NCBI GenBank assembly: GCA_964570955.1
Contig: CAZNBS010000002.1
Span: 1 to 51,838 of the forward strand
Reading direction: 5' to 3'
From: an uncultured Burkholderiales bacterium
GTDB lineage: Bacteria > Pseudomonadota > Gammaproteobacteria > Burkholderiales > SHXO01
DNA length: 51,838 nt
Shown: piece by piece, positions 1-51,838 of the stretch
Position numbering within the stretch: position 1 is the first letter of the stretch
Layout of the letters: each line of letters begins with the position of its first letter
The notes under the pieces: generated by a model
The model's database searches: none
Told to the model about the DNA's origin: nothing
Seen by the model: the letters and a program-made list of their open reading frames with translations, nothing else
Translations under genes and position numbers: made by a program

Positions 1-2
1 TC

Positions 3-767
3 GCCGCCGCGGTCGCCGACGGCGTGCCGGTGCGCGCGGCGCAGCCCGCCGCGGCATGGGAGACCCTCGGGGTGAACAGCAAGGTGCAGCTTGCGGCGCT
101 CGAGCGCATCTACCAGCGCAACGTCGCCGAGGATCTGCTCGCGGCCGGCGTGACGCTCGCCGATCCGCAGCGGATCGACGTGCGCGGCATGCTCGCCTGC
201 GGATGCGACGTCGCGATTGACGTCAACTGCGTGTTCGAGGGCAGCGTGACGCTGGGTGACGGGGTGAGCATCGGCGCAAACTGCGTGCTGCGCGATGTGC
301 GCGTCGCGGCGGGCACCCGCGTGGAACCCTTCTGCCACATCGACGACGCCGAGATCGGCGCCAACTGCCGCATCGGACCCTACGCGCGCATCCGGCCGGA
401 TACGCGGCTCGCCGAGGCCGTCCACATCGGCAACTTCGTCGAGGTGAAGGCAAGCGAGATCGGCGCTGGCTCCAAGGCGAATCACCTCGCTTACGTCGGC
501 GACAGCTTGATCGGCCGCAACGTCAACGTGGGTGCGGGGACCATTACGTGCAACTACGACGGCGCGAGCAAGCACCGGACGGTGATCGAGGACGACGTGT
601 TCATCGGCTCTGACACGCAGCTCGTCGCGCCCGTACACATTGGACGCGGAGCCACGCTCGGAGCGGGCACGACGCTCGTGAAGGATGCGCCCGCAGATCA
701 GCTCACGTTGTCACGGGCACGGCAGGTTAGCGTGCCGGGATGGCGACGCCCTCGAAAGAAGCCCTGA
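3..767 (+). CDS. glmU: Bifunctional UDP-N-acetylglucosamine pyrophosphorylase / glucosamine-1-phosphate N-acetyltransferase, C-terminal part (5' end lies outside the window)
   Basis: The frame is open from nt 3 with no stop before the listed ORF at 24. Hexapeptide-repeat left-handed beta-helix acetyltransferase domain ([28 protein letters not shown]). It lies directly upstream of glmS, the classical glmUS arrangement. Confidence 0.9.
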
Positions 768-942
768 TCTCCGGCACCCCGAGCGCGCCGCGCGCGAGGC
801 GCCATTTGCGCTGAGCGGACCGTCTCTTGCTCGCGCCAAGACTGCAAAACACTGTCACAGATCGGGCAAATATCGCGGTCATGCGTAGCAGCATTCGCGG
901 ACAATGGCGGTCATTTCAAGCGTGCCCGATTAAGGTGGAGAC

Positions 943-2763
943 ATGTGCGGCATCGTCGGCGCCGTCGCGCGGCGTAACATAGTTCCGGTATTGTTGGAGG
1001 GCCTCAAGCGGCTTGAGTATCGAGGCTACGATTCGGCTGGAATCGCTGTCCTGAATGGTGGCCTGCAGCGCTGGCGGACTTCCGGCCGCGTCGCCGAGCT
1101 CGCTGGCCTCGCCGAGCGCGAGCTCGCTTCCGGCGCGACTGGAATCGCACATACCCGGTGGGCCACGCACGGCGTTCCTTCGGAGCGCAACGCCCACCCT
1201 CACGTGTCCAGCGGTCTCGCCGTGGTGCACAATGGCATCATCGAGAATCACGCAGGCATGCGCAGGCGGCTCGAGGACGTGGGCTATCGGTTCGACTCCG
1301 ATACGGACACGGAAGTCATTGCGCACCTCATTCACCGGCACCTGAGCTCGTCGCGCGACTTGTTGGCCGCAGTCGCGGCGGCGATCGCCGAGCTGGATGG
1401 CGCCTATGCGATCGCGGTCATCGCGCAGAGCGAACCGGACCACATAATCGTTGCCCGCAAGGGCGCCCCGCTCGTGCTTGGCGTTGGTGAAGGCGAGAGA
1501 TTCGCGGCGTCGGACGTGTCTGCGCTCCTGCAAGTCACCCAACGGGTCGTCTACCTCGAGGAAGGCGATGTCGCCGAGCTGCGTGTCGACGGGCACCGCA
1601 TCGTCGACGACGCCGGAAAACCGGTCGAGCGGCCCGTGCACGAGAGCAACTTGACGTCCGCCTCTGTCGAGCTTGGCCCCTACCGCCACTTCATGCAGAA
1701 GGAGATATTCGAGCAACCCGGCGCAGTGGCGAATACGCTCGAGCTGGTGGCAAACGTGAAATCCGTAGCCCCGCAGCTCTTCGGTGCCGAGGCGGAAAGT
1801 CTTCTTCGCGACGTCGATGCAGTGCTTGTGCTCGCGTGCGGAACGAGCTTTCACGCCGGGGCAGTCGCTCGTTACTGGATCGAGTCGATCGCGGCCATAC
1901 CCTGTGCAGTCGAGATCGCAAGCGAGTACCGCTACCGCCGCACCGTGCCGAATCCGCGTCAGCTCATCGTGACCATTTCGCAATCCGGAGAGACCGCAGA
2001 CACGATTGCCGCGCTCAGGCACGCAGTATCGCTCGGTCAGGAGCGCACGCTCACGATCTGCAATGTGCCAGAGAGCGCGCTGGTTAGGCAGTCCAAGTTG
2101 CGGTTTCTCACCCGTGCTGGTCCGGAGATTGGCGTCGCGTCGACCAAGGCGTTCACGACGCAGCTCGCGGCGCTATTCCTGCTCACGCTGGTGCTCGCCC
2201 GGCTCCGTGGGAGGCTCGGCGACTCCGAGCAGGGCCAGCACCTCACGGCGTTGCGGCATCTCCCATCTGCGCTGCAGGCTGTGTTGGGATGCGAATCCGA
2301 GGTTATCGGGTGGGCCCGGCGCTTTGCTTCGAAGCATCACGCGCTGTTCTTGGGTCGCGGAATCCATTATCCGATCGCATCAGAAGGCGCGCTTAAGCTG
2401 AAGGAGATTTCCTATATTCACGCCGAGGCTTATGCAGCCGGGGAGCTCAAGCACGGACCGCTCGCCCTTGTGGACAGCGATATGCCCGTTGTTGCTGTAG
2501 CGCCAAGCGATGCTCTGCTGGAGAAGCTCAAGTCGAATCTGCAGGAGGTTCGCGCCCGAGGCGGCGAGCTCTTCGTCTTCGCAGATCGCGATGCGCAAAT
2601 CGAGGACGGAGCCAATGTCATTCGTCTCACGGATTACGCCGGAGCCCTGTCGCCAATCCTGCACGTTGTGCCATTGCAGCTGCTCGCCTATCACACCGCC
2701 ATCGAGCGCGGAACCGACGTGGACAAGCCGCGGAACCTCGCCAAGTCGGTGACCGTGGAGTAG
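943..2763 (+). CDS. glmS: Glutamine--fructose-6-phosphate aminotransferase (isomerising)
   Basis: 606 aa. N-terminal MCGIVGAV class-II amidotransferase nucleophile, two SIS domains ([20 protein letters not shown]), canonical C-terminus AKSVTVE. RBS GGTGGAG a few nt upstream of the ATG. Confidence 0.97.
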
Positions 2764-3025
2764 CGGGAGCCGCACACCGGGGCCGATAAGGCGCCCGGCC
2801 ACGCTCCGCTCTAGTCCAACCGGGTTCAGGAACTTCCAGCGGCAGGCAGTGCGCACGCAATTACCCAAGCCTGAGTTCGAGCCGCTGCGGCGGCGCTCGC
2901 GAGAAAAATCCGCCCCCGATGCATGCGCTGACGGCCGACAGCGTCGCAAGTCCGCGGCGCGGCGCCGCGAAGGCGCAAAGTGCGCCGCACGCTGAGCGTA
3001 TCGAGTCCGCGACCGCGCGAGTGCC

Positions 3026-4054
3026 ATGGCTAGGTCCTTCAAGCGACGGTTCCTGATCCTCTGCCGCACCCTGGGGCTATTCCGACTGACTCGCCGGCTT
3101 GTCGCGCGCCGATTGCTGATTCTCTGCTACCACGGATTCTGCGCCGGTGACGAAGCGAGATTCCGGCCGAAGCTGTTCATGGCGGCAGAGACGTTCGCGG
3201 GCCGCATGGACGTACTCAAGACAAGCGGCTCGCCGATACTTGAGCTCGAGGAGGCGCTCCGACGCCTTTCCGCGGGTACGCTTCCGCCGAATGCCGTAGT
3301 CGTCACGATCGACGACGGTTTCCATGGCGTATACGATCGCGCACTGCCTGTCCTCGAGCAGAGAGGGATTCCCGCCACTGTCTACGTGACCTCGTACCAT
3401 GTCCTGAAGCAGACGCCGGTCTTCCGCCTCGTCGTCCAGTACATGTTCTGGAGGACGAGGACGGCCACGCTGGACTGCACCGATTGGCGATGGCTCGACG
3501 ACAGCGGGAAGATCGCGCTCGAGCCCGCCAAGCGAAACGCGGTCGCGATGCGGGTAGTCGCACATGGCGAGGCGCTGGCGACCGAGGCCGAGCGCGAAGC
3601 GCTGCTCTGCCGACTCGGCGAGAAACTCGCAGTCGATTACGAGGAGCTCAAGCATCGACGCGTATTCACTCTAATGAGCCAGGACGAGCTTGCCCGCGCC
3701 GTCACGCGTGGCCTGGATATCCAACTACATACGCACCGCCATCGATTTCCTCCGGATGACCCCGTCGCGTGCGCGCGAGAGATCCTGGATAACCGCAGTG
3801 CACTCGAACCGAGTCTCGCCTATTCACCGACTCACTTCTGCTATCCGAGCGGCGTATGGCGTGAGCAGCATTGGACGACGCTCGAGGCGACCGGCGTGCG
3901 CAGCGCGGTGACGTGCGATCCCGGCTTCAACGACGCGAGCACACCGCGGTTCGCGTTGAAGCGATTCTTGGACGGGGAGGACGTGAGCGCCATCGAGTTC
4001 GAAGCCGAGGTCTCCGGATTCACGCAGCTGCTGCGCGCCCTACTTCGCCGCTAA
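3026..4054 (+). CDS. Polysaccharide deacetylase family protein (CE4-like)
   Basis: 342 aa. NodB-type motif VVVTIDDGFHGVYDRALPVLEQRGIPATVYV and downstream His-rich motif (LHTHRH). N-terminal hydrophobic segment. Confidence 0.8.
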   Translation: MARSFKRRFLILCRTLGLFRLTRRLVARRLLILCYHGFCAGDEARFRPKLFMAAETFAGRMDVLKTSGSPILELEEALRRLSAGTLPPNAVVVTIDDGFHGVYDRALPVLEQRGIPATVYVTSYHVLKQTPVFRLVVQYMFWRTRTATLDCTDWRWLDDSGKIALEPAKRNAVAMRVVAHGEALATEAEREALLCRLGEKLAVDYEELKHRRVFTLMSQDELARAVTRGLDIQLHTHRHRFPPDDPVACAREILDNRSALEPSLAYSPTHFCYPSGVWREQHWTTLEATGVRSAVTCDPGFNDASTPRFALKRFLDGEDVSAIEFEAEVSGFTQLLRALLRR

Positions 4055-4539
4055 AAACCGCCCCGAGATTTGCACATGCGCGCGCAGAAGCGGACGAGCG
4101 CGACGCACGACCCGTGTAGACCCCCTCCTGGCGAGCGTATTGGCATTTCGAGATAGGTTCTAACCCGGGATCCTCGCAGGGAATCGAGATGATCGCGCGG
4201 CGCCCGTAACGGTCGGCGCGCGCCAGCGCTCGACCAGCGCGGCGCATGAAGCGCCCTCGACCCAAGAGATCATCAGGCTCCCCGTTCGAGCACCACTTGC
4301 CGCGATCATCAGGGGAGGCCCTGTGAGACACCCGGGCGAGGCATGGAAACGGGCGTGCTTCCCTCCCGAAGTCCAGGGCTACCCCGCGCCGTTAGTTCAC
4401 GAGGCTACCTCGCTAGGGCGACTCGCGGGTTCCAGCGCGAAGGACGGTTGCGCCAGCCGTCCAGTTCTGCGGGAATGACCGAATTCGTGCATCCAGACTT
4501 ACAACAAGTGTCAACTTCCCTCGATCACGTCACCTTTTG

Positions 4540-4555
4540 TGGCACCGTCGCAGCG
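4540..4555 (+). promoter_or_regulatory. Candidate sigma54-type -24/-12 element (TGGCACC-GTCG-CAGCG)
   Basis: Perfect TGGCAC -24 box, and a GC dinucleotide at the canonical spacing (GG-N10-GC). The -12 box is CAGC rather than TTGC. It lies about 200 nt upstream of the ORF at 4754 in a 700 nt non-coding gap. Confidence 0.15.
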
Positions 4556-4753
4556 GGACGTGGCGCACGGGAGCTAGACTTAGCATTGCGTAACCTAATC
4601 GAGCCCGGAGCACGCCGGCACCCGCGGAGTTCACATCGATAGGCGCTGCAGGCGCGATATCGTCGCCGCGAACCCGAGGCGCGCACGTCTAGGCGAGTGC
4701 GTCGGCGGAGCGATAACCGACCTCAGCGCAAATAGGGAGAGTTCTCTACGCAT

Positions 4754-5446
4754 ATGCAGATTCGACTGGATCCCTACTACGCCAACGCCATAACGGAACT
4801 TCGCAGGTCGACGTCCGTCGTGCGTACGATGAGGAGCGTGCTGACGAAGGCGCCGATCTCCCGCCCGCGCAAGTCGTTCAGTATCTACAAGTTCGACACG
4901 CTGGTTCCGATCCCCATGGAGCAGACTCTTGCGCAGTCAGACATCACAATCAGGCCGGGGTCGCAGGCCGACCTGACCCGCATGGAGGGTATGGAAACAT
5001 GGCGCGACATCGACGTCTACCGGGACTGGCTTGCGAGAGGGCGTCACCTTCTCATCGCCGAGGAGCGGGGCGAGATCGTTTCCTATAGTTGGCAAGACTT
5101 CGGTGAGCAGTTCGTCATAGAGCAAGTTCCAGAGCTTCGATATCGACTGAGCGAGGATGCGTGCTACGGCGACGAGTCCTACACTCCGGTGGCGCACCGT
5201 GGCCGTGGACTCAGGCGTCTGTTGTTCGTGGCAGAGCGCCAGCTTGCCAGAGCTAGAGGGCGAAGATTCGTCGTAGCCTATTTCATGTCCAAGCGCGCGG
5301 CCGAAGACGCGCTGCGCAATTTTGAGCGACTTGGGGTGCCGCGGGGAGTCGCACTTCACGAAGTAGTTCTGTGGAACTTCGGCGGATTGCGAATCGCGAG
5401 CGCGAGAGCGCTGGCGGAAGATCGCACCATAAGATGCCTGGACTAG
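4754..5446 (+). CDS. GNAT-family N-acetyltransferase (putative)
   Basis: 230 aa. Acetyl-CoA binding-type motif VAHRGRGLRRLLFVAERQLARARG and overall GNAT-like beta-alpha pattern. AGGGAGAG purine tract about 12 nt upstream of the ATG. The start could be an internal Met. Confidence 0.55.
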   Translation: MQIRLDPYYANAITELRRSTSVVRTMRSVLTKAPISRPRKSFSIYKFDTLVPIPMEQTLAQSDITIRPGSQADLTRMEGMETWRDIDVYRDWLARGRHLLIAEERGEIVSYSWQDFGEQFVIEQVPELRYRLSEDACYGDESYTPVAHRGRGLRRLLFVAERQLARARGRRFVVAYFMSKRAAEDALRNFERLGVPRGVALHEVVLWNFGGLRIASARALAEDRTIRCLD

Positions 5447-5594
5447 GAAGGCCGTGCAGGATGCTGCGCAGGCAACTTCGCGCTTTTCGGGCAAGTAGGA
5501 ACGCTTCCCAAGTCGTGGCCTGCTCGAATGGAGTTTCCCATCGGTTTAGCGGACTCGGGAGCATTCGGAGCACGATCCGAGTGCGGGGCGTTGA

Positions 5595-6323
5595 TTGATC
5601 TACGTATGTGAGCACCACGATGCGGTGCTTCAGATCTGGCGCCAGCAGGAGGCACGCCAGATTTCGTTGACACACGTGGATTTCCACGACGATCTGCGTG
5701 GACTCGTGGTCGATCGGCGCAGGCGTCGCGCGTATGCGGTGGCGGGCGGACTCGAAGAGGTCGATGTCGGCAACTACCTGGCGCATGCGGTGCTCGAGCG
5801 GCGTATCGAACGCGTGCAGTGGGTTCACGATATTCCCGGCGGCCGAATGTACGACTGGGGGATCGTCCGTTACGAAAGCGACATCAGAGCGGTGCCTGAT
5901 CGGCTGTGGCGCGCGATCCGCAGGAGTGCAGAAGTGCCGTTTTCCTTCGAGGAGTCGCTTCTGTCGGACTGGCGCGGTGTTCCTCACGGAGATCGGCTGT
6001 CCGTTTGCTGGGATTGCTTTGCCTCGATCCTTCAGGACCCGTCGGGCACAAGAGGTCGGGTGGAGGTATTCCTGGAGCGTCTCGGCAGTGCCATTCCGCC
6101 GGACACATATCTTGCCTACTCGCCGGACTATTGCGTCGCAGAGCATCTACCATTGTTCCTCGATCTAGTCGAGACACTGTCCCAGCGATTCGGCCAGCCG
6201 GTGACATGGCTCTCGCCGAATCTTCGCATCGGCGAGGTTCACCCAGAAGGAAACGACGCGCGCCTGCCGACGGGGTGGCTATCACGGTCCGTTTTCTGGC
6301 TTCATCGCAAGGGGATTTACTAG
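5595..6323 (+). CDS. Hypothetical protein, UPF0489-like (arginase/deacetylase-fold family, recalled from memory)
   Basis: 242 aa, TTG start. The N-terminal pattern VCEHHDAVLQIW...SLTHVDFHDDL resembles the EDHHEVL...HFDSHPDL signature I recall for UPF0489 proteins. Confidence 0.5.
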   Translation: MIYVCEHHDAVLQIWRQQEARQISLTHVDFHDDLRGLVVDRRRRRAYAVAGGLEEVDVGNYLAHAVLERRIERVQWVHDIPGGRMYDWGIVRYESDIRAVPDRLWRAIRRSAEVPFSFEESLLSDWRGVPHGDRLSVCWDCFASILQDPSGTRGRVEVFLERLGSAIPPDTYLAYSPDYCVAEHLPLFLDLVETLSQRFGQPVTWLSPNLRIGEVHPEGNDARLPTGWLSRSVFWLHRKGIY

Positions 6324-6926
6324 TCGCAGGAATGGTTGATCTGCGGGCTCGCCGTGTACGCACGGACCGCGCATCGACAGGGCTTCGCCTTCACTGCGCG
6401 CACGTGCTCGGGTCAGGTCGCATAGCCGCCGCGCTCGTGGCTTGCCATGCGGTGGCCTCGGTGCAGCAACTCCACCGTTTGCCGCGTGATGCGCGCCTCG
6501 AGGTCCCAGCGCACCAGAGGGCGCAGTACGGTCAAGCCGGGTGTGGCTTCGCTATTCGCGGGTGGCCACGTCGGTTGAGGCCATACCAAGCGCCAACTAG
6601 CGGCCAGGCGCTTGCGCGGGGCCAGGTGCCTCGCGCACGAGCCCGCCGCCATTCGCCAGCGTATGATGGATGGATCTTCCGCGCCGGATGGCTCTGGTCG
6701 GCTCGAGCGCAAAAAAATCGTGAAACTTTGTGAACTGATGGGATTTGTGCCCGGTACATTTCAAAATTTCCGCTCGTACGGGCCGTCACACGGCGCGCTC
6801 TGCGGATAGAATCCACGGTCAGCAACTCGACTATGATTTCGGCATATCGATCTGTGCAATGGCGGGATCTTTGCCTTCTGCCGCTCTTGCCGCGAAGGGT
6901 GATTGATCATTAAGCAGGGGGAAATC

Positions 6927-7562
6927 ATGATGCGGTCAGTCGAATCCAGAACCTTCAACGCGTGGATGCGCAAAGCAGCGGTCGTCGCTGCGCTCGCCCT
7001 GCTGGGAGCCTGTGCAACAAGCGACCACCCGCCGGCGCCGCGCGATGCCGCGGCACCAGAGTACAAGTACCTGATCGGGCCGTTAGACACGGTGAACATA
7101 ATCGTGTGGCGGAACCCAGAGCTCTCGCTCAGCGTTCCCGTCCGCCCCGACGGGAAGATCACTACGCCACTGGTTGAGGATCTTCCGGCGCTCGGCAAGG
7201 ATCCGACGACGCTGGCGCGCGACATCGAGAAGTCTCTCTCGCGGTACGTTCGCGACCCGGTCGTCACCGTCATCGTAACCAGCTTCGCCGGGCCGTATAG
7301 CGAGCAGATCCGGGTCATCGGTGAGGCTGCGCGCCCGCAGATACTCGCGTACCGGCAGAAAATGACGGTCCTGGACGTAATGATCGCCGTGGGCGGGCTC
7401 ACCGACTTTGCGAACGGGAATGCGGCGACCATCCTGAGGACGTCCGAGGGCGACAAGCTGTATAGCGTGCGCTTGACGGACCTCGTCAAGCGAGGCGACA
7501 TTTCGGCGAACGTCGAAATGAAGCCTGGCGACGTCCTAGTAATTCCACAAAGTTGGTTCTGA
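6927..7562 (+). CDS. Polysaccharide export outer-membrane lipoprotein (Wza/OPX-like, PEP-CTERM-locus type)
   Basis: Lipobox LALLGAC. Poly_export-type motif YLIGPLDTVNIIVWRNPELS and C-terminal PGDVLVIPQSWF. GGGGGA RBS 4 nt before ATG 6927. The track ORF begins at TTG 6903. Confidence 0.85.
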   Translation: MMRSVESRTFNAWMRKAAVVAALALLGACATSDHPPAPRDAAAPEYKYLIGPLDTVNIIVWRNPELSLSVPVRPDGKITTPLVEDLPALGKDPTTLARDIEKSLSRYVRDPVVTVIVTSFAGPYSEQIRVIGEAARPQILAYRQKMTVLDVMIAVGGLTDFANGNAATILRTSEGDKLYSVRLTDLVKRGDISANVEMKPGDVLVIPQSWF

Positions 7563-7637
7563 CTTCTTGGCCGCGGCCCGTCCGCTCTTTCCTCTGAGGT
7601 GGACGCCGACCAACCCAACCTAACGGACCGATGAAGC

Positions 7638-9197
7638 ATGGACGATCAGCTTAGACAAGTAATGACCTCTCTGCATGGGATGTGGCGTCGCCGGTGGGTC
7701 GGCCTGACAGCCGCCTGGATCGTCGGCATCATCGCTGCGATCGTCGCTCTCAAGACTCCCGAGCAGTACGAGGCAACTGCGCGCTTCAAGATCGATACCC
7801 AGTCGATTCTTCGGCCGCTTCTGTCAGGCCTCGCTGCCGAGGCTGAGCTGCCGGAGCCCCATGTACAGGTCGCGATGCTGAGCAGGACTCTAGTGAGCCG
7901 CCCGAACGTACAGCGACTCGTCCAAGCTATCGGAATCGACAAGAGCAACACGGATCCGGCGGAAGTGGACGAGCTGGTCTCGGACCTCCTGCAACGTATC
8001 AAGGTGATCAGCGAGGGCGAGGAGTTGGAGGTTTTCACGCTTTCGGTGCGTCATCCGGATCCTGAGATGGCCGAGCGAGTCGCCGGCGGTATGGTCACCG
8101 TGCTGATGGAGTCGACTGCCGGATTGAAGCGCCAGGATGCCGATCAGGCCCAGAAGTTCCTCGACGAGCAGATCAAGCTGTACGAGCATCGGCTCGACGA
8201 GGCGGAAAGCCGCTTGAAGGGCTTCAAACTGCGCAACTTGCAGCTTACGGGCGAGGGACGTGACTATCTCACGCGCATGAGCGTCGCGCAGGAGGAACTC
8301 GGCAAGGCGCGGCTCGAGCTGCGTGCTGCCGAGAACTCCCGCGACGCACTGAGGCGGGAACTCGCAGGCGAGCAGCCGATAGTGCTGGCGCAGCCGGAAA
8401 ACATGACGCGCATGGCGGTTCCCGAGATCGACGGACGGTTGGACGCGCAACGCAAGCAGCTTGACGAGCTCAAGCGCCGGTATACCGACGCCCACCCCGA
8501 CGTGGTGGCGACGAAGCGCTTGATCGCGCAGCTGGAGACGGAGCGCAAGCAGATCATTCAGGCACGCCATCAGGCTGCAGCGTCAAGTGGTGGCAGCCTG
8601 TCCGACAACCCCGTGATTCAACAGCTCCGGGTTTCGCTCTCCACGGCCGAGGCGAACGTGGCGTCGCTCCAGGCGCGTGTCGCGGAGCTGAACTCCCGCT
8701 ACGCGACGATGCGTGCGGAAGCAGAGCGTATGCCGCAGATCGAAGCGGAGCTTGCGCAGCTGAATAGAGACTACGACGTTCAGCACAAGAACTATCAGGA
8801 ACTGATCGCGCGGCGCGAAGCCGCCGGTATGTCCGGTCGAGTGGGGGCTGCCGGCGTCGACGCCAGATTCCGCGTGATCGAGCCGGCGCGCGCGTCGCGC
8901 GAACCGGTGATGCCGACCCGGCTCGTAATGCTGGTCGGTGCGCTTGCTGCTGCGCTTGCAGCGGGGCTTGCCGCGTCGCTGGCAGCGAGCCTAGTCGCCC
9001 CCGTAGTGCACGACACCCGTGCGCTGCGGGAAGTTGCGCAGCGCCCGGTATTGGGCGCTGTGTCAATGGCATCCAGCAAGACGCAAGCATCGAGGGAGTT
9101 TCGCCACGGCGCAGCGTTCCTAGGCGGCCTGGGCGGGTTGATCGCGATCTTCTTCGTCCTGCTTTACGTTATGACCGTCGCAGTACCAAAGATCTAA
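7638..9197 (+). CDS. Polysaccharide chain-length determinant (Wzz/PCP family, PEP-CTERM-locus type)
   Basis: 519 aa. N-terminal TM (WVGLTAAWIVGIIAAIVAL), long coiled-coil periplasmic region, C-terminal TMs. Position between the export protein and the kinase. Confidence 0.85.
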   Translation: MDDQLRQVMTSLHGMWRRRWVGLTAAWIVGIIAAIVALKTPEQYEATARFKIDTQSILRPLLSGLAAEAELPEPHVQVAMLSRTLVSRPNVQRLVQAIGIDKSNTDPAEVDELVSDLLQRIKVISEGEELEVFTLSVRHPDPEMAERVAGGMVTVLMESTAGLKRQDADQAQKFLDEQIKLYEHRLDEAESRLKGFKLRNLQLTGEGRDYLTRMSVAQEELGKARLELRAAENSRDALRRELAGEQPIVLAQPENMTRMAVPEIDGRLDAQRKQLDELKRRYTDAHPDVVATKRLIAQLETERKQIIQARHQAAASSGGSLSDNPVIQQLRVSLSTAEANVASLQARVAELNSRYATMRAEAERMPQIEAELAQLNRDYDVQHKNYQELIARREAAGMSGRVGAAGVDARFRVIEPARASREPVMPTRLVMLVGALAAALAAGLAASLAASLVAPVVHDTRALREVAQRPVLGAVSMASSKTQASREFRHGAAFLGGLGGLIAIFFVLLYVMTVAVPKI

Positions 9198-9207
9198 GAG
9201 GCCGCGC

Positions 9208-10128
9208 GTGGAAACTACGATCGAGAAAGCTGCCGAACGGCTCGCCCAACTTCGCCGCGCCGGCGTCGAGGTTCCGTCCTTCGAGGCGAGCGCAGTCGGA
9301 GGATCGGCATCGGAGAGAGATGACTGCGCTACGATATCCGATCCTGCCGCTGACGCACGGCACTCAACCCGTGACGGAGCGAGCCCGGAAGTCGTGATCG
9401 ATTTCGCGCGGCTCGCGGGCGCCGGCATGATCACGCCGGATGATCTGCAGTCGCAGATCGCCGACGAGTTCCGCCTCATCAAGCGCCCCTTGCTGGATAA
9501 CGTGCGTGCGAGCTCCAGATCGCCCGAACAGCGCGCCAATCTCATCATGATCACGAGCGCGCTCGCCGGCGAGGGCAAGACATTCGTGGCCGTCAATCTT
9601 GCGTTGAGTATCGCGATGGAGATGGACTACAGAGTGCTCCTCGTCGAGGCCGACGCGCGACGTCCCTCCGTCTTGAGCACGCTCGGTTTACCCGCGTCGC
9701 GCGGACTGATCGACGTGCTCGTCGATCCCGGAGTTCGCCTCGGCGATGTGCTGCTGCGCACCAGTTTGCCCAGGCTGTCCGTGCTCCCGGTGGGATCGCA
9801 TCATGCGCGCGCGGCCGAGTTGCTCTCGAGCCAGAGCATGACCGTGTTGGCGCGAGAGCTGTCGAGCCGGTACTCCGATCGAATCATTATCTTCGATACG
9901 CCGCCGATTCTTTCGAGTGCCGAGGCGCGCGCGCTTGCGATGCACGTAGGCCAGATTGTCGTGGTCGTTGCAGCCGGCTCGACTAGCAACAGCGCGCTCC
10001 GGCACGCGTTGGAGACGCTGGAGAGCCGCCCCACAGTCATGACCATGCTCAACAAGGTGACCGGGTCCAGTCAGGCATACGCGCGTGAAGAATACGGTGG
10101 GCGGCCAGCGAGGGCGACGCAGGCCTGA
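9208..10128 (+). CDS. Exopolysaccharide tyrosine autokinase-like ATPase (BY-kinase catalytic subunit)
   Basis: 306 aa, GTG start with AAGAGG RBS. Walker A ITSALAGEGKTFVAVNLA, Walker A' LLVEADARRP, Walker B IIIFDTPP. Follows the Wzz-like gene. Confidence 0.8.
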   Translation: METTIEKAAERLAQLRRAGVEVPSFEASAVGGSASERDDCATISDPAADARHSTRDGASPEVVIDFARLAGAGMITPDDLQSQIADEFRLIKRPLLDNVRASSRSPEQRANLIMITSALAGEGKTFVAVNLALSIAMEMDYRVLLVEADARRPSVLSTLGLPASRGLIDVLVDPGVRLGDVLLRTSLPRLSVLPVGSHHARAAELLSSQSMTVLARELSSRYSDRIIIFDTPPILSSAEARALAMHVGQIVVVVAAGSTSNSALRHALETLESRPTVMTMLNKVTGSSQAYAREEYGGRPARATQA

Positions 10129-10139
10129 TTGAGGAAGCG

Positions 10140-11870
10140 ATGCGCTTCCGCGAAATGAAAGCGGCTCCGTCGCAGCTGCGCCTCGCGTGTCTCGCGTGTG
10201 GACTTGGCGTAGCTGTAGCGATCGGCGGCGGCCAGCCTGTGCGGGCGCAGCCGGCAGACCCGCCGCCCACGGGGGGCAGCGGCGCCGCGGTGCCGGCGCC
10301 CCCGTCTGCGCCTCAGCGGTCCTTGGACGCCTCCGCAGCGGGACGGATCCACCTGCCGGCGCGCGCGCCGATCGGACTTCGCTTGCCTGCATCGGGAGCG
10401 CTGCAGAGATGGACGGTCGCACCTTCGGTATCGGCCATGGCGACTGCGACCGACAACGCCGGGTTCGATCCGCCTGCCGACGCAGAGTCGGACGTTTTTC
10501 TTGAGCTGTTTCCGAGCATCACGATCAGCGGCCGATCGCCGCGCGTCGAGCTCGATCTGGACTACACCGGGCAGGTCAGCTACGCCGCGCGGGGTACGGC
10601 GTCGACCGAGTACTTGAACAGCCTCGCTGCAGTCACTCGAATCACTGCGATCGAGAACTTCTTCTTCATCGATGCTTCCGCCGAGGTGTCCCAGAACTAT
10701 ATCTCGGCGCTCGCTCCCCGACCGCTGAATCCGGAGGGTGAGCCCGCAAACAGGGTCGAGGAACGGTCGATCGCGCTGAGCCCGTTCATCGAGGGTCTGA
10801 TCCGCGGGCCGGATATCGCTTATACGCTGCGCTACAACTGGGCAGCGACCACCTTCGAAGAGGAGCAGGACCCGACCCTCCCGACCCCCCGGACCACGGA
10901 GTGGATCGGGCAGATTGCAGGACCGCTCGGTAGGAAGCTCGCGTGGAGCATCGACTACCTGAACTCGGTAACCGAATGGGAGAATCAGCCGGTCGACCAG
11001 AAGTACCAGCAGTATCTGGGGACTCTCTATTACCAGGTTGATCCTCTCTTGACCCTGTCGGCGAGCGCGGGTCGGGAGTACAACAACTTCTCACTCGTCG
11101 ATCAGTGGTACACGAACTACGGGGGCGGCATTCGCTGGCGCCCCTTCCAGCGCACGCTGGCCGCTGCAAACGTCATGAAGCGATTCTTCGGGACGGGGTA
11201 TGAGCTCGTGTTCAATCACCGTCACCGTCGCGCGGCGTTTGCCCTGAACGCGAGCAGGGATATCGCGACATACAGCGAGACGGCTTTCTCTGCACCGGGT
11301 GGTGGAACCCGGTCGCTGCTGGACGCGGCCCTAACGGCGCAGATCGCCGATCCGGCCGAGCGGCGTACGGCGGTCAATCAGCTCATCGCCCTGTCCGGTC
11401 TTCCGCCGATCCAGGCCAACACGTCGAGTTTCTTCACGCAGGCGGTCATGTTGCAGAATCAGATCGAGGGCGCTTTCGCGATTATCGGTGTAAGAAACAT
11501 TGCAACGATTGCGGCCTTCAGGCGGGACCGGCGGCCCATCGGTACGTTGGTGGTCGGTGTGCCCGACGACGCGTTCATCAACTTCAGCAAGGAGACCGAG
11601 ACCGGTGGGGCGGTCTCGTTCACGCACCGGATTTCCCCGCTGACGGCGCTGTCCGCTGTCTATGGTCGCTCCTATGTTCGCGGATTCGTTGCCGACGTTC
11701 CGACGAATACGGCGACAGAGGACACCGTGCTGGTCACGCTGTCGAGGCGATTCGGGCCCAGGACCACCGCATTCGTCGGCGCACGTTACCAGCGCTTCGC
11801 CGACGATCCGTCGGAAGATCCACCCACCGCCGAGCGAGCAATCATGGCCGGGATAACCTATTTCTTCTAG
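10140..11870 (+). CDS. PEP-CTERM-system-associated outer-membrane beta-barrel protein (uncharacterised family)
   Basis: 576 aa. Signal peptide (LACLACGLGVAVAIGGGQPVRAQ), alternating beta-strand pattern, C-terminal ...AGITYFF ending in an aromatic residue typical of OM barrels. GAGGAAG RBS. Confidence 0.7.
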   Translation: MRFREMKAAPSQLRLACLACGLGVAVAIGGGQPVRAQPADPPPTGGSGAAVPAPPSAPQRSLDASAAGRIHLPARAPIGLRLPASGALQRWTVAPSVSAMATATDNAGFDPPADAESDVFLELFPSITISGRSPRVELDLDYTGQVSYAARGTASTEYLNSLAAVTRITAIENFFFIDASAEVSQNYISALAPRPLNPEGEPANRVEERSIALSPFIEGLIRGPDIAYTLRYNWAATTFEEEQDPTLPTPRTTEWIGQIAGPLGRKLAWSIDYLNSVTEWENQPVDQKYQQYLGTLYYQVDPLLTLSASAGREYNNFSLVDQWYTNYGGGIRWRPFQRTLAAANVMKRFFGTGYELVFNHRHRRAAFALNASRDIATYSETAFSAPGGGTRSLLDAALTAQIADPAERRTAVNQLIALSGLPPIQANTSSFFTQAVMLQNQIEGAFAIIGVRNIATIAAFRRDRRPIGTLVVGVPDDAFINFSKETETGGAVSFTHRISPLTALSAVYGRSYVRGFVADVPTNTATEDTVLVTLSRRFGPRTTAFVGARYQRFADDPSEDPPTAERAIMAGITYFF

Positions 11871-11879
11871 CGAGAACTC

Positions 11880-12887
11880 ATGTACGAGCAGTTCTACAAG
11901 CTGAGGGGCAGACCGTTCCAACTCAATCCGGATCCCGCGTTCTTCTTCGGCAGCCGCGGTCACAAGCGCGCACTCGCGTACCTGCAATACGGCGTCAATC
12001 AGAACGAGGGATTCATCGTCATCACCGGCGAGATCGGTGCCGGCAAGACCACGCTCGTGCGCAGTCTGATCGAGGGTCTTGACCCGCGCCAGTTCGTGGC
12101 GGCGCAGCTGGTGAGTACGCAGCTTGCAGCGGGCGACTTGCTGCGGGCGGTTGCGATCGCCTACGGTATCCGGTGCAAGGTGCGTGAGAAGGCGCAGCTG
12201 CTGGGCTCGATCGAGGCGTTTCTCACGGCGCTGTCAATCGATAACCGGCGAGCTCTACTGGTCGTCGACGAGGCGCAGAACCTGTCGCCGCGGGCAATCG
12301 AAGAGCTTCGGATGCTATCGAATTTCCAGCTCGGGACGAGGCCCCTGCTGCAGAGCTTTCTTGTCGGTCAACCGCAGCTTCGCGCGATCATGCAACGGCC
12401 GGAACTGGAACAGCTGCGCCAGCGGGTGCTCGCGTCATACCATCTGGGCCCGCTGGATCCGGGCGAGACCAATGCGTACATCACGCATCGGCTCACGCAC
12501 GTCGGCTGGAACAAGGATCCGGATCTCGACGCGGCGGCGCTTGCGGCGATTCATGGTATCACCGGCGGGATACCGAGGAAGATAAATCTTCTCTGCGATC
12601 GGCTGCTCCTCGCCGGTTTCCTTGCGAACAAGCACTCATTGGGCTCTGCCGACGTCGAGGCGGTCAGCACAGAGCTAATCGAGGAACTGGGTGACGACCA
12701 GAGCGCGGCCGCATCGACACCGGCCGACGAGGGGAAGGCGCGCGCGGCCGAAGCGGCTACCGGCCATGCATTGCGACTTGCGGAGATCAGCGGGAGGCTT
12801 GATCGGATCGAACGAACGATGTCCGCCGCGCTCGAGATCCTGCGAAAGCGGGAGAAGGCCATGGAGCTCAGTCCGGTCGGGAAGTAG
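11880..12887 (+). CDS. ExeA-like AAA ATPase (putative secretion ATPase of PEP-CTERM loci)
   Basis: 335 aa. Walker A GEIGAGKTTLV, Walker B LLVVDEAQNL. ExeA/GspA-like overall pattern. Confidence 0.85.
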   Translation: MYEQFYKLRGRPFQLNPDPAFFFGSRGHKRALAYLQYGVNQNEGFIVITGEIGAGKTTLVRSLIEGLDPRQFVAAQLVSTQLAAGDLLRAVAIAYGIRCKVREKAQLLGSIEAFLTALSIDNRRALLVVDEAQNLSPRAIEELRMLSNFQLGTRPLLQSFLVGQPQLRAIMQRPELEQLRQRVLASYHLGPLDPGETNAYITHRLTHVGWNKDPDLDAAALAAIHGITGGIPRKINLLCDRLLLAGFLANKHSLGSADVEAVSTELIEELGDDQSAAASTPADEGKARAAEAATGHALRLAEISGRLDRIERTMSAALEILRKREKAMELSPVGK

Positions 12888-12896
12888 AGGGCGCTC

Positions 12897-14060
12897 GTGG
12901 GTGAACCGCATGTTCCAGCCAACCCGATTGCGTGTGTCGTAGGCGCACGCCCGAACTTCATGAAGATGGGCGCGATTCTGCGGGCCCTGAGCGCGGAGCC
13001 GGGGCTTCCACAGACGCTGCTGATCCATACCGGGCAGCACTACGACGAGGCGATGAGCACCCAGCTTTTCGAGGCGCTGGAGTTGCCTGCACCGGACGTG
13101 AACCTCGAGGTCGGATCGGGCACGCACGCGGTGCAAACTGCGGAGATCATGCGGCGGATCGAGCCCGTGTTCGATGCGTTCCGGCCCGCGTGCGTCGTCG
13201 TCGTCGGCGACGTCAACTCGACGCTTGCATGCAGCCTGGTTGCCGCGAAAAAGGGCATTCCGGTGGCCCACGTCGAGGCTGGCCTGAGAAGCTTTGACCG
13301 AAGCATGCCCGAGGAAATCAATCGGCTGCTCACCGACCAGATATCGGACTGCCTCTATACGACCGAGCGTTCAGCGCAGGAAAACCTCGCACGAGAGGGA
13401 ATCCCTCGCGACCGCATTCATTTCGTCGGCAACGTCATGATCGACACGATGAATCATCATCGAGGCCGTGCGGTGCCGCCGGAGGAGACGTTACGCCGCG
13501 CCGGGCAGCCCGCAATGTTCGCCGCGAGCCCGCGGGGGTTCGGAGTCGTAACGCTCCACCGGCCCTCGAACGTCGACGACCTCGATACCCTGGCCGCACT
13601 GCTCGGGACGCTTGCCGAGGTGAGCGACCGCGTTCCGCTCATCTGCCCGCTGCACCCTCGAACCAGCGCGAACATAGAGCGGTTTGGCCTCGGGCGCCTC
13701 GTTGCCGGCAAGCGGGTGGTCGCTCTGCCGCCCCAAGGCTACCTGGAGATGCTCGGGTTGATGTCGTCGGCCACGCTGGTTCTTACCGATTCCGGCGGCG
13801 TACAGGAAGAGACCACTGCCCTGGGCGTTCCCTGCCTCACGCTGCGCGAGAATACCGAGCGCCCGGTCACCGTGACTGAGGGTACCAACTCCCTGGTCGG
13901 TCGCGATCGGGCCGCTACCCTCGACGCCGTCGACGAGATCCTCTCGACGGGCGGCAAGCGCGGTCGAATTCCGGAGCTCTGGGACGGTCTTGCGGCGAAG
14001 CGCATAGCACGCCATCTTTCTGAGTGGCTCGCTGTCCGGGCGCCTGTTCGCGGATCGTGA
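12897..14060 (+). CDS. wecB: UDP-N-acetylglucosamine 2-epimerase (non-hydrolysing)
   Basis: 387 aa, GTG start with GAGGG RBS. Motifs GARPNFMKM, HVEAGLRSFDRSMPEEINR, TDSGGVQEE. Confidence 0.92.
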   Translation: MGEPHVPANPIACVVGARPNFMKMGAILRALSAEPGLPQTLLIHTGQHYDEAMSTQLFEALELPAPDVNLEVGSGTHAVQTAEIMRRIEPVFDAFRPACVVVVGDVNSTLACSLVAAKKGIPVAHVEAGLRSFDRSMPEEINRLLTDQISDCLYTTERSAQENLAREGIPRDRIHFVGNVMIDTMNHHRGRAVPPEETLRRAGQPAMFAASPRGFGVVTLHRPSNVDDLDTLAALLGTLAEVSDRVPLICPLHPRTSANIERFGLGRLVAGKRVVALPPQGYLEMLGLMSSATLVLTDSGGVQEETTALGVPCLTLRENTERPVTVTEGTNSLVGRDRAATLDAVDEILSTGGKRGRIPELWDGLAAKRIARHLSEWLAVRAPVRGS

Positions 14061-14069
14061 GCTAGGCGA

Positions 14070-14924
14070 ATGGCACCGACGCTCAACGGGCGGGTCAAGA
14101 ACGCGCTGTCGGTCGACGTGGAGGACTATTTCCAGGTCTCCGCGTTCGAGATGCACTTCGCGCGGGAGCATTGGGACCGCCTCCCCTGCCGCGTCGAGCG
14201 CAACGTCGACCGGATTCTCGAGCTGTTTTCGCAGGCAGAGGTGCGGGCGACGTTCTTTACGCTCGGATGGATCGCCCGGCGCTATCCGCAGATGGTGCGG
14301 CGTATCGCCGCGGCGGGCCACGAGGTCGCAAGTCACGGCTTCGCGCACGAGCGAGCGAGCACGCTTGACAGAAGAGCCTTTTCCGCCGACCTCGAAAGTG
14401 CCAAGGCGGTTCTGGAGGAAGTGACGGGCACCCCCGTCAAGGGCTACCGTGCGCCAAGCTTCTCGATCGGCGCCGGAAATCTGTGGGCCTTCGATTGCAT
14501 CGCCGCCGCCGGATACCGCTACAGCTCGAGCATCTATCCGGTTCGACACGACCACTACGGCATGCCGGGTGCACCGCGTTTCGCCTTCGAGCCGCGCACC
14601 GGATTGCTCGAGGTGCCGATCACGACTGCGCGTCTGCTGCGCACCAACTTTCCCGCAGGTGGCGGAGGCTATTTCCGATTGCTCCCGTACGCATGTTCGC
14701 GGTGGTTCATCGACAGGGTGAACCGGTGTGACGGGCAGCCGGCAGTCTTCTATTTCCATCCGTGGGAGCTCGACCCAGGGCAGCCGCGGGTGCGCGGAGC
14801 TGCAGCCAAGACGCGGCTGAGACACTACCTGAATCTGAGTCGGACCGAGCGCCGGCTCGCGCGTCTGCTGACCGATTTCGCATGGGACCGATTCGATCGT
14901 ACGTTCCCCATCGAGGGTATGTGA
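14070..14924 (+). CDS. Polysaccharide deacetylase, XrtA/PEP-CTERM-locus subfamily
   Basis: 284 aa. ALSVDVEDYFQVSAF, GHEVASHGFAHE, YFHPWELD: the pattern of the exosortase-locus deacetylase family. Confidence 0.88.
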   Translation: MAPTLNGRVKNALSVDVEDYFQVSAFEMHFAREHWDRLPCRVERNVDRILELFSQAEVRATFFTLGWIARRYPQMVRRIAAAGHEVASHGFAHERASTLDRRAFSADLESAKAVLEEVTGTPVKGYRAPSFSIGAGNLWAFDCIAAAGYRYSSSIYPVRHDHYGMPGAPRFAFEPRTGLLEVPITTARLLRTNFPAGGGGYFRLLPYACSRWFIDRVNRCDGQPAVFYFHPWELDPGQPRVRGAAAKTRLRHYLNLSRTERRLARLLTDFAWDRFDRTFPIEGM

Positions 14925-15997
14925 CGCGCGACCAGACCGAATTCACGGAGACTGGGCACCGCGTAGGTCAGATCGCGGTGAAGAGCCTGGGCGATGCCGA
15001 TGAAAGGCGCTGGGACGCTTTCGTCGAGAGCTGTCCAGAGGCGACCTTCTTCCACCGCGCTGGTTGGCGCACCATCCTCCGCTCGATCTTCGACCACCGA
15101 ACGCACTACCTGTACGCCGAGCGTGACCGCGAAATCGTAGGAGTGCTCCCGCTTGCGGAAGTAAGAAGCCGAATCTTCGGTCACTCGATGAGCTCGTTGC
15201 CTTTCTGCGTGTACGGCGGCGTCGCCGCGACAGATCCCGCCGCGACGCGAGCACTGCACTCGGCGGCGCGCGCACTAGCGGTGCGACGGGGCGTGGCCCA
15301 TCTCGAGTTGCGCAACCGCGAGGTGCGGGAGCCCGAATGGCCGCGACAGGACCTCTACGTGACCTTCAGGAAACCGATCCTGAACGACGCCGAGGCGAAC
15401 ATGCTCGCCATTCCGCGCAAGCAGCGCGCAATGGTGCGCAAAGGCATGAGGAACGGCCTGTCCGCCGAGATTGACGAGTCGACCGAGAGGTTCTTCAGGC
15501 TCTACGCGGACAACGTGCATCGGCATGGCACGCCTGCACTTCCGAAAGGTTATTTCGACGCGCTGCGCAAGACCTTCGGCGAGCAATGCGAGGTGCTGGT
15601 GGTCGTCGACTCCGAGCGACGGCCAGTCTCGAGCGTTCTGTCCTTCTATTTCCGCGACGAAGTGCTCCCCTACTATGCGGGCGATCACGCGCGTGCCCGC
15701 GACCTGGCCGCCAATGACTTCAAGTACTGGGAACTGATGCGCAGGGCCGCCGAGCGCGGCGCTAGCGTATTCGACTACGGGCGCAGCAAGCGCGGAACCG
15801 GATCGTACGACTTCAAGAAGAACTGGGGCTTCGCGCCGGCCCCGCTTGCCTACGAGTACTGCCTGCTCAAGGGTGAGACGATCCCGCAGAACAATCCGTC
15901 GAACCCGAGGTATCGAGCGTTGATAGCGGCGTGGCGACGGCTGCCGATCGGGATCGCCAATGCGCTGGGGCCGTTCATCGTGCGCAACCTCGGTTGA
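14921..15997 (+). CDS. FemAB-family protein, PEP-CTERM-system-associated type
   Basis: GTG 14921 overlaps the upstream TGA (GTGA). An alternative ATG at 14882 lies inside the upstream gene. Motifs FFHRAGWRTIL and FDYGRSKRGTGSYDFKKNWGF. The track ORF start at 14762 is rejected because its N-terminus is Arg/Ala-rich. Confidence 0.85.
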   Translation: MTRDQTEFTETGHRVGQIAVKSLGDADERRWDAFVESCPEATFFHRAGWRTILRSIFDHRTHYLYAERDREIVGVLPLAEVRSRIFGHSMSSLPFCVYGGVAATDPAATRALHSAARALAVRRGVAHLELRNREVREPEWPRQDLYVTFRKPILNDAEANMLAIPRKQRAMVRKGMRNGLSAEIDESTERFFRLYADNVHRHGTPALPKGYFDALRKTFGEQCEVLVVVDSERRPVSSVLSFYFRDEVLPYYAGDHARARDLAANDFKYWELMRRAAERGASVFDYGRSKRGTGSYDFKKNWGFAPAPLAYEYCLLKGETIPQNNPSNPRYRALIAAWRRLPIGIANALGPFIVRNLG

Positions 15998-16005
15998 CCC
16001 CGGAC

Positions 16006-17289
16006 ATGGAGCCGCTTCTCTTCCTGTCGCATCGCATTCCCTATCCGCCCAACAAGGGCGACAAGGTGCGCTCGTACCATCTCCTCGCCTTCCTTGCGCA
16101 GCGGTTTCGCGTCTTCTTGGGCACCTTCATCGACGATCCCGCCGACACCGCGCATGTGGACGCCGTGAAGGGGCTTTGCGCGGGAGTGTGCGCCGTCCGC
16201 ATGCGCCCGCCGCTTGCGCGACTGCGCGGTCTCCAGGGTCTGGTGACCGGCGCACCGCTTTCGGTCCGTTGCTACCGCGATCGCGGGCTCGCTCGCTGGG
16301 TTGCGGACACAGTCGTACGGCACCGGATCCGCAAGGCGCTGGTGTTTTCGTCCGTGATGGCCCAGTACGTCGAGGGTATCGACGATATTCGCGCCGTCGT
16401 CGACTTCGTCGACGTCGATTCCGACAAGTGGCGCCAATACGCATCGCGTCACCCGTGGCCGGTTTCGATGCTGTACGCGCGCGAGGCGAGGACCCTGCTT
16501 CGATTCGAGCGGTCCGTGGCGCGAGTCTCGGCGCACAGCGTGTTTGTCACGCCGGAAGAGGCGAAGTTGTTCGCTTCTCTCGCTCCGGACGTGGATCGGG
16601 AGCGGATCGTCGCGATAGGCAATGGCGTGGACGCCGGATACTTCACGCCCGAGCCGCAGCGCCGCTCGCCGTTCCCGTCCGACGAGGAGGCCATTGTCTT
16701 CACCGGAGCGATGGACTACTGGCCAAACGTCGACGCTGCTGCCTGGTTCGCTGCCGAGGTGCTTCCTCGGATCGCGGCGGCGCGGCCCGCCGCGAGATTC
16801 TATGTCGTCGGAATGAATCCGGCCCCGGCGGTACGCGCACTCGCGCGTGCGGGCTCGGTTGTCGTCACCGGAAGAGTGGCGGACGTCCGGCCCTTCCTCC
16901 AGCACGCACGGGTGGTGGTGGCGCCGCTTCGGGTCGCACGCGGGATCCAGAACAAGGTGCTCGAGGCGATGGCGATGGGACGACCCGTCGTCGCATCGCG
17001 CGCCTGCGCCGGCGCGCTATCCGCGGTTCCCGGCGTCGAGTTGGAGGTGGCCGGGTGCGCCGAGGAGTTTGCCGCCACGACCGTGCGGTTACTTCGGGAC
17101 TCTCGCCAGGAGCAGCTCGGGCCCGCCGCACGCTCGCGGGTGCTCGCGGACTACAGTTGGGAAGCGAATCTCTCACGCCTCGAAGCCCTGCTAAGGGGCC
17201 AATTCCGGCCGCACGCATCCGCCTCGCACCGGCAGAGCGACACCAGGGACGGCGTCCCGGCCGCCGCAGAGAGTCTGCGGGGGAGCTAA
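16006..17289 (+). CDS. GT4 glycosyltransferase (sugar transferase of PEP-CTERM/EpsH1 loci, first of pair)
   Basis: ATG 16006 gives MEPLLFLSHRIPYPPNKGDKVRSYHLL, the N-terminal signature of this family. C-terminal GT1/GT4 domain (GIQNKVLEAMAMGRPVVAS). Confidence 0.85.
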   Translation: MEPLLFLSHRIPYPPNKGDKVRSYHLLAFLAQRFRVFLGTFIDDPADTAHVDAVKGLCAGVCAVRMRPPLARLRGLQGLVTGAPLSVRCYRDRGLARWVADTVVRHRIRKALVFSSVMAQYVEGIDDIRAVVDFVDVDSDKWRQYASRHPWPVSMLYAREARTLLRFERSVARVSAHSVFVTPEEAKLFASLAPDVDRERIVAIGNGVDAGYFTPEPQRRSPFPSDEEAIVFTGAMDYWPNVDAAAWFAAEVLPRIAAARPAARFYVVGMNPAPAVRALARAGSVVVTGRVADVRPFLQHARVVVAPLRVARGIQNKVLEAMAMGRPVVASRACAGALSAVPGVELEVAGCAEEFAATTVRLLRDSRQEQLGPAARSRVLADYSWEANLSRLEALLRGQFRPHASASHRQSDTRDGVPAAAESLRGS

Positions 17290-17294
17290 GCCGA

Positions 17295-18482
17295 GTGGTT
17301 ACCGGTCAATCCGCTCCCCGCCTCATCGCGCACGTCGTGCACAGCTTCGCGGTCGGCGGCCTGGAGAACGGCGTGTGCAACCTCATCAACCGGCTGCCGT
17401 CCGATCGCTGGCGGCATGCGGTCGTTGCGCTGACGGATGTATCCGCCGAATTCTGCCGCAGGATCGAGCAGAACAACGTGATCTTCGAGGCGTTGCACAA
17501 GGGGCCCGGCCACAGCATCGCGATCTACCCGAGGCTCTACCGGCTGTTCCGCGCGCTGCGCCCGTCCATCGTGCATACGCGGAACCTGGCCGCGCTGGAG
17601 GCGACGCTCCCCGCCTGGGCGGCGGGGGTCAAGGTGCGCGTCCACGGCGAGCATGGGCGCGATGTGCTGGATCTCGACGGCTCGAGCCGCCGGTACCGTC
17701 TGGTGCGTCGGATGTTCAGCCCGTTCGCAACGCGATACATCGCGCTGTCGAGGGACCTCGAGGGGTATCTCCGCGACCGGATCGGAATCCGCGCCGATCG
17801 GATTCTGCAGATCTACAACGGCGTCGACACCACCCGGTTCCACCCGGCCATCGACGGGCGGGAGCCGATCGACGGCTCGCCGTTGCGCGGCGCCGGTCTG
17901 TTCGTCGTCGGCACCGTCGGGCGGATGCAAGCGGTCAAGGACCAGACGAACCTGGTCCGGGCTTTCGTGCGAGCGCTCGAGATCGAGCCAGCCGCACGCG
18001 AACGGCTGCGGCTCGTCATCGTGGGCGACGGGCCGCTGCGGGAAAAGGCGCTCGGGCTTCTCCACGGGGCGAATGCCGGTGCGCAGAGTTGGTTGCCCGG
18101 CGAGCGTAGCGACATCCCGGCGGTGCTTCGCGGAATCGACTGCTTCGTGCTTCCGTCGCTGGCCGAGGGAATCTCGAACACGATCCTGGAAGCCATGGCG
18201 ACCGCGTTGCCGGTCATCGCGACGCGGGTCGGCGGAAATGCCGAGCTCGTCGACGACGGGACTTCGGGCGTCCTTGTTCCGGCGGCCGACAGCGACTCGC
18301 TTGCCCGCGCGATTCTGCGCTACGCAAAAGCGCCCGAGCTTGCCAGACGTCATGGCGCGGCTGGACGACGGCGCGTCGAGCACCTCTTCAGCCTCGACCG
18401 AATGGTCGAACGCTATTCGGCATTCTACGAGAGCCTGCTCGAGTCAGGGACTCGTCGCCAGGCGGTAGCGCAGAGTAGCTGA
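17295..18482 (+). CDS. GT4 glycosyltransferase (sugar transferase of PEP-CTERM/EpsH1 loci, second of pair)
   Basis: GTG 17295 lies 5 nt after the upstream stop. LIAHVVHSFAVGGLENGVCNLIN, EGISNTILEAMATALPVIATRVGGNAELV. The listed 840-aa ORF (15960..18482) is an in-frame artefact upstream of this start. Confidence 0.85.
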   Translation: MVTGQSAPRLIAHVVHSFAVGGLENGVCNLINRLPSDRWRHAVVALTDVSAEFCRRIEQNNVIFEALHKGPGHSIAIYPRLYRLFRALRPSIVHTRNLAALEATLPAWAAGVKVRVHGEHGRDVLDLDGSSRRYRLVRRMFSPFATRYIALSRDLEGYLRDRIGIRADRILQIYNGVDTTRFHPAIDGREPIDGSPLRGAGLFVVGTVGRMQAVKDQTNLVRAFVRALEIEPAARERLRLVIVGDGPLREKALGLLHGANAGAQSWLPGERSDIPAVLRGIDCFVLPSLAEGISNTILEAMATALPVIATRVGGNAELVDDGTSGVLVPAADSDSLARAILRYAKAPELARRHGAAGRRRVEHLFSLDRMVERYSAFYESLLESGTRRQAVAQSS

Positions 18483-18509
18483 TCGGACATCGATACGGGA
18501 GAAGCGGGC

Positions 18510-20435
18510 GTGTGTGGCATCGCTGGCATTCTGGACAGCCGTGGGCAGCGTGAGATCTCCCGCGCCGCGCTCGAGCGGATGAACGACAGCCAGTATCACC
18601 GCGGGCCGGACGAGGGCGGCCTGCATGTCGAGCGCGGAGTCGCCCTCGCCCACCGTAGGCTATCGATCATCGATCTGTCGACTGGACAGCAACCACTCTA
18701 CAACGAAGACCGCAGCGTGGTCGTCGTCTTCAACGGCGAGATCTACAATTACCAGGCGCTCATCCCGGAGCTGACGGCGCTCGGACACCGATTCCGCACG
18801 AGAAGCGACACCGAGGTGATCGTGCACGCGTGGGAGGCATGGGGCGAAGCATGCGTAACGCGATTCCGTGGAATGTTTGCATTCGCCCTCTGGGACCGCG
18901 GTCGCGAGACGCTGTTCCTCGCCCGCGACCGCCTCGGAGTCAAGCCGCTCTACTACGCCGCGCTTCCTGACGGGACTATCGTCTTCGGTTCGGAGCTGAA
19001 GGCGCTCCTCGCCCACGGCGCATTGCGCCGCGACCTCGACGCTCTCGCGATCGAGGAGTACTTCGCGCTTGGCTACGTGCCGGAGCCGCGCACGATCTTC
19101 GCCGCTGCGCGCAAGCTGCCGCCGGCTCACACCCTGGCGATCAGGCGAGGCGCCCCGGTTCCCGCGCCGGTCGAGTACTGGGATGTCCGCTTCACGCTGG
19201 ATAACCGCATCTCCGATAGCGATGCCCAGGCCGAGCTAATCGAGCGGCTGCGCGAGTCCGTTCGGCTGAGGATGGTGTCGGAGGTTCCGCTCGGCGCATT
19301 CCTTTCGGGCGGAGTCGACTCGAGTGCAGTTGTTGCGACGATGGCCGGTCTCTCGAAGGAGCCGGTGCGCACCTGCTCGATCTCCTTTACCGACCCGCTG
19401 TTCGACGAGTCTCGACACGCCGCGACGGTGGCGGAGCGGTACGCGACCGTGCACCACGTCGAGCAGGTGGACAGCGACGACTTCGGTCTGCTCGAAGAGC
19501 TGGCGCGCATCTACGACGAGCCGTACGCGGACAGCTCGGCGATTCCGACATACCGCGTATGCCAGCTCGCGCGCAAGCGCGTGACGGTTGCCCTGTCGGG
19601 CGACGGTGGTGACGAAAGCTTCGCGGGCTATCGGCGATACCGACTCCACGTCGCGGAGGAAAGAATGCGGCACGCGCTGCCGCTCGCCCTCCGTCGACCG
19701 GTCTTCGGTCTTCTCGGGCGGGTCTATCCGAAGGCCGACTGGGCACCGCGCGTTTTCCGGGCGCGCAGCACGTTCCAGGCGCTCGCACGGGAAACGGTAG
19801 CTGCCTACTTCCATGGCGTTTCTATCCTCCGGGACGACATGCGGGGACAGCTGTTCAGCAATGCGCTCAAGGCGAAGCTCGGAGGCTACAACGCAGTCGA
19901 GGTATTTCGCCGGTACGCGCAAAAGGCGGAGACGAGCGATCGCCTCGGCCTCGTTCAGTATCTCGATCTGCACACGTACCTGGTCGGCGATATCAACACG
20001 AAGGTCGACCGCGCGAGCATGGCCCATTCCCTCGAGGTGCGGGAGCCCCTCATGGACCACTGTCTCGTAGAGTGGCTCGCCAGCCTGCCTTCGGATCTGA
20101 AGGTGCGCGCCGGCGAGGGCAAGTATCTGCTCAAGAAGGCTATGGAGCCGTATCTCCCGCACGACATCCTCTACCGGCCGAAGATGGGGTTCGCCGTCCC
20201 GCTCGCACGATGGTTCCGGGGCCCCTTGCGGAACCGTGTACGCGAGAGTCTGCTGGGCGACCGCCTGGCGGACACAGGACTGTTCAACCTGCGCTACGTA
20301 CGGCATCTGGTCGAGAGTCACGAATCCGGGCTGCGCGACTACAGCGCTCCGATCTGGACTCTATTGATGTTCGAGAGCTTTCTTCGCGCGAGCTTCGAGA
20401 GCCCGTCCCTGTACGCGCATGAGCGTAGCGCATAG
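18510..20435 (+). CDS. Asparagine synthase (glutamine-hydrolysing) family amidotransferase, exosortase-A-locus type
   Basis: 641 aa. GTG-TGT start gives MCGIAGIL, so the catalytic N-terminal Cys is present. PP-loop FLSGGVDSSAV. GGGAGAAG RBS. Confidence 0.93.
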   Translation: MCGIAGILDSRGQREISRAALERMNDSQYHRGPDEGGLHVERGVALAHRRLSIIDLSTGQQPLYNEDRSVVVVFNGEIYNYQALIPELTALGHRFRTRSDTEVIVHAWEAWGEACVTRFRGMFAFALWDRGRETLFLARDRLGVKPLYYAALPDGTIVFGSELKALLAHGALRRDLDALAIEEYFALGYVPEPRTIFAAARKLPPAHTLAIRRGAPVPAPVEYWDVRFTLDNRISDSDAQAELIERLRESVRLRMVSEVPLGAFLSGGVDSSAVVATMAGLSKEPVRTCSISFTDPLFDESRHAATVAERYATVHHVEQVDSDDFGLLEELARIYDEPYADSSAIPTYRVCQLARKRVTVALSGDGGDESFAGYRRYRLHVAEERMRHALPLALRRPVFGLLGRVYPKADWAPRVFRARSTFQALARETVAAYFHGVSILRDDMRGQLFSNALKAKLGGYNAVEVFRRYAQKAETSDRLGLVQYLDLHTYLVGDINTKVDRASMAHSLEVREPLMDHCLVEWLASLPSDLKVRAGEGKYLLKKAMEPYLPHDILYRPKMGFAVPLARWFRGPLRNRVRESLLGDRLADTGLFNLRYVRHLVESHESGLRDYSAPIWTLLMFESFLRASFESPSLYAHERSA

Positions 20436-20443
20436 CGATTGCA

Positions 20444-21670
20444 ATGCGGATTCTTCACGTGCTCGACCACTCCCTGCCGCTGCACAGCGGCTACGCGTTT
20501 CGGACGGCTGCCATCTTGCATGAGCAGCGCGCGCTCGGCTGGGAGACGATCCAGCTCACCACTCCGCGGCATGGACAAACTCGGGACGAACACGAGGAAG
20601 CGGGCGGCTGGCTGTTCCATCGCACCCCATTCCGCCGGGGGCCGCTGTCGACTCTGCCTGGTGGACGCTATGTCGACGAAATGCGTGCAACGGCTGGAAG
20701 AATCGCCGCATTGGTGCTCGAGCGCAGGCCGGACGTGATTCACGCGCATTCGCCGGTCCTGAATGCGTTGCCGGCGCTCTGGGTGGGATCACGTCTGGGC
20801 GTTCCCGTCGTCTACGAGGTGCGGGCGCTGTGGGAGGACGCCGCGGTAGACCACGAGAGCACCACCGAAGGCAGCTTCCGCTACCGCCTCTCGCGCGTTC
20901 TCGAAAGCTTCGCACTCCGGCGCGCTGCCAGAGTGACGACTATCTGCGAGGGACTGCGCCAGGAGATCGCCGGACGCGGTATCGGTCACGACAGGATCAC
21001 TGTCATCCCGAATGCGGTGGATCCCACGGCGTTCACGGCAACTGCACGGCCTGATGCCGAACTGCGCCATTCGCTCGGGCTGCACGGCGCGTTGGTCGCC
21101 GGTTTTGTCGGCTCTTTCTACGCTTACGAGGGTCTCGATCTCCTGATCGATGCGGCGGCCATGCTGGCCGACCGGGAACCTGCTCTGCGCGTGCTGCTGG
21201 TCGGAGGCGGCCCGCAAGACTCGGTGTTGCGGGCGCTCGTGAAATCGCGCGGCATGGCCGACCGGGTGGTTTTCACGGGCCGGGTGCCGCACGCGGAAGT
21301 CTCGCGCTATTACGATCTGATCGACGTGCTCGCATACCCCAGGCGCAGCATGCGGCTGACCGAGCTCGTAACGCCGCTTAAGCCGCTCGAGGCGATGGCG
21401 CAGGGACGCATGTTCGTCGCGTCCGATGTCGGCGGGCATAAGGAGCTGGTGCGCGACGGCGAAACAGGATTCCTGTTTCCGGCGGGTGACGCGGCAGCGC
21501 TGGCGCGCGCGCTCGCAGGCGTGTTGGAGCGGCGCGGCGATTGGGAGCGGATCCGCGCTCAAGCGCGACGCTTCGTCGAGTCCGAGCGCACCTGGGCTCA
21601 CAGCGTCGCGCGGTACGCTGCAGTGTACGCGGATCTCACTCCTCCACAACCGGCGCGCGGCTGCGCGTAG
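20444..21670 (+). CDS. GT4 glycosyltransferase (exosortase-A-associated type)
   Basis: 408 aa. MRILHVLDHSLPLHSGYAFRT N-terminus and GT1 C-terminal domain (PLKPLEAMAQGRMFVASDVGGHKELV). Confidence 0.88.
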   Translation: MRILHVLDHSLPLHSGYAFRTAAILHEQRALGWETIQLTTPRHGQTRDEHEEAGGWLFHRTPFRRGPLSTLPGGRYVDEMRATAGRIAALVLERRPDVIHAHSPVLNALPALWVGSRLGVPVVYEVRALWEDAAVDHESTTEGSFRYRLSRVLESFALRRAARVTTICEGLRQEIAGRGIGHDRITVIPNAVDPTAFTATARPDAELRHSLGLHGALVAGFVGSFYAYEGLDLLIDAAAMLADREPALRVLLVGGGPQDSVLRALVKSRGMADRVVFTGRVPHAEVSRYYDLIDVLAYPRRSMRLTELVTPLKPLEAMAQGRMFVASDVGGHKELVRDGETGFLFPAGDAAALARALAGVLERRGDWERIRAQARRFVESERTWAHSVARYAAVYADLTPPQPARGCA

Positions 21671-21689
21671 GCATGATGGACGTTAGGCG

Positions 21690-22652
21690 ATGATAACCCG
21701 CACACTGCTCGGCCTCGCTGCGCCCGCAGGCCGGCGCGGGCGCCTCTCGGTGCTGATATTTCACCGGGTGCTGTCCGTCGCCGATCCGCTCCAGCCGGAC
21801 GAGCCCGACGCGGCGGCGTTCGAATCGCAGATGCGCTGGGTGAAGGCGTCGTTCAATGTCCTGCCGCTCGACGTTGCAGTGGCTGCCTTGCGCGAGGGCA
21901 ACCTGCCTGCGCGGTCGCTCTGCATAACCTTCGACGACGGTTATGCGGATAACCGCTCGATAGCGGTTCCCATTCTGCAGCGCTTGCAGCTGCACTCGAC
22001 GTTCTTCGTCGCTACCGGATTCCTCGACGGCGGCCGCATGTGGAACGACACCGTGATCGAGGCGATCCGACGCGCCGAGCCGGATCGACTGGACTTGTCC
22101 GATCTCGGGCTGGGTACATACGACATCACCTTCATGGCCGGCCGCGTGGCGGCGATCGAGGACGTGATCGGAAAGCTCAAGTACAAGCCACCTTCGCAGC
22201 GCAGTGCACACGCGGATGCGATCGCGGATCGAGTCGGTGCGAACCTGCCCGACGACCTGATGCTGAACTCTGCGCAGGTCTGCGAGATTCGGGACGCCGG
22301 TATGTCCATCGGCGCGCACACCGTCGATCATCCGATCCTCGCATGCTTGAGCGACGCCGCCGCGCGCCGTCAGATCGTCGAGAGCAAGCGCGCGCTCGAG
22401 GAATTGTTGCGCGATCCGGTAGGCCTGTTCGCGTACCCGAACGGCGAGCCCGGGCGCGACTTCACCCGGCGGCACGTCGATATGGTGCGGGAACTCGGCT
22501 TCGACGCGGCAGTAACGACCGCCTGCGGTGCGGCGGTGCCGGGGTGCGACCCACACCAGATTCCTCGATTCACACCATGGGACCGCTCGGAGTTCCGCTT
22601 CAATCTGCGGCTTGCCCGCAACACCCGCGTCGTCGACTATGCGCTCGTCTAG
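21690..22652 (+). CDS. Polysaccharide deacetylase family protein (CE4)
   Basis: 320 aa. NodB motifs CITFDDGYADN, HSTFFVATG, GAHTVDHPIL. Confidence 0.85.
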   Translation: MITRTLLGLAAPAGRRGRLSVLIFHRVLSVADPLQPDEPDAAAFESQMRWVKASFNVLPLDVAVAALREGNLPARSLCITFDDGYADNRSIAVPILQRLQLHSTFFVATGFLDGGRMWNDTVIEAIRRAEPDRLDLSDLGLGTYDITFMAGRVAAIEDVIGKLKYKPPSQRSAHADAIADRVGANLPDDLMLNSAQVCEIRDAGMSIGAHTVDHPILACLSDAAARRQIVESKRALEELLRDPVGLFAYPNGEPGRDFTRRHVDMVRELGFDAAVTTACGAAVPGCDPHQIPRFTPWDRSEFRFNLRLARNTRVVDYALV

Positions 22653-23796
22653 AACGCTTGCAATCGCGCTGGTCGGCCCGCTTCCGCCCCCTTCGGGGGG
22701 AATGGCCAACCAGACGCGGCAGCTCGCCCGACTGCTTGCCGAGGCGGGCTGCCGGGTGGAACTCGTCCAGGTGAATGGTCCATACCGACCCGCGTGCGTG
22801 GGGCGTGTTCCCGGTTTGCGGGCGGTGTTTCGTCTCGTGCCGTACCTGTTCCGAGTGTGGCGGGCCGCGGGAAGGGCCGACCTGCTGCACGTTATGGCGA
22901 ATTCCGGCTGGTCGTGGCACCTGTTCGCCGCGCCGGCGATTTGGGCCGGCGCGCTGCTTCGCACCCCGGTGGTGGTTAATTACCGAGGAGGCGAGGCGCA
23001 GGCATTCCTGCAGCGTTCAGCGAAGTACGTCCTACCGACCATGTCCCGGGCGTCGAAGCTAATCGTACCTTCGGGTTTTCTCCGGCGGATATTCGCCGGG
23101 CACGGGATATGCGCAGAGATCGTACCGAACATCGTCGACCTGACTCGATTCTTTCCAGAGCCTCGCGGTAACCGGAGCCCGCACCTTGTCGTAACGCGTA
23201 ACCTCGAGGAGATCTACGACCTGCCGACGGCGATCCGAGCTTTCACCCGCGTTCGCGCCGTGTCGCCGGCGGCGCGGCTGACCATCGCGGGGACCGGGCC
23301 CTGCCGCACCGCACTCGAGAATCTGTGCGCTCGGCTAGGGGTGGCGGATGCGGTGAGCTTTGCCGGCAGGGTCGAAAACGAAGCGATTCCGGCGCTGTAC
23401 CGATCCGCGGATCTGATGCTCAATCCCTCGACCGTGGACAACATGCCGATATCGCTGCTCGAAGCGATGGCGAGCGGCGTCCCGGTCGTCAGCACCGACG
23501 TGGGCGGTATTCCCGACCTCGTGCGCAACGGCGAGACTGCGCTGTTGGTGCCTGCACGAGACCCGGACGCGATGGCCGCCGCGGCGATCCGCGTCATTTC
23601 GGATCCTGCGCTCGCCAGGTCGCTCGTGGCTGCGGGTCTCGAGCGCGCGCGAGCGTATGCATGGCCGCGCGTCAAGCCCGAGCTCTTCGGCGCCTACGCT
23701 CGCGCGCTTGCCGATTGCGGCCACCGGACAGAAGCGGCTGCCGCCGACCGTATCGCACGACGCCTTGCGCACGAGGGGAAAGACCAGCATGCATGA
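22639..23796 (+). CDS. GT4 glycosyltransferase
   Basis: ATG 22639 (14-nt overlap with the upstream gene) gives MRSSRTLAIALVGPLPPPSGGMANQ. GT1 domain PISLLEAMASGVPVVSTDVGGIPDLV. Confidence 0.85.
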   Translation: MRSSRTLAIALVGPLPPPSGGMANQTRQLARLLAEAGCRVELVQVNGPYRPACVGRVPGLRAVFRLVPYLFRVWRAAGRADLLHVMANSGWSWHLFAAPAIWAGALLRTPVVVNYRGGEAQAFLQRSAKYVLPTMSRASKLIVPSGFLRRIFAGHGICAEIVPNIVDLTRFFPEPRGNRSPHLVVTRNLEEIYDLPTAIRAFTRVRAVSPAARLTIAGTGPCRTALENLCARLGVADAVSFAGRVENEAIPALYRSADLMLNPSTVDNMPISLLEAMASGVPVVSTDVGGIPDLVRNGETALLVPARDPDAMAAAAIRVISDPALARSLVAAGLERARAYAWPRVKPELFGAYARALADCGHRTEAAAADRIARRLAHEGKDQHA

Positions 23797-25204
23797 CATC
23801 TACACCCGGCTAGTCGCGAAGTGCCTGTTTCCTTTCCATGAGCGGCTGAAGGGGCACGATACCGTGCAGCGGCGAAAAGCGCTCGAGGCCAGCCAGTGGT
23901 GGCCAGTTGACCGCTTGGAGAGTCATCGCGTGCTCGGGCTGCGACGGCTGCTCACGCATGCCGGCCAACATGTGCCGTACTATCGACGGTTGTTTGCTAC
24001 CGCCGGCTTCGACCCGGCGAAATTGCAGAAGACGGGCGACATAGAGCGACTGCCCTTCCTGACCAAGGATCTCGTCCGGGCGAATCTCGACGCGCTCAAG
24101 TCATCGCGAGCGGAAAAGCTGCTGAGATTCAACACCGGGGGCTCGAGCGGCGAACCCCTGATTTTCTACGTCGGCACAGAGCGTGTCAGCCACGATGTGG
24201 CGGCCAAGTGGCGCGCGACGCGCTGGTGGGGTGTGGACATAGGCGATCCGGAGATCGTGGTCTGGGGATCGCCGATCGAAATCGGCGCCCAGGACCGGGC
24301 CAGATACGTGCGTGATCGCATCCTGCGCACGCGACTGCTACCAGCCTTCGAGATGTCAGAACGAAACCTCGATCGTTTTGTCGCGCAGATCCGACGCTCG
24401 CGCCCACGGATGCTGTTCGGGTACCCGTCGGCGCTCGCGCACATTGCGGCGCACGCCGAGCGTCGGGGCGAGTCGCTTTCGTCGCTTGGCATCAAGGTCG
24501 CATTCGTCACTTCGGAGCGCCTGTACGATCACCAGCGGCTGCAGATCGAACGGTCCTTCGGGTGTCGGGTGGCGAACGGATATGGCGGCCGTGACGCCGG
24601 ATTCATCGCGCACGAGTGCCCCAGCGGTGGCCTGCATGTAATGGCAGAGGACGTCATCGTCGAGATCGTCGACCCGGACGGACGCGTCGTCGCACCCGGG
24701 GAGGCTGGCGAGATCGCCGTCACCCATCTCGCGACGCGAGATTTTCCGTTCGTGCGGTACCGCACTGGAGACGTTGGATCGATCGAGGCGACGGCGTGTC
24801 CGTGCGGACGCGGCCTGCCGCTGCTCAAGGAAGTCCACGGTCGAAGCACGGATTTTGTCGTCGCGCAGGACGGCACAGTGCTGCACGGGCTGGCCCTGAT
24901 CTACGTACTGCGGGACTTGCCGGGGATACGTCAGTTCAAGATCGTGCAGGAAACGCTCGATTCCGTGCGGGTTGAGCTCATTGCCGAGGGTGCGCTCGAT
25001 AGAAGGATTGTGCACATGATTGAGAGTGGCTTCAGGGCACGACTCGGGCCAACGGTGAACGTGGCGGTCGAGCCGGTGCAGTCGATCGCACCCGAACGCT
25101 CGGGGAAGTTCCGGTACGTCGCGAGCCGTGTGGATCCGAGCGCACGCTCGACGCCGAAGCGCCACGGCCGCGTGCAGCTCGGGGCAAAGGCGACCTGCAA
25201 ATGA
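23789..25204 (+). CDS. Phenylacetate-CoA ligase-like adenylate-forming enzyme (PaaK / CapK / F390-synthetase family)
   Basis: ATG 23789 (ATGCATGA overlap with the upstream stop). Motifs FNTGGSSGEPLIFY, ANGYGGRDAGFIAHEC, VRYRTGDVG, SGKFRYV. Confidence 0.8.
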   Translation: MHDIYTRLVAKCLFPFHERLKGHDTVQRRKALEASQWWPVDRLESHRVLGLRRLLTHAGQHVPYYRRLFATAGFDPAKLQKTGDIERLPFLTKDLVRANLDALKSSRAEKLLRFNTGGSSGEPLIFYVGTERVSHDVAAKWRATRWWGVDIGDPEIVVWGSPIEIGAQDRARYVRDRILRTRLLPAFEMSERNLDRFVAQIRRSRPRMLFGYPSALAHIAAHAERRGESLSSLGIKVAFVTSERLYDHQRLQIERSFGCRVANGYGGRDAGFIAHECPSGGLHVMAEDVIVEIVDPDGRVVAPGEAGEIAVTHLATRDFPFVRYRTGDVGSIEATACPCGRGLPLLKEVHGRSTDFVVAQDGTVLHGLALIYVLRDLPGIRQFKIVQETLDSVRVELIAEGALDRRIVHMIESGFRARLGPTVNVAVEPVQSIAPERSGKFRYVASRVDPSARSTPKRHGRVQLGAKATCK

Positions 25205-26520
25205 GAGACATCATATTCACCTTGATCGTGCTGGGCGTGCTTCCTTTTGCACTTGCGCGTCCGATGGTGGGCGTGCTGCTCTGGGCATGGATAGCCCTGG
25301 CAAGCCCACATCGCCTGACATGGGGTTTCGCAGCCGATCTGCCGTGGGCCATGGTCGCCGCTGTAGCCGCCGTGATCGCCATCACCTTTTCGCGCGAGCC
25401 GAAGCGGCTTCCGCTGGCGGCGCCGGTCATCGTACTGCTGCTGTTCGTTCTTTGGACCACGGTAACGTCGGTCTTCAGCACTTTCCCAAGTGACGCATGG
25501 GACGCTTGGCGTGAGACGGTCAAGACGCAGTTCCTAGTACTCTGCATTCTGGTCGTTGCACAAACGCGCGAGCGCATCAAGGCGGTTGTATGGGTGGTGA
25601 CGCTGGCGCTCGGCTTTTACGGCGTGAAGGGAGGGCTCTACACGCTGGCCCAGGGTGGCGGAGGGATGGTGGTCGGCCCGCCCGCGAGCTACATCGAGGG
25701 TAATACCGAGATCGCGCTCGCGCTCACCATGACGGTCCCGCTCATGTTCTGGCTCAGGCTCCAAACCGAGAATCGCTGGATCCGCCACGCGCTCGCTGCC
25801 GGGATACTGTTAACCGCCCTGGCGATCCTGGGGTCGTACTCGAGAGGGGGGCTGCTTGCGCTGGGTGCGATGGCGGTATACCTCGCTTTGCAGACCCGCC
25901 GCAAGATCTGGTTCGCCTTCTCGCTTGCGCTGATCGTGCCGACGCTACTCGCGGTGATGCCCGCCGACTGGTTCAGCCGCATGCGCACCATAAATTCGTA
26001 CGAGCAGGACGCGTCAGCGCAGGGCCGGATCAACGCTTGGAATTTCGCGATGGACGTGTCAGCGGCGCATCCCGTGGTGGGCGGGGGGTTCCGCACATTC
26101 CAGCCCGAGGCTTATTACCGTTACGCGGGTCGCCTTCCGTCAGAAATGTTCGACGCCCACAGCATCTGGTTCCAGGTTGTGGCGGAGCATGGCTACATCG
26201 GCTTGGGGTTGTATGCCCTGATCTGGGGGCTAAGCTGGCGAACAGCACGACAGATCAGGCGACTCGCGGCGAGACGCAACGACCTGCAGTGGGCCGCGGA
26301 TCTCGCCCGCCTCGCCCTGGCGAGCCTGGTGGGGTTCTGGGTCGGTGGTTCGTTCTTGGGTCTCGCGTACTGGAATTTCCCATATGTGCTGGTGGCTCTG
26401 CTGGTGCTCACGTCTGTCGTAGTCTCGAAAGAAGTCCGCGCTGCTCCTGCCAAGGTACTCGCGCCTTTGTCACCTGGGTTCCTGCCCTCTATGCGGAGCG
26501 GACCACGGAGTCAAGCTTGA
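25201..26520 (+). CDS. O-antigen ligase/polymerase-like polytopic membrane protein (exosortase-A-associated O-glycosylation ligase type)
   Basis: 439 aa, about 10 or more hydrophobic segments. Wzy_C-type motif GSYSRGGLLALG. ATGA overlap with the upstream gene. Confidence 0.85.
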   Translation: MRDIIFTLIVLGVLPFALARPMVGVLLWAWIALASPHRLTWGFAADLPWAMVAAVAAVIAITFSREPKRLPLAAPVIVLLLFVLWTTVTSVFSTFPSDAWDAWRETVKTQFLVLCILVVAQTRERIKAVVWVVTLALGFYGVKGGLYTLAQGGGGMVVGPPASYIEGNTEIALALTMTVPLMFWLRLQTENRWIRHALAAGILLTALAILGSYSRGGLLALGAMAVYLALQTRRKIWFAFSLALIVPTLLAVMPADWFSRMRTINSYEQDASAQGRINAWNFAMDVSAAHPVVGGGFRTFQPEAYYRYAGRLPSEMFDAHSIWFQVVAEHGYIGLGLYALIWGLSWRTARQIRRLAARRNDLQWAADLARLALASLVGFWVGGSFLGLAYWNFPYVLVALLVLTSVVVSKEVRAAPAKVLAPLSPGFLPSMRSGPRSQA

Positions 26521-27566
26521 GGGAACTGCGAGATCGTGGTCGCGCGAGCCGACGGGAAGCGGACCCGCGTGCGCCGCTCGATGTGTTCATCACGGTGGAC
26601 ACGGAGCTTTGGCCGTTCGCGCCGGGTTGGCCGGAGCGGCCATTCGGAGGCTCGAAGAAGGACTTCGCGGCCGAGATCGCGCAGTACATCTACGGCGAGA
26701 CTCCGCAAGGCGAGCTTGGTTTGGGTTTCCAGCTGAAGCTCCTTCGGGAGCACGGCCTGGTCGCGACATACTTCGTCGAATCGCTCTGCAGCCTCGTGCT
26801 GGGAACGGCGGCTCTGGCGGAATGGACGGGGATGATCGTTGCATCGGGGCACGAGGTCGGGCTTCACGCACACACGGAGTGGCTGCGCGAAGCGTCGGTG
26901 CCGGGTGTGACGCCCGGCTTGCGCGAGCACTTGCACGAGTATTCCGTACCCGTACAGCAAGCGATTCTTGGGCTCGCGCTCGAGCGCCTGGTCGCCGCCG
27001 GCGCTCCGCGACCGACGGCATTCCGCGCCGGAAGCTACGGGGCCGGCGTCGCGACGCTGCGAGCCTTGAAGGCCGTCGGCCTGCGCTACGACACGAGCTT
27101 GAACGCCTGCGAGCCGGGCTCGTTCCCGGACCTAGCCGACAAAGTGGCAGTGACTCAACCAGCGGTCATGGAGGGATGCCTCGAGATGCCGGTATCGGTG
27201 TTTCAAGACTACCCTGGACATCTTCGTCCGGCAAACCTGTGCGCGTGCTCGGCGGCCGAGATGCAGAGCGCCCTTCGCGGCGCCCGCGCTCGCGGGTGGG
27301 ACGCGTTCGTGATCGTTCTGCACAGCGGCGAGCTGATCCGGCGCCGCCCCCACGCGCGACAGGCGGCGCCCGCCCGGGTGCTCGTGTCGCGCTTCAGGGC
27401 GCTGTGCGAGTTCCTCGCTCGCCATCCCGACGAGTTCCGAACCCGTACGTTCGGCGGCCTCTTGCCGCGCCGAGGCTCGGGCCGCCAGTGCTATCAACGG
27501 CCGACTTCTGCGCTGCATCGGACGGCGTGGCGATTCATCGAGCAGATTGCCTCGCGCGTCGTCTGA
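26517..27566 (+). CDS. Polysaccharide deacetylase-like / hypothetical carbohydrate esterase
   Basis: No in-frame ATG near the 5' end. TTG 26517 overlaps the upstream TGA (TTGA). DVFITVDTELW, HGLVATYFVE, GHEVGLHAHTEW resemble CE4-like metal and catalytic motifs. The start is uncertain. Confidence 0.6.
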   Translation: MRELRDRGRASRREADPRAPLDVFITVDTELWPFAPGWPERPFGGSKKDFAAEIAQYIYGETPQGELGLGFQLKLLREHGLVATYFVESLCSLVLGTAALAEWTGMIVASGHEVGLHAHTEWLREASVPGVTPGLREHLHEYSVPVQQAILGLALERLVAAGAPRPTAFRAGSYGAGVATLRALKAVGLRYDTSLNACEPGSFPDLADKVAVTQPAVMEGCLEMPVSVFQDYPGHLRPANLCACSAAEMQSALRGARARGWDAFVIVLHSGELIRRRPHARQAAPARVLVSRFRALCEFLARHPDEFRTRTFGGLLPRRGSGRQCYQRPTSALHRTAWRFIEQIASRVV

Positions 27567-27634
27567 CGATCATGGTACGAACGAACACCATGGACAGCGG
27601 TTCTCGGCTCGAGAGCGTTCGACGCTTCAGCGCG

Positions 27635-28423
27635 TCAGCCAGGGCCTGGTCGCTCGCCGTGAAGAATGAATCCGTGGCAACTGAGGGCCCCGAGCAGCGG
27701 CACGCGCCTGAGCGCCCAGCCGACAAGCGGCGTTTCGGCGAGTCGCTGGAGCTTGGGCCACCGCGCCGGAACGATTGGCATCCAGTGGCGGACAATTCGC
27801 ACGAACCCAGCCGCGGAGAGCTCTGCCTTCAGCTTCGCGGCAGACTCGTAGCGCAGGTGCTGCGGCCTGCCGCTGAACCTGCGGCGCAGGATCTCGTATG
27901 CGTTTACCACGCAGGTGCGATTGAGGGCGTCTACCCAGATCTCACCACCTGGCCGGACGAGGCCGCCGAGCTCGCGCAATGCAGGGGTGGCATCCGCGAG
28001 CGCCTGCATGACACCGAAACAGACGACTCCGTCGAAAGTTTCGGGCCTGAAGGGAAGCCGCCGCACATCGGCCGCGGCGTAACTTACGTCGACCGGGCTT
28101 CGAGCTCGTGCCTTTACAAGGCTCGGAACGGAGTAATCGATTCCCGTTACACAAAGCCCTTTCTCGAGCAGAAGCCGGGTATAGGTGCCGGCACCGCAGC
28201 CTGCATCGAGCCACCGCTCAGCGGGTTGCTGCGGACCGAGCAGGCGAGCGAACCGCCGCAACCGCGCATCCAGACCGGATGCACTCCACCCCGCGATGCC
28301 GGCGTCGTCGTCGCGCTGCTCTGCAAACGCCTGGAATCGCCGTCTCCACTGGTCCTCGAAAGACCGTCCGGGTCCGCTAGGGCCGGCGCGGTTCGTGGCT
28401 TCGGTCCGACGGTTCACCGGCAC
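27635..28423 (-). CDS. Class I SAM-dependent methyltransferase
   Basis: Motif I WLDAGCGAGTY, acidic loop GIDYS, ADVRRLPF, FDGVVCFGVMQAL, LVRPGGEIWV. It is the only minus-strand gene between 6.9 and 35.2 kb. Start tentatively GTG 28423 (GTG 28417 is also possible). The upstream part of the 512-aa ORF is Arg-rich and looks non-coding. Confidence 0.8.
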   Translation of the reverse strand: MPVNRRTEATNRAGPSGPGRSFEDQWRRRFQAFAEQRDDDAGIAGWSASGLDARLRRFARLLGPQQPAERWLDAGCGAGTYTRLLLEKGLCVTGIDYSVPSLVKARARSPVDVSYAAADVRRLPFRPETFDGVVCFGVMQALADATPALRELGGLVRPGGEIWVDALNRTCVVNAYEILRRRFSGRPQHLRYESAAKLKAELSAAGFVRIVRHWMPIVPARWPKLQRLAETPLVGWALRRVPLLGALSCHGFILHGERPGPG

Positions 28424-28634
28424 GACGCCCGACTGCCCGAGCGAGGTACGCCGCCGGTAGCCTCCGCTCGACTGCTCGACCGGTCGAATGACGCGAATGC
28501 AGATGCGGCGCACGGGAGCATTGCATGAGAGATCGTACGAGAAACGCGGTGAGTTGGAAAGTGGAGAAGGCGATGCATGGCGAAAGGCGCAGCGACCGCG
28601 ACCTTGTTCCAATCGGCGCGGGAGATCAGCGCGC

Positions 28635-29885
28635 ATGACCTTCGCGCTGCGAGGCTCGACGCGCGCGAGCGAGAGCACGACAGTGGCGCGCTCGGGCAGA
28701 CCGGCTATCGCGCGAGTGAGCGTGCGCTCCGACGTCCGCGTGGTCACAGCCGAATCCGAGTTTCTAGCGCTTGGGTCCGAGTGGAACGAGCTAGTCGGGA
28801 ACAGCAGACGACCCTCGGTGTTCCTGCGCCACGAGTGGTTTGAAGCGGTGTGGCAGTGGCAAAAATGCGACTCCTCACCCTTCGTCCTGCTCTGGCTGCG
28901 GGACGGCGCACTCGCGGCCGTGCTGCCTCTCGCGATACGGGCCGATGGCTTGCGGAGCGGTGCGGTCCGATCGCTCGAGTTTCTGATGGCCCCCGATTCA
29001 CAGCTTTGTGACGTGATTACCCGCGCCGGCGACGAGAGCGCTGCCGCGAGCGCCTTTGTCGACGCGCTCGTCGAGCATAGGCGTGCCTGGGACGTGTTTC
29101 GCGTCCGCGGAGTACCTCGTGGCGGCGCGGCCGCGGCGCTCGTGGACGCATTTCGCCAACGCGGGTTCGTCACGGACGCACTGGAACCGGACCGGAACCT
29201 CTACATCCCGTTGGGCGGCGGCTGGGAAGACTATTACAAGAACCGAAGCCGAAGCCTCAAGAAGGCAAACAATCTCGCCGTGAACCGCCTGCAGAGGGCC
29301 GGCGAAGTGTCCGTCGAGTGGCTCGCGCCGGGTGCACGAACGCCACCGTCCGATCTGGATCGGACAATAGCGACGGTGATCGACATCTCCGCGCGCAGCT
29401 GGAAGGGCAACATCGCGACCGGTCTCGACAAGCCGGGACCACAGGCGTTCATCCGTCGCCTCTCGGAGCGCGCGAACGACCAGGGCTGGCTATCCGTGTG
29501 GACGGTGCGCCTCAACGGCAGGCCGGTCGCAATGGAATATCAGCTCGTTGCGGACGGCAACGTCTATGCGTTGCGCGGCGACTTCGATGCGGCCTGCGAC
29601 ACGATTTCGCCCGGCTCCTATCTCAGCCGCCAGCTGCTGGAAAGGCTGTTCGGTCAAGGACTTCGGCGTTACTTCCTGGGTCCAGGCGAGAACGAGTACA
29701 AGCTGCGCTGGACGGACCAAGCGGAGCTGTTGGACGACCAGCGGATCTACGGGCGCACGATGCGCGGCCATTGGCTTGCGCTCTGGCGGCGCTGCTTGAA
29801 GCCGTGCCTGCGCGCTGTTCGCGACGGGATTACGCGCCACAAGAACCCGCCCGTGCTTGCGAAACCAGACCAGGAGGATGCATGA
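28635..29885 (+). CDS. FemAB/BioF2(CelD)-like GNAT-fold protein (Acetyltransf_6-type)
   Basis: ATG 28635 gives MTFALRG.... LRHEWFEAVWQW, YYKNRSRSLKKANNLAVNRL, ISPGSYLSRQLLERLF, ENEYKLRWT: the typical CelD/BioF2-like pattern. Confidence 0.8.
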   Translation: MTFALRGSTRASESTTVARSGRPAIARVSVRSDVRVVTAESEFLALGSEWNELVGNSRRPSVFLRHEWFEAVWQWQKCDSSPFVLLWLRDGALAAVLPLAIRADGLRSGAVRSLEFLMAPDSQLCDVITRAGDESAAASAFVDALVEHRRAWDVFRVRGVPRGGAAAALVDAFRQRGFVTDALEPDRNLYIPLGGGWEDYYKNRSRSLKKANNLAVNRLQRAGEVSVEWLAPGARTPPSDLDRTIATVIDISARSWKGNIATGLDKPGPQAFIRRLSERANDQGWLSVWTVRLNGRPVAMEYQLVADGNVYALRGDFDAACDTISPGSYLSRQLLERLFGQGLRRYFLGPGENEYKLRWTDQAELLDDQRIYGRTMRGHWLALWRRCLKPCLRAVRDGITRHKNPPVLAKPDQEDA

Positions 29886-30109
29886 GTCCGTCGCGGCCGA
29901 TCTTGCGGCTTCGCTCGACCGCGGGCGCCGCGTACACGTCCTCGGATACGGGCGTACCGGAGTTGTTATGGTCGGCGTGTTGCGCGGCCGGCCGCGCGCC
30001 TGCTGTCCCACCGACGGCGGGTTTTCCAGGCACTTCTCGGCTTGCCGCACGCTCCAATGCGGCACCTGTCCCACGCCGAATTCTCAACGAGCAGCGGAGG
30101 TCATTTTCC

Positions 30110-30820
30110 ATGCACACGCGATCGCAAGCCAGGCTCCTATCGAAGATTCGTGCACCGCGCGTACGTTGTGTGCAGCTCGTCTTCGCATGCATCCTTGCAA
30201 CCGGGCTCCTTTCGAGCGCGGGGGCGCAATCGTGCGGCAGCCTTGCCAACGACGATTTCGGTCCGTTCGATTATCGCAAGGCTGCACCGGAAAACCTGCA
30301 GGTGGTCGAGTCGTACCATTTCACGCCTTCTGTCGAAAGCCTCAGCCAGGGGACGACTACCTTCATCGGCGGCGATATTGACTACACGCTGCGCGCTTTT
30401 CCGAATCATCCGCGCGCACTGCTCGCGATGGTTCGCCTCGCTGAACGAGAGAAACGCGACCCGCCGGAAGGTGCGCGCTACACCGTCAAGTGCTGGCTCG
30501 ATCGGGCTGCCCAGTTTGCGCCCGACGACGGCCAGGTGCAAATGGTGTACGGATACTTTCTCGCTCGCGCGAGCCGTCCGGACCAGGCTATCAAGAAACT
30601 GGAGCGGGCATATGAACTCATTGGTGAGAATGCGAACGTGCACTACAACCTCGGACTCGTCTACGCGGATCTCAAGGAGTATGACAAAGCGCTCCACCAT
30701 GCCCACGAGGCGTATCGACTTGGATTCTCGCTGCCCGGCTTGCGGAACCGGCTCGCGCAAGCCGGCAAGTGGCGCGAGCCCAACGTGATCGAGCGGGCTA
30801 CCCCGTCCTCCGCGAAGTAA
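30110..30820 (+). CDS. Secreted TPR-like repeat protein, function unknown
   Basis: 236 aa. GCGGAGG RBS 9 nt before the ATG. Signal peptide VQLVFACILATGLLSSAGAQS. C-terminal TPR-like helices (ANVHYNLGLVYADLKEYDKALHHAHEAYRLG). Confidence 0.7.
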   Translation: MHTRSQARLLSKIRAPRVRCVQLVFACILATGLLSSAGAQSCGSLANDDFGPFDYRKAAPENLQVVESYHFTPSVESLSQGTTTFIGGDIDYTLRAFPNHPRALLAMVRLAEREKRDPPEGARYTVKCWLDRAAQFAPDDGQVQMVYGYFLARASRPDQAIKKLERAYELIGENANVHYNLGLVYADLKEYDKALHHAHEAYRLGFSLPGLRNRLAQAGKWREPNVIERATPSSAK

Positions 30821-30986
30821 GCAGAGGCTCGCCCGGTCCGCCGGCTTGTCTATGGCCCGGACGCGTCGGGCGTCGGATATGTGCCGCAGCGCCGCGTCGC
30901 AATCCGTTCGGGCGCGGGTATGAAATCGGCCTGGATGAACTTGTTCTTGCTTCCGGTTGAGCGGATACCAAGATAGGAGTTGTTGC

Positions 30987-32828
30987 TTGGCGGGAATCGG
31001 TGGTTGGTATGAACTCAGTGTGCCGGACGCGACCTCAACCCGCGCCGCAATGGGACGCCGGCTCGGCGCCCTGGACGGCAGCCAGGCGCGGTCGGTCCAC
31101 GGGCGCGGATTTGGACTCGTCGCGGCTGGCGAGGAACGCGTTGCGGCGCTGGTCGGCGAGAACGATATCGCCGTCGCGATCCACGGCCACCCGCGGTGGG
31201 AGCGCGGTTCCGCGGTTCTATCTTCGATCGAGGAGGTCGCGCGTGCGCTTGCCGGCGCGTACCGCCGACGCGGCCCGGACTGCCTGACGGACCTACGCGG
31301 CGACTTTGCTGTCGCCGTCGTGGACGCGGCCCGCGGCGAGCTGTTGCTCGCCGTCGACCGCATGGCGATCAGGGATCTCCTCTACCAACGGACTGGTGAG
31401 GGCGTGATCTTCGGTGTCACCTACGGTGTAATCGCCGAGCACCCGAGTTCCAGCCGCCGCGTCCACCTGCAAGGGATATACGACTACGCGTTCTTCCACA
31501 TGGTGCCCGGTCCGGCGACGATCTACGCAGGCGTGGAGCGCGTGCCTCCCGGCGGGTACGCGAGATTCGCCAACGGCAAGGTCGAGGCAAATGCATACTG
31601 GCGGATGCAGTTCCTCGAATCCGGTCGCGACGGTTTCGGGACCCTGAGAGATCAGCTCCTCGAGTCGCTGCGCAAAGGCGTACGCGCGGGAGCCGACAAC
31701 GTCGAGTGCGGCGCATTCCTGAGCGGCGGAACCGACAGCTCCACCGTCTCGGGACTGCTGGGCGATATCACTGGCCGGCCGGCACGCACGTTCTCCATTG
31801 GATTCGCCGCGAGCGGCTACGACGAAACCGAATACGCGCGAGTCGCCGTGCGCCACTTCAGGACGGATCACCGCGAATACTACGTGACCCCGGAGGACGT
31901 GGTCGCGACCATCCCCCGAATCGCCGCCGCATACGATCAACCGTTCGGAAACGCTTCCGCAGTTCCAACGTACCACTGCGCGCGGCTTGCCGCGGCCAGT
32001 GGCGTCACTCGCATGCTTGCCGGCGACGGTGGTGACGAGCTCTTCGCGGGCAACGCCCGCTATGCGACGCAGCAACTGCTCGCAATGTACGGCGTCTTGC
32101 CGCGCTTGCTGAGACAGGCAGTAATCGAGCCGCTTGCCTTGAGTTTCCGTGCGGATTCTCTGCCGGCGCCGATGCGAAAGATGCGCAGCTATGTCGAGCA
32201 GGCGGCAAAGCCGCTAGCCGAGCGGTACGAGGCCTACAATCTGCTAGAACGGCTGGGTCCGGAGGAAGTTTTCAGCGCGGAGTTCCTGCGAGAGATCGAT
32301 CGGCGGCGGCCGCTTGCGCGGCTGGAAGAGCCGCTCGGTGTGAGCAATGCGCAAAGCCTCATCAACCGACTTCTCGCCATCGATCTGAAGCTCACGCTTG
32401 CGGACAACGATCTGCGCAAGGTCACGCGCATGTGCGAGCTGGCGGGAGTCGACGTGTTCTTCCCGCTGCTGTACGAGGACGTGGTCGAGCTATCCGCTCG
32501 CGTGCCGCCGCGCCTCAAGCTCAAGGGAACACGATTGCGCCATTTCTTCAAGGAAGCGCTTCGAGGTTTTCTGCCAGACGAGATCATTCGGAAGCAGAAG
32601 CATGGATTCGGACTGCCAATCGGCACGTGGCTCGTAAGTCATCCACCGCTGAGGTCGCTTGCGGGAGACGCGCTGGCGACGCTGCGCAAGCGGCAGCTCG
32701 TGCGGTCCGCGTTCATCGATCGTCTCCTGGACGAGCACCTGGCTGCGCACCCCGCATACTACGGGACCATGGTCTGGCTGCTGATGATGCTGGAGATGTG
32801 GATCCAGGCGCACGAGGTATCGCTGTAG
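30987..32828 (+). CDS. Asparagine-synthase-family protein lacking the N-terminal catalytic Cys (adenylating/amidating enzyme)
   Basis: AGGAG RBS 7 nt upstream of TTG 30987 gives M-AGIGGWY where AsnB has M-CGI. The PP-loop FLSGGTDSSTV is retained. Starting at TTG 30957 would also not place a Cys at position 2. Confidence 0.85.
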   Translation: MAGIGGWYELSVPDATSTRAAMGRRLGALDGSQARSVHGRGFGLVAAGEERVAALVGENDIAVAIHGHPRWERGSAVLSSIEEVARALAGAYRRRGPDCLTDLRGDFAVAVVDAARGELLLAVDRMAIRDLLYQRTGEGVIFGVTYGVIAEHPSSSRRVHLQGIYDYAFFHMVPGPATIYAGVERVPPGGYARFANGKVEANAYWRMQFLESGRDGFGTLRDQLLESLRKGVRAGADNVECGAFLSGGTDSSTVSGLLGDITGRPARTFSIGFAASGYDETEYARVAVRHFRTDHREYYVTPEDVVATIPRIAAAYDQPFGNASAVPTYHCARLAAASGVTRMLAGDGGDELFAGNARYATQQLLAMYGVLPRLLRQAVIEPLALSFRADSLPAPMRKMRSYVEQAAKPLAERYEAYNLLERLGPEEVFSAEFLREIDRRRPLARLEEPLGVSNAQSLINRLLAIDLKLTLADNDLRKVTRMCELAGVDVFFPLLYEDVVELSARVPPRLKLKGTRLRHFFKEALRGFLPDEIIRKQKHGFGLPIGTWLVSHPPLRSLAGDALATLRKRQLVRSAFIDRLLDEHLAAHPAYYGTMVWLLMMLEMWIQAHEVSL

Positions 32829-32916
32829 ACCGCGCATGCTCTGGCTCATTCTGCCGAGCGCCCGGGAGCGCAGGCAACGCTGTCGCGATTCGGATGCTGC
32901 GCAGACCGCGCTCGGG

Positions 32917-34245
32917 ATGCGCGGCCTACGCGCGCGCGAGCCGAGCCGTGACGATGGCGCGCGCCGGCCCACAGCCGTACGATGCCCGCCGGGCAGTGGA
33001 TCGCTATCGATCCGCGCGACCGGAACGGCGCTGATCTCGTTCGCGCTATGCCTGCCGCACGCGTTCGCCCACGTGAAGGCAGCCAATCCCAGCGACTACC
33101 ACGGGATTCTCCGCGACTTGAAGCCCGGGGATCGGATCCTGCTCGCGCCGGGGGTCTACACGGAGGGCCTGACGCTGGACGGACTGCGGGGGACCGCGCG
33201 CTCCCCGATAGTGATCGAAGGGCCGGCAGACGGTTACGCGCGGTTTCCTGCCCGAAGCAACCGCAACGTTGTGAGCCTGCGCTCATCCAGCCACATCGTG
33301 ATTCGGAACCTGTTCATCGACCTCGGCGACACGTCCGCAGACGCCGTGAAGGCGGAGCGCTCACGCATCGAACTGCGACACATTGTCCTCGAGAACCTGA
33401 CCATTATCGGGCGCGGCGCGGATCAGCAAAGTGTCGGCATATCCACCAAAGCGCCGGCCACGTCCTGGCACATTCGCGACAATCTCATAATGGGGGTGGG
33501 GACAGGCGTGTACCTCGGCGATTCGGACGGCGGTGCGCCGTTCGTTGGCGGGATCGTCGAGAGAAACGCCATTCTGAACACGCGTGGCTACTCCCTTCAG
33601 ATCAAGCACCAGGTTTCACGACGAGAATCGAGCGGGACTGCTGCGGGCCGTCGTGAGACGATCATCCGCAGCAACTTCTTTTCCAAGGCGGTCGGGGGCA
33701 GCACTGGGCCGGCTGCGCGCCCGAATGTGCTGATCGGGCATCTGCCGCTATCCGGCAAGGACGCGGACGACCGTTACTTGATCTCTGGGAATGTATTCTT
33801 TGCGAATCCTGGCGAGGCGCTCTTCCAGGGGGAGGGAAACATCACCTTGCGCAGTAACCTGCTCTTGAATCCCGCCGGACCCGGGATAAACGTGCTGCCG
33901 CACAACGCGTTCCCGCGTCAAATCGAGATTCTCGGCAATTTCGTGGTCACCGCGGGCGAGCCGATACGCGTGAAAGGCGTCCATCCCGACTTCACTCCGA
34001 GCGTCACACTCAACCGCATCCACCGAATTCGATCCGTGGAGAGCCGAGATGAGGCAAACGGGGCCTCGGCCGACTGGCTCGCCTTCTTGGCGGCGCTCGC
34101 CGAGACCGGCGGCGCCGGGCGGGTAGCCGAACTGCGCGCCGCGCTGCGGGCGGCGTGCGGCGCCGCCCGCCATGGCCATCTACAACCGCCCAAAGAGGCC
34201 CTGATTCCGGTGGAGCACTTTACCTGTACGGGGGCGAGTCGATGA
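32917..34245 (+). CDS. Secreted right-handed parallel beta-helix repeat protein (possible polysaccharide lyase/hydrolase/epimerase)
   Basis: Repeating segments IVIRNLFIDLG / IVLENLTIIGRG / HIRDNLIMGVGTGVYLG / GIVERNAILNTRGYSLQI / ISGNVFF typical of PbH1 repeats. Hydrophobic leader ALISFALCLPHAFA. The start (ATG 32917 or 32836) is uncertain. Confidence 0.65.
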   Translation: MRGLRAREPSRDDGARRPTAVRCPPGSGSLSIRATGTALISFALCLPHAFAHVKAANPSDYHGILRDLKPGDRILLAPGVYTEGLTLDGLRGTARSPIVIEGPADGYARFPARSNRNVVSLRSSSHIVIRNLFIDLGDTSADAVKAERSRIELRHIVLENLTIIGRGADQQSVGISTKAPATSWHIRDNLIMGVGTGVYLGDSDGGAPFVGGIVERNAILNTRGYSLQIKHQVSRRESSGTAAGRRETIIRSNFFSKAVGGSTGPAARPNVLIGHLPLSGKDADDRYLISGNVFFANPGEALFQGEGNITLRSNLLLNPAGPGINVLPHNAFPRQIEILGNFVVTAGEPIRVKGVHPDFTPSVTLNRIHRIRSVESRDEANGASADWLAFLAALAETGGAGRVAELRAALRAACGAARHGHLQPPKEALIPVEHFTCTGASR

Positions 34246-35255
34246 TGCGATCGGATACCTGCATGGAGCCTGACCGCGCTCGAGAGATCCCGGGCACGGC
34301 AGCGGATGATGCGCCCTTGGCGATCGACGCCTGGCGGGAGGCTCGGTTCGAGCTGGTCTACCGCGCCGGTTCGGTGCGGATCTTCGCGCGTCGCTTCAAG
34401 GTGCTACAACTGCAGGGGCATTATCTGGACATGCCGGCGGATCCTGACCAGTTACGGCCCCCGCTGAGCCGACTCGGCGAGAAGGTCGAGGCCCTGGTCG
34501 CGCGGTCTCAACCCATTCGTGAACCCCTTCCCCGTCTCGCGCTGGTCGACGGCGCGCTACGCTTTGTCGTTGCCCAGTACAGCCGGCATCATGCCGACCT
34601 GACGGGATCGTTTGATGGCTACCTGTCGAAATTTGCCGCGAAAACCCGCAACACCCTCAAGCGCAAGGTGCGCAAGTTTCTCGATCGCGGCAGCGGCAGC
34701 TACATGCGCGAGTACAGGCGACCGGAGGAGTTGGCGGATTTCTACCGGCGTGCGCGGTCGGTCTCGGCGCTCACCTACCAGGAACGCCTGTTGGACGCCG
34801 GCCTTCCGGACGAGCCAGCGTATCTCGACGAGCTTGTCCGGCTCGCGCGAGCCGACGCCGTGCGTGCGTACCTGCTGTTCCAGAACGACGAAGCGATCGC
34901 GTATCTATGCTGCCCAATCGTCAACGGCGTGCTTCTCTACGATTATCTCGGCTACGATCCAAAGCACGCCGATCTCTCGCCGGGTACGGTGCTGCAGTAC
35001 CTCGCGTTCCAATCGTTGTTCGCCGAGGGAAAATTCCGCGCCTTTGACTTTACCGAAGGAGACGGCGCGCACAAGCGACTTTTCGGGACGCACGAGACGC
35101 TCTGCGCGGACATCTGCTTCTTTCCCGCCACGACCGGCGTCCGGTTCTGGCTCGGACTGCACATGGGCCTCGAGCGCCTTTCCGAGAAGGCAGTCGCTAT
35201 CCTTGAGCGGCTGGGTCTCAAGGCGGGCCTGAAGAAGCTCGTGCGTCGAGGCTGA
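34242..35255 (+). CDS. FemAB/BioF2(CelD)-like GNAT-fold protein (short paralogue)
   Basis: ATG 34242 overlaps the upstream TGA (ATGA). KTRNTLKRKVRKF, TYQERLLDAGL, LGYDPKHADLSPGTVLQY, GDGAHKRLFGT match the motif order of the paralogues at 36125 and 37406. Confidence 0.75.
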   Translation: MMRSDTCMEPDRAREIPGTAADDAPLAIDAWREARFELVYRAGSVRIFARRFKVLQLQGHYLDMPADPDQLRPPLSRLGEKVEALVARSQPIREPLPRLALVDGALRFVVAQYSRHHADLTGSFDGYLSKFAAKTRNTLKRKVRKFLDRGSGSYMREYRRPEELADFYRRARSVSALTYQERLLDAGLPDEPAYLDELVRLARADAVRAYLLFQNDEAIAYLCCPIVNGVLLYDYLGYDPKHADLSPGTVLQYLAFQSLFAEGKFRAFDFTEGDGAHKRLFGTHETLCADICFFPATTGVRFWLGLHMGLERLSEKAVAILERLGLKAGLKKLVRRG

Positions 35256-35280
35256 CTGCCGCAAGACGCCGGCGAACGGT

Positions 35281-35295
35281 GCTGCGCGTCGCAGC
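35281..35295. terminator. Short GC hairpin between convergent genes (GCTGCG-CGT-CGCAGC)
   Basis: Perfect 6-bp inverted repeat with a 3-nt loop in the 53-nt gap between the stop at 35255 (+) and the stop at 35309 (-). No U-tract. Confidence 0.2.
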
Positions 35296-35308
35296 CAAGC
35301 GGCGCTGG

Positions 35309-36037
35309 CTATCCGTCGACACCGTCCTCGATTTCTGAGCCGTCGCTGTCGTCATCGCCCTCATCGTCGTAGTCGGAGCCCATCCCCTCCTCGTCGTCGC
35401 CATCGTCGGTCGAGCTGTAGCCCGCGGTGTCCCTGCCTTCGTCATCGTCGCCCGAACTGTGGCCGGCGATATCCTCATCGTCGTCGTCGTCACCAGCCGA
35501 GCCGGGGCCTTCTGTGTCCTCCCGGTCAGTATCGACGAGCGAGCCAAGACCCGAGACACCCTCTTCATCTTCATCGTCGTCCGAGCTCGACCCGGCGATG
35601 TTCTGGGAGGGCGCCCCGGCCGAGTCATCGCTCCGGTCGTCATCGGAGTCGGCGGCCGTCTCGCGGTCGTCGGTGCCGCGTTCCGCGATGCCGTAGTCGC
35701 TATCACTGGTCGCGGCAGCGAGCTGCGCGAACCGCGGCCATGATTCACTCTCCGTCGCCGAGCGAGAAGAGCCCTCCGGGCTGGTCTCGATCTGGAAGAA
35801 AGCCTCGGCCGCACTGGCCGGACCGGCACCAGCGGCAACTATCGCTAGCGCGGCGGCAAGCGGCGCTACTCGTCTCAAGCGCAAACGAAGGGTGCGCAGC
35901 GGGTACGGGCGTTCTTCACCCCTCGGCTGCTTGCTCTTGAGTGCAGCTTGCGCCGCCGCAGCGGTACGTGGCTCCTGAGCGTTCTCCATTGCCATTGGAT
36001 GCATTGCCCTCGATGAGCGGATGTGCGCGTCATTCAT
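35309..36037 (-). CDS. Extremely acidic (Asp/Glu/Ser/Gly-rich) low-complexity secreted protein
   Basis: Signal-peptide-like RLRRVAPLAAALAIVAAGAGPASA-AEA, followed by runs such as SSSDDDEDEEG, SAGDDDDDEDIAGH, GDDDEGRD, DYDDEGDDDSDGSE. Same strand as the flippase/GNAT unit upstream. In-frame TTG codons at 35884 and 35878 would give a classical signal peptide, so the start is uncertain. Confidence 0.55.
   Translation of the reverse strand: MNDAHIRSSRAMHPMAMENAQEPRTAAAAQAALKSKQPRGEERPYPLRTLRLRLRRVAPLAAALAIVAAGAGPASAAEAFFQIETSPEGSSRSATESESWPRFAQLAAATSDSDYGIAERGTDDRETAADSDDDRSDDSAGAPSQNIAGSSSDDDEDEEGVSGLGSLVDTDREDTEGPGSAGDDDDDEDIAGHSSGDDDEGRDTAGYSSTDDGDDEEGMGSDYDDEGDDDSDGSEIEDGVDG
35312..35701. 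repeat. Low-complexity GAC/GAT/GAG-biased triplet-periodic tract
   Basis: Four ORFs over 60 aa are open across it in different frames and strands (35309..36037 -, 35218..35838 -, 35427..35696 +, 35459..35743 +). They translate as poly-D/E, T/R-rich or poly-S. Confidence 0.6.
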
Positions 36038-36124
36038 GCTTGTTCCCCGTGCCGTGCCGCCCCTAGCGGAGAGCCGTCAAGGACCGCGGATCCAGGCGGG
36101 TTGCGTGAAGCAGAGTCCGAGCCG

Positions 36125-37387
36125 TCAATTTCCCCGTCGGATCAGTTTCTTGATGCGATCCTTGAGTCCGTGCTTCGCGAGCCAGTTCCCGAGGCCGCGG
36201 GAAAGAGAGTCCGTCCATCTCAACGAGTTTGCGAGAATCGCGCCGGAAGCAGTCTTCGGAATCAGGTAGTAATGACGCTCCGGGGACTTGATGTTCGACG
36301 TGCGCTCCTTGTAAGAGCCGCCGCCATAGAGATTGTCCATGAGGTCGATCGGATCGCCTCGCTTTTCTATGTCCTTGAGTACCTCAAGAAAGAGCACGAT
36401 CCCGATCTCATGCGTTGCGTAGCGCGGGTCGTATCCAGCCGCGGCCATGAAGAAGCAGCCTTTGAACACGTGGCCGTAGTGGAACGCGGCCGGCGCTTCG
36501 TTGATGTACAGAACGTGTCCGAGAAAGTAACCGCGCGCGGCGCTGGCTCGGATCTCGCGCTCGGCCGCGCCGCCGCTCTCGAGTCCCAGGTCAAGCAGGC
36601 GACTCTGGTAGGTTCTCGCAGACACGGGGATCGCGTCCGCCAAGAACCGGTCAATCTCGGCAGGCGTCTGGAACCGACGGACGCGCGAGCGTGTATCCGG
36701 CAGATCCGCAAACCGCTTGAGAGCCCGCCTCAGCTTGCTTCGCTCGCGCGCGGACAGGCTGCCGAGGTAATCCTCAAAGCGGCCATTCCAGGCGACTCTG
36801 CAACGCAGATACTCAGTGCCATGCGGCACCACGTAGAACCGCTGGCGCAGCAAACTGGTTTCGTCGTCGATCAGCGACTGAAGCTCGGAGTCGCGTGGAA
36901 CTCCGCCGATGAACACGACATTCCGGCGCTTGAGAAGTCCCGCAAGGGCGGCGAGGCACTCGTCGGTGGCCGCGCGCGTCTGCTGGCGGCGGGTCAGCGG
37001 GCCCTCGTCCATCGCGAACCGCTCGACCGCCTTGCTATACACGCTGATTTCGCCGATCCAGAACGAGAGACCGCACTCGTGAACGTGGAAGGGGGCGATC
37101 CCCACAATACCTTCTCCGTCGCGATCGATCAGCGTGACGAGGCGGTGACCCGGCGTCGCGCTCACTACGCCAAGCCAGTCGACGTCATGCGCCATTTTCC
37201 TGACGGGAAGAGCCTGCTCGAGCTCGGCTGCGAGCGCTTGGCGCGCGACCGGATCGGTCGCATCGTAGGCGTGCCAATCGGACACTGACTGTCCAGTGCG
37301 CTCGGGCTGGCAAGCCTCGATCGTCGGTCGCGGCGAAGAAGCGCCGGGGCCGAAAAGAGCGGCTTCATTAGCGGGGCGCGTTGCCAC
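36125..37387 (-). CDS. FemAB/BioF2(CelD)-like GNAT-fold protein (tandem paralogue 1)
   Basis: 420 aa. IVGIAPFHV, FLADAIPVSARTYQSRLLDLGL, GYFLGHVLYINEAPAAFHYG, GYDPRYATHEIGIVLFLEVLKDIEKRGDPIDLMD, KERTSNIKSPERHYYL. Confidence 0.8.
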   Translation of the reverse strand: MATRPANEAALFGPGASSPRPTIEACQPERTGQSVSDWHAYDATDPVARQALAAELEQALPVRKMAHDVDWLGVVSATPGHRLVTLIDRDGEGIVGIAPFHVHECGLSFWIGEISVYSKAVERFAMDEGPLTRRQQTRAATDECLAALAGLLKRRNVVFIGGVPRDSELQSLIDDETSLLRQRFYVVPHGTEYLRCRVAWNGRFEDYLGSLSARERSKLRRALKRFADLPDTRSRVRRFQTPAEIDRFLADAIPVSARTYQSRLLDLGLESGGAAEREIRASAARGYFLGHVLYINEAPAAFHYGHVFKGCFFMAAAGYDPRYATHEIGIVLFLEVLKDIEKRGDPIDLMDNLYGGGSYKERTSNIKSPERHYYLIPKTASGAILANSLRWTDSLSRGLGNWLAKHGLKDRIKKLIRRGN

Positions 37388-37405
37388 GGGGCTGCTCCTC
37401 GGATG

Positions 37406-38659
37406 TCAGATGTGGCCGCGCCCGGTCCAATTCCGGACGAGCGTCTTGGTTCGGTCTGCCAGATTCAGACGTCCGAGAAACCGCGTAATCGAGTCGGACG
37501 CGCGATTCATGGATTTCAGTGAGCTGTAGTAGATGGACCCCACGACGGTCCTTCTGAAAAGATAGTAGTTGCGCTCGGCGCTGACGACGTTCGAGGTCCT
37601 TTCTTTGAGTGCATTGCGCCCGTTCATGTAGTCCATCAAAGCGATCCGATCACCGCACTTCTCGATGTCCTTGAGCATCTCGCAGAAGATCACGACGCCA
37701 ATCTGGCTCTTGCTCCAAACAGGATCGTATCCCCCGTCGATCATGAAAAACGTCGATGCATAATTGAAACCATAGTGAAATGCGACGGCCTTGCCATCGA
37801 CATAGAGATTGTGCCCCAGGAAGTAGCCCTTGCGCGCCGCGGCCTTGAGCTTGATCTCCAGCCGATCGTCGTCGGACAGACCAATCCCGAGCTTCTGCTT
37901 CTGATACGTCAGGTCGGAAATCGGGATTGCGTCCTGAAGGAAAGCGCTCACCTCGTCTTCCGCTTGATAGCGGCGCAATTCGAAGGCATTGCCATGACGC
38001 TGCTCGAACTTCTTGAGCGTGCGGCGAAGATCCTTGCGGCTCGTATGGCCTATCGAGGTCAGGTATCGCTCGAAGGTGCCGTCCCACGCGATCTTGTAGC
38101 GCGGACTGACTGGACCCCAGGGCAGCACATGAAAGAATCGATGCAGCGCACTGCCGCGATCCTCCAAGAGCTCGTAGAGGATAGAGTGCTCAGGCACGCA
38201 CTCGCAGTAGACGGCAGAATCGCCCGGGATCAGCTGGCAGAGCGCTTCGAAACAGTTGACCATCGCGTCACGGCTGTTCGGACGCGCGACGATCGGTTCC
38301 AGTTCCAAGTGGATACAGCGAACGCGCTTGCGAAGGATACGGATCGGTCCGAATCCATACTCGAGGTGCGTCGGGTATACCTGGAACGGGGCGATCCCGA
38401 CTATGCGATCGGCCTCTTCGTCGCTAAGGACCAGAAGCTCCTCTCCCGGCACGTCGCGCTTGAGCGCCGCCCACTCCACGTCATGTTCGATGTAGGCAAT
38501 CGGCAGTCCCGTGCGCGCCCGGTCAGCCAGGGTTCTGGCTTGCTCTGCGTCGGCCGGTGTCCGCATCCGCCAGTCGGGGGTCCGGGCGGTTGGCGCGCCT
38601 GCGGACTCTCCCGGCAACGGATGACGCGTGCCATCGGCTAGCGAACGGTCGAGGGACAT
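37406..38659 (-). CDS. FemAB/BioF2(CelD)-like GNAT-fold protein (tandem paralogue 2)
   Basis: ATG at 38659 lies 1 nt after the flippase stop (38661). IVGIAPFQV, FLQDAIPISDLTYQKQKLGIGL, GYFLGHNLYVDGKAVAFHYG, GYDPVWSKSQIGVVIFCEMLKDIEKCGDRIALMD, KERTSNVVSAERNYYL: colinear with 36125..37387. Confidence 0.8.
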   Translation of the reverse strand: MSLDRSLADGTRHPLPGESAGAPTARTPDWRMRTPADAEQARTLADRARTGLPIAYIEHDVEWAALKRDVPGEELLVLSDEEADRIVGIAPFQVYPTHLEYGFGPIRILRKRVRCIHLELEPIVARPNSRDAMVNCFEALCQLIPGDSAVYCECVPEHSILYELLEDRGSALHRFFHVLPWGPVSPRYKIAWDGTFERYLTSIGHTSRKDLRRTLKKFEQRHGNAFELRRYQAEDEVSAFLQDAIPISDLTYQKQKLGIGLSDDDRLEIKLKAAARKGYFLGHNLYVDGKAVAFHYGFNYASTFFMIDGGYDPVWSKSQIGVVIFCEMLKDIEKCGDRIALMDYMNGRNALKERTSNVVSAERNYYLFRRTVVGSIYYSSLKSMNRASDSITRFLGRLNLADRTKTLVRNWTGRGHI

Positions 38660-38660
38660 A

Positions 38661-40133
38661 TCATGCACGGCGAGTCTCCATCCAACGATTGACGCTCGAG
38701 AACACGGTGGCCTCCGCGCCGTGCGGTCGCCCGACGACCAGCCACAACATCGTCGCGAGGCCGAGGTAGCAGAGCACACCGAGCGCCACCGCCGATACGA
38801 GTCCGGGCAGGTTCGCGGCGGGAGCGCCCGGGGCGACCACGTACCAATGCACCAGCAGCGCCATTCCAAGCGCCGCGGCCAACGGGCGCCATAACACCCG
38901 CAAGAGCTCGTACAGCCGGATCTGCAGCTCCCGCATCACCAGCCAGAAGCTGAGCGGAAGAAAAATCGCCCAGGACACCAGGATTGCGACGAGCGCGCCC
39001 TGCAGCCCGTTCCACATCGCAAGTAACGGCAAGAGCACTACGAGGACGGCTCCCTGAACCGACGTTGCGGCAGCATCAATCCACGGCTTGTTGATCGCCA
39101 GAAACACCGCCGAAGAGTTCGAAAGCAGCACGTGCGCAGCTCCCGCCACAGCGAGCGCTTGTACGACGACGATCGCCTCGAGCCACCGCTCCCCCAGTAA
39201 CACGGGTACCGCAAACGGAGCGACTGCTGCGATTCCCAGCGCGGCGGGAAGGCCGAGCGCCGCAATGAGGCCGAGGGCCGCCAGGTAGTGCCTGCGCAAT
39301 GCGTCCTTGTCATGGGAGAGCTTCGCATACCCTGGATAGACCGCCCGGTCGATGGGCGCAACCAGTTCTGTGGTCGGGAGCCGAGCGAGCTCCGCGCCGA
39401 CCGAGTAAACGCCAACGTTCGCTACGCCAGCGATGCGCCCGAGGACGAACGTCGCGAAGTGGAGCGGGATGAAGTCCGCCAGATTGGTGACCACTACCCA
39501 ACGTGAAAAGCCGAAGAGCTCGCGCCAGTGCTTCAAGCAGAACCGCGGTCGGTACGGATGCGCCAAGTAGCTGAGCGCGACACCCACCGCGACACCGGCC
39601 AGAATGCCGAGCATCAGCGCCCAATAGTTGCCCAGCAAGAACGCAAGAGGGATGGTCGTCATGAACATCGCAAGCTTTCTCCCGCCGAGGTAGAGAAACT
39701 CCTTGCGGAAATCGAGTTCCTTTCGAAACGCAACGACGCCGATATTGTTGAATCCGCCGATCACCGCTACCAGCGCCAGCATCGCCATCAGCGGCACAAG
39801 CCGTGGCTCGTTGAAAAACCACGCCGCCGGAAAAGCGATCAAGAGCAGACATAACCCGTAGAGCATCAGAATCAGCAGCTCGAGAGTCCATGCCGTGTCG
39901 TAATGCTCGCGGGTCGCGCGCTGGTCGCGGATAAGCGCCAGATCGAAACTGAAATCCGCGAAGACATCGAGCAGCGCCGAGATCGAGATCGCCATTGCGA
40001 CCAGGCCGAAATCCTCGGGCAGGAGCAAGCGAGCGAGGATCAGCGTGCTGAGGAACCCGAGCCCACGCTCGACGAATCTGGCGAGAAGCATCCATGCGGC
40101 GCCAACCGCGATTCGCTGTCCGAAGTTAGTCAT
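38661..40133 (-). CDS. Wzx-like oligosaccharide flippase (MOP superfamily polysaccharide biosynthesis protein)
   Basis: 490 aa, about 12-14 TM segments. The N-terminus AWMLLARFVERGLGFLSTLILARLLLPEDFGLVAMA is typical of Wzx/RfbX-type proteins. Confidence 0.88.
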   Translation of the reverse strand: MTNFGQRIAVGAAWMLLARFVERGLGFLSTLILARLLLPEDFGLVAMAISISALLDVFADFSFDLALIRDQRATREHYDTAWTLELLILMLYGLCLLLIAFPAAWFFNEPRLVPLMAMLALVAVIGGFNNIGVVAFRKELDFRKEFLYLGGRKLAMFMTTIPLAFLLGNYWALMLGILAGVAVGVALSYLAHPYRPRFCLKHWRELFGFSRWVVVTNLADFIPLHFATFVLGRIAGVANVGVYSVGAELARLPTTELVAPIDRAVYPGYAKLSHDKDALRRHYLAALGLIAALGLPAALGIAAVAPFAVPVLLGERWLEAIVVVQALAVAGAAHVLLSNSSAVFLAINKPWIDAAATSVQGAVLVVLLPLLAMWNGLQGALVAILVSWAIFLPLSFWLVMRELQIRLYELLRVLWRPLAAALGMALLVHWYVVAPGAPAANLPGLVSAVALGVLCYLGLATMLWLVVGRPHGAEATVFSSVNRWMETRRA

Positions 40134-40484
40134 CCGCGGAACGCTGCTGCCATGAGTGCGCGGTGCGCGCGACGAAGACGCGCGAGCGCGTAGCCCCGCG
40201 ACTCCATACCTCCGAAGAACTCGGCGCCTCCAGCCGCTCGACCGCGCGCCGGCGCTTCCCGATTGGGCGTCGATTCAGTCATTCGCCACAACGAAGCACG
40301 CGCCCATCCGCGGATAGAGCGCGCGAGGCAGCGTCGAGAAAGGCCGCAGCCGCTTCATTTCGTCCTCGATTCAGAGCGAGGCGAATACACCTCGGTCTCT
40401 CGCGTGATCAAGCGCTCGACTTTCTCATGGGCCGGCCTACCGTTACGTGAAGCCGTGCACGCGATCTAAAGGATGTGACCAAAA

Positions 40485-40837
40485 TTTGCAATTGCCGCTA
40501 TCCCAACCGCCCGCTGCCCCTCCAGACGCGGCGCGACGCAGTAGGCCGCAATCTGCGTCGCCGATCGGCAGACGAGCGCCCTCAACGAAGCGCTCGACCA
40601 ACAGACTCGCTGCACACCGGCACCTAGCGTCGACCGATACGAGTTCACGGATTTTGCAATTCACCGCGCCAGCGAGCATCCGCGCAAGCGGACGCTGTCG
40701 ACGGTGTTGCGTTGCTCGCTATGGATCGACACGCGGTCGAACGCTACAACGGCGCGCGTCGAAGCGCGCGCCCGCCGATTCGAGACAGTGCAGTTCTTCA
40801 CGCGCTTCTTCTTTTTGCAATGTTTTGCATTTGCGAT
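40485..40837. promoter_or_regulatory. Three spaced copies of TTTGCAAT(T/G) in a non-coding region (candidate regulator binding sites)
   Basis: TTTGCAATT at 40485..40493 and 40653..40661, and TTTGCAATG at 40814..40822. The last is followed directly by the half-copies TTTGCAT (40824..40830) and TTGCGAT (40831..40837). Spacing is 168 and 161 nt. Each copy sits in a locally AT-rich island between divergent operons. Confidence 0.3.
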
Positions 40838-40858
40838 GTGATCGAGCCACGAATCTGG

Positions 40859-40874
40859 TGGCACGATGGCCGCA
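40859..40874 (+). promoter_or_regulatory. Candidate sigma54-type -24/-12 promoter (TGGCACG-ATGG-CCGCA)
   Basis: 7/7 match to the -24 box TGGCACG, GC at the canonical spacing, and -12 box CCGCA versus consensus TTGCA. About 315 nt upstream of the priming transferase start and about 20 nt downstream of the clustered TTTGCA repeats. Confidence 0.2.
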
Positions 40875-41187
40875 GCTAACGTCGCTGCTATGTCCGCAAC
40901 GCATCGCGAAACCAGATCGGGCGTCGCGCGAGCCGAGGCTCGTTACTGCGGTCGGCGTCGAGCTGAGTTCACAAACCACATTGCGGAGAGAGAAGAATGA
41001 TGCGGAGCCGATTGCTTCCGCGCTCGAGAAGATCGGAAAGTCAGTTCGCTGCGGTCGGGCGGAGGACGCGCGACCGATTCACCGCGGCGCCGCGCGAATC
41101 TCGAGTAGTTCAGGTGCGGCTGCGTTGTCCACGGCTTCGATTCCTGCATCTCGGATCGACGACCGGTGAGTCGGGGATGCGCAATCC

Positions 41188-42567
41188 GTGATCAGCTTCT
41201 CGCGTCAGTACGTCCCGGTGGCGATCCTGGTGCAGGTCGTCATGGAAGCGCTGCTTCTTTCCGCGGTCGTGATCCTCGCGATCAAGCTCAACCCGAACCA
41301 CGACGGTCCGATCAGCCGGGAGACGATCGCACTTGCGATCTTCTTCACGGCGGTTGTGATCCCGCTGAGCGCCGCATTTGGCCTTTACACTGCTAAGCCC
41401 AACCGGCCAACGGCAAGAGCAATCGCGCTGACCGCGTTCATGCTGCTCGTGGGAGCGGGCGCCGTATATGCGGCCTCATATCTGATGCCGCAGGGGCGGC
41501 GCTTGCAGGACGCCCTTGCCGTCGCGATGGTCGTCGCCCTGCTCGGGATCATCGCAATCCGCCAGTTGATGAGGATCGTGATACGCCAGCGGTCCGCGAG
41601 TCACCGGGTGTTGATCGTCGGCACTGGGGCCCAGGCGGTGATGGTGGCAAGCGCCCTTTCCGAGGTCCAGTCGAAGGGGTTCAAGGTGGCAGGCTTCTAC
41701 GCGGCTAACGATGGCGCCGAACCGCTGATCCCGAAGGAGCAGATCGTCGCCGAAGAACCGATTGACCTGGCTGCACGACGCCTCGGTGTGAGCGAGATCG
41801 TTGTTGCTGTTGCCAACCAGCGCGGTGGCGTGCTTCCGCTGCGGCAACTGCTCGAATGCAAGGCGCACGGACTGCGCGTGACCAACCTTTCCGGTTTCTT
41901 CGAGCGCCTTCGTGGCGAAGTGCCCATCGAGACCCTCAAGGCGAGTTGGCTGATCTACGGTGACGGTTTCAAGCAAGGCCGGGCGCGTGCCTTCGCAAAG
42001 CGCCTGACCGATATCTTGGCCTCCGTCATCCTGCTTACGCTCGCAGCACCGGTGATGGCCATAACCGCGCTCGCCATCCTGATCGAATCCGGGCGGCCGA
42101 TACTCTACCGTCAGGAGCGAGTGGGGCGCGGCGGGCGTGCTTTTACGGTGATCAAGTTTCGCAGCATGCGTCAGGACGCCGAAAGGGATGGTGCGCGTTG
42201 GGCGGCGAAGAACGATGACCGCGTCACGCGCGTCGGCCGCCTGATCCGCCGGTGTCGTATCGACGAAATCCCACAGCTCTTCAACGTGCTGACCGGTGAT
42301 ATGAGTCTCGTCGGCCCGCGCCCGGAGCGCCCAAAGTTCGTGGAGGCCTTGACGGCGGAGATTCCGTTCTACGCGCTGCGTCATAGCATGAAACCCGGCG
42401 TCACCGGCTGGGCTCAGGTGCGGTTCCACTACGGCTCCTCCGTCGACGATGCGCGGCGCAAGTTGCAGTACGACCTCTACTACGTCAAGAACAACTCCCT
42501 TGCGCTTGACCTGTGGATACTGCTCGAGACGATCCGGGTGGTAATCCTGAGAGAGGGAGCCCAGTAG
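41188..42567 (+). CDS. Polyprenyl-phosphate glycosyl-1-phosphate transferase (bacterial sugar transferase, PEP-CTERM-locus EpsB-like priming enzyme)
   Basis: 459 aa, GTG start. The N-terminus MISFSRQYVPVAILVQVVMEALLL resembles this family. C-terminal catalytic domain KRLTDILASVILL..., ILYRQERVGRGGRAFTVIKFRSM, PQLFNVLTGDMSLVGPRPERP. Confidence 0.9.
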   Translation: MISFSRQYVPVAILVQVVMEALLLSAVVILAIKLNPNHDGPISRETIALAIFFTAVVIPLSAAFGLYTAKPNRPTARAIALTAFMLLVGAGAVYAASYLMPQGRRLQDALAVAMVVALLGIIAIRQLMRIVIRQRSASHRVLIVGTGAQAVMVASALSEVQSKGFKVAGFYAANDGAEPLIPKEQIVAEEPIDLAARRLGVSEIVVAVANQRGGVLPLRQLLECKAHGLRVTNLSGFFERLRGEVPIETLKASWLIYGDGFKQGRARAFAKRLTDILASVILLTLAAPVMAITALAILIESGRPILYRQERVGRGGRAFTVIKFRSMRQDAERDGARWAAKNDDRVTRVGRLIRRCRIDEIPQLFNVLTGDMSLVGPRPERPKFVEALTAEIPFYALRHSMKPGVTGWAQVRFHYGSSVDDARRKLQYDLYYVKNNSLALDLWILLETIRVVILREGAQ

Positions 42568-42649
42568 GCGGCTTCGTCCCGCACCTCGATTCAAGAGAGT
42601 CTCCGCTTCGGCGGTGAGTCGCAAACGATCCGTGGAGAGAATGCGTCAG

Positions 42650-43930
42650 ATGACCACTATTGCAGTCGTGGGCCTCGGCTATGTGGGGCTGCCACTGGCC
42701 GTCGAATTCGGCAGGAGATACCCGACTATCGGCTTCGACCTCTCGCGCCGAAAGATTGCGGCGTATCGCGAGTGCGTCGATCCGACCGGCGAGGTCTCGA
42801 GCGAGGCATTTCGTGCGGCAGGCGGGCTGACCTGCACCACTGACCCTGGAGCGCTCGCCAGCGCGGACTTCCTCGTGGTCGCGGTTCCGACGCCGGTCGA
42901 TGCCGCGCACCAGCCGGATTTCGAGCCGTTGCTCGGTGCGGCTGAGACGGTCGGGCGAAACCTCAAGCGTGGTGCAACCATCGTCTTCGAATCCACCGTT
43001 TATCCGGGGGCGACCGAAGAAATCTGCGTACCTGCGATGGAGCGCTCATCAGGGTTGCGGTGGAAGGAGGACTTCCACGTTGGATACTCGCCCGAACGCA
43101 TAAACCCGGGCGACAAGCAGCGGACTCTCACCAAGATCGTCAAGGTCGTCGCCGGTGATTCGCCTGAGACTCTCGAGCGAGTCGCGAGCATGTATGCGAG
43201 CGTGGTGCCGGCCGGCGTGCACCGGGCGAGCAGCATCAAGGTCGCCGAGGCTGCAAAGGTCATCGAGAACACGCAGCGCGATCTCAATATCGCGCTGATG
43301 AACGAACTGGCGTTGATCTTTCACCGCATGGACATCGACACCCTGGAGGTGCTGGAGGCGGCCGGCACCAAGTGGAACTTCCTGAGCTTCCGGCCGGGCT
43401 TGGTTGGCGGCCACTGCATTGGCGTAGACCCGTACTACCTTACCCATAAGGCGGAAATGCTCGGGTACCACCCGCAGGTGATCTTGGCCGGCCGCCGTAT
43501 CAACGACGGCATGGGCAAGTACGTCGCCGAGCAGACGGTGAAGCGCATTATCCAGAAGGGGTTCCCGGTCAAGGGCGCAGCGGTAAACGTGCTCGGGCTC
43601 ACCTTCAAGGAGAACTGCCCGGACCTTCGTAACTCGAAAGTGATCGACGTCGTGCGCGAACTTGAGTCCTATGGTGCGGTCGTTCGCGTCCACGATCCGG
43701 TGGCCGATCCCGCCGAGGCGATGCACGAGTACGGGGTGAAGCTCGTCGCGTGGGCGGATCTGCCTGCAGCCACCGCGGTTGTCGCCGCGGTCGCCCATCG
43801 ACAGTTCACCGAGAGAACGGTGGACGATCTCGTCGCAAAGATCGTGCCGGGCGGGCTGTTCGTGGACGTGAAGGGCCAGGCGGACGCCGCCGCGCTTGCC
43901 GCCCGTGGGTTCGCCGTATGGCGGTTGTAG
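42650..43930 (+). CDS. UDP-N-acetyl-hexosamine 6-dehydrogenase (TviB/WbpO-like nucleotide sugar dehydrogenase)
   Basis: ATG 42650 lies 12 nt after the [27 protein letters not shown] Rossmann motif, catalytic [12 protein letters not shown]. Size of about 426 aa, as for TviB-type enzymes. Confidence 0.9.
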
Positions 43931-45012
43931 CCATGGCTGTCCCAGAGCTCCTGGGTGCAGTGCGCAGCCGTCTCGCCGGCATTCGAATGCGCTGGCTGAT
44001 CACCGGCAGCGCGGGCTTCATCGGCTCGCACGTCCTCGAGAACTTGCTGCGGCTCGAGCAGAGCGTGGTTAGCCTCGACAACTTCGCCACCGGCCATCGT
44101 TCGAACCTGGACGAGGTCCGTGCGACGGTCGGTCAGGTTGCCTGGCGACGACACCGCTTCATCGAGGGGGACATTCGCGACCCGCTGGCTTGCCAGATTG
44201 CCTGCCGCGACGTCGACGTGGTCGTGCATCTCGCCGCACTCGGATCCGTGCCGCGGTCCCTCGGCGACCCGATCGGCTCGCACGAGACAAACGTCACGGG
44301 ATTCCTGAACGTGCTCTACGCGGCGAAGAATGCCGGGGTCCGCCGCGTAGTCTACGCATCGTCGAGCTCGGTCTACGGCGATGATGCAGCGCTCCCCAAG
44401 GTCGAGAGTAGGGTCGGCCGTCCGCTCTCGCCGTACGCCGTAACCAAGTGCGCGAACGAACTCTATGCAGAGGTGTTCACGCGATCCTATGGTCTCGAGT
44501 CGATCGGCCTGCGGTTCTTCAACGTGTTCGGTACACGTCAGGACCCGAAGGGCGCATATGCCGCGGTGATTCCACGCTGGGCGCGGGCAATCCTCAATGG
44601 CGAACCCGTGATCATCAACGGGGACGGCGAAACGACGCGCGACTTCTGCTACGTGGCGAACGCCGTCCAGGCGGCCTTGCTCGCCGGGACGACGACCTCG
44701 CGTGAAGCACTGACTCGGGTCTACAACGTGGCGGTGGGCGGGCGAACCAGCCTGAACGAGCTCTACCGATTGCTGAGCTCGCTGCTCGCCGAGAAGCACG
44801 GGCACACGCGTGCGGCGTGCCCTCAGTACGGTCCGTTCCGTGACGGCGACGTGCGGCATTCGCAGGCGGATATCGCAAGTGCCGCGCGGCTGCTCGGGTA
44901 CGCGCCGTCGCACACTCTCGAGCAGGGGTTGCGGGAGGCGGTGCCCTGGTACATCGAGCGATTCGCAGCAAGCCGCAACTCGGTGCCAATCGCCTCGCGT
45001 AACATGGCGTAA
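43918..45012 (+). CDS. NAD-dependent UDP-sugar 4-epimerase (TviC/WbpP-like)
   Basis: [14 protein letters not shown] Rossmann motif, [13 protein letters not shown] (YxxxK), and NFATGH typical of the WbpP/TviC subgroup. ATG 43933, 2 nt after the upstream stop, is an alternative start. Confidence 0.9.
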
Positions 45013-45016
45013 GCGC

Positions 45017-45931
45017 ATGTCGAGGATCCGCAGGTCGCTCGCGTGCGTGGCGCTGACCGCCAGCTGTGCGGCTCCAGCGGTCGGCGCCGAGACGGATGCG
45101 GCATCTGCCGGAACGCGGCGCTTCACGGAACTCGTCGCCCGCGCGATCGCGTACGAGCATGGTGAGGGAGTGCCGAAGAACTCCGCTCTTGCCGCGCAGC
45201 TTTACTGCGAGGCCGCGCGCAATGGCGATGCCGAGGCTCACTTCGGCCTCGGCTGGATGTACGCAAACGGTCGCGGCGTAGCGCGCGACGATCGGATCGC
45301 CGCAACGCTCTTCGTGCTCGCAGCCGCGCAGGGCCACGTCCACGCCCAGCGGCTGCTGGGCTATTTCACATCGGCCGCCGATCGGTTGCCCGAGTGCATG
45401 CGTTTGCCGGTGACTCGGCCCGCCTCTGCGCAAGAGACAGCGGATCCGTTTGCCGAGCTGCCGCCGCGTCTGAAGCCGTTTGCCGATCTCGTCCGGGAGC
45501 TCGCGCCTGAGTACGAGATCGATCCGGTGCTCGCGCTGGCAATCGTCGCGGTCGAGTCGCGATTCCAGCCGCGCGCGCTGTCACCCAAGGGGGCGCGCGG
45601 CTTGATGCAGCTCATGCCTGCAACGGCAAAGCGGTTCGAGGTGCGTGACGCATTCGACTCCACAGCGAACGTGCGCGGCGGCCTGGCTTATCTTCGATGG
45701 TTGCTTGCCTATTACCAAGGACGGCTTCCGCTCGTCCTCGCCGCCTACAACGCGGGCGAGAACGCGGTTGATCGGCACCGCGGCGTACCGCCGTACGCCG
45801 AGACGCGCAACTATGTGCGGCTGGTCCTCGGCGTGGTTCGCGCGTTCGCTCATCCGTTCGATCCAAGCGTGACGGAGCCTTCGCGTTCCATCTTTGGCGC
45901 GGCTCGAGAACCCGGAGCAGCGAGACCCTAA
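45017..45931 (+). CDS. Lytic transglycosylase (SLT domain) with N-terminal Sel1 repeats
   Basis: Signal peptide SLACVALTASCAAPAVGA. Sel1-like AAQLYCEAARNGDAEAHFGLGWMYANGRGV. SLT catalytic region AIVAVESRFQPRALSPKGARGLMQLMP and AAYNAGENAV. Confidence 0.88.
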   Translation: MSRIRRSLACVALTASCAAPAVGAETDAASAGTRRFTELVARAIAYEHGEGVPKNSALAAQLYCEAARNGDAEAHFGLGWMYANGRGVARDDRIAATLFVLAAAQGHVHAQRLLGYFTSAADRLPECMRLPVTRPASAQETADPFAELPPRLKPFADLVRELAPEYEIDPVLALAIVAVESRFQPRALSPKGARGLMQLMPATAKRFEVRDAFDSTANVRGGLAYLRWLLAYYQGRLPLVLAAYNAGENAVDRHRGVPPYAETRNYVRLVLGVVRAFAHPFDPSVTEPSRSIFGAAREPGAARP

Positions 45932-45934
45932 GGC

Positions 45935-45949
45935 GCAGCCCGGGGCTGC
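45935..45949. terminator. GC hairpin immediately after the SLT stop codon
   Basis: GCAGCC-CGG-GGCTGC: 6-bp stem with a 3-nt loop, starting 4 nt after the TAA at 45929..45931. No clear U-tract. Confidence 0.2.
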
Positions 45950-46093
45950 CTGCTCCGACCATGCGGACGCCGTTTGGTGCGCGAGTTATCGTCGAGACAC
46001 CGATCAGTCCGCCCGCAGCGCGCATAGCGCGGCGGGCGCTCGGCGGGCGTTTGTTACGCGTCGTCTCTGATGTGCTGAGCAAGCGACCGCGCG

Positions 46094-46676
46094 TCAGCGA
46101 AAACGCATCGCCGCGAGGTCGGCTTCGAGCGCGGCCAGGCAGCGCCGCCGCCGTGCCGTCGCCGACGATCACGCGTTCGCTGTAGCGGCGCTCGAACAGC
46201 GGATCGGCGCGATCCCGATCGGGGTGCAGAAAAAACCGGATCGTGACGACCGCGGTAGTGTGCCGCTCGTCGCGCGCATCCGCGTAGAGCTCGGTCACGA
46301 GCCCGTCGAGGACGTACGGCGCACCGGCGGGGCTTGCCGGCTCGCGCACCGCCGCGAACAACCCGGCGCGGTCCAGCCACTCGGCCACTTCGCGGGCGAC
46401 GAGATCGCGCGGCGCAGCGAAGAACCCGGCATAGGGGTCGGCCTCGTACCGCAGGTCACCGATGCGGTAGACGAGCGCGCGGCCGGCGTAGGGCGCGGCG
46501 ACGCTGATCAGCCCGACCTTCACGGAGACCGGCTTGCGCACCGCCGCGGGCGGACCGGTCCGGGTCGCTTCGAGTACGAAGGCTTGATGCTCGAGCGCAG
46601 GCCGCGAGATCGCGCAGGCGCCGAGTGCGAGCGCGACTGCCGTTGCAGCCGCAAGGGTCGCCAGTGCGCGCCTCAT
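46094..46676 (-). CDS. ABC-transport auxiliary lipoprotein (PqiC/YmbA-like), apparently frameshifted near its 3' end
   Basis: Lipobox ALALGAC and family-like core to ...FERRYSERVIVGDGTAAAL. The listed ORF then runs on to 45612 as an Arg-rich tail, antisense to the SLT gene (320-nt overlap). A one-nt shift near 46135 instead reads ...LAALEADLAAMRFR-TGA, ending at 46094. Confidence 0.6.
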
Positions 46677-47728
46677 TGCTGCCCCCGCCGGACCGGCGCA
46701 GGCGGTTCGCCGAAGAGCGTGCCGGCGGGATAGCGCCGTGCCGCCTCGCTCAGGTCGCGCAGGTTTTCCGTGGTCTGGCGCAGGTTCGCGAGCGTCGCCG
46801 CGATGTCCTGCTCGCTCGCCGCGAGTGCGTGGTCGAGCCGCCGGGTGACGCGGTCGAGCGCGGCGATCGCCGCCAGCAGCCGCTCGCTGCTCGCGGTCGC
46901 GCGGACCGCCTCGGCCGCCGCGACCACGTCGTCCGGCAGCGTGTCGAGTGCGGGATTGGCGAGGATCTCGCGCAGCCGTGTCGCTGCGGCGGCGGCCTCG
47001 CGGAACGTCGCCTGCGCGTCGCTGCCGCCGAGCAGCGCGGAGAGTCTGCGGTTCGTCTCGCGCAGCTCGGCGAGGAGCGCGGCGCCTTCTGCGCCGAGCT
47101 TCTCGACCGGCAGTGCATCGACCTTCCGGCCGGCGCTATGCAGCAGCGCGTAGATCTCGGCCGCGATCCGCCGCAGATCGACGTCCTCCAGCATGCGCAG
47201 CACCCGCTCGATCTGATTGGTAAACTGCACGAGCTTCGCGCGGGCCGAGGGAATGTAGACGTTGCGCGGCTGCCAGTTGATCGGTAGCGGCGGGTTCAGG
47301 GTGGGCTCGACGAAATCGAGCTCGAGGTAGTTGATGCCGGTGATCCCCTGCGGCGCGACGCGCACGCGCAGGCCCTGCTCGATGTACTGCTTCAGCAGAT
47401 CGGCGTCCGCCCTTCCGAGCGGGCCGAGCTGGTCGACGTTCAGCGTTGCCTCGATCAGCACGTAGGGCTTGCGCTGGCCGAGCGGCTTGTCCTGCTCGTA
47501 GCGCTCGGCGGTGAACCCCAGCCGCTTGACCTCGCCGAGCAGCACGCCCCGATAGCGGACCTTGGAGCCGAGATCGAGGCCCTGCACCGAGTCGTCGACG
47601 TAGGTCTCCATCGTGATCGTGCGCTCGAAGAGCTTGCCCGCGCCCAGCGCGAGCACCATCGCCACCGCGACGGCGAGGCCCGCAAGGACGAACAGCCCGA
47701 GCTTGAAATAGTTTGGCTTAGCGCTCAT
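46673..47728 (-). CDS. MlaD/MCE-domain protein
   Basis: 351 aa. N-terminal TM FKLGLFVLAGLAVAVAMVLAL and MCE domain DLGSKVRYRGVLLGEVKRLGF. ATGA overlap with the downstream lipoprotein gene. Confidence 0.88.
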   Translation of the reverse strand: MSAKPNYFKLGLFVLAGLAVAVAMVLALGAGKLFERTITMETYVDDSVQGLDLGSKVRYRGVLLGEVKRLGFTAERYEQDKPLGQRKPYVLIEATLNVDQLGPLGRADADLLKQYIEQGLRVRVAPQGITGINYLELDFVEPTLNPPLPINWQPRNVYIPSARAKLVQFTNQIERVLRMLEDVDLRRIAAEIYALLHSAGRKVDALPVEKLGAEGAALLAELRETNRRLSALLGGSDAQATFREAAAAATRLREILANPALDTLPDDVVAAAEAVRATASSERLLAAIAALDRVTRRLDHALAASEQDIAATLANLRQTTENLRDLSEAARRYPAGTLFGEPPAPVRRGQQ

Positions 47729-47731
47729 CGG

Positions 47732-48541
47732 TCACGCGCCCGCGGGCTCGGTGGCGCGCTCCTCCTCGGCCTCCCGGTTGAAGAAATGCCGCACGTGCGG
47801 ATTGTCGCTTTTCTCGCGCAGCTCGTGTGGATCGCCCTCGGCGATGATGCCGCGAGCCTCCTTGTGGAGCATGATCACCCGGTCGCAGATGGTGAACGTG
47901 CTCGCGAGGTCATGGGTCACCACCACCACGGTGATGCCGAGCACGCGCGCGAGGCGCAGCACCGTCTGGTCGAATGCGGCCGCGGTGACCGGGTCCAGCC
48001 CCGAGGACGGCTCGTCCAGGAACAGGATCGCCGGATCGAGCGCCATCGCGCGGGCGATCGCCGCGCGCTTCTGCATGCCGCCGGAGAGCTCGGAGGGCAT
48101 GTGGTGCTCGAAGCCCTCGAGCCCGACGAGCTTGAGCTTGAGCCGCGCGATGAGCTCGATCGCGTCGGGTGGCAGCGCGGTGTACTCCTCGAGGGGCAGG
48201 CTCACGTTCTCGAGCAGCGTCATCGACCCGAACAGCGCGCCGAGCTGGTACATGACGCCGATTCGCCGCAGGATCGCAAGTCGCTCCTCGCCCTGGGCCG
48301 TCGCGACGTCGCGCCCCTCGATCAGCACGCGCCCGGCCGCCGGCTCGTAGAGCCCTATGATGTGCCGCACGAGCACGGTCTTGCCGCTGCCCGACCCGCC
48401 GAGAATGCCGAACACCTCGCCCTGGAAGACGTCGAAGGTCACGTTCTCGAGGATGGTGCGGTCGTCGAACGCGGCCTTCAGGCCCTCGACGCGGATCACC
48501 ACCTCCTCGTCGTGCGCGCCGGACCGGTTTGCGTTGCTCAT
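47732..48541 (-). CDS. ABC transporter ATP-binding protein (MlaF-like)
   Basis: Walker A GGSGSGKT, signature LSGGMQKR, Walker B ILFLDEP, H-loop VVVTHD. Confidence 0.93.
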   Translation of the reverse strand: MSNANRSGAHDEEVVIRVEGLKAAFDDRTILENVTFDVFQGEVFGILGGSGSGKTVLVRHIIGLYEPAAGRVLIEGRDVATAQGEERLAILRRIGVMYQLGALFGSMTLLENVSLPLEEYTALPPDAIELIARLKLKLVGLEGFEHHMPSELSGGMQKRAAIARAMALDPAILFLDEPSSGLDPVTAAAFDQTVLRLARVLGITVVVVTHDLASTFTICDRVIMLHKEARGIIAEGDPHELREKSDNPHVRHFFNREAEEERATEPAGA

Positions 48542-48557
48542 GGGCGCGACGGCGGAC

Positions 48558-49676
48558 TCAGATGTCCAGGTAGTAGAACACCACGGCGAAGATCCCGTCC
48601 ACGGCGACGATCAGCACGATGCCGCTCACGACCGCGCTGGTCGCCGAGAGCCCGACCGCCGAGGCGCCGGTGCGCGTCTGCAGGCCGCGCAGGCAGCCGA
48701 CCCCGGCAACCAGCACGCCGAACACCACCGACTTGAACAGGCCGCCGAACAGGTCGTTCAGCTGCACGCGGTTCACCACCTGCAGATAGTAAGTGTAGAG
48801 CGGGATCTCGAAGAGTTGCATCACCATGGCGCCGCCGAGCAGGCCGATCAGCACCGCGAAGGCGCTCAGGAGCGGCATCATCGCCACTGCCGCGAGCATG
48901 CGTGGCACGACGAGAAAGCGCACCGGGTCCAGACCCATCGTCTCGAGCGCGTTCACCTCGTCGTTCACCTTCATGGTGCCGATCTCCGCGGCAAACGCGG
49001 CGCCCGAGCGGCCGGCGAGCAGAATCGCGGTCATGAGCGGGCCGAGCTCGCGCGTCATCGCCAGGCCGACCAGGTCCGCGACGAAGATCTCGGCGCCGAA
49101 CTGGCGCATCGAGATCGCCGACTGGAACGCGAGGATGACGCCCATCAGGAAGCCGATCAGCGCGACGATCGGCAGCGCATTGACGCCCGCCTCCTCGGCG
49201 ACGAGCAGCACATCGCGCCAACGCACCGACGACGGGCGGCGCAGGGCGCCCGCGAGCGCGGTGAGCGCCTCGCCGACGAACGCGACGAGCGCGTAGAGCC
49301 CGACCCAGACCCCGCGACCTGCGCGGCCGAGCCGCTCGACGACCGAGCCGGGCGCCTCGCGCGGCGGAGGCGGTGCGCGGAACTCGGCTGGATCGAACTG
49401 CTCGAGCAGACGGCCGAAACCCTCGCGCAGCCCCTCGATCCGCACCTCCGCGCCGGGCCGGCGCTCGGTGCCCAGCAGATCCACCAGCATCGCGATCCCG
49501 GCGCCGTCACAGTACTCGACGCGGCTGCAGTCGACGACGAAGGGCCGGTCGGGGCTTCCTGCGAGCGCGCGCTTCGCGTCGGCCCAGACCGGCCCGAGCG
49601 AATGCGCGTCGAGCCTTCCGGCCAGCGCGAGCCCGCGGGTCGCACCGTCCGGGGGGGTGATGGTGAGCTCGGCCAT
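48558..49676 (-). CDS. MlaE-like ABC permease fused to an N-terminal STAS domain
   Basis: ATG 49676 gives MAELTITPP.... STAS-like LAGRLDAHSLGPVWADAKRAL...FVVDCSRVEYCDGAGIAMLVDLL, followed by the MlaE core GVNALPIVALIGFLMGVILAFQ and ELGPLMTAILLAGRSGAAFAAEIGTMKVNDEVNALETMG. Confidence 0.88.
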   Translation of the reverse strand: MAELTITPPDGATRGLALAGRLDAHSLGPVWADAKRALAGSPDRPFVVDCSRVEYCDGAGIAMLVDLLGTERRPGAEVRIEGLREGFGRLLEQFDPAEFRAPPPPREAPGSVVERLGRAGRGVWVGLYALVAFVGEALTALAGALRRPSSVRWRDVLLVAEEAGVNALPIVALIGFLMGVILAFQSAISMRQFGAEIFVADLVGLAMTRELGPLMTAILLAGRSGAAFAAEIGTMKVNDEVNALETMGLDPVRFLVVPRMLAAVAMMPLLSAFAVLIGLLGGAMVMQLFEIPLYTYYLQVVNRVQLNDLFGGLFKSVVFGVLVAGVGCLRGLQTRTGASAVGLSATSAVVSGIVLIVAVDGIFAVVFYYLDI

Positions 49677-49788
49677 GGGCGAGAGCGATGCCGGGCGGAG
49701 TGTACCAGCGGCTCTCGCGTGCACGAAGCGGCGGGAACTTTCGCGCCCGCATCGCTTCTTACGGGTCTGTCGCCGAAACGCAGCGAGC

Positions 49789-50715
49789 ATGTCCGATCAG
49801 GAGCAGCAGGCCGTCCTCACCGTCGCGCTGATGACCGCGTTCGCAGACGGCGGCAAGAGCGCGGCGGAGCGCGATGCGGTGAAGCGCATCGCCGAATCGT
49901 TCGGCGCGGCGGTGCCACCGGCCCTGCTGCAGGACGTGCTGCTCAGGCGTGTCAAGCTGCCCGAGGCCGTGCGGCCGCTGGTTGCGCCGGAGCACCGGCA
50001 ACTCGCCTACGAGATGGCGGTCGTGGTGTGCGAGGCCGACGGCGCGCCGAGCGCGGCCGAGCGCGCGTTTCTCGCCGAACTGGAGCGCGCGCTTGGCCTC
50101 GAGCACGTCCGCGCCGAGTCCTTCGTGCGCGACGCCGATGCCGTCGCGTCCGCACCGCTCACCGCGCCGAGCGCGGCCGAGCCCCGGCACGCGAGCGCCG
50201 TGGCGCCGGCCGAACTGGATCAGATGGTCCTCAACTACGCCATCCTCAACGGCGCGCTCGAGCTTCTGCCCGAGTCGCTCGCCACGGTCGCGATCATCCC
50301 GCTGCAGATGAAGATGGTGTACCGCATCGGCCGGGCCCACGGCTTCGAGCTCGACCGCGGGCACATCAAGGATTTCCTCGCGACCGCCGGCGTCGGCCTG
50401 ACGTCGCAGTACCTCGAGCAGGTGGGCGCCAAGCTGATCGGGGGGCTGCTCGGGAAAGTCGGCGGAAAGCTCGCGCGCGGTATCGGGCGGCAGGCGGTGA
50501 GCTCGGGCTTCTCGTTCGCGACCACCTACGCGCTGGGTCACGTCGCCAAGCGCTACTACGGCGGCGGCCGCACGCTGAGCGCGGCGGCGCTCAAGGACGC
50601 CTTCCGGGGCGTGCTCGGCGAGGCCAAGGGCCTGCAGGCGCGCTACGCCGGCGAGATCGAGGCCCGCGCCCGCACCGTCGACCTGCCGCAACTCCTGGCC
50701 GAAGTGCGCAAGTAG
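49789..50715 (+). CDS. TerB-like N-terminal domain protein with a glycine-rich amphipathic C-terminal domain, function unknown
   Basis: ATG 49789. LTVALMTAFADGGKSAAERDAVKRIAE and VVVCEADGAPSAAERAFLAELERALGL resemble TerB-type paired helices. C-terminal GVGLTSQYLEQVGAKLIGGLLGKVGGKLARG. Confidence 0.65.
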   Translation: MSDQEQQAVLTVALMTAFADGGKSAAERDAVKRIAESFGAAVPPALLQDVLLRRVKLPEAVRPLVAPEHRQLAYEMAVVVCEADGAPSAAERAFLAELERALGLEHVRAESFVRDADAVASAPLTAPSAAEPRHASAVAPAELDQMVLNYAILNGALELLPESLATVAIIPLQMKMVYRIGRAHGFELDRGHIKDFLATAGVGLTSQYLEQVGAKLIGGLLGKVGGKLARGIGRQAVSSGFSFATTYALGHVAKRYYGGGRTLSAAALKDAFRGVLGEAKGLQARYAGEIEARARTVDLPQLLAEVRK

Positions 50716-50840
50716 CGCGTCGGCCGCCCCGCGGCCCGCCGCCGGATCCGCGCGCCCTGCTGCGCTCGCAGCCGCGTTGCGGCAAGATGCGTCCGGGCCG
50801 GCGCGCGCCCGCGTACCGCCATCTGCCATTCGGAGGAGAC

Positions 50841-51830
50841 ATGCGCAGTCCGGTGATCGACGTCCACACCCACATGCTCAACCGGGAGTGGCTTGCGCTG
50901 CTCGAGCAGCACGGCGGACCGCGTTACACGCTGCGGGAGGTCGCCGGCGGCCGCCGCGCCATTCACCTCGACGGCGCTCCGTTCATGACGCCGGTGCCGG
51001 CCATGTTCGACTACGACCTCAGAGTGAAGAACATGAGCAGGGCGCGCGTCGACCTGGCGGTCGTGTCGCTCACCTGCCCGAACGTCTACTGGGGCGACGC
51101 CGAGGTGAGCCTCGCGGCCGCGCGCCTCATGAACGACGACATGGCCGCGGCGAAGCGCGCCTACCCCGATCGCATCCGCTGGTTCTGCTCGCTGCCCTGG
51201 CAGCACGCCGAGCCCGCGCTGGTCGAGCTCGCGCGCTCGCTCGCCGCCGGCGCGTCGGGCGTGATGGTGCTCGCCAACATCGCCGGCCGGCCGCTCACCG
51301 ACGCGGCGTTCCAGTCCGTCTGGCGCGCGATCGACGAGGCCGCGCTGCCGGTGCTCGTGCATCCGACCGCGCCGCCCGGCATCGGCGAGATGGCGATGCA
51401 GGAATTCCAGCTCACCACTTCGATCGGGTTCACGTTCGACACCTCGCTTGCGATCGCACGGTGCATCCACGATGGTTTCCTCGATCGCTATCCACGCCTC
51501 AAGCTGATCGCCTCGCACGGCGGCGGCGCGCTGCCGTTCCTGATCGGGCGGCTCGATACCTGCTGGGAGCACATTCCAGCCGCGCGCGCGAAGATTGCGG
51601 AGCGCCCGTCCAACTACGCCCGGCGCATCTACGCCGACTCGGTCGTGTTCCGCCAGGATGCGCTCGAGATGGCGGTGGGCGTGTTCGGTCCCGACAACGT
51701 GCTCTACGGCTCGGACTATCCGCACAACATCGGCGACATGGCCGGCTGCCTCGCGCGGGTCGACGCGCTGCCCGGCGACGTGCGCGCGCGCGTGCGTGGC
51801 GCGAACGCGCGGGAGATCTTCGGGTTCTAG
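50841..51830 (+). CDS. Amidohydrolase-2 family metal-dependent hydrolase/decarboxylase (ACMSD-like)
   Basis: GGAGGAG RBS 2 nt before the ATG. VIDVHTHM metal-binding motif, VLVHP, LIASHGGG, LYGSDYPH. Confidence 0.85.
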   Translation: MRSPVIDVHTHMLNREWLALLEQHGGPRYTLREVAGGRRAIHLDGAPFMTPVPAMFDYDLRVKNMSRARVDLAVVSLTCPNVYWGDAEVSLAAARLMNDDMAAAKRAYPDRIRWFCSLPWQHAEPALVELARSLAAGASGVMVLANIAGRPLTDAAFQSVWRAIDEAALPVLVHPTAPPGIGEMAMQEFQLTTSIGFTFDTSLAIARCIHDGFLDRYPRLKLIASHGGGALPFLIGRLDTCWEHIPAARAKIAERPSNYARRIYADSVVFRQDALEMAVGVFGPDNVLYGSDYPHNIGDMAGCLARVDALPGDVRARVRGANAREIFGF

Positions 51831-51838
51831 CGGCAACC

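Follow-up and report, generated by a model that had tools for sequence, protein, structure and literature searches.

An exosortase-A-type polysaccharide cluster with an empty slot

The window, by which we mean the whole 51.8-kb stretch of DNA analysed (contig C2), contains a polysaccharide cluster whose genes and features are given here in order of position.

943..2763, + strand: glmS, a housekeeping gene bounding the cluster on the left (831 bits)
6903..7562, + strand: XrtA/PEP-CTERM-system polysaccharide export protein (TIGR03027; 237 bits, cut-off 180)
7638..9197, + strand: XrtA-system chain length determinant (TIGR03007; 473 bits)
9208..10128, + strand: XrtA-associated tyrosine autokinase (TIGR03018; 252 bits)
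10140..11870, + strand: PEP-CTERM-system outer membrane protein (TIGR03016; 241 bits)
11880..12887, + strand: XrtA/PEP-CTERM-system ATPase (TIGR03015; 376 bits)
12897..14060, + strand: UDP-GlcNAc 2-epimerase WecB (308 bits on TIGR00236)
14070..14924, + strand: XrtA-system polysaccharide deacetylase (TIGR03006; 442 bits)
14921..15997, + strand: FemAB-family XrtA-system protein (TIGR03019; 511 bits), its start taken from a 358-aa gene call in independent assemblies
16006..17289, + strand: stp1, first paired GT4 glycosyltransferase (TIGR03087; 427 aa; 540 bits, cut-off 317)
17280..17285, + strand: GGGGAG, a putative Shine-Dalgarno-like site for stp2 read from the sequence, inside the end of stp1
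17290..17294, + strand: the 5-nt spacer GCCGA
17295..18482, + strand: stp2, second paired GT4 glycosyltransferase (TIGR03088; 395 aa; 522 bits, cut-off 409)
18510..20435, + strand: XrtA/PEP-CTERM-system amidotransferase (AsnB-like, TIGR03108; 1073 bits)
20444..21670, + strand: stp3 glycosyltransferase (TIGR04063; 621 bits)
25201..26520, + strand: putative O-glycosylation ligase, exosortase A system-associated (TIGR03097; 452 bits; 7 hydrophobic segments)
38661..40133, − strand: MOP/Wzx-type flippase (168 bits on NF007773, below the model cut-off; 11 hydrophobic segments)
41188..42567, + strand: EpsB2 priming glycosyltransferase of the XrtA/PEP-CTERM system (TIGR03013; 498 bits)
45612..49790, − strand: Mla/Pqi-like lipid ABC transporter genes, bounding the cluster on the right

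All eleven accessory markers of the XrtA system (TIGR03027, 03007, 03018, 03016, 03015, 03006, 03019, 03108, 04063, 03097 and 03013) score above their curated cut-offs, as do both members of the stp1–stp2 pair, and every XrtA-system marker in the window other than the exosortase and EpsI is intact. The window can be likened to XrtA/PEP-CTERM exopolysaccharide loci of the canonical kind, represented by the PEP-CTERM/EpsH system (Haft et al., 2006, PMC1569441) and by floc clusters of the zooglan type in Zoogloea and Aquincola (PMC9850573; epsSMASH preprint 10.64898/2025.12.21.693542). With these it shares the succession of export protein, chain-length determinant, tyrosine kinase, TIGR03016 protein, ATPase, WecB, deacetylase, FemAB, stp1, stp2, AsnB-type amidotransferase, stp3, TIGR03097 ligase-like protein and EpsB2; PrsK, PrsR and PrsT and PEP-CTERM cargo are shared as well, though here they lie elsewhere in the bin. 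Unlike those loci, the window has no xrtA–epsI.

The gap falls between the paired glycosyltransferases, the stop codon of stp1 (TAA, 17287–17289) and the start codon of stp2 (GTG, 17295–17297) being just 5 nt apart, as the original prediction had it. The spacer occupies the usual slot of xrtA–epsI, a ~1.6-kb insert that is mostly one fused gene of ~520 aa. This GTG is the sole in-frame start codon just upstream of the conserved stp2 N-terminus, the GGGGAG motif lies 9 nt ahead of it, and neither a promoter-like nor a terminator-like site is found at the junction; stp1 and stp2 are probably translationally coupled. An 840-aa frame at 15960–18482, considered as a possible GT–GT fusion, was rejected as a high-GC read-through that overlaps stp1 in another phase.

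The 5-nt junction is real and not an assembly artefact, since five independent public assemblies show the same one. In these Logan assemblies, which derive from different runs, the exact stp1 protein is followed after 5 nt by stp2 at 99.8–100% nucleotide identity, the junction 25-mer is identical, and independent gene calls yield the same 427-aa and 395-aa products at the same spacing. An insert is absent from all six contigs that encode the exact stp1 protein. Exact proteins of the window genes of this population occur in 12 runs (that of EpsB2 on 11 contigs of other runs), with the locus 99.8–100% conserved across at least 12 runs, and the empty slot is fixed in a widespread population. Runs with this population include SRR28430726, SRR11288142, SRR30765736, SRR23136764, SRR21689239, SRR12072159, SRR12072162, SRR12072163, SRR21689238, SRR10580906 and SRR23136763. 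Among 28 genomes of the genus and collections of genome and metagenome contigs, stp2 protein identity reaches 64% at most, with no closer relative found and no DNA from relatives that spans the stp1–stp2 junction.

Exosortase searches in the window and across the order

Six-frame HMM searches of the whole assembly, the window included, with TIGR03109, PF09721, TIGR02602, TIGR02914 and PF07589 at E<=10 return zero matches to an exosortase, EpsI or PEP-CTERM tail on the window contig. Searching by tblastn with the XrtA–EpsI proteins of nine relatives (E<=100) finds no remnant of xrtA or epsI anywhere in the window, the junction included, where only wrong-frame noise from the queries' 5' extensions comes back. 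No ORF in the window ends in a PEP motif, transmembrane helix and basic tail. By hydropathy scan, the polytopic ORFs of the window number four: the ligase-like protein (25201), the flippase (38661, − strand), the priming transferase (41188) and MlaE (48558, − strand). It had been claimed from the letters of the window that these same four are its only polytopic ORFs and that it lacks an exosortase, EpsI and a PEP-CTERM substrate, and both statements hold. The possibility of an overlooked exosortase ORF, or of another polytopic protease, was pursued and rejected after the HMM searches and hydropathy scan. With glmS on the left and the Mla-like genes on the right both inside the window, a mere shift of XrtA within the cluster does not account for the gap.

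How unusual this arrangement is can be gauged from a survey of 200 genomes of the same order, each at least 95% complete. XrtA is present in all 58 of the surveyed genomes that have stp2, leaving the source genome (its bin 86.7% complete) as the sole exception without XrtA among 59 comparable genomes. The gene order behind the original prediction, with the exosortase between or beside the paired glycosyltransferases, is borne out: of the 58 complete genomes, 37 have it between stp1 and stp2, 55 next to one of them (within ~2 kb) and 57 within 6 kb. Only in one (G184) is XrtA on a contig apart from both stp1 and stp2, which makes a distant XrtA a rarity in its own right. PrsK tracks XrtA closely (58 genomes with both, 2 with PrsK only, 3 with XrtA only). 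XrtB without XrtA is found in 14 of the 200 genomes, and the 17 and 67 PEP-CTERM proteins of two XrtB-only genomes indicate that XrtB alone can accompany a large cargo set.

Exosortase B, cargo and regulators elsewhere in the bin

With 515 contigs, none shorter than 1.5 kb, the binned assembly reaches 86.7% completeness at 5.8% contamination. HMM searches at E<=10 and tblastn with the nine relatives' proteins find no copy and no fragment of XrtA or an A-type EpsI in this 86.7%-complete assembly, nor any such fragment at its ~1,030 contig ends; the XrtA/EpsI pair elsewhere in the genome that the original prediction named as its counter-evidence did not turn up. Matches to TIGR03109, PF09721, TIGR02602 and the tblastn XrtA–EpsI queries are confined to one contig, C403, where the assembly's top TIGR03109 match reaches 142.7 bits, against the 208 bits taken to define XrtA, and proves to be XrtB. 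In like manner, no EpsI is found next to or fused with XrtA (TIGR02914), the only EpsI matches being the B-type pair on C403 and an EpsI-B-like pseudogene with five stops on contig C25.

The C403 proteins pass the cut-offs for XrtB (374 bits, TIGR03113 cut-off 275) and for an adjoining type B EpsI (240 bits, NF045609 cut-off 220), so that an exosortase B with its adjacent EpsI is present. In this the bin resembles known XrtB systems, as it does in its cargo, the same order having XrtB-only genomes rich in PEP-CTERM proteins; unlike in those systems, XrtB lies outside the window, and its tie to this polysaccharide locus is a presumed one. C403 measures only 3.3 kb, with a drop in GC from 68% to 53% past a truncated second EpsI, and may therefore be chimeric or mis-binned. 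A look-up of its EpsI-B and two start variants of its XrtB, which was not exhaustive, gave no exact match in other assemblies. Its XrtB is 55% identical to same-genus XrtB and 53% identical to that of other families, i.e. there is no difference.

Eleven PF07589 matches over the cut-off, none of them in the window, identify PEP-CTERM proteins in the bin, where an XrtA/PEP-CTERM system calls for at least three. All of them end, or nearly end (in one protein, within ~35 residues of the stop), in a VPEP, IPEP or APEP motif, a transmembrane helix and a basic tail, six of the eleven genes are on contigs of typical tetranucleotide composition, and at least 11 PEP-CTERM proteins in the bin are genuine. 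PrsK, PrsR and PrsT are found on contig C124 with 873, 737 and 673 bits, a contig assigned to the same organism as the window by binning only. The exact PrsR protein occurs in six runs, none of which is among the 12 that hold window genes, a weak warning on the binning given that the exact-protein look-up is not exhaustive, two genes of the same contig sharing only one listed run.

With cargo and PrsK/R/T elsewhere in the bin, the system is split for cargo and regulators. Of the two explanations first offered for the gap, the one that has the sortase and its cargo encoded elsewhere is thus right for the cargo, for the regulators and for an exosortase pair as such, and wrong as to the identity of that pair, which is XrtB/EpsI-B and not XrtA/EpsI. 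The other, an exosortase-independent derivative, is too strong, since the bin does hold an exosortase; a derivative lacking exosortase A fits the data.

Loss or relocation of xrtA

The reading we prefer, to which we would give an even chance, is that xrtA has truly been lost and that XrtB is the only exosortase. A complete, intact exosortase-A-type operon would here direct a zooglan-like, Wzx/Wzy-dependent exopolysaccharide, and with xrtA–epsI gone from a slot that is filled in most relatives, stp1 and stp2 would consequently abut, 5 nt apart. The organism itself, and not just its assembly, would now be without exosortase A. Its polysaccharide machinery would still be functional, as it would have no need of the sortase; in Methylobacillus sp. 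12S, methanolan production is unaffected by disruption of epsH (Haft et al., 2006, PMC1569441). Processing of the source organism's 11 or more PEP-CTERM proteins would fall to the XrtB/EpsI-B pair at its other locus. The broader statement, that in a widespread uncultured Burkholderiales species a full exosortase-A-type system of polysaccharide, PrsKRT and PEP-CTERM genes operates with no exosortase A at all, its cargo handled by XrtB or by no sortase, we put forward only tentatively and at a shade under even.

The nearest parallels in culture are three Sphaerotilaceae, Piscinibacter sp. MQ-18, P. defluvii SH-1 and Methylibium rhizosphaerae C1-9, which keep femAB–stp2–asnB in the absence of XrtA and, like the bin, have XrtB/EpsI as their sole exosortase type. 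Unlike the source, these strains have lost stp1 and PrsK and retain 3–12 PEP-CTERM genes, whereas stp1 is retained in the window, and PrsK/R/T with 11 or more cargo genes in the bin.

Several observations sit uneasily with the preferred reading. A 1.6-kb gene in a badly assembled region could escape an 86.7%-complete bin. The XrtA-less isolates have lost PrsK and stp1. As regards XrtB as the cargo sortase, the contig that bears it is possibly chimeric or mis-binned, and its exact proteins are unmatched in other assemblies.

The strongest alternative is that xrtA–epsI left the operon for a remote position within the unassembled or unbinned 13%, making this an ordinary XrtA system of unusual gene order, a substantial possibility that we nonetheless somewhat doubt. 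XrtA is, after all, universal among the complete stp2 genomes, and with PrsK tracking it, the retention of stp1, PrsK/R/T and cargo seen here is typical of an XrtA-positive genome. Direct stp1–stp2 adjacency has, by the stp2 tree, arisen separately elsewhere at least five to six times, and junctions equally tight or overlapping are seen on metagenome contigs L170 and L210. Such empty-slot loci, where they could be followed, retain XrtA: Aromatoleum diolicum 22Lin (L119, NZ_WTVQ01000024) has it 3 kb downstream of asnB, a Rhodocyclaceae bin (L068, JANNNT010000232) ~4 kb downstream, and survey genome G146 at a distance of 5.8 kb. That the gene readily lands on tiny contigs is shown by the second XrtA of the Rhodocyclaceae genome, on a contig of 1.6 kb, and G184 provides a case of XrtA on another contig than stp1 and stp2. 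On the other hand, in the followed cases XrtA remained within the cluster, 3–6 kb off, whereas here the whole cluster is empty of it, over 16 kb upstream and 34 kb downstream with housekeeping genes at the borders. Separation from both stp1 and stp2 is seen in just that one of 58 complete genomes, and the ~1,030 contig ends show no fragment of XrtA or an A-type EpsI. The gap is real, yet the draft genome is too incomplete for it to decide between an xrtA that was lost and one that moved.

It is improbable, in our estimation, that the system is instead decaying, with XrtA lost, the locus and cargo degenerating into pseudogenes and no polysaccharide or protein matrix made any longer. The reduced gene complement of the XrtA-less Piscinibacter/Methylibium lineage and the C25 pseudogene are what such decay might look like; against this, the window cluster genes are all full length and far over their family cut-offs, the locus is nearly invariant across its many runs, and the PEP-CTERM tails are intact. 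Least credible, and close to refuted, is a true genome with xrtA–epsI in the slot, skipped by the assembler or by strain collapse: a fragmented metagenome bin such as this one can lose strain-variable inserts to bubble-popping, but the five assemblies from separate sequencing runs match at the junction base for base and no contig with the exact stp1 protein holds an insert.

The window presents a new variant of the known XrtA system, an exosortase-A-type cluster without XrtA. It also carries a caveat for annotation, as pipelines label genes “XrtA system” by homology even where no XrtA is present. XrtA and its polysaccharide genes are annotated as one system, given their strict co-occurrence. 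A lineage that keeps all but XrtA, conserved across many samples, offers a ready test of whether the sortase is needed for the polysaccharide, and a natural test of whether exosortase B can serve PEP-CTERM cargo. If loss of xrtA is the correct reading, and the organism has no exosortase A at all, then XrtA would be replaceable, and the polysaccharide machinery that always accompanies it would be independent of it.

A polysaccharide locus with an empty slot

The cluster in the window is a textbook exosortase-A-type polysaccharide locus, every gene listed below except WecB and the flippase matching a system-specific family above its curated cut-off. Because its left flank is glmS and its right flank a lytic transglycosylase together with Mla/Pqi-like ABC genes, the entire cluster lies inside the contig.

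Genes of the cluster, by window coordinate
6903, export protein, TIGR03027
7638, chain-length determinant, TIGR03007
9208, tyrosine kinase, TIGR03018
10140, outer membrane protein, TIGR03016
11880, ATPase, TIGR03015
12897, WecB, not a system-specific family
14070, deacetylase, TIGR03006
14921, FemAB, TIGR03019, followed by stp1 and stp2
16006 (likely ATG start) to stop at 17287-17289, plus strand, stp1, 427 aa, TIGR03087, 540 bits (cut-off 317)
17295 (GTG start), plus strand, stp2, TIGR03088, 522 bits (cut-off 409)
18510, amidotransferase, TIGR03108
20444, stp3, TIGR04063
25201, ligase-like protein, TIGR03097
38661, minus strand, flippase, not a system-specific family
41188, priming transferase, TIGR03013

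The slot between the paired GT4 glycosyltransferases stp1 and stp2 is the usual place of xrtA-epsI, encoding exosortase A and EpsI. The original prediction put these two genes only 5 nt apart, and the sequence bears this out: the stp1 stop TAA (17287-17289) is followed by GCCGA and then by GTG (17295-17297), the only in-frame start just before the conserved stp2 N-terminus, with GGGGAG 9 nt upstream, within the 3' end of stp1. Neither a promoter-like nor a terminator-like site was found at the junction. An 840-aa frame (15960-18482, plus strand), which spans all of stp1 in another phase and runs into stp2, is a high-GC artefact that could lead gene-calling software to report a glycosyltransferase fusion.

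In five independent assemblies, gene calling yields the same stp1 and stp2 products. Six contigs of public Logan assemblies encode the exact stp1 protein. The five shown, each from a different run, match the window at 99.8-100% identity across 2.8-13.3 kb, and all carry the same junction 25-mer, with stp2 beginning 5 nt past stp1. The window's priming transferase is found on 11 more contigs, from further runs. Given such matches across many runs, the population is widespread and the empty slot is one of its fixed traits, the junction being real and not an assembly error.

Also confirmed is the prediction that the window holds no exosortase, EpsI or PEP-CTERM substrate. Models for XrtA, exosortases in general, EpsI and PEP-CTERM have no match on the window contig (six-frame HMM search, E<=10), tblastn with nine XrtA-EpsI proteins of relatives finds no xrtA-epsI remnant in the window, and a hydropathy scan of it detects no ORF with a PEP motif, TM helix and basic tail. 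The same scan recovers as sole polytopic ORFs the four already named (the O-antigen-ligase-like protein, flippase, priming transferase and MlaE).

Locus architecture in relatives

In a survey of 200 genomes of the same order, each at least 95% complete, stp2 is above cut-off in 58, as is XrtA in all 58 of these. In 37, stp1 and stp2 have XrtA between them; XrtA adjoins one or the other in 55, is within 6 kb in 57 and sits on a separate contig in one (G184). The regulator PrsK tracks XrtA (both, n=58; PrsK only, n=2; XrtA only, n=3). G060 and G168 (same order, 98% complete) have PrsK above cut-off without XrtA, stp1 or stp2, and are possible further cases of partial system loss. In G051 and G173, whose cluster is separated from stp2, XrtA lies about 20 kb from PrsK, with stp1 adjacent to XrtA in G173 and 4.7 kb off in G051; this distance from PrsK possibly marks a preferred second site for the sortase.

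Within the genus comparison (28 genomes, the whole family), every member with stp1 and stp2 on one contig has XrtA and EpsI fused in a protein of about 520 aa, whose gene separates stp1 from stp2 in six members and adjoins stp2 in one (G024). Only the window's genome, among those compared, combines stp1, stp2 and PrsK without XrtA.

We also fetched 160 loci around stp2 relatives. In five (L068, L119, L159, L170, L210), two of them with junctions as tight as the window's, stp1 directly precedes stp2; as each is nested among canonical loci in the stp2 tree, adjacency arose repeatedly. In the cases of known context (Aromatoleum diolicum 22Lin, the Rhodocyclaceae bin behind L068, and G146), XrtA sits within the cluster at a distance of 3-6 kb. 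The closest stp2 relatives (60-64% identity; L163, L145, L058, L041, L148) show the order femAB-xrtA/epsI-stp2, and stp1 was not detected in their fetched flanks; their femAB-stp2 slot holds an XrtA-EpsI fusion gene alone, whereas that of the window holds stp1 without XrtA. A cultured clade (Piscinibacter sp. MQ-18, P. defluvii SH-1 and Methylibium rhizosphaerae C1-9) has femAB-stp2-asnB without stp1, no XrtA in the genome, exosortase B (XrtB) only, no PrsK, and 3-12 PEP-CTERM genes. Such varied architectures mark the surroundings of xrtA as a rearrangement hotspot.

Cargo, regulators and exosortase in the bin

The window's genome bin (515 contigs, 5.23 Mb, shortest contig 1,511 bp; 86.7% complete, 5.8% contaminated) has 11 PEP-CTERM matches above cut-off, six on contigs of typical tetranucleotide make-up. 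In all 11, the PEP-type motif reads VPEP, IPEP or APEP and is accompanied by a TM helix and an Arg-rich tail, at the C-terminus or close to it (in one protein, no more than about 35 residues from the stop). Contig C124 encodes PrsK (873 bits), PrsR (737 bits) and PrsT (673 bits), and the bin has two more PrsT paralogues. The C124 PrsT is cut off by the end of its contig at model position 774, and contig C43 starts with PrsT model positions 745-898; since these pieces meet at contig ends, the two contigs are probably neighbours. In that arrangement a second PrsT and the PEP-CTERM gene at C43:10575-11552 lie some 11-13 kb downstream from PrsKRT.

The single exosortase is XrtB (374 bits) on the 3.3-kb contig C403 (locus L003 1-3286), whose membership of the organism, like that of C124, is subject to binning caveats. 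Next on the contig come a B-type EpsI (240 bits), a second, truncated EpsI-B of 138 aa, and an ORF for a polytopic membrane protein. Given this truncated copy, and GC that is about 68% at first and falls to 53% near position 1900, C403 may be a chimera in which the XrtB loci of two organisms are joined at EpsI, or it may reflect a recent insertion. An EpsI-B-like pseudogene with five stops (2 TGA, 3 TAG), at C25:20845-21339 (locus L030 3846-4340), belongs to a polysaccharide island of lower GC, where a beta-barrel protein gene lies on one side of it and a flippase-like gene on the other; no exosortase remnant is detectable beside it. Fragments of XrtA or of an A-type EpsI are absent from the whole bin, contig ends included. 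The proposal that the system is either exosortase-independent or has its sortase and cargo encoded elsewhere is thus partly supported: whole-bin profiles do place cargo, regulators and an exosortase elsewhere, but that exosortase is of the B type.

Possible loss of XrtA and a possible role of XrtB

To a real loss of XrtA, leaving XrtB as the only sortase, we give about an even chance. That an XrtA copy elsewhere in the genome went unassembled is a serious possibility, if rather short of even. The kept stp1 and PrsK/R/T resemble an XrtA-positive genome more; a distant copy would also need to lie in the 13-25% that the assembly lacks. Complete genomes rarely show either state (XrtA apart from stp1 and stp2, 1/58; absent, 0/58), and among about 140 further loci absence is found in one cultured clade. 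Decay or artefact, taken jointly, is very improbable.

As to real loss, XrtB occurs in 34 survey genomes, 14 of them without XrtA, and two XrtB-only genomes have 17 and 67 PEP-CTERM proteins, which makes XrtB as sole exosortase compatible with a cargo set as large as the bin's. The polysaccharide genes themselves would work without a sortase, as suggested by Methylobacillus sp. 12S, where epsH disruption left methanolan production unaffected (Haft et al., 2006; PMC1569441).

What the first reader, a model, noticed from the sequence alone, without database searches (positions are those of the whole stretch)
28635..40133. Candidate undescribed module: four FemAB/BioF2-like paralogues, Cys-less AsnB-like enzyme, beta-helix, TPR and acidic proteins, and a flippase
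I cannot map this 12.5 kb block onto any described EPS module. It contains four paralogous FemAB/BioF2(CelD)-like GNAT-fold proteins (28635, 34242, 36125, 37406), and a fifth lies in the core at 14921. It also holds an AsnB-family enzyme without the glutaminase nucleophile, a signal-peptide TPR protein, a secreted parallel beta-helix protein, an extremely acidic secreted protein and a Wzx-like flippase. These form two convergent units that meet at 35256..35308. FemABX enzymes transfer amino acids from aminoacyl-tRNA onto lipid-linked glycan precursors. This many copies beside a flippase suggests stepwise assembly of an aminoacyl or peptide side chain on an undecaprenyl-linked repeat unit. The AsnB-like and PaaK-like adenylating enzymes could then ligate or amidate the uronic-acid carboxylates supplied by the TviB/TviC-like pair.
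Basis: inference. Interest (0 to 1): 0.78.

Follow-up and report, generated by a model that had tools for sequence, protein, structure and literature searches.

The report
Tailoring block of an exosortase-type polysaccharide locus
The block is real, but it is the variable "decorating and export" end of a known kind of slime-polysaccharide gene cluster (the exosortase A / PEP-CTERM type). Its one undescribed feature is a widely conserved pair of genes, a FemX-shaped transferase next to an asparagine-synthetase-like enzyme that has lost its glutamine-using half.

Summary
Four PF13480 (Acetyltransf_6) genes, a Cys-less AsnB-like gene, TPR, beta-helix and very acidic secreted proteins and a Wzx flippase lie at about the stated coordinates, in two convergent units.

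The claim that the block maps to no described EPS module does not hold. Thirteen XrtA/PEP-CTERM-specific NCBIfam families pass their cut-offs around it. The block sits between the TIGR03097 polymerase/ligase-like gene and the TIGR03013 priming transferase, in the variable part of an exosortase-A-type Wzx/Wzy locus of an uncultured Burkholderiales MAG.

The block is a composite:
- AT6_1 plus the AsnB-like gene form a conserved pair, adjacent in 40 of 49 informative loci. A TPR gene, a methyltransferase, TIGR03097 and a beta-helix gene often accompany them.
- AT6_2 travels elsewhere with a divergent CE4-like deacetylase.
- The flippase, AT6_4, AT6_3 and acidic-protein unit is rare.

The AT6_1 model (pLDDT 90) is closest to FemX, MprF and other aminoacyl-tRNA transferases, but only narrowly ahead of acetyl-CoA tandem GNATs. 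The whole AsnB-like orthogroup lacks the glutaminase motifs and keeps the PP-loop.

Best reading: cytoplasmic tailoring of a lipid-linked, amino-sugar and uronic-acid repeat unit by de-N-acetylation, N-acylation or aminoacylation, and amide ligation. The donor substrate is unresolved. I rate it a new variant of a known kind, of moderate interest.

The parts
25201..26520 (+). TIGR03097 Wzy_C/O-antigen-ligase-like membrane protein; last gene of the XrtA core and the left anchor of the variable block
   Evidence: NCBIfam TIGR03097 at 451.8 bits against a cut-off of 188. A homologue lies near AT6_1 in 23 related loci.
26562..27566 (+). Divergent CE4-like (polysaccharide deacetylase-like) cytoplasmic protein ('PDAlike'); start uncertain
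   Evidence: No Pfam or NCBIfam hit. A profile of 5 orthologues hits only polysaccharide deacetylases in the PDB (3rxz E 0.008, 3qbu 0.14, 6hm9 0.67). D13, H102 and H104 are invariant. Its orthologues lie next to AT6_2 orthologues in all 4 loci that hold both.
27635..28330 (-). Class I SAM-dependent methyltransferase; start uncertain
   Evidence: Methyltransf_11/25/23 at E 1e-15 to 1e-19. A homologue is present in 30 of 54 related loci, usually next to the TIGR03097-like gene.
28635..29885 (+). AT6_1: tandem-GNAT, FemX-fold transferase (PF13480); the folded part starts near residue 30
   Evidence: PF13480 at 78.9 bits. More than 235 homologues at 44-63% identity. AF2 pLDDT 89.9. Foldseek top hits are FemX, A-PGS/MprF and FemA. 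Y355 and K356 are invariant in 30 orthologues.
30110..30820 (+). Small TPR protein with a hydrophobic N-terminal segment (probably periplasmic)
   Evidence: TPR_2/TPR_12 and related hits. Kyte-Doolittle 2.33 at residues 20-34. A homologue is present in 34 of 54 related loci and directly upstream of AT6_1 in 18.
30987..32828 (+). Glutaminase-dead AsnB-like adenylating enzyme (putative amide ligase)
   Evidence: Asn_synthase at 269.6 bits. TIGR03108 at 299 bits against a cut-off of 817, matching only from residue 100. In the window protein and all 33 orthologues aligned, the Cys1, HRRLSIID, NGEIYN and SDTE motifs are absent and the SGGTDSS PP-loop is kept. It lies directly downstream of AT6_1 in 40 of 49 informative loci.
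32836..34245 (+). Secreted right-handed beta-helix protein, polysaccharide-lyase-like
   Evidence: AF2 pLDDT 84.2. Foldseek hits include GH136, PL31/PL6 alginate lyases, chondroitinase B, PL9, RbmB and AlgE4, at E 1e-7 to 1e-3. 315 homologues, one named a polysaccharide lyase domain protein. Present in 13 related loci.
34242..35255 (+). AT6_2: PF13480 transferase; its start overlaps the beta-helix gene by 4 bp
   Evidence: PF13480 at 73.5 bits. Orthologues at 50-59% identity lie next to PDAlike in L005, L011, L045, L051 and L056.
35309..35995 (-). Very acidic, low-complexity protein with an N-terminal hydrophobic segment
   Evidence: pI 4.1, with 59 D+E in the last 168 residues. A same-type protein occupies the same position in L060 (49 D+E in 144 residues). 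No family hit.
36125..37387 (-). AT6_3: PF13480 transferase
   Evidence: PF13480 at 58.4 bits. 38% identical to AT6_4. Only 14 word-index homologues. 104 cluster representatives at E<=1e-30 out of 1.84 billion.
37406..38659 (-). AT6_4: PF13480 transferase, tandem duplicate of AT6_3; starts one base after the flippase stop
   Evidence: PF13480 at 50.6 bits. The start comes from the gene call on the identical contig L063.
38661..40133 (-). Wzx-type MOP flippase
   Evidence: Polysacc_synt_3 at 233.4 bits. NF007773 at 167.6 bits, below its cut-off of 273.
14070..15997 (+). Core pair: TIGR03006 XrtA polysaccharide deacetylase (14070-14924) overlapping by 4 bp the TIGR03019 FemAB-family protein (14921-15997)
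   Evidence: 442.4 and 510.9 bits, both above cut-off. The TIGR03019 protein also passes Pfam FemAB (30.9 bits against 24) and hits FemX in the PDB at E 3e-4.
18510..20435 (+). Core TIGR03108 XrtA amidotransferase with an intact MCGI N-terminus
   Evidence: 1073 bits against a cut-off of 817. The N-terminus and glutaminase motifs are present.
23657..25204 (+). PaaK/CapK-like adenylating enzyme of the core
   Evidence: NCBIfam PaaK-family hits at E 1e-27 to 3e-43, all below their cut-offs; AMP-binding at 35.5 bits. Homologues at 57-60% identity lie beside the module in L026, L035 and L036.
41188..45012 (+). TIGR03013 priming glycosyl-phosphate transferase (41188-42567), TviB-like UDP-GlcNAc 6-dehydrogenase (42614-43930) and TviC-like 4-epimerase (about 43975-45012): the right anchor and the uronic-acid supply
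   Evidence: TIGR03013 at 497.6 bits against a cut-off of 393. TviB model at 482.7 bits and TviC model at 426.1 bits, both below their equivalog cut-offs.

Best explanation
The block is the variable tailoring-and-export region of an exosortase-A (XrtA/PEP-CTERM)-type, Wzx/Wzy-dependent exopolysaccharide locus in an uncultured Burkholderiales bacterium. It is a composite of three parts, not one invented module.

1. **A widely conserved sub-module.** A FemX-fold tandem-GNAT transferase (AT6_1) is coupled to an AsnB-like enzyme that has lost its glutaminase half but keeps the ATP-pyrophosphatase site. A small exported TPR protein, a SAM methyltransferase, the TIGR03097 Wzy-like protein and often a secreted lyase-like beta-helix protein accompany them.
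2. **A second Fem-like enzyme (AT6_2).** In other genomes it sits next to a divergent CE4-like deacetylase. That deacetylase is also present in the window, 6.7 kb to the left.
3. **A rare, lineage-restricted operon.** Flippase, then two tandemly duplicated Fem-like genes, then a secreted polyanionic protein.

Inferred mechanism:
- On the cytoplasmic face, N-acetylated amino sugars of the undecaprenyl-linked repeat unit are de-N-acetylated by CE4 enzymes. The sugars (GlcNAc, ManNAc, GalNAcA) come from GlmS/GlmU, WecB and the TviB/TviC-like enzymes.
- The freed amines are re-acylated by the Fem-like enzymes. My estimates for the donor are about 35% aminoacyl-tRNA, about 45% an acyl-CoA or acyl-adenylate-derived acyl group, and the rest something else.
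- The AsnB-like enzyme adenylates a carboxylate, either a uronate C-6 or the carboxyl of a newly added residue. It then joins that carboxylate to an amine other than glutamine-derived ammonia.
- The decorated unit is flipped by Wzx and polymerised by the TIGR03097 protein. In the periplasm it is trimmed or processed by the beta-helix enzyme.

Shown here: gene identities, the fold, the loss of the glutaminase motifs, and the conserved adjacencies. Inferred: the acceptor, the donor, the order of steps and the location.
For: **Locus identity.** Thirteen XrtA-specific NCBIfam families pass their cut-offs on both sides of the block. The published Rubrivivax, Thauera and Rhodoferax clusters have the same core order, followed by a variable part with extra AsnB genes, deacetylases and a flippase (PMC3684757). 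Zoogloea and Aquincola clusters carry two AsnB genes (PMC9012009).

**Composite nature.**
- The AT6_1 and AsnB-like genes are adjacent in 40 of 49 informative loci, from Burkholderiales, Rhodocyclaceae, Sulfuricella, Chromatiales and Legionellales MAGs.
- AT6_2 lies next to PDAlike in 4 of 4 loci that hold both.
- The AT6_3/4 clade is rare.
- The whole block recurs only in L060 and in identical contigs.

**Fold.** AF2 pLDDT is 89.9. Foldseek's top 17 chains are aminoacyl-tRNA transferases, apart from one Bacteroides protein of unknown function at rank 12. An aromatic-Lys motif is invariant in all five window copies and in 30 orthologues.

**Deacetylase and Fem-like coupling.** TIGR03006 and TIGR03019 overlap by 4 bp in the core. 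PDAlike and AT6_2 are adjacent elsewhere. The window holds four CE4-type genes. HfsK, a FemX-like tandem GNAT of the Caulobacter holdfast with two paralogues, was proposed to acylate amines exposed by the deacetylase HfsH (PMC5362036).

**AsnB-like enzyme.** The glutaminase motifs are missing in the window protein and all 33 orthologues aligned, and the PP-loop is intact.

**Beta-helix protein.** Its fold is lyase-like.

**Topology.** Only the TPR, beta-helix and acidic proteins have hydrophobic N-termini.
Against: - No member of PF13480 has a biochemically defined donor or acceptor in anything I could find.
- Foldseek separates aminoacyl-tRNA enzymes (E 7e-13 to 1e-9) from acetyl-CoA tandem GNATs (E 7e-10 to 1e-8) only modestly, with TM-scores around 0.45-0.6 for both.
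- The four block copies match no Fem model by sequence.
- The window has no tRNA gene. No aminoacyl-tRNA synthetase match appeared among the roughly 50 ORFs scanned against Pfam or NCBIfam.
- The CE4 assignment of PDAlike is weak (best E 0.008).
- The exosortase, PEP-CTERM proteins and PrsK/PrsR are not on this contig.
- The organism is uncultured, so the polysaccharide's chemistry is unknown.
Confidence: 0.6

Rival explanations
1. The four or five Fem-like enzymes use aminoacyl-tRNAs one after another to build an amino-acid or short peptide side chain on the undecaprenyl-linked repeat unit. The AsnB-like and PaaK-like enzymes amidate or ligate the uronate carboxylates.
For: - The nearest structures are all aminoacyl-tRNA transferases: FemX, FemA, MprF and Sba18/Sbb17.
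- The TIGR03019 copy passes Pfam FemAB and hits FemX and the aminoacyl-tRNA-dependent peptide synthases by sequence.
- The aromatic-Lys motif is conserved.
- Several copies sit in one locus beside a flippase.
- In some relatives, ATP-grasp 'sugar-transfer-associated' ligases follow the AsnB-like gene, which suggests peptide-type chemistry.
Against: - The copies have different phyletic distributions, and most related loci carry only one of them, so an obligatory stepwise series is unlikely.
- There is no tRNA gene, and no aminoacyl-tRNA synthetase match among the ORFs scanned.
- The structural margin over acyl-CoA GNATs is small.
- The model shows no FemA/B-type helical arm.
Confidence: 0.25
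2. The PF13480 proteins are ordinary acyl-CoA-dependent N-acyltransferases, using acetyl or another short acyl group. They simply re-acylate or differentially acylate amino sugars. The AsnB-like enzyme amidates uronates with free ammonia. In that case the block is routine EPS tailoring.
For: - Pfam places the family in the GNAT clan under the name 'Acetyltransferase (GNAT) domain'. PGAP names the proteins 'GNAT family N-acetyltransferase' and JGI names them 'CelD/BcsL family acetyltransferase'.
- Acetyl-CoA tandem GNATs (VipF, Eis, the clavulanate tandem GNAT) are also significant structural matches.
- A PaaK/CapK-like adenylating enzyme that could activate an acyl group is part of the conserved neighbourhood.
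- Relatives carry other acyltransferases nearby.
Against: - The names are homology labels with no experiment behind them.
- The best structural neighbours are not CoA-dependent enzymes.
- De-N-acetylating and then re-N-acetylating would be futile, so a different acyl group is implied.
- Conserved coupling to a glutaminase-dead AsnB-like enzyme is not explained by simple acetylation.
Confidence: 0.35
3. The Fem-like enzymes install amino-terminated stems on the polysaccharide, and these stems serve as the nucleophile for exosortase A. PEP-CTERM proteins would thus become covalently joined to the EPS, as sortase A uses the FemXAB-built pentaglycine bridge.
For: - A Fem-family gene (TIGR03019) is a core XrtA marker.
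- In Aquincola, a PEP-CTERM protein converts released EPS into cell-bound EPS by an unknown mechanism (PMC9850573).
- The HfsK authors raised the same sortase/Fem analogy for anchoring the holdfast (PMC5362036).
- PEP-CTERM genes sit beside the module in L001 and L003.
Against: - This is purely an analogy.
- No exosortase or PEP-CTERM gene lies on this contig.
- The acceptor of exosortase is unknown.
- The block copies are not the XrtA-specific TIGR03019 family.
Confidence: 0.1

Closest known systems
XrtA/PEP-CTERM (exosortase A) exopolysaccharide loci: Haft et al. 2006 (PMC1569441); Rubrivivax gelatinosus psc1, Thauera MZ1T and Rhodoferax (PMC3684757); Zoogloea/Aquincola 'zooglan'-type cluster (PMC9012009, PMC9850573; epsSMASH preprint 10.64898/2025.12.21.693542)
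   Same: The core gene set and order match: export protein, chain-length determinant, Tyr kinase, outer-membrane protein, ATPase, WecB, deacetylase, FemAB-family protein, GT4s, AsnB amidotransferase, CapK-like enzyme and Wzy-like protein. A variable region follows, with extra AsnB genes, deacetylases and a flippase, and a TIGR03013 priming transferase.
   Different: The contig has no exosortase, EpsI, PrsK/R, PrsT or PEP-CTERM gene. The variable region carries four extra PF13480 genes that match none of the 18,950 NCBIfam models, including TIGR03019. I found no mention of the conserved AT6_1/glutaminase-dead AsnB pair in those papers.
HfsK and its paralogues CC2278 and CC1244 of the Caulobacter crescentus holdfast (PMC5362036)
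   Same: Both are cytoplasmic tandem-GNAT proteins whose closest solved structure is FemX. Several paralogues act on one adhesive polysaccharide. Both are linked genetically or functionally to a polysaccharide deacetylase. Both have a C-terminal basic extension. The donor and acceptor are unknown in both.
   Different: HfsK genes are scattered, not clustered. c-di-GMP binding is not tested here. The holdfast system has no exosortase and no AsnB partner.
FemX/FemA/FemB/MurM and the MprF C-terminal domain (aminoacyl-tRNA-dependent transferases)
   Same: The tandem-GNAT fold is the same. These are the best Foldseek matches (E 7e-13 to 1e-9). An aromatic-Lys motif is conserved near the C-terminus of the second GNAT domain.
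   Different: The four block copies give no significant sequence match to any Fem or MprF model. They have no FemA/B helical arm. The context is exopolysaccharide, not peptidoglycan or lipid. The donor is untested.
AsnB-family enzymes that do not use glutamine-derived ammonia (beta-lactam synthetase, carbapenam synthetase, lasso-peptide cyclases), and glutamine-dependent cell-surface amidotransferases (the 'wbpS' label given to the Rubrivivax AsnB genes in PMC3684757; AsnH, LtsA and WbpS biochemistry from my own knowledge)
   Same: The Asn_synthase PP-loop domain adenylates a carboxylate and forms an amide. NCBIfam shows weak similarity to lasso-peptide and macrolactam cyclases.
   Different: The scores are far below the cut-offs of those families. 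Here the degenerate N-domain is retained, with a conserved MSG[IL]CGW start. The gene is coupled to a Fem-fold gene inside a polysaccharide locus. The substrate is unknown.

Membership tests
XrtA/PEP-CTERM exopolysaccharide locus | Several XrtA-specific marker families score above NCBIfam's curated cut-offs in one neighbourhood | tested here: met
   TIGR03027, 03007, 03018, 03016, 03015, 03006, 03019, 03087, 03088, 03108, 04063, 03097 and 03013 are all above cut-off.
XrtA/PEP-CTERM exopolysaccharide locus | An exosortase A (XrtA/EpsH) gene, usually with EpsI, in the locus | tested here: not met
   No exosortase or EpsI hit among the candidate window ORFs scanned (those of at least 120 aa with high third-position GC). 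The usual slot holds a TIGR03088 glycosyltransferase. The gene may lie elsewhere in the genome, since the window is a whole 51.8-kb contig.
XrtA/PEP-CTERM exopolysaccharide locus | PEP-CTERM substrate proteins and the PrsK/PrsR regulators in the genome | tested here: inconclusive
   None in the window. They are present next to the homologous module in L001 and L003. The rest of the genome is not available.
TIGR03019 (FemAB family, XrtA-associated) | Score above the 260-bit cut-off | tested here: not met
   This row concerns the four block copies, which gave no NCBIfam hit at E 1e-3. The core copy at 14921-15997 does pass, at 510.9 bits.
Pfam PF13480 Acetyltransf_6 (CelD/BcsL, COG5653) | Domain score above the gathering threshold of 22 bits | tested here: met
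   78.9, 73.5, 58.4 and 50.6 bits for the four block copies, and 52.8 bits for the core copy.
FemABX aminoacyl-tRNA transferases | Tandem-GNAT fold | tested here: met
   AF2 model of AT6_1 with pLDDT 89.9. The best PDB matches are FemX 1ne9 (E 7e-13, target-normalised TM-score 0.57), FemA 1lrz and FemX 6snr. Only AT6_1 was modelled.
FemABX aminoacyl-tRNA transferases | Sequence membership (Pfam FemAB PF02388, NCBIfam FemX) | tested here: not met
   No FemAB, FemAB_like or FemX hit for the four block copies. The PDB sequence and profile searches found nothing. The core TIGR03019 copy does pass PF02388 (30.9 bits against 24).
FemABX aminoacyl-tRNA transferases | Catalytic lysine of the second GNAT domain (FemX Lys305, recalled from my own knowledge) | tested here: inconclusive
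   An aromatic-Lys pair is invariant in the five window copies and in 30 AT6_1 orthologues. It lies about 12 residues after the last FemX-aligned position of the TIGR03019 copy. I obtained no residue-level structural superposition.
FemABX aminoacyl-tRNA transferases | Aminoacyl-tRNA as the donor | not testable with these tools
   This needs enzymology. There is no tRNA gene and no aminoacyl-tRNA synthetase match among the ORFs scanned. Fem enzymes normally use housekeeping tRNAs, so this says little either way.
Glutamine-dependent asparagine synthetase / TIGR03108 XrtA amidotransferase | N-terminal nucleophile Cys and the class-II glutaminase motifs | tested here: not met
   The N-terminus is MAGIGGW. 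The HRRLSIID, NGEIYN and SDTE equivalents are absent in the window protein and in all 33 orthologues aligned.
Glutamine-dependent asparagine synthetase / TIGR03108 XrtA amidotransferase | Asn_synthase domain with the SGGxDS PP-loop | tested here: met
   PF00733 at 269.6 bits. SGGTDSS is conserved.
Glutamine-dependent asparagine synthetase / TIGR03108 XrtA amidotransferase | Score above the family cut-off | tested here: not met
   TIGR03108 at 299 bits against 817; TIGR01536 at 218.7 bits against 267.
Beta-helix polysaccharide lyases (PL6, PL9, PL31 and RbmB-like) | Right-handed parallel beta-helix fold | tested here: met
   AF2 pLDDT 84.2. Foldseek matches to PL31, PL6, PL9 and RbmB at E 5e-7 to 1e-4.
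Beta-helix polysaccharide lyases (PL6, PL9, PL31 and RbmB-like) | Catalytic Lys/Arg and Ca2+-binding residues of a specific PL family | not tested
   No residue-level superposition was available. GH136 and the AlgE epimerases match about as well, so lyase, hydrolase and epimerase all remain open.
CE4 polysaccharide deacetylases (for the gene at 26562-27566) | Pfam Polysacc_deac_1 match and the Asp-His-His metal triad | tested here: inconclusive
   No Pfam hit. The profile's only PDB hits are three polysaccharide deacetylases, at E 0.008-0.67. D13, H102 and H104 are invariant in 5 orthologues.

The most novel reading that the evidence does not exclude
The Fem-fold enzymes of XrtA loci use aminoacyl-tRNA to put amino-terminated residues on the polysaccharide. 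This would include both the conserved AT6_1/glutaminase-dead AsnB pair found here and the core TIGR03019 protein. The added residues would be the acceptor onto which exosortase A transfers cleaved PEP-CTERM proteins. That would make the system a Gram-negative, polysaccharide-directed counterpart of sortase with the FemXAB pentaglycine bridge. It would also explain how PEP-CTERM proteins turn released EPS into cell-bound floc matrix.
Probability: 0.1. Interest if true: 0.85.

Novelty: new variant of a known kind. Interest (0 to 1): 0.45.

Why it matters
Exosortase-type EPS loci underlie floc and granule formation in wastewater bacteria and are common in soil and freshwater Proteobacteria. Two questions have stayed open since the system was described in 2006: what the Fem-like and AsnB-like genes do, and how PEP-CTERM proteins become attached to the polysaccharide.

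This analysis identifies a compact, widely conserved pair: a FemX-fold transferase and a glutaminase-dead AsnB-like enzyme. It has dozens of orthologous examples and a confident structural model. That gives biochemists a defined two-protein target for testing tRNA-dependent against CoA-dependent glycan modification.

If the donor is aminoacyl-tRNA, tRNA-dependent aminoacylation would extend from peptidoglycan and lipids to exopolysaccharides. If the donor is an acyl-CoA, the block is routine tailoring.

Tried and rejected
- **PDB sequence and profile searches with AT6_1.** No meaningful hit, so the Fem relationship rests on fold and on Pfam only.
- **hhalign of the AT6_1 profile against the TIGR03019 copy.** Probability 21%, covering the N-terminal 68 columns only. 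It is too weak to carry the catalytic-residue argument.
- **Isoelectric points as a proxy for tRNA binding.** All Fem-like copies are basic (pI 8.4-9.6), but so are almost all proteins of the locus. Uninformative.
- **tRNA scan and Rfam scan of the window.** Nothing found.
- **Sigma-70 promoter and terminator scan of the block, and a sigma-54 consensus search.** Nothing above chance. Regulation by RpoN, as in Aquincola, could not be addressed.
- **Search for exosortase or PEP-CTERM genes in the unassigned ORFs and in the 1-kb gap upstream of the priming transferase.** None. ORF 40447-41169 has poor coding statistics and no family.
- **Literature search for PF13480/Acetyltransf_6.** Only two incidental mentions. 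No characterised member was found.
- **The idea that the AsnB-like Cys at position 5 (MSGICGW) is a processed N-terminal nucleophile.** Rejected. The Cys is replaced by G, Y, F, V or L in several orthologues, and the other glutaminase motifs are missing throughout.
- **The idea that the four copies are recent paralogues.** Rejected, except for AT6_3 and AT6_4.

Full report
**1. What is in the sequence**

The window has 62-70% G+C. I chose genes by third-position GC and ORF structure.

- **Fem-like genes.** Four ORFs in the block hit Pfam PF13480 (Acetyltransf_6) above the gathering score: AT6_1 28635-29885(+), AT6_2 34242-35255(+), AT6_3 36125-37387(-) and AT6_4 37406-38659(-).
- **AsnB-like gene.** 30987-32828 hits Asn_synthase at 269.6 bits. 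Its N-terminal 100 residues match no glutaminase model well.
- **Exported proteins.** 30110-30820 is a small TPR protein and 32836-34245 a beta-helix protein. 35309-35995(-) is a D/E-rich protein with pI 4.1.
- **Flippase.** 38661-40133(-) is a Wzx-type MOP flippase.
- **Topology.** Only the TPR, beta-helix and acidic proteins carry a hydrophobic N-terminal segment.
- **Layout.** The two units converge across a 53-bp spacer. Several genes abut or overlap: beta-helix and AT6_2 overlap by 4 bp, and flippase and AT6_4 are 1 bp apart.

One is a SAM methyltransferase on the minus strand (27635 to about 28330). The other is a protein at about 26562-27566 that has no Pfam hit. A profile of this protein's orthologues finds only polysaccharide deacetylases in the PDB, weakly.

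The four Fem-like proteins are distant relatives, not recent copies. The exception is AT6_3 and AT6_4, at 38% identity.

**2. What surrounds it**

NCBIfam places 13 flanking genes in XrtA/PEP-CTERM-specific families, all above curated cut-offs:
- export protein TIGR03027
- chain-length determinant TIGR03007
- tyrosine kinase TIGR03018
- outer-membrane protein TIGR03016
- ATPase TIGR03015
- deacetylase TIGR03006
- FemAB-family protein TIGR03019
- glycosyltransferases TIGR03087, TIGR03088 and TIGR04063
- amidotransferase TIGR03108
- Wzy/ligase-like protein TIGR03097
- priming transferase TIGR03013

GlmU, GlmS, WecB and the TviB/TviC-like enzymes supply amino sugars and N-acetyl-hexosaminuronic acid. 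The block lies exactly between TIGR03097 and TIGR03013.

So the window is an exosortase-A-type Wzx/Wzy EPS locus, and the finding is its variable region. Published clusters of this type have the same core order, then a variable part with further asparagine synthase genes, deacetylases and a flippase. These include Rubrivivax gelatinosus psc1 with its Thauera and Rhodoferax counterparts (PMC3684757) and the Zoogloea/Aquincola cluster with 'two asparagine synthetase genes' (PMC9012009).

Oddly, the contig has no exosortase, EpsI, PrsK/R, PrsT or PEP-CTERM gene.

**3. Source and annotation**

Exact-match look-ups show the window is a whole contig of an uncultured Burkholderiales MAG. In a close relative, NCBI names the Fem-like proteins only 'GNAT family N-acetyltransferase'. 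JGI calls AT6_1 homologues 'CelD/BcsL family acetyltransferase'.

**4. Comparative genomics**

AT6_1 has more than 235 homologues at 44-63% identity. A scan of one genome per species returned 56 loci, nearly all MAGs. They come from Burkholderiales/Casimicrobiaceae, Rhodocyclaceae, Sulfuricella and Chromatiales, with a few from Legionellales.

tblastn with the window's proteins gave these counts:

| Feature near AT6_1 | Loci |
|---|---|
| AsnB-like gene directly downstream, same strand | 40 of 49 with enough flank (4-bp overlap in L001) |
| TPR gene present | 34 (directly upstream in 18) |
| Methyltransferase | 30 |
| TIGR03097-like gene | 23 |
| Beta-helix gene | 13 |

- In L026, L035 and L036 the module sits beside the CapK/PaaK-like gene, as it does in the window.
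- PEP-CTERM genes, PrsK/R-like genes and the priming transferase flank the module in L001 and L003.
- AT6_2 orthologues are always next to orthologues of the CE4-like gene (4 of 4).
- AT6_3/4 are rare: 14 word-index hits and 104 cluster representatives at E<=1e-30 among 1.84 billion.
- The complete block, in the same order, was found only in two contigs identical to the window and in one distinct metagenome contig, L060, at 62-75% amino-acid identity.
- Most related loci hold one PF13480 gene within 10 kb either side. A minority hold three to five.

The block is thus a composite: a widespread sub-module plus lineage-specific additions.

**5. The Fem-like enzymes**

- AF2 on 30 orthologues gave a confident tandem-GNAT model of AT6_1 (pLDDT 89.9, pTM 0.84).
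- Foldseek against the PDB ranks these first, at E 7e-13 to 1e-9: W. viridescens FemX, alanyl- and lysyl-phosphatidylglycerol synthase/MprF domains, S. aureus FemA and FemX, and the aminoacyl-tRNA-dependent peptide synthases Sba18/Sbb17.
- Acetyl-CoA tandem GNATs (VipF, Eis, the clavulanate protein) follow at E 7e-10 to 1e-8, with similar TM-scores.
- The core TIGR03019 copy passes Pfam FemAB. It hits FemX and Sbb17/Sba18 by sequence at E 3e-4 to 7e-4. The four block copies do not.
- An aromatic-Lys pair near the end of the second GNAT domain is invariant in all five copies and in the orthologues. I recall that FemX Lys305 is essential, but I could not verify that the two positions correspond.

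The fold says 'Fem/MprF-like'. The donor remains open.

**6. The AsnB-like enzyme**

An alignment of 33 orthologues with the window's genuine TIGR03108 enzyme shows the whole orthogroup lacks four things:
- the N-terminal nucleophile Cys in register
- the Arg-containing HRRLSIID motif
- the NGEIYN motif, which is deleted
- the SDTE motif

The SGGTDSS PP-loop is kept. Most members start MSG[IL]CGW, but that Cys is G, Y, F, V or L in several.

This is an adenylating amide-bond enzyme that cannot draw ammonia from glutamine. Its tight coupling to AT6_1 suggests that the two act on the same intermediate.

**7. Other parts**

The beta-helix model (pLDDT 84) resembles alginate, chondroitin and pectate lyases, the Vibrio VPS lyase RbmB, GH136 enzymes and AlgE epimerases. 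That fits a periplasmic enzyme processing a uronic-acid polymer.

The acidic protein is conserved in type and position in L060. Its role is unknown.

**8. Mechanism proposed**

- Deacetylase and Fem-like genes are paired three times over: TIGR03006 with TIGR03019 in the core (overlapping by 4 bp), CE4-like with AT6_2 in relatives, and four CE4-type genes in the window as a whole.
- The simplest reading is de-N-acetylation of amino sugars followed by re-N-acylation with something other than acetate, on the cytoplasmic side before the Wzx step. The HfsK authors proposed the same for HfsH and HfsK of the Caulobacter holdfast, where three FemX-like paralogues contribute (PMC5362036).
- The AsnB-like enzyme would then make a further amide bond, at a uronate or at an added residue.
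- My estimates for the donor are about 35% aminoacyl-tRNA and about 45% acyl-CoA or another activated acyl group.

**9. Novelty and verdict**

The system is known. Fem-family and AsnB-family genes in it are known but uncharacterised. New here are three observations:
- the conserved pair of a Fem-fold transferase and a glutaminase-dead AsnB-like enzyme
- the observation that both belong to orthogroups with no curated model
- the unusual accumulation of Fem-like genes in this lineage

I rate this a new variant of a known kind, of moderate interest. The most novel reading still open is that these enzymes build the acceptor for exosortase-mediated attachment of PEP-CTERM proteins to EPS. That attachment step is explicitly unresolved in PMC9850573.

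Noticed in passing
window 1-51838, especially 17289-18510: Thirteen XrtA-specific marker families are present, but the contig has no exosortase XrtA, EpsI, PrsK/PrsR, PrsT or PEP-CTERM gene. The place between the TIGR03087 glycosyltransferase and the TIGR03108 amidotransferase, where the exosortase sits in published loci, holds a TIGR03088 glycosyltransferase (17346-18482).
   Followed up: partly
window 40134-41187: A 1054-bp gap lies between the divergent flippase and priming-transferase genes. Gene callers call a 240-aa ORF there (40447-41169), but it has low third-position GC (0.59), pI 11.6 and no family hit. In relatives L001 and L003, PEP-CTERM protein genes occupy this position. It could be a decayed gene or a regulatory region.
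   Followed up: partly
window 34242-35255, 36125-37387 and 37406-38659 (C-termini): AT6_2 and AT6_3 end in KKL[VI]RRG, and AT6_4 ends in a similar basic tail. HfsK of Caulobacter needs a C-terminal extension with two arginines for membrane association, activity and c-di-GMP binding (PMC5362036). This hints at a shared regulatory tail.
   Followed up: no
L062 504-1763: A 54%-identical homologue of AT6_3 lies directly upstream of the cell-division and peptidoglycan cluster mraZ-rsmH-ftsL-ftsI-murE-murF-mraY-murD-ftsW. The contig starts just before it, so the upstream context is unknown.
   Followed up: no
L001 13026-15367 (same as L055): Two ATPgrasp_ST ('sugar-transfer-associated ATP-grasp') genes follow the AsnB-like gene. 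That adds further amide or peptide ligases to the same module in some genomes.
   Followed up: no
window 30987-31010 and orthologues in L006-L059: The AsnB-like orthogroup has a conserved N-terminus MSG[IL]CGW, with Cys at position 5 instead of the canonical MCGI. The Cys is replaced in the window (G) and in several other loci. The meaning of this conserved start in a glutaminase-dead domain is unexplained.
   Followed up: partly
window 3026-4054, 14070-14924, 21690-22652 and 26562-27566: One EPS locus holds four deacetylase-type genes: two Polysacc_deac_1, one TIGR03006 and one divergent CE4-like. That suggests extensive de-N-acetylation of the polymer or its precursors.
   Followed up: partly
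window 4754-5446 and 5595-6323: Two unassigned ORFs lie upstream of the export gene. One is a small protein with a GNAT-like RGRGLRRLL motif and no family hit. The other is a UPF0489-domain protein.
   Followed up: no
L051, L056 and L058, around 9700-11300: In several long-read MAG loci the AT6_1 gene is split into two to four overlapping ORF fragments. These are probably assembly indels, not pseudogenes, and they inflate naive counts of PF13480 genes per locus.
   Followed up: no
window 46673-49790 (-): MlaD/PqiB-like, MlaF-like and MlaE-like genes with very high third-position GC (0.90-0.94) follow the EPS locus. A lytic transglycosylase-like gene at 44810-45931 closes the EPS locus.
   Followed up: no

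What the first reader, a model, noticed from the sequence alone, without database searches (positions are those of the whole stretch)
30987..32828. Asparagine-synthase paralogue that has lost the N-terminal catalytic cysteine
The core AsnB-type gene (18510) starts GTG-TGT, giving MCGIAGIL. This paralogue, preceded by a good AGGAG RBS, starts TTG-GCG, giving M-AGIGGWY. The class-II glutaminase nucleophile, which must be residue 1 after Met removal, is therefore Ala. Two Cys codons lie just upstream (TGT TGC at 30981..30986), but no start codon directly precedes them. The PP-loop SGGTDSS is intact, so adenylation chemistry is probably retained. Known Cys-less AsnB homologues act as lactam synthetases or peptide cyclases (beta-lactam synthetase, CarA, lasso-peptide cyclases), or use free ammonia or amines.
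Basis: partly seen in the sequence, partly recalled or inferred. Interest (0 to 1): 0.6.

Follow-up and report, generated by a model that had tools for sequence, protein, structure and literature searches.

The report
Glutaminase-dead asparagine-synthetase-like enzyme in slime locus
This intact gene encodes an asparagine-synthetase-like enzyme that cannot split glutamine but keeps its ATP-using half; it belongs to a large, old, unstudied family found in exosortase-type slime-polysaccharide gene clusters and probably makes an amide bond without glutamine.

Summary
The gene at 30987..32828 starts at TTG, 7 nt after an AGGAG box, and encodes M-A-G-I-G-G-W where canonical paralogues read M-C-G-I-A-G-W. 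The PP-loop (SGGTDSS) is intact.

The missing Cys is a family trait, not a local accident:
- None of 113 close homologues, nor any of the 150 distant representatives and 80 genome copies that align there, has Cys at that position.
- In the close family the Arg49 loop is deleted, NGE has become xGH, and Asp98 is hydrophobic.
- The adenylation residues (SGGxDS, D347, D350/E351, D475, K478, K538) and a hallmark N322 are invariant or nearly so in those 230 distant representatives and genome copies.

Evidence that the gene is functional:
- The AlphaFold model is confident (pLDDT 92.6) and matches TsnB9, AsnB, beta-lactam synthetase and CarA.
- dN/dS against a 74%-identical syntenic orthologue is 0.17.

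Context:
- The family tracks XrtA: 38 of 46 carrier genomes have XrtA, against 14 of 254 others.
- This gene lies in a subclade linked to FemAB-like GNAT (PF13480) and TPR genes.
- A second copy in the same genome follows the XrtA-associated ligase and decarboxylase genes.

Most likely it is a glutamine-independent, ATP-dependent amide synthetase acting on a precursor of the polysaccharide. The substrate is unknown. This scan has noted the same family several times on other DNA.

The parts
30975..30979 (+). AGGAG ribosome-binding site, 7 nt before the start codon
   Evidence: Read directly. Conserved in the orthologous locus L085.
30981..30986 (+). TGT TGC, two in-frame Cys codons in the RBS-to-start spacer; not part of the protein
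   Evidence: The orthologue L085 has CGT GAT here.
30987..32828 (+). Cys-less AsnB-family gene, TTG start, 613 aa
   Evidence: P0003 is an identical 613-aa record. Scores 947 bits on the family HMM. dN/dS is 0.17.
30987..31586 (+). Degenerate Ntn/GATase-like N-terminal domain (about residues 1-200): Ala at the Cys1 position, Arg49 loop deleted, NGE changed to HGH, Asp98 changed to Val
   Evidence: Weak Pfam GATase_7/GATase_6 matches over residues 98-155 only. pLDDT at least 90. dN/dS 0.21.
31587..32825 (+). Asn_synthase (ATP pyrophosphatase) domain with conserved catalytic residues
   Evidence: PF00733, 269.6 bits. D347, D350, E351, D475, K478, K538 and N322 are invariant or nearly so across 230 family members.
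31722..31742 (+). PP-loop SGGTDSS (residues 246-252)
   Evidence: S-G-G-x-D-S is present in 229 of 230 family members; the other is not aligned there.
28635..29885 (+). FemAB/CelD-like GNAT (PF13480 Acetyltransf_6), likely functional partner
   Evidence: A PF13480 gene lies directly upstream in 6 of the 7 members of this subclade. A natural fusion protein exists, P0179.
30110..30820 (+). Small TPR protein with an apparent signal peptide, directly upstream
   Evidence: Pfam TPR hits. The same TPR-GNAT-AsnB-like trio is seen in L002, L003, L011, L041 and L085.
32917..34245 (+). Right-handed beta-helix protein directly downstream
   Evidence: A weak Beta_helix hit. A gene in the same position in L085 carries no Pfam hit on record. 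Beta-helix genes lie near the AsnB-like gene in L001 and L002.
34242..35255 (+). Second PF13480 GNAT of the module, overlapping its upstream neighbour by 4 nt
   Evidence: Synteny with L085.
18510..20435 (+). Canonical, Cys-containing XrtA/PEP-CTERM amidotransferase (TIGR03108) of the same locus, used for comparison
   Evidence: 1073 bits against a cut-off of 817. N-terminus V/M-CGIAGIL.
42614..45012 (+). TviB-like dehydrogenase (42614..43930) and TviC-like 4-epimerase (ORF 43750..45012): predicted UDP-GlcNAcA/UDP-GalNAcA supply and a candidate source of the carboxylate substrate
   Evidence: NF011729 at 482.7 bits and NF011728 at 426.1 bits. These are the best matches, but both are below the equivalog cut-offs.

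Best explanation
The gene encodes a cytoplasmic AsnB-fold enzyme with two parts. The N-terminal Ntn/glutaminase-like domain is a folded but catalytically dead vestige. The C-terminal ATP-pyrophosphatase domain appears fully functional.

Proposed mechanism:
1. The enzyme adenylates a carboxylate, using the PP-loop, D347, D350/E351 and K538.
2. A nitrogen nucleophile that does not come from glutamine hydrolysis attacks the acyl-AMP, forming an amide.

The gene is an accessory enzyme of an exosortase-A (XrtA/PEP-CTERM)-type exopolysaccharide locus. The most probable acyl substrate is a carboxylate on a precursor of the repeat unit. Candidates are the hexosaminuronic acid made by the TviB/TviC-like pair of the locus, or an amino-acid substituent on a sugar. 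The most probable nucleophile is an amine or amino acid rather than ammonia. The enzyme would work together with the neighbouring FemAB-like GNAT proteins.

Shown here: loss of the glutaminase site, retention of the adenylation site, purifying selection, family membership, and linkage to XrtA loci and to the GNAT/TPR genes.

Inferred: the identity of the carboxylate and of the nucleophile, and the claim that an amide bond is formed at all.
For: Glutaminase site lost:
- Cys1 is Ala here, and 0 of 113 close homologues have Cys at that position.
- In those homologues the Arg49 loop is deleted in all 113, Glu76 is His in 111 of 113, and Asp98 is hydrophobic in nearly all.
- No Cys appears at this position in the 150 distant representatives or the 80 genome copies that align there.

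Synthetase site kept:
- SGGxDS, N322, D347, D350, E351, D475, K478 and K538 are invariant or nearly so in those 230 sequences.
- These map to E348, D351/E352, D384, R387 and K449 of E. coli AsnB in the HMMER alignments.

Fold: pLDDT is 92.6 and pTM 0.92. Foldseek top hits are TsnB9, AsnB, beta-lactam synthetase, CarA and human ASNS.

Selection:
- dN/dS is 0.17 overall, 0.21 for the N-terminal domain and 0.14 for the synthetase domain.
- Ten of the 13 departures from the family consensus are shared with the orthologue.

Family: 947 bits on the family HMM, against at most 307 bits for canonical paralogues. The family is monophyletic (support 100).

Context:
- The window is an XrtA-type EPS locus.
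- 38 of 46 carrier genomes have XrtA above its cut-off, against 14 of 254 others, usually 9-35 kb away on the same contig.
- A GNAT6 gene lies upstream in 6 of the 7 subclade members.
- The module is fully syntenic in L085.
- A natural GNAT6 plus AsnB-like fusion exists.
- A TviB/TviC-like pair lies in the window.
Against: - No biochemical or genetic data exist for any verified member of this family.
- The substrate inference rests on neighbourhood alone. TviB-like genes lie within 8 kb of the family gene in only 5 of 84 other loci.
- The N-terminal pocket residues W7 and H68 are conserved only among close relatives. H68 is variable in the wider family, so no dedicated amine-binding site is evident.
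- Free ammonia as the nucleophile cannot be excluded.
- About half of the loci had no recognised immediate partner gene in my limited HMM set.
Confidence: 0.55

Rival explanations
1. The enzyme is an ammonia-dependent amidotransferase. It adenylates a uronic-acid (or other) carboxylate and uses free NH3 to make a primary amide, acting as a glutamine-independent counterpart of WbpS or TIGR03108.
For: The synthetase site is intact. From established knowledge, E. coli AsnB with Cys1 mutated keeps ammonia-dependent synthetase activity. The locus can make a hexosaminuronic acid.
Against: The same locus, and many other loci, already encode a canonical glutamine-dependent amidotransferase. The family has its own invariant active-site residues, N322 and D475, which differ from all seven canonical paralogues in this genome. 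This points to a different substrate or nucleophile.
Confidence: 0.2
2. The enzyme is an intramolecular lactam synthetase or cyclase, like beta-lactam synthetase, CarA or the lasso-peptide cyclases. It would close an amide ring within an aminoacylated sugar or a peptide.
For: The characterised AsnB homologues I know of that keep a dead N-terminal domain are cyclases (established knowledge). Foldseek matches beta-lactam synthetase and CarA at E of about 1e-18 to 1e-19. FemAB-like neighbours could supply a free amine on the same molecule.
Against: The lasso-cyclase model NF033535 scores 100.8 bits against a cut-off of 525, and the macrolactam-cyclase model 60.5 against 300. No precursor peptide or leader-peptidase gene was seen nearby. 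The position equivalent to AsnB Glu348 is Asp, as in amidotransferases. From memory, beta-lactam synthetase and CarA have Tyr there.
Confidence: 0.1
3. The enzyme acts on the small-molecule or anchor branch of the XrtA system rather than on a sugar. That branch comprises the TIGR03098 ligase, the TIGR03099 decarboxylase, a carrier protein and hydrolases. The enzyme would, for example, ligate an amino acid or amine that is later attached to the EPS or to PEP-CTERM proteins.
For: In 23 of 85 loci the family gene sits directly beside the TIGR03098/TIGR03099 pair. This includes the second copy in this genome. Ten further loci have the XrtA hydrolase 1 gene adjacent.
Against: The window's gene lies in the GNAT-linked subclade, which lacks the ligase and decarboxylase next to it. 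The two copies in this genome are only 49% identical, so they may have different substrates.
Confidence: 0.1
4. The protein is a non-catalytic pseudoenzyme or a decaying pseudogene, or the gene has a mis-called start that hides an N-terminal Cys.
For: The first 85 residues evolve faster than the rest (dN/dS 0.31). There are 13 departures from positions conserved at 90% or more in the family. Two Cys codons lie just upstream.
Against: The ORF is intact and full length. All adenylation residues are present. dN/dS is 0.17. Ten of the 13 departures are shared with the orthologue. The upstream Cys codons are not conserved, while the TTG start and the RBS are. An upstream Cys would also be out of register with the C-G-I-x-G-W motif.
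Confidence: 0.04

Closest known systems
XrtA/PEP-CTERM system amidotransferase (NCBIfam TIGR03108, WbpS-like AsnB homologues of polysaccharide loci)
   Same: Both have the two-domain AsnB fold. They are about 30% identical over residues 88-608. Both have the PP-loop and the P-[FY]-x-x-x-S-A-[VI]-P-T-Y and GDGGDE motifs. Both occur in the same kind of locus, often in the same locus.
   Different: The family lacks Cys1 and the glutamine-binding residues. It scores 299 bits against a cut-off of 817. It forms a separate clade. Its hallmark residues N322 and D475 replace D/E/G and I/L/M in the canonical paralogues.
Beta-lactam synthetase (1JGT, 1M1Z) and carbapenam synthetase CarA (1Q15)
   Same: Both are AsnB-fold enzymes with a retained but non-catalytic N-terminal domain and an active adenylating domain. 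They are Foldseek hits at E of about 1e-18 to 1e-19.
   Different: Sequence identity is only 14-17%. These enzymes work in antibiotic pathways, not EPS loci. The family keeps an acidic residue at the AsnB Glu348 position. From memory, the cyclases use a Tyr-Glu dyad; I did not align this directly. The family's proteins are also about 100 residues longer.
TsnB9 hydroxyamidotransferase (7YLZ)
   Same: It is the best match in both sequence and structure (110.6 bits with the family profile; Foldseek E 5e-25). It shares the M-x-G-[VI]-x-G-W N-terminal strand.
   Different: TsnB9 has the Cys1 nucleophile (MCGVAGW). According to the literature as I recall it, TsnB9 takes its nitrogen from a glutamine-like donor.
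E. coli AsnB and human ASNS
   Same: The fold and the adenylation residues are shared.
   Different: The family has no glutaminase site. The aspartate-site residues T322, T323 and R325 of AsnB correspond to P319, F320 and N322 (the residue roles are from memory). It scores 218.7 bits on TIGR01536 against a cut-off of 267.1.
Lasso-peptide cyclases (McjC type, NF033535)
   Same: These are also Cys-less AsnB-family adenylating enzymes.
   Different: The score is 100.8 bits against a cut-off of 525. There is no precursor peptide or leader-peptidase context.

Membership tests
Class-II (Ntn) glutamine amidotransferase / asparagine synthase, glutamine-hydrolysing (TIGR01536) | Cys as the first residue after Met removal | tested here: not met
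   The residue is Ala2 here. 0 of 113 close homologues have Cys at this position. The register is fixed by TsnB9 and by an in-genome canonical paralogue.
Class-II (Ntn) glutamine amidotransferase / asparagine synthase, glutamine-hydrolysing (TIGR01536) | Glutamine-site residues (AsnB Arg49, Asn74-Gly75-Glu76, Asp98) | tested here: not met
   The Arg49 loop is deleted, N-G-E has become H-G-H, and Asp98 is Val.
Class-II (Ntn) glutamine amidotransferase / asparagine synthase, glutamine-hydrolysing (TIGR01536) | Score at or above the curated cut-off | tested here: not met
   218.7 bits against a cut-off of 267.1.
AsnB-fold ATP pyrophosphatase (Pfam PF00733 Asn_synthase) | PP-loop SGGxDS and a domain match above the gathering score | tested here: met
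   269.6 bits against a gathering score of 21. SGGTDSS lies at residues 246-252.
XrtA/PEP-CTERM system amidotransferase (TIGR03108) | Score at or above the curated cut-off, over the full length | tested here: not met
   299.1 bits against a cut-off of 816.9, aligned only from residue 100 onward. The true member of this family in the window is the gene at 18510, at 1073 bits.
Lasso-peptide / macrolactam cyclases (NF033535, NF033561) | Score at or above the cut-off, with precursor-peptide context | tested here: not met
   100.8 bits against 525, and 60.5 against 300. The neighbours are EPS genes.
Beta-lactam synthetase / CarA | Tyr-Glu catalytic dyad and a lactam-forming substrate pocket | tested here: inconclusive
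   The fold matches. The AsnB-Glu348 position is Asp347. The equivalence to the dyad of the lactam synthetases comes from memory and was not aligned directly.
Unnamed Cys-less AsnB-like family of XrtA-type EPS loci (NCBI name: asparagine synthase-related protein) | High score on the family HMM, clearly separated from canonical AsnB | tested here: met
   947 bits. Members score 650-1055 bits and canonical paralogues 230-307 bits. The family is monophyletic with support 100.
Unnamed Cys-less AsnB-like family of XrtA-type EPS loci (NCBI name: asparagine synthase-related protein) | Hallmark residues N322 and D475, plus a Cys-less N-terminus | tested here: met
   Both residues are present in the window's protein. 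Both are invariant in 230 family members.
Unnamed Cys-less AsnB-like family of XrtA-type EPS loci (NCBI name: asparagine synthase-related protein) | Location in an exosortase-A-type EPS locus | tested here: met
   The window carries TIGR03007, 03018, 03016, 03015, 03006, 03019, 03087, 03088, 03108, 04063, 03097, 03013 and 03027. The XrtA gene itself was not found in the window.

The most novel reading that the evidence does not exclude
Together with the FemAB-like PF13480 proteins (five paralogues in this locus) and the TPR protein, the Cys-less AsnB-like enzyme builds amide-linked amino-acid or short-peptide side chains, or cross-links, on a GalNAcA-containing exopolysaccharide. The AsnB-like enzyme would join a uronic-acid carboxylate to an amino group. 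The FemX-like enzymes would extend the chain from aminoacyl-tRNA. The result would be a peptidoglycan-style peptide decoration of a secreted polysaccharide.
Probability: 0.12. Interest if true: 0.7.

Novelty: new variant of a known kind. Interest (0 to 1): 0.4.

Why it matters
Exosortase-type slime-polysaccharide loci are widespread in environmental and wastewater bacteria. According to the papers found and the Rubrivivax study, they underlie floc and biofilm formation. Their accessory chemistry is almost entirely unknown.

This family is one of the commonest unassigned enzymes in these loci. It occurs in 46 of 300 sampled genomes of the class and is tightly tied to XrtA. Its conserved partners (a FemAB-like GNAT, or the ligase/decarboxylase pair) and invariant hallmark residues make it a well-defined target for biochemistry.

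Knowing which amide bond it makes would reveal a structural feature of these polymers. It would also add a glycan-directed branch to the set of glutaminase-dead AsnB enzymes, which as far as I know comes so far from antibiotic and lasso-peptide pathways.

Tried and rejected
1. An upstream start giving an N-terminal Cys. Rejected: TTG 30957 puts the Cys at residues 9-10. The Cys codons are not conserved in the orthologue, while the RBS and TTG are.

2. The 'Cys5 plus propeptide' reading, raised for relatives that begin MSGICGW in an earlier scan note. Rejected:
- Position 5 is Cys in only 60 of 113 homologues and is Gly here.
- TsnB9 (MCGVAGW) and a paralogue in the same genome (MCGIAGW) fix the register, so that residue 2 is the Cys1 position.
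- The rest of the glutamine site is absent.

3. A Ser/Thr N-terminal nucleophile. In the close family residue 2 is Ser or Thr in 81%, but Ala, Ile, Asn, Lys or Arg in most of the rest, and it is Ala here. The neighbouring His68 is not conserved in the wider family. Unlikely.

4. Pseudogene or decay. Rejected by dN/dS and by the substitutions shared with the orthologue.

5. A tight link to TviB/TviC-like genes. It is seen in the window, but a TviB-like gene occurs in only 5 of 84 other loci within 8 kb, so it remains a weak clue.

6. PDB sequence searches with the two flanking GNAT proteins found nothing useful.

7. Literature. No paper on this family was found. Craig et al. 2011 (PMC3187218) is not held. 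Haft et al. 2006 does not mention these genes.

9. The coordinates of the structure model are not available in the Python box, so the pocket and tunnel could not be analysed.
Full report
**Observation**

The sequence reads ...AAGAT AGGAG TTGTTGC TTG GCG GGA ATC GGT GGT TGG....
- AGGAG lies at 30975..30979 and TTG at 30987, with a 7-nt spacer.
- The product begins M(TTG)-A-G-I-G-G-W-Y.
- The in-frame TGT TGC at 30981..30986 lies within that spacer.
- The longest ORF starts at TTG 30957. That start would only place the two Cys at residues 9-10.
- The protein database holds exactly the 613-aa product of the 30987 start (P0003).
- The closest homologue (P0004, locus L085, 74% identity) also starts at TTG behind a conserved AGGAG. 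Its two upstream codons are CGT GAT, so the Cys codons are a chance feature of the spacer.
- The core gene at 18510 begins GTG-TGT, giving CGIAGIL.
- The PP-loop FLSGGTDSST is intact.

**Register of the N-terminus**

A canonical paralogue in the same genome begins MCGIAGW. The solved homologue TsnB9 begins MCGVAGW, and the family profile aligns to it as msgilGw. Residue 2 of this protein (Ala) therefore sits at the nucleophile position. The Cys that many relatives carry at residue 5 aligns with an Ala in the canonical enzymes. It is present in only 60 of 113 close homologues and is Gly here. It is not a hidden nucleophile.

**What the protein is**

- Pfam finds a strong Asn_synthase domain (269.6 bits) and only weak partial GATase matches over residues 98-155.
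- No curated NCBIfam model reaches its cut-off:
  - TIGR03108: 299 bits against a cut-off of 817.
  - TIGR01536: 219 against 267.
  - Lasso cyclase: 101 against 525.
- The protein has more than 100 full-length homologues at 50-55% identity, and at least 150 cluster representatives at 35-50% identity with E below 1e-115.

Among the 113 close homologues:
- The Cys1 position holds Ser 61, Thr 31, Ala 7, Ile 6 and Asn 3, and never Cys.
- The Arg49 loop is deleted in all of them.
- Glu76 is His in 111.
- Asp98 is Val, Phe or Ile in most.

In the wider family about half of the N-termini no longer align at all, and the His is not conserved.

By contrast, the following are invariant or nearly so (147-150 of the 150 representatives and all 80 genome copies): S246, G247, G248, D250, S251, N322, D347, D350, E351, D475, K478 and K538. 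In the HMMER alignments to E. coli AsnB these correspond to the PP-loop, R325 (to N322), E348, D351, E352, D384, R387 and K449. The functional roles of those AsnB residues come from my knowledge of the AsnB literature.

N322 and D475 set the family apart from all seven canonical paralogues of this genome, which carry D/E/G and I/L/M at those positions.

**Structure and selection**

- AlphaFold2 run on a 92-sequence alignment gives pLDDT 92.6 and pTM 0.92. The N-terminal domain is as confident as the rest.
- Foldseek finds TsnB9, AsnB, beta-lactam synthetase, CarA and human ASNS, with E from 5e-25 to 1e-16.
- Against the syntenic orthologue, dN/dS is 0.17 overall: 0.21 for residues 1-200 (0.31 for residues 1-85) and 0.14 for the synthetase domain.
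- Thirteen positions depart from residues conserved at 90% or more in the family. Ten of the 13 are shared with the orthologue.

The gene is therefore functional. Its N-terminal domain is a constrained fold rather than debris.

**Genomic setting**

The window is an exosortase-A-type EPS locus. It carries the chain-length determinant, tyrosine kinase, outer-membrane protein, ATPase, deacetylase, FemAB-like protein, the stp1, stp2 and stp3 glycosyltransferases, the canonical amidotransferase TIGR03108, a Wzy-like ligase, the priming transferase TIGR03013 and the export protein.

The target sits in a variable block: PF13480 GNAT (28635), TPR (30110), the AsnB-like gene, a beta-helix protein (32917), PF13480 GNAT (34242), an acidic protein, two more PF13480 GNATs, and Wzx. 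The whole block is syntenic in L085.

The genome, a MAG that is 87% complete, holds nine full-length AsnB paralogues.
- Seven begin MCG.
- Two are Cys-less.
- The second Cys-less copy (C16, 49% identical) directly follows the XrtA-associated acyl-CoA ligase TIGR03098 and the PLP decarboxylase TIGR03099.

**Family-wide context**

In the 85 loci examined (80 from named genomes and MAGs, plus the window, the C16 copy and three homologue loci):
- The family gene follows, or in two cases precedes, the ligase/decarboxylase pair in 23.
- A PF13480 GNAT lies just upstream in 9 (including the window).
- The XrtA hydrolase 1 gene is adjacent in 10.
- Wzy, Wzx and GT4 genes are common neighbours.
- The canonical TIGR03108 gene often lies within 8 kb.

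A maximum-likelihood tree shows:
- The family is monophyletic against the canonical amidotransferases (support 100).
- The window's gene falls in a supported subclade (support 98) of seven rows, six of them GNAT-linked.
- That subclade sits beside the large decarboxylase-linked clade.

One database protein (P0179, 1032 aa) is a fusion of PF13480 with the AsnB-like protein.

In 300 genomes sampled across the class, 46 carry the family. Of those, 38 have XrtA above its cut-off, against 14 of the other 254. The two genes usually lie 9-35 kb apart on one contig. Related genomes are not independent, so this is an association and not a statistical test.

**Mechanism**

Shown: glutamine cannot be the nitrogen donor, the adenylation machinery is complete and under strong constraint, and the enzyme belongs to the tailoring part of XrtA-type EPS loci.

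Inferred: the enzyme activates a carboxylate as acyl-AMP and couples it to ammonia or, more probably, to an amine or amino acid.

Three clues bear on the substrate:
1. The locus makes a hexosaminuronic acid. A TviB-like dehydrogenase and a TviC-like epimerase are the best matches at 482.7 and 426.1 bits, both below the equivalog cut-offs.
2. The partner PF13480 proteins are distant FemX relatives. The core paralogue hits the FemX model at E 5e-9. FemX-type enzymes add amino acids to amines.
3. The invariant D475 sits where AsnB has D384. In the canonical paralogues of this genome, which use other substrates, that position is hydrophobic.

None of these clues identifies the substrate. The TviB link is seen in only 5 of 84 other loci within 8 kb.

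**Rivals**

The rival readings are ammonia-dependent amidation, intramolecular lactam formation, action on the ligase/decarboxylase small-molecule branch, and inactivity. They are weighed in the Rival explanations section.

**Literature**

I found no study of this family.

In Rubrivivax gelatinosus the psc1 EPS cluster holds three 'asparagine synthase' genes. One of them, RGS1_10435, lies next to wzxC and has a Thauera orthologue, Tmz1t_3265. It was hit in a transposon screen for loss of aggregation (PMC3684757). A Rubrivivax MAG locus (L059) has the Cys-less gene next to wzx, so RGS1_10435 may belong to the family. I could not verify this.

**Verdict**

The gene is a typical member of a large, old, uncharacterised Cys-less AsnB-like family tied to exosortase-type EPS loci. 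It is not an oddity of this genome.

This scan has flagged the same family several times on other DNA, which fits its wide distribution. The fold and the general chemistry are known. The substrate, the partner proteins and the product are not.

Noticed in passing
G000:C16:181-5024 (locus L004, minus strand): A second Cys-less AsnB-like paralogue (MSGICGW..., 49% identical to the target) lies directly downstream of the XrtA-associated acyl-CoA ligase (TIGR03098, 816 bits) and PLP decarboxylase (TIGR03099, 630 bits). The hydrolase 1 gene (TIGR03100) lies divergently next to them. The contig ends just past the gene.
   Followed up: partly
window 14762-18482; G000:C403:387-1172: The locus has nearly all the XrtA-system marker genes, but no exosortase A gene was found in the window. 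An stp1 glycosyltransferase (15931..17289) lies between the FemAB-like and stp2 genes. From memory, XrtA often sits there. The best exosortase match in the whole MAG is on C403, at 142.7 bits, below the 208-bit cut-off. The MAG is 87% complete.
   Followed up: partly
window 41188-45012: A priming glycosyltransferase (TIGR03013) is followed by a TviB-like UDP-GlcNAc 6-dehydrogenase and a TviC-like 4-epimerase. This predicts a supply of UDP-GlcNAcA/UDP-GalNAcA for the polymer.
   Followed up: partly
protein P0179 (1032 aa, metagenomic representative): This is a natural fusion of a PF13480 (Acetyltransf_6) domain with a Cys-less AsnB-like protein. It supports functional coupling between the two. 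It could also be an artefact in which a frameshift merged two overlapping genes.
   Followed up: partly
window 28635-40133 and L085:26-10947: The whole block (GNAT, TPR, AsnB-like, beta-helix, GNAT, acidic protein, two GNATs, Wzx) is conserved gene for gene in a metagenomic contig (JGI 3300036986). The AsnB-like proteins of the two blocks are 74% identical.
   Followed up: partly
G000, nine places: The genome holds nine full-length AsnB-family paralogues. Seven have an MCG start and two are Cys-less. That is an unusually large set. Two of the canonical copies lie in tandem on C72.
   Followed up: no
window 26609-28528 and 35309-36037: The long + strand ORF at 26609..28528 (which overlaps the methyltransferase ORF on the opposite strand) and the acidic 242-aa ORF at 35309..36037 match no Pfam or NCBIfam model.
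   Followed up: no
L013, L023, L027, L055, L059, L067, L071, L077: In these genomes the canonical TIGR03108 amidotransferase and the Cys-less family gene lie within about 8 kb of each other. The two enzymes therefore regularly coexist in one locus.
   Followed up: partly
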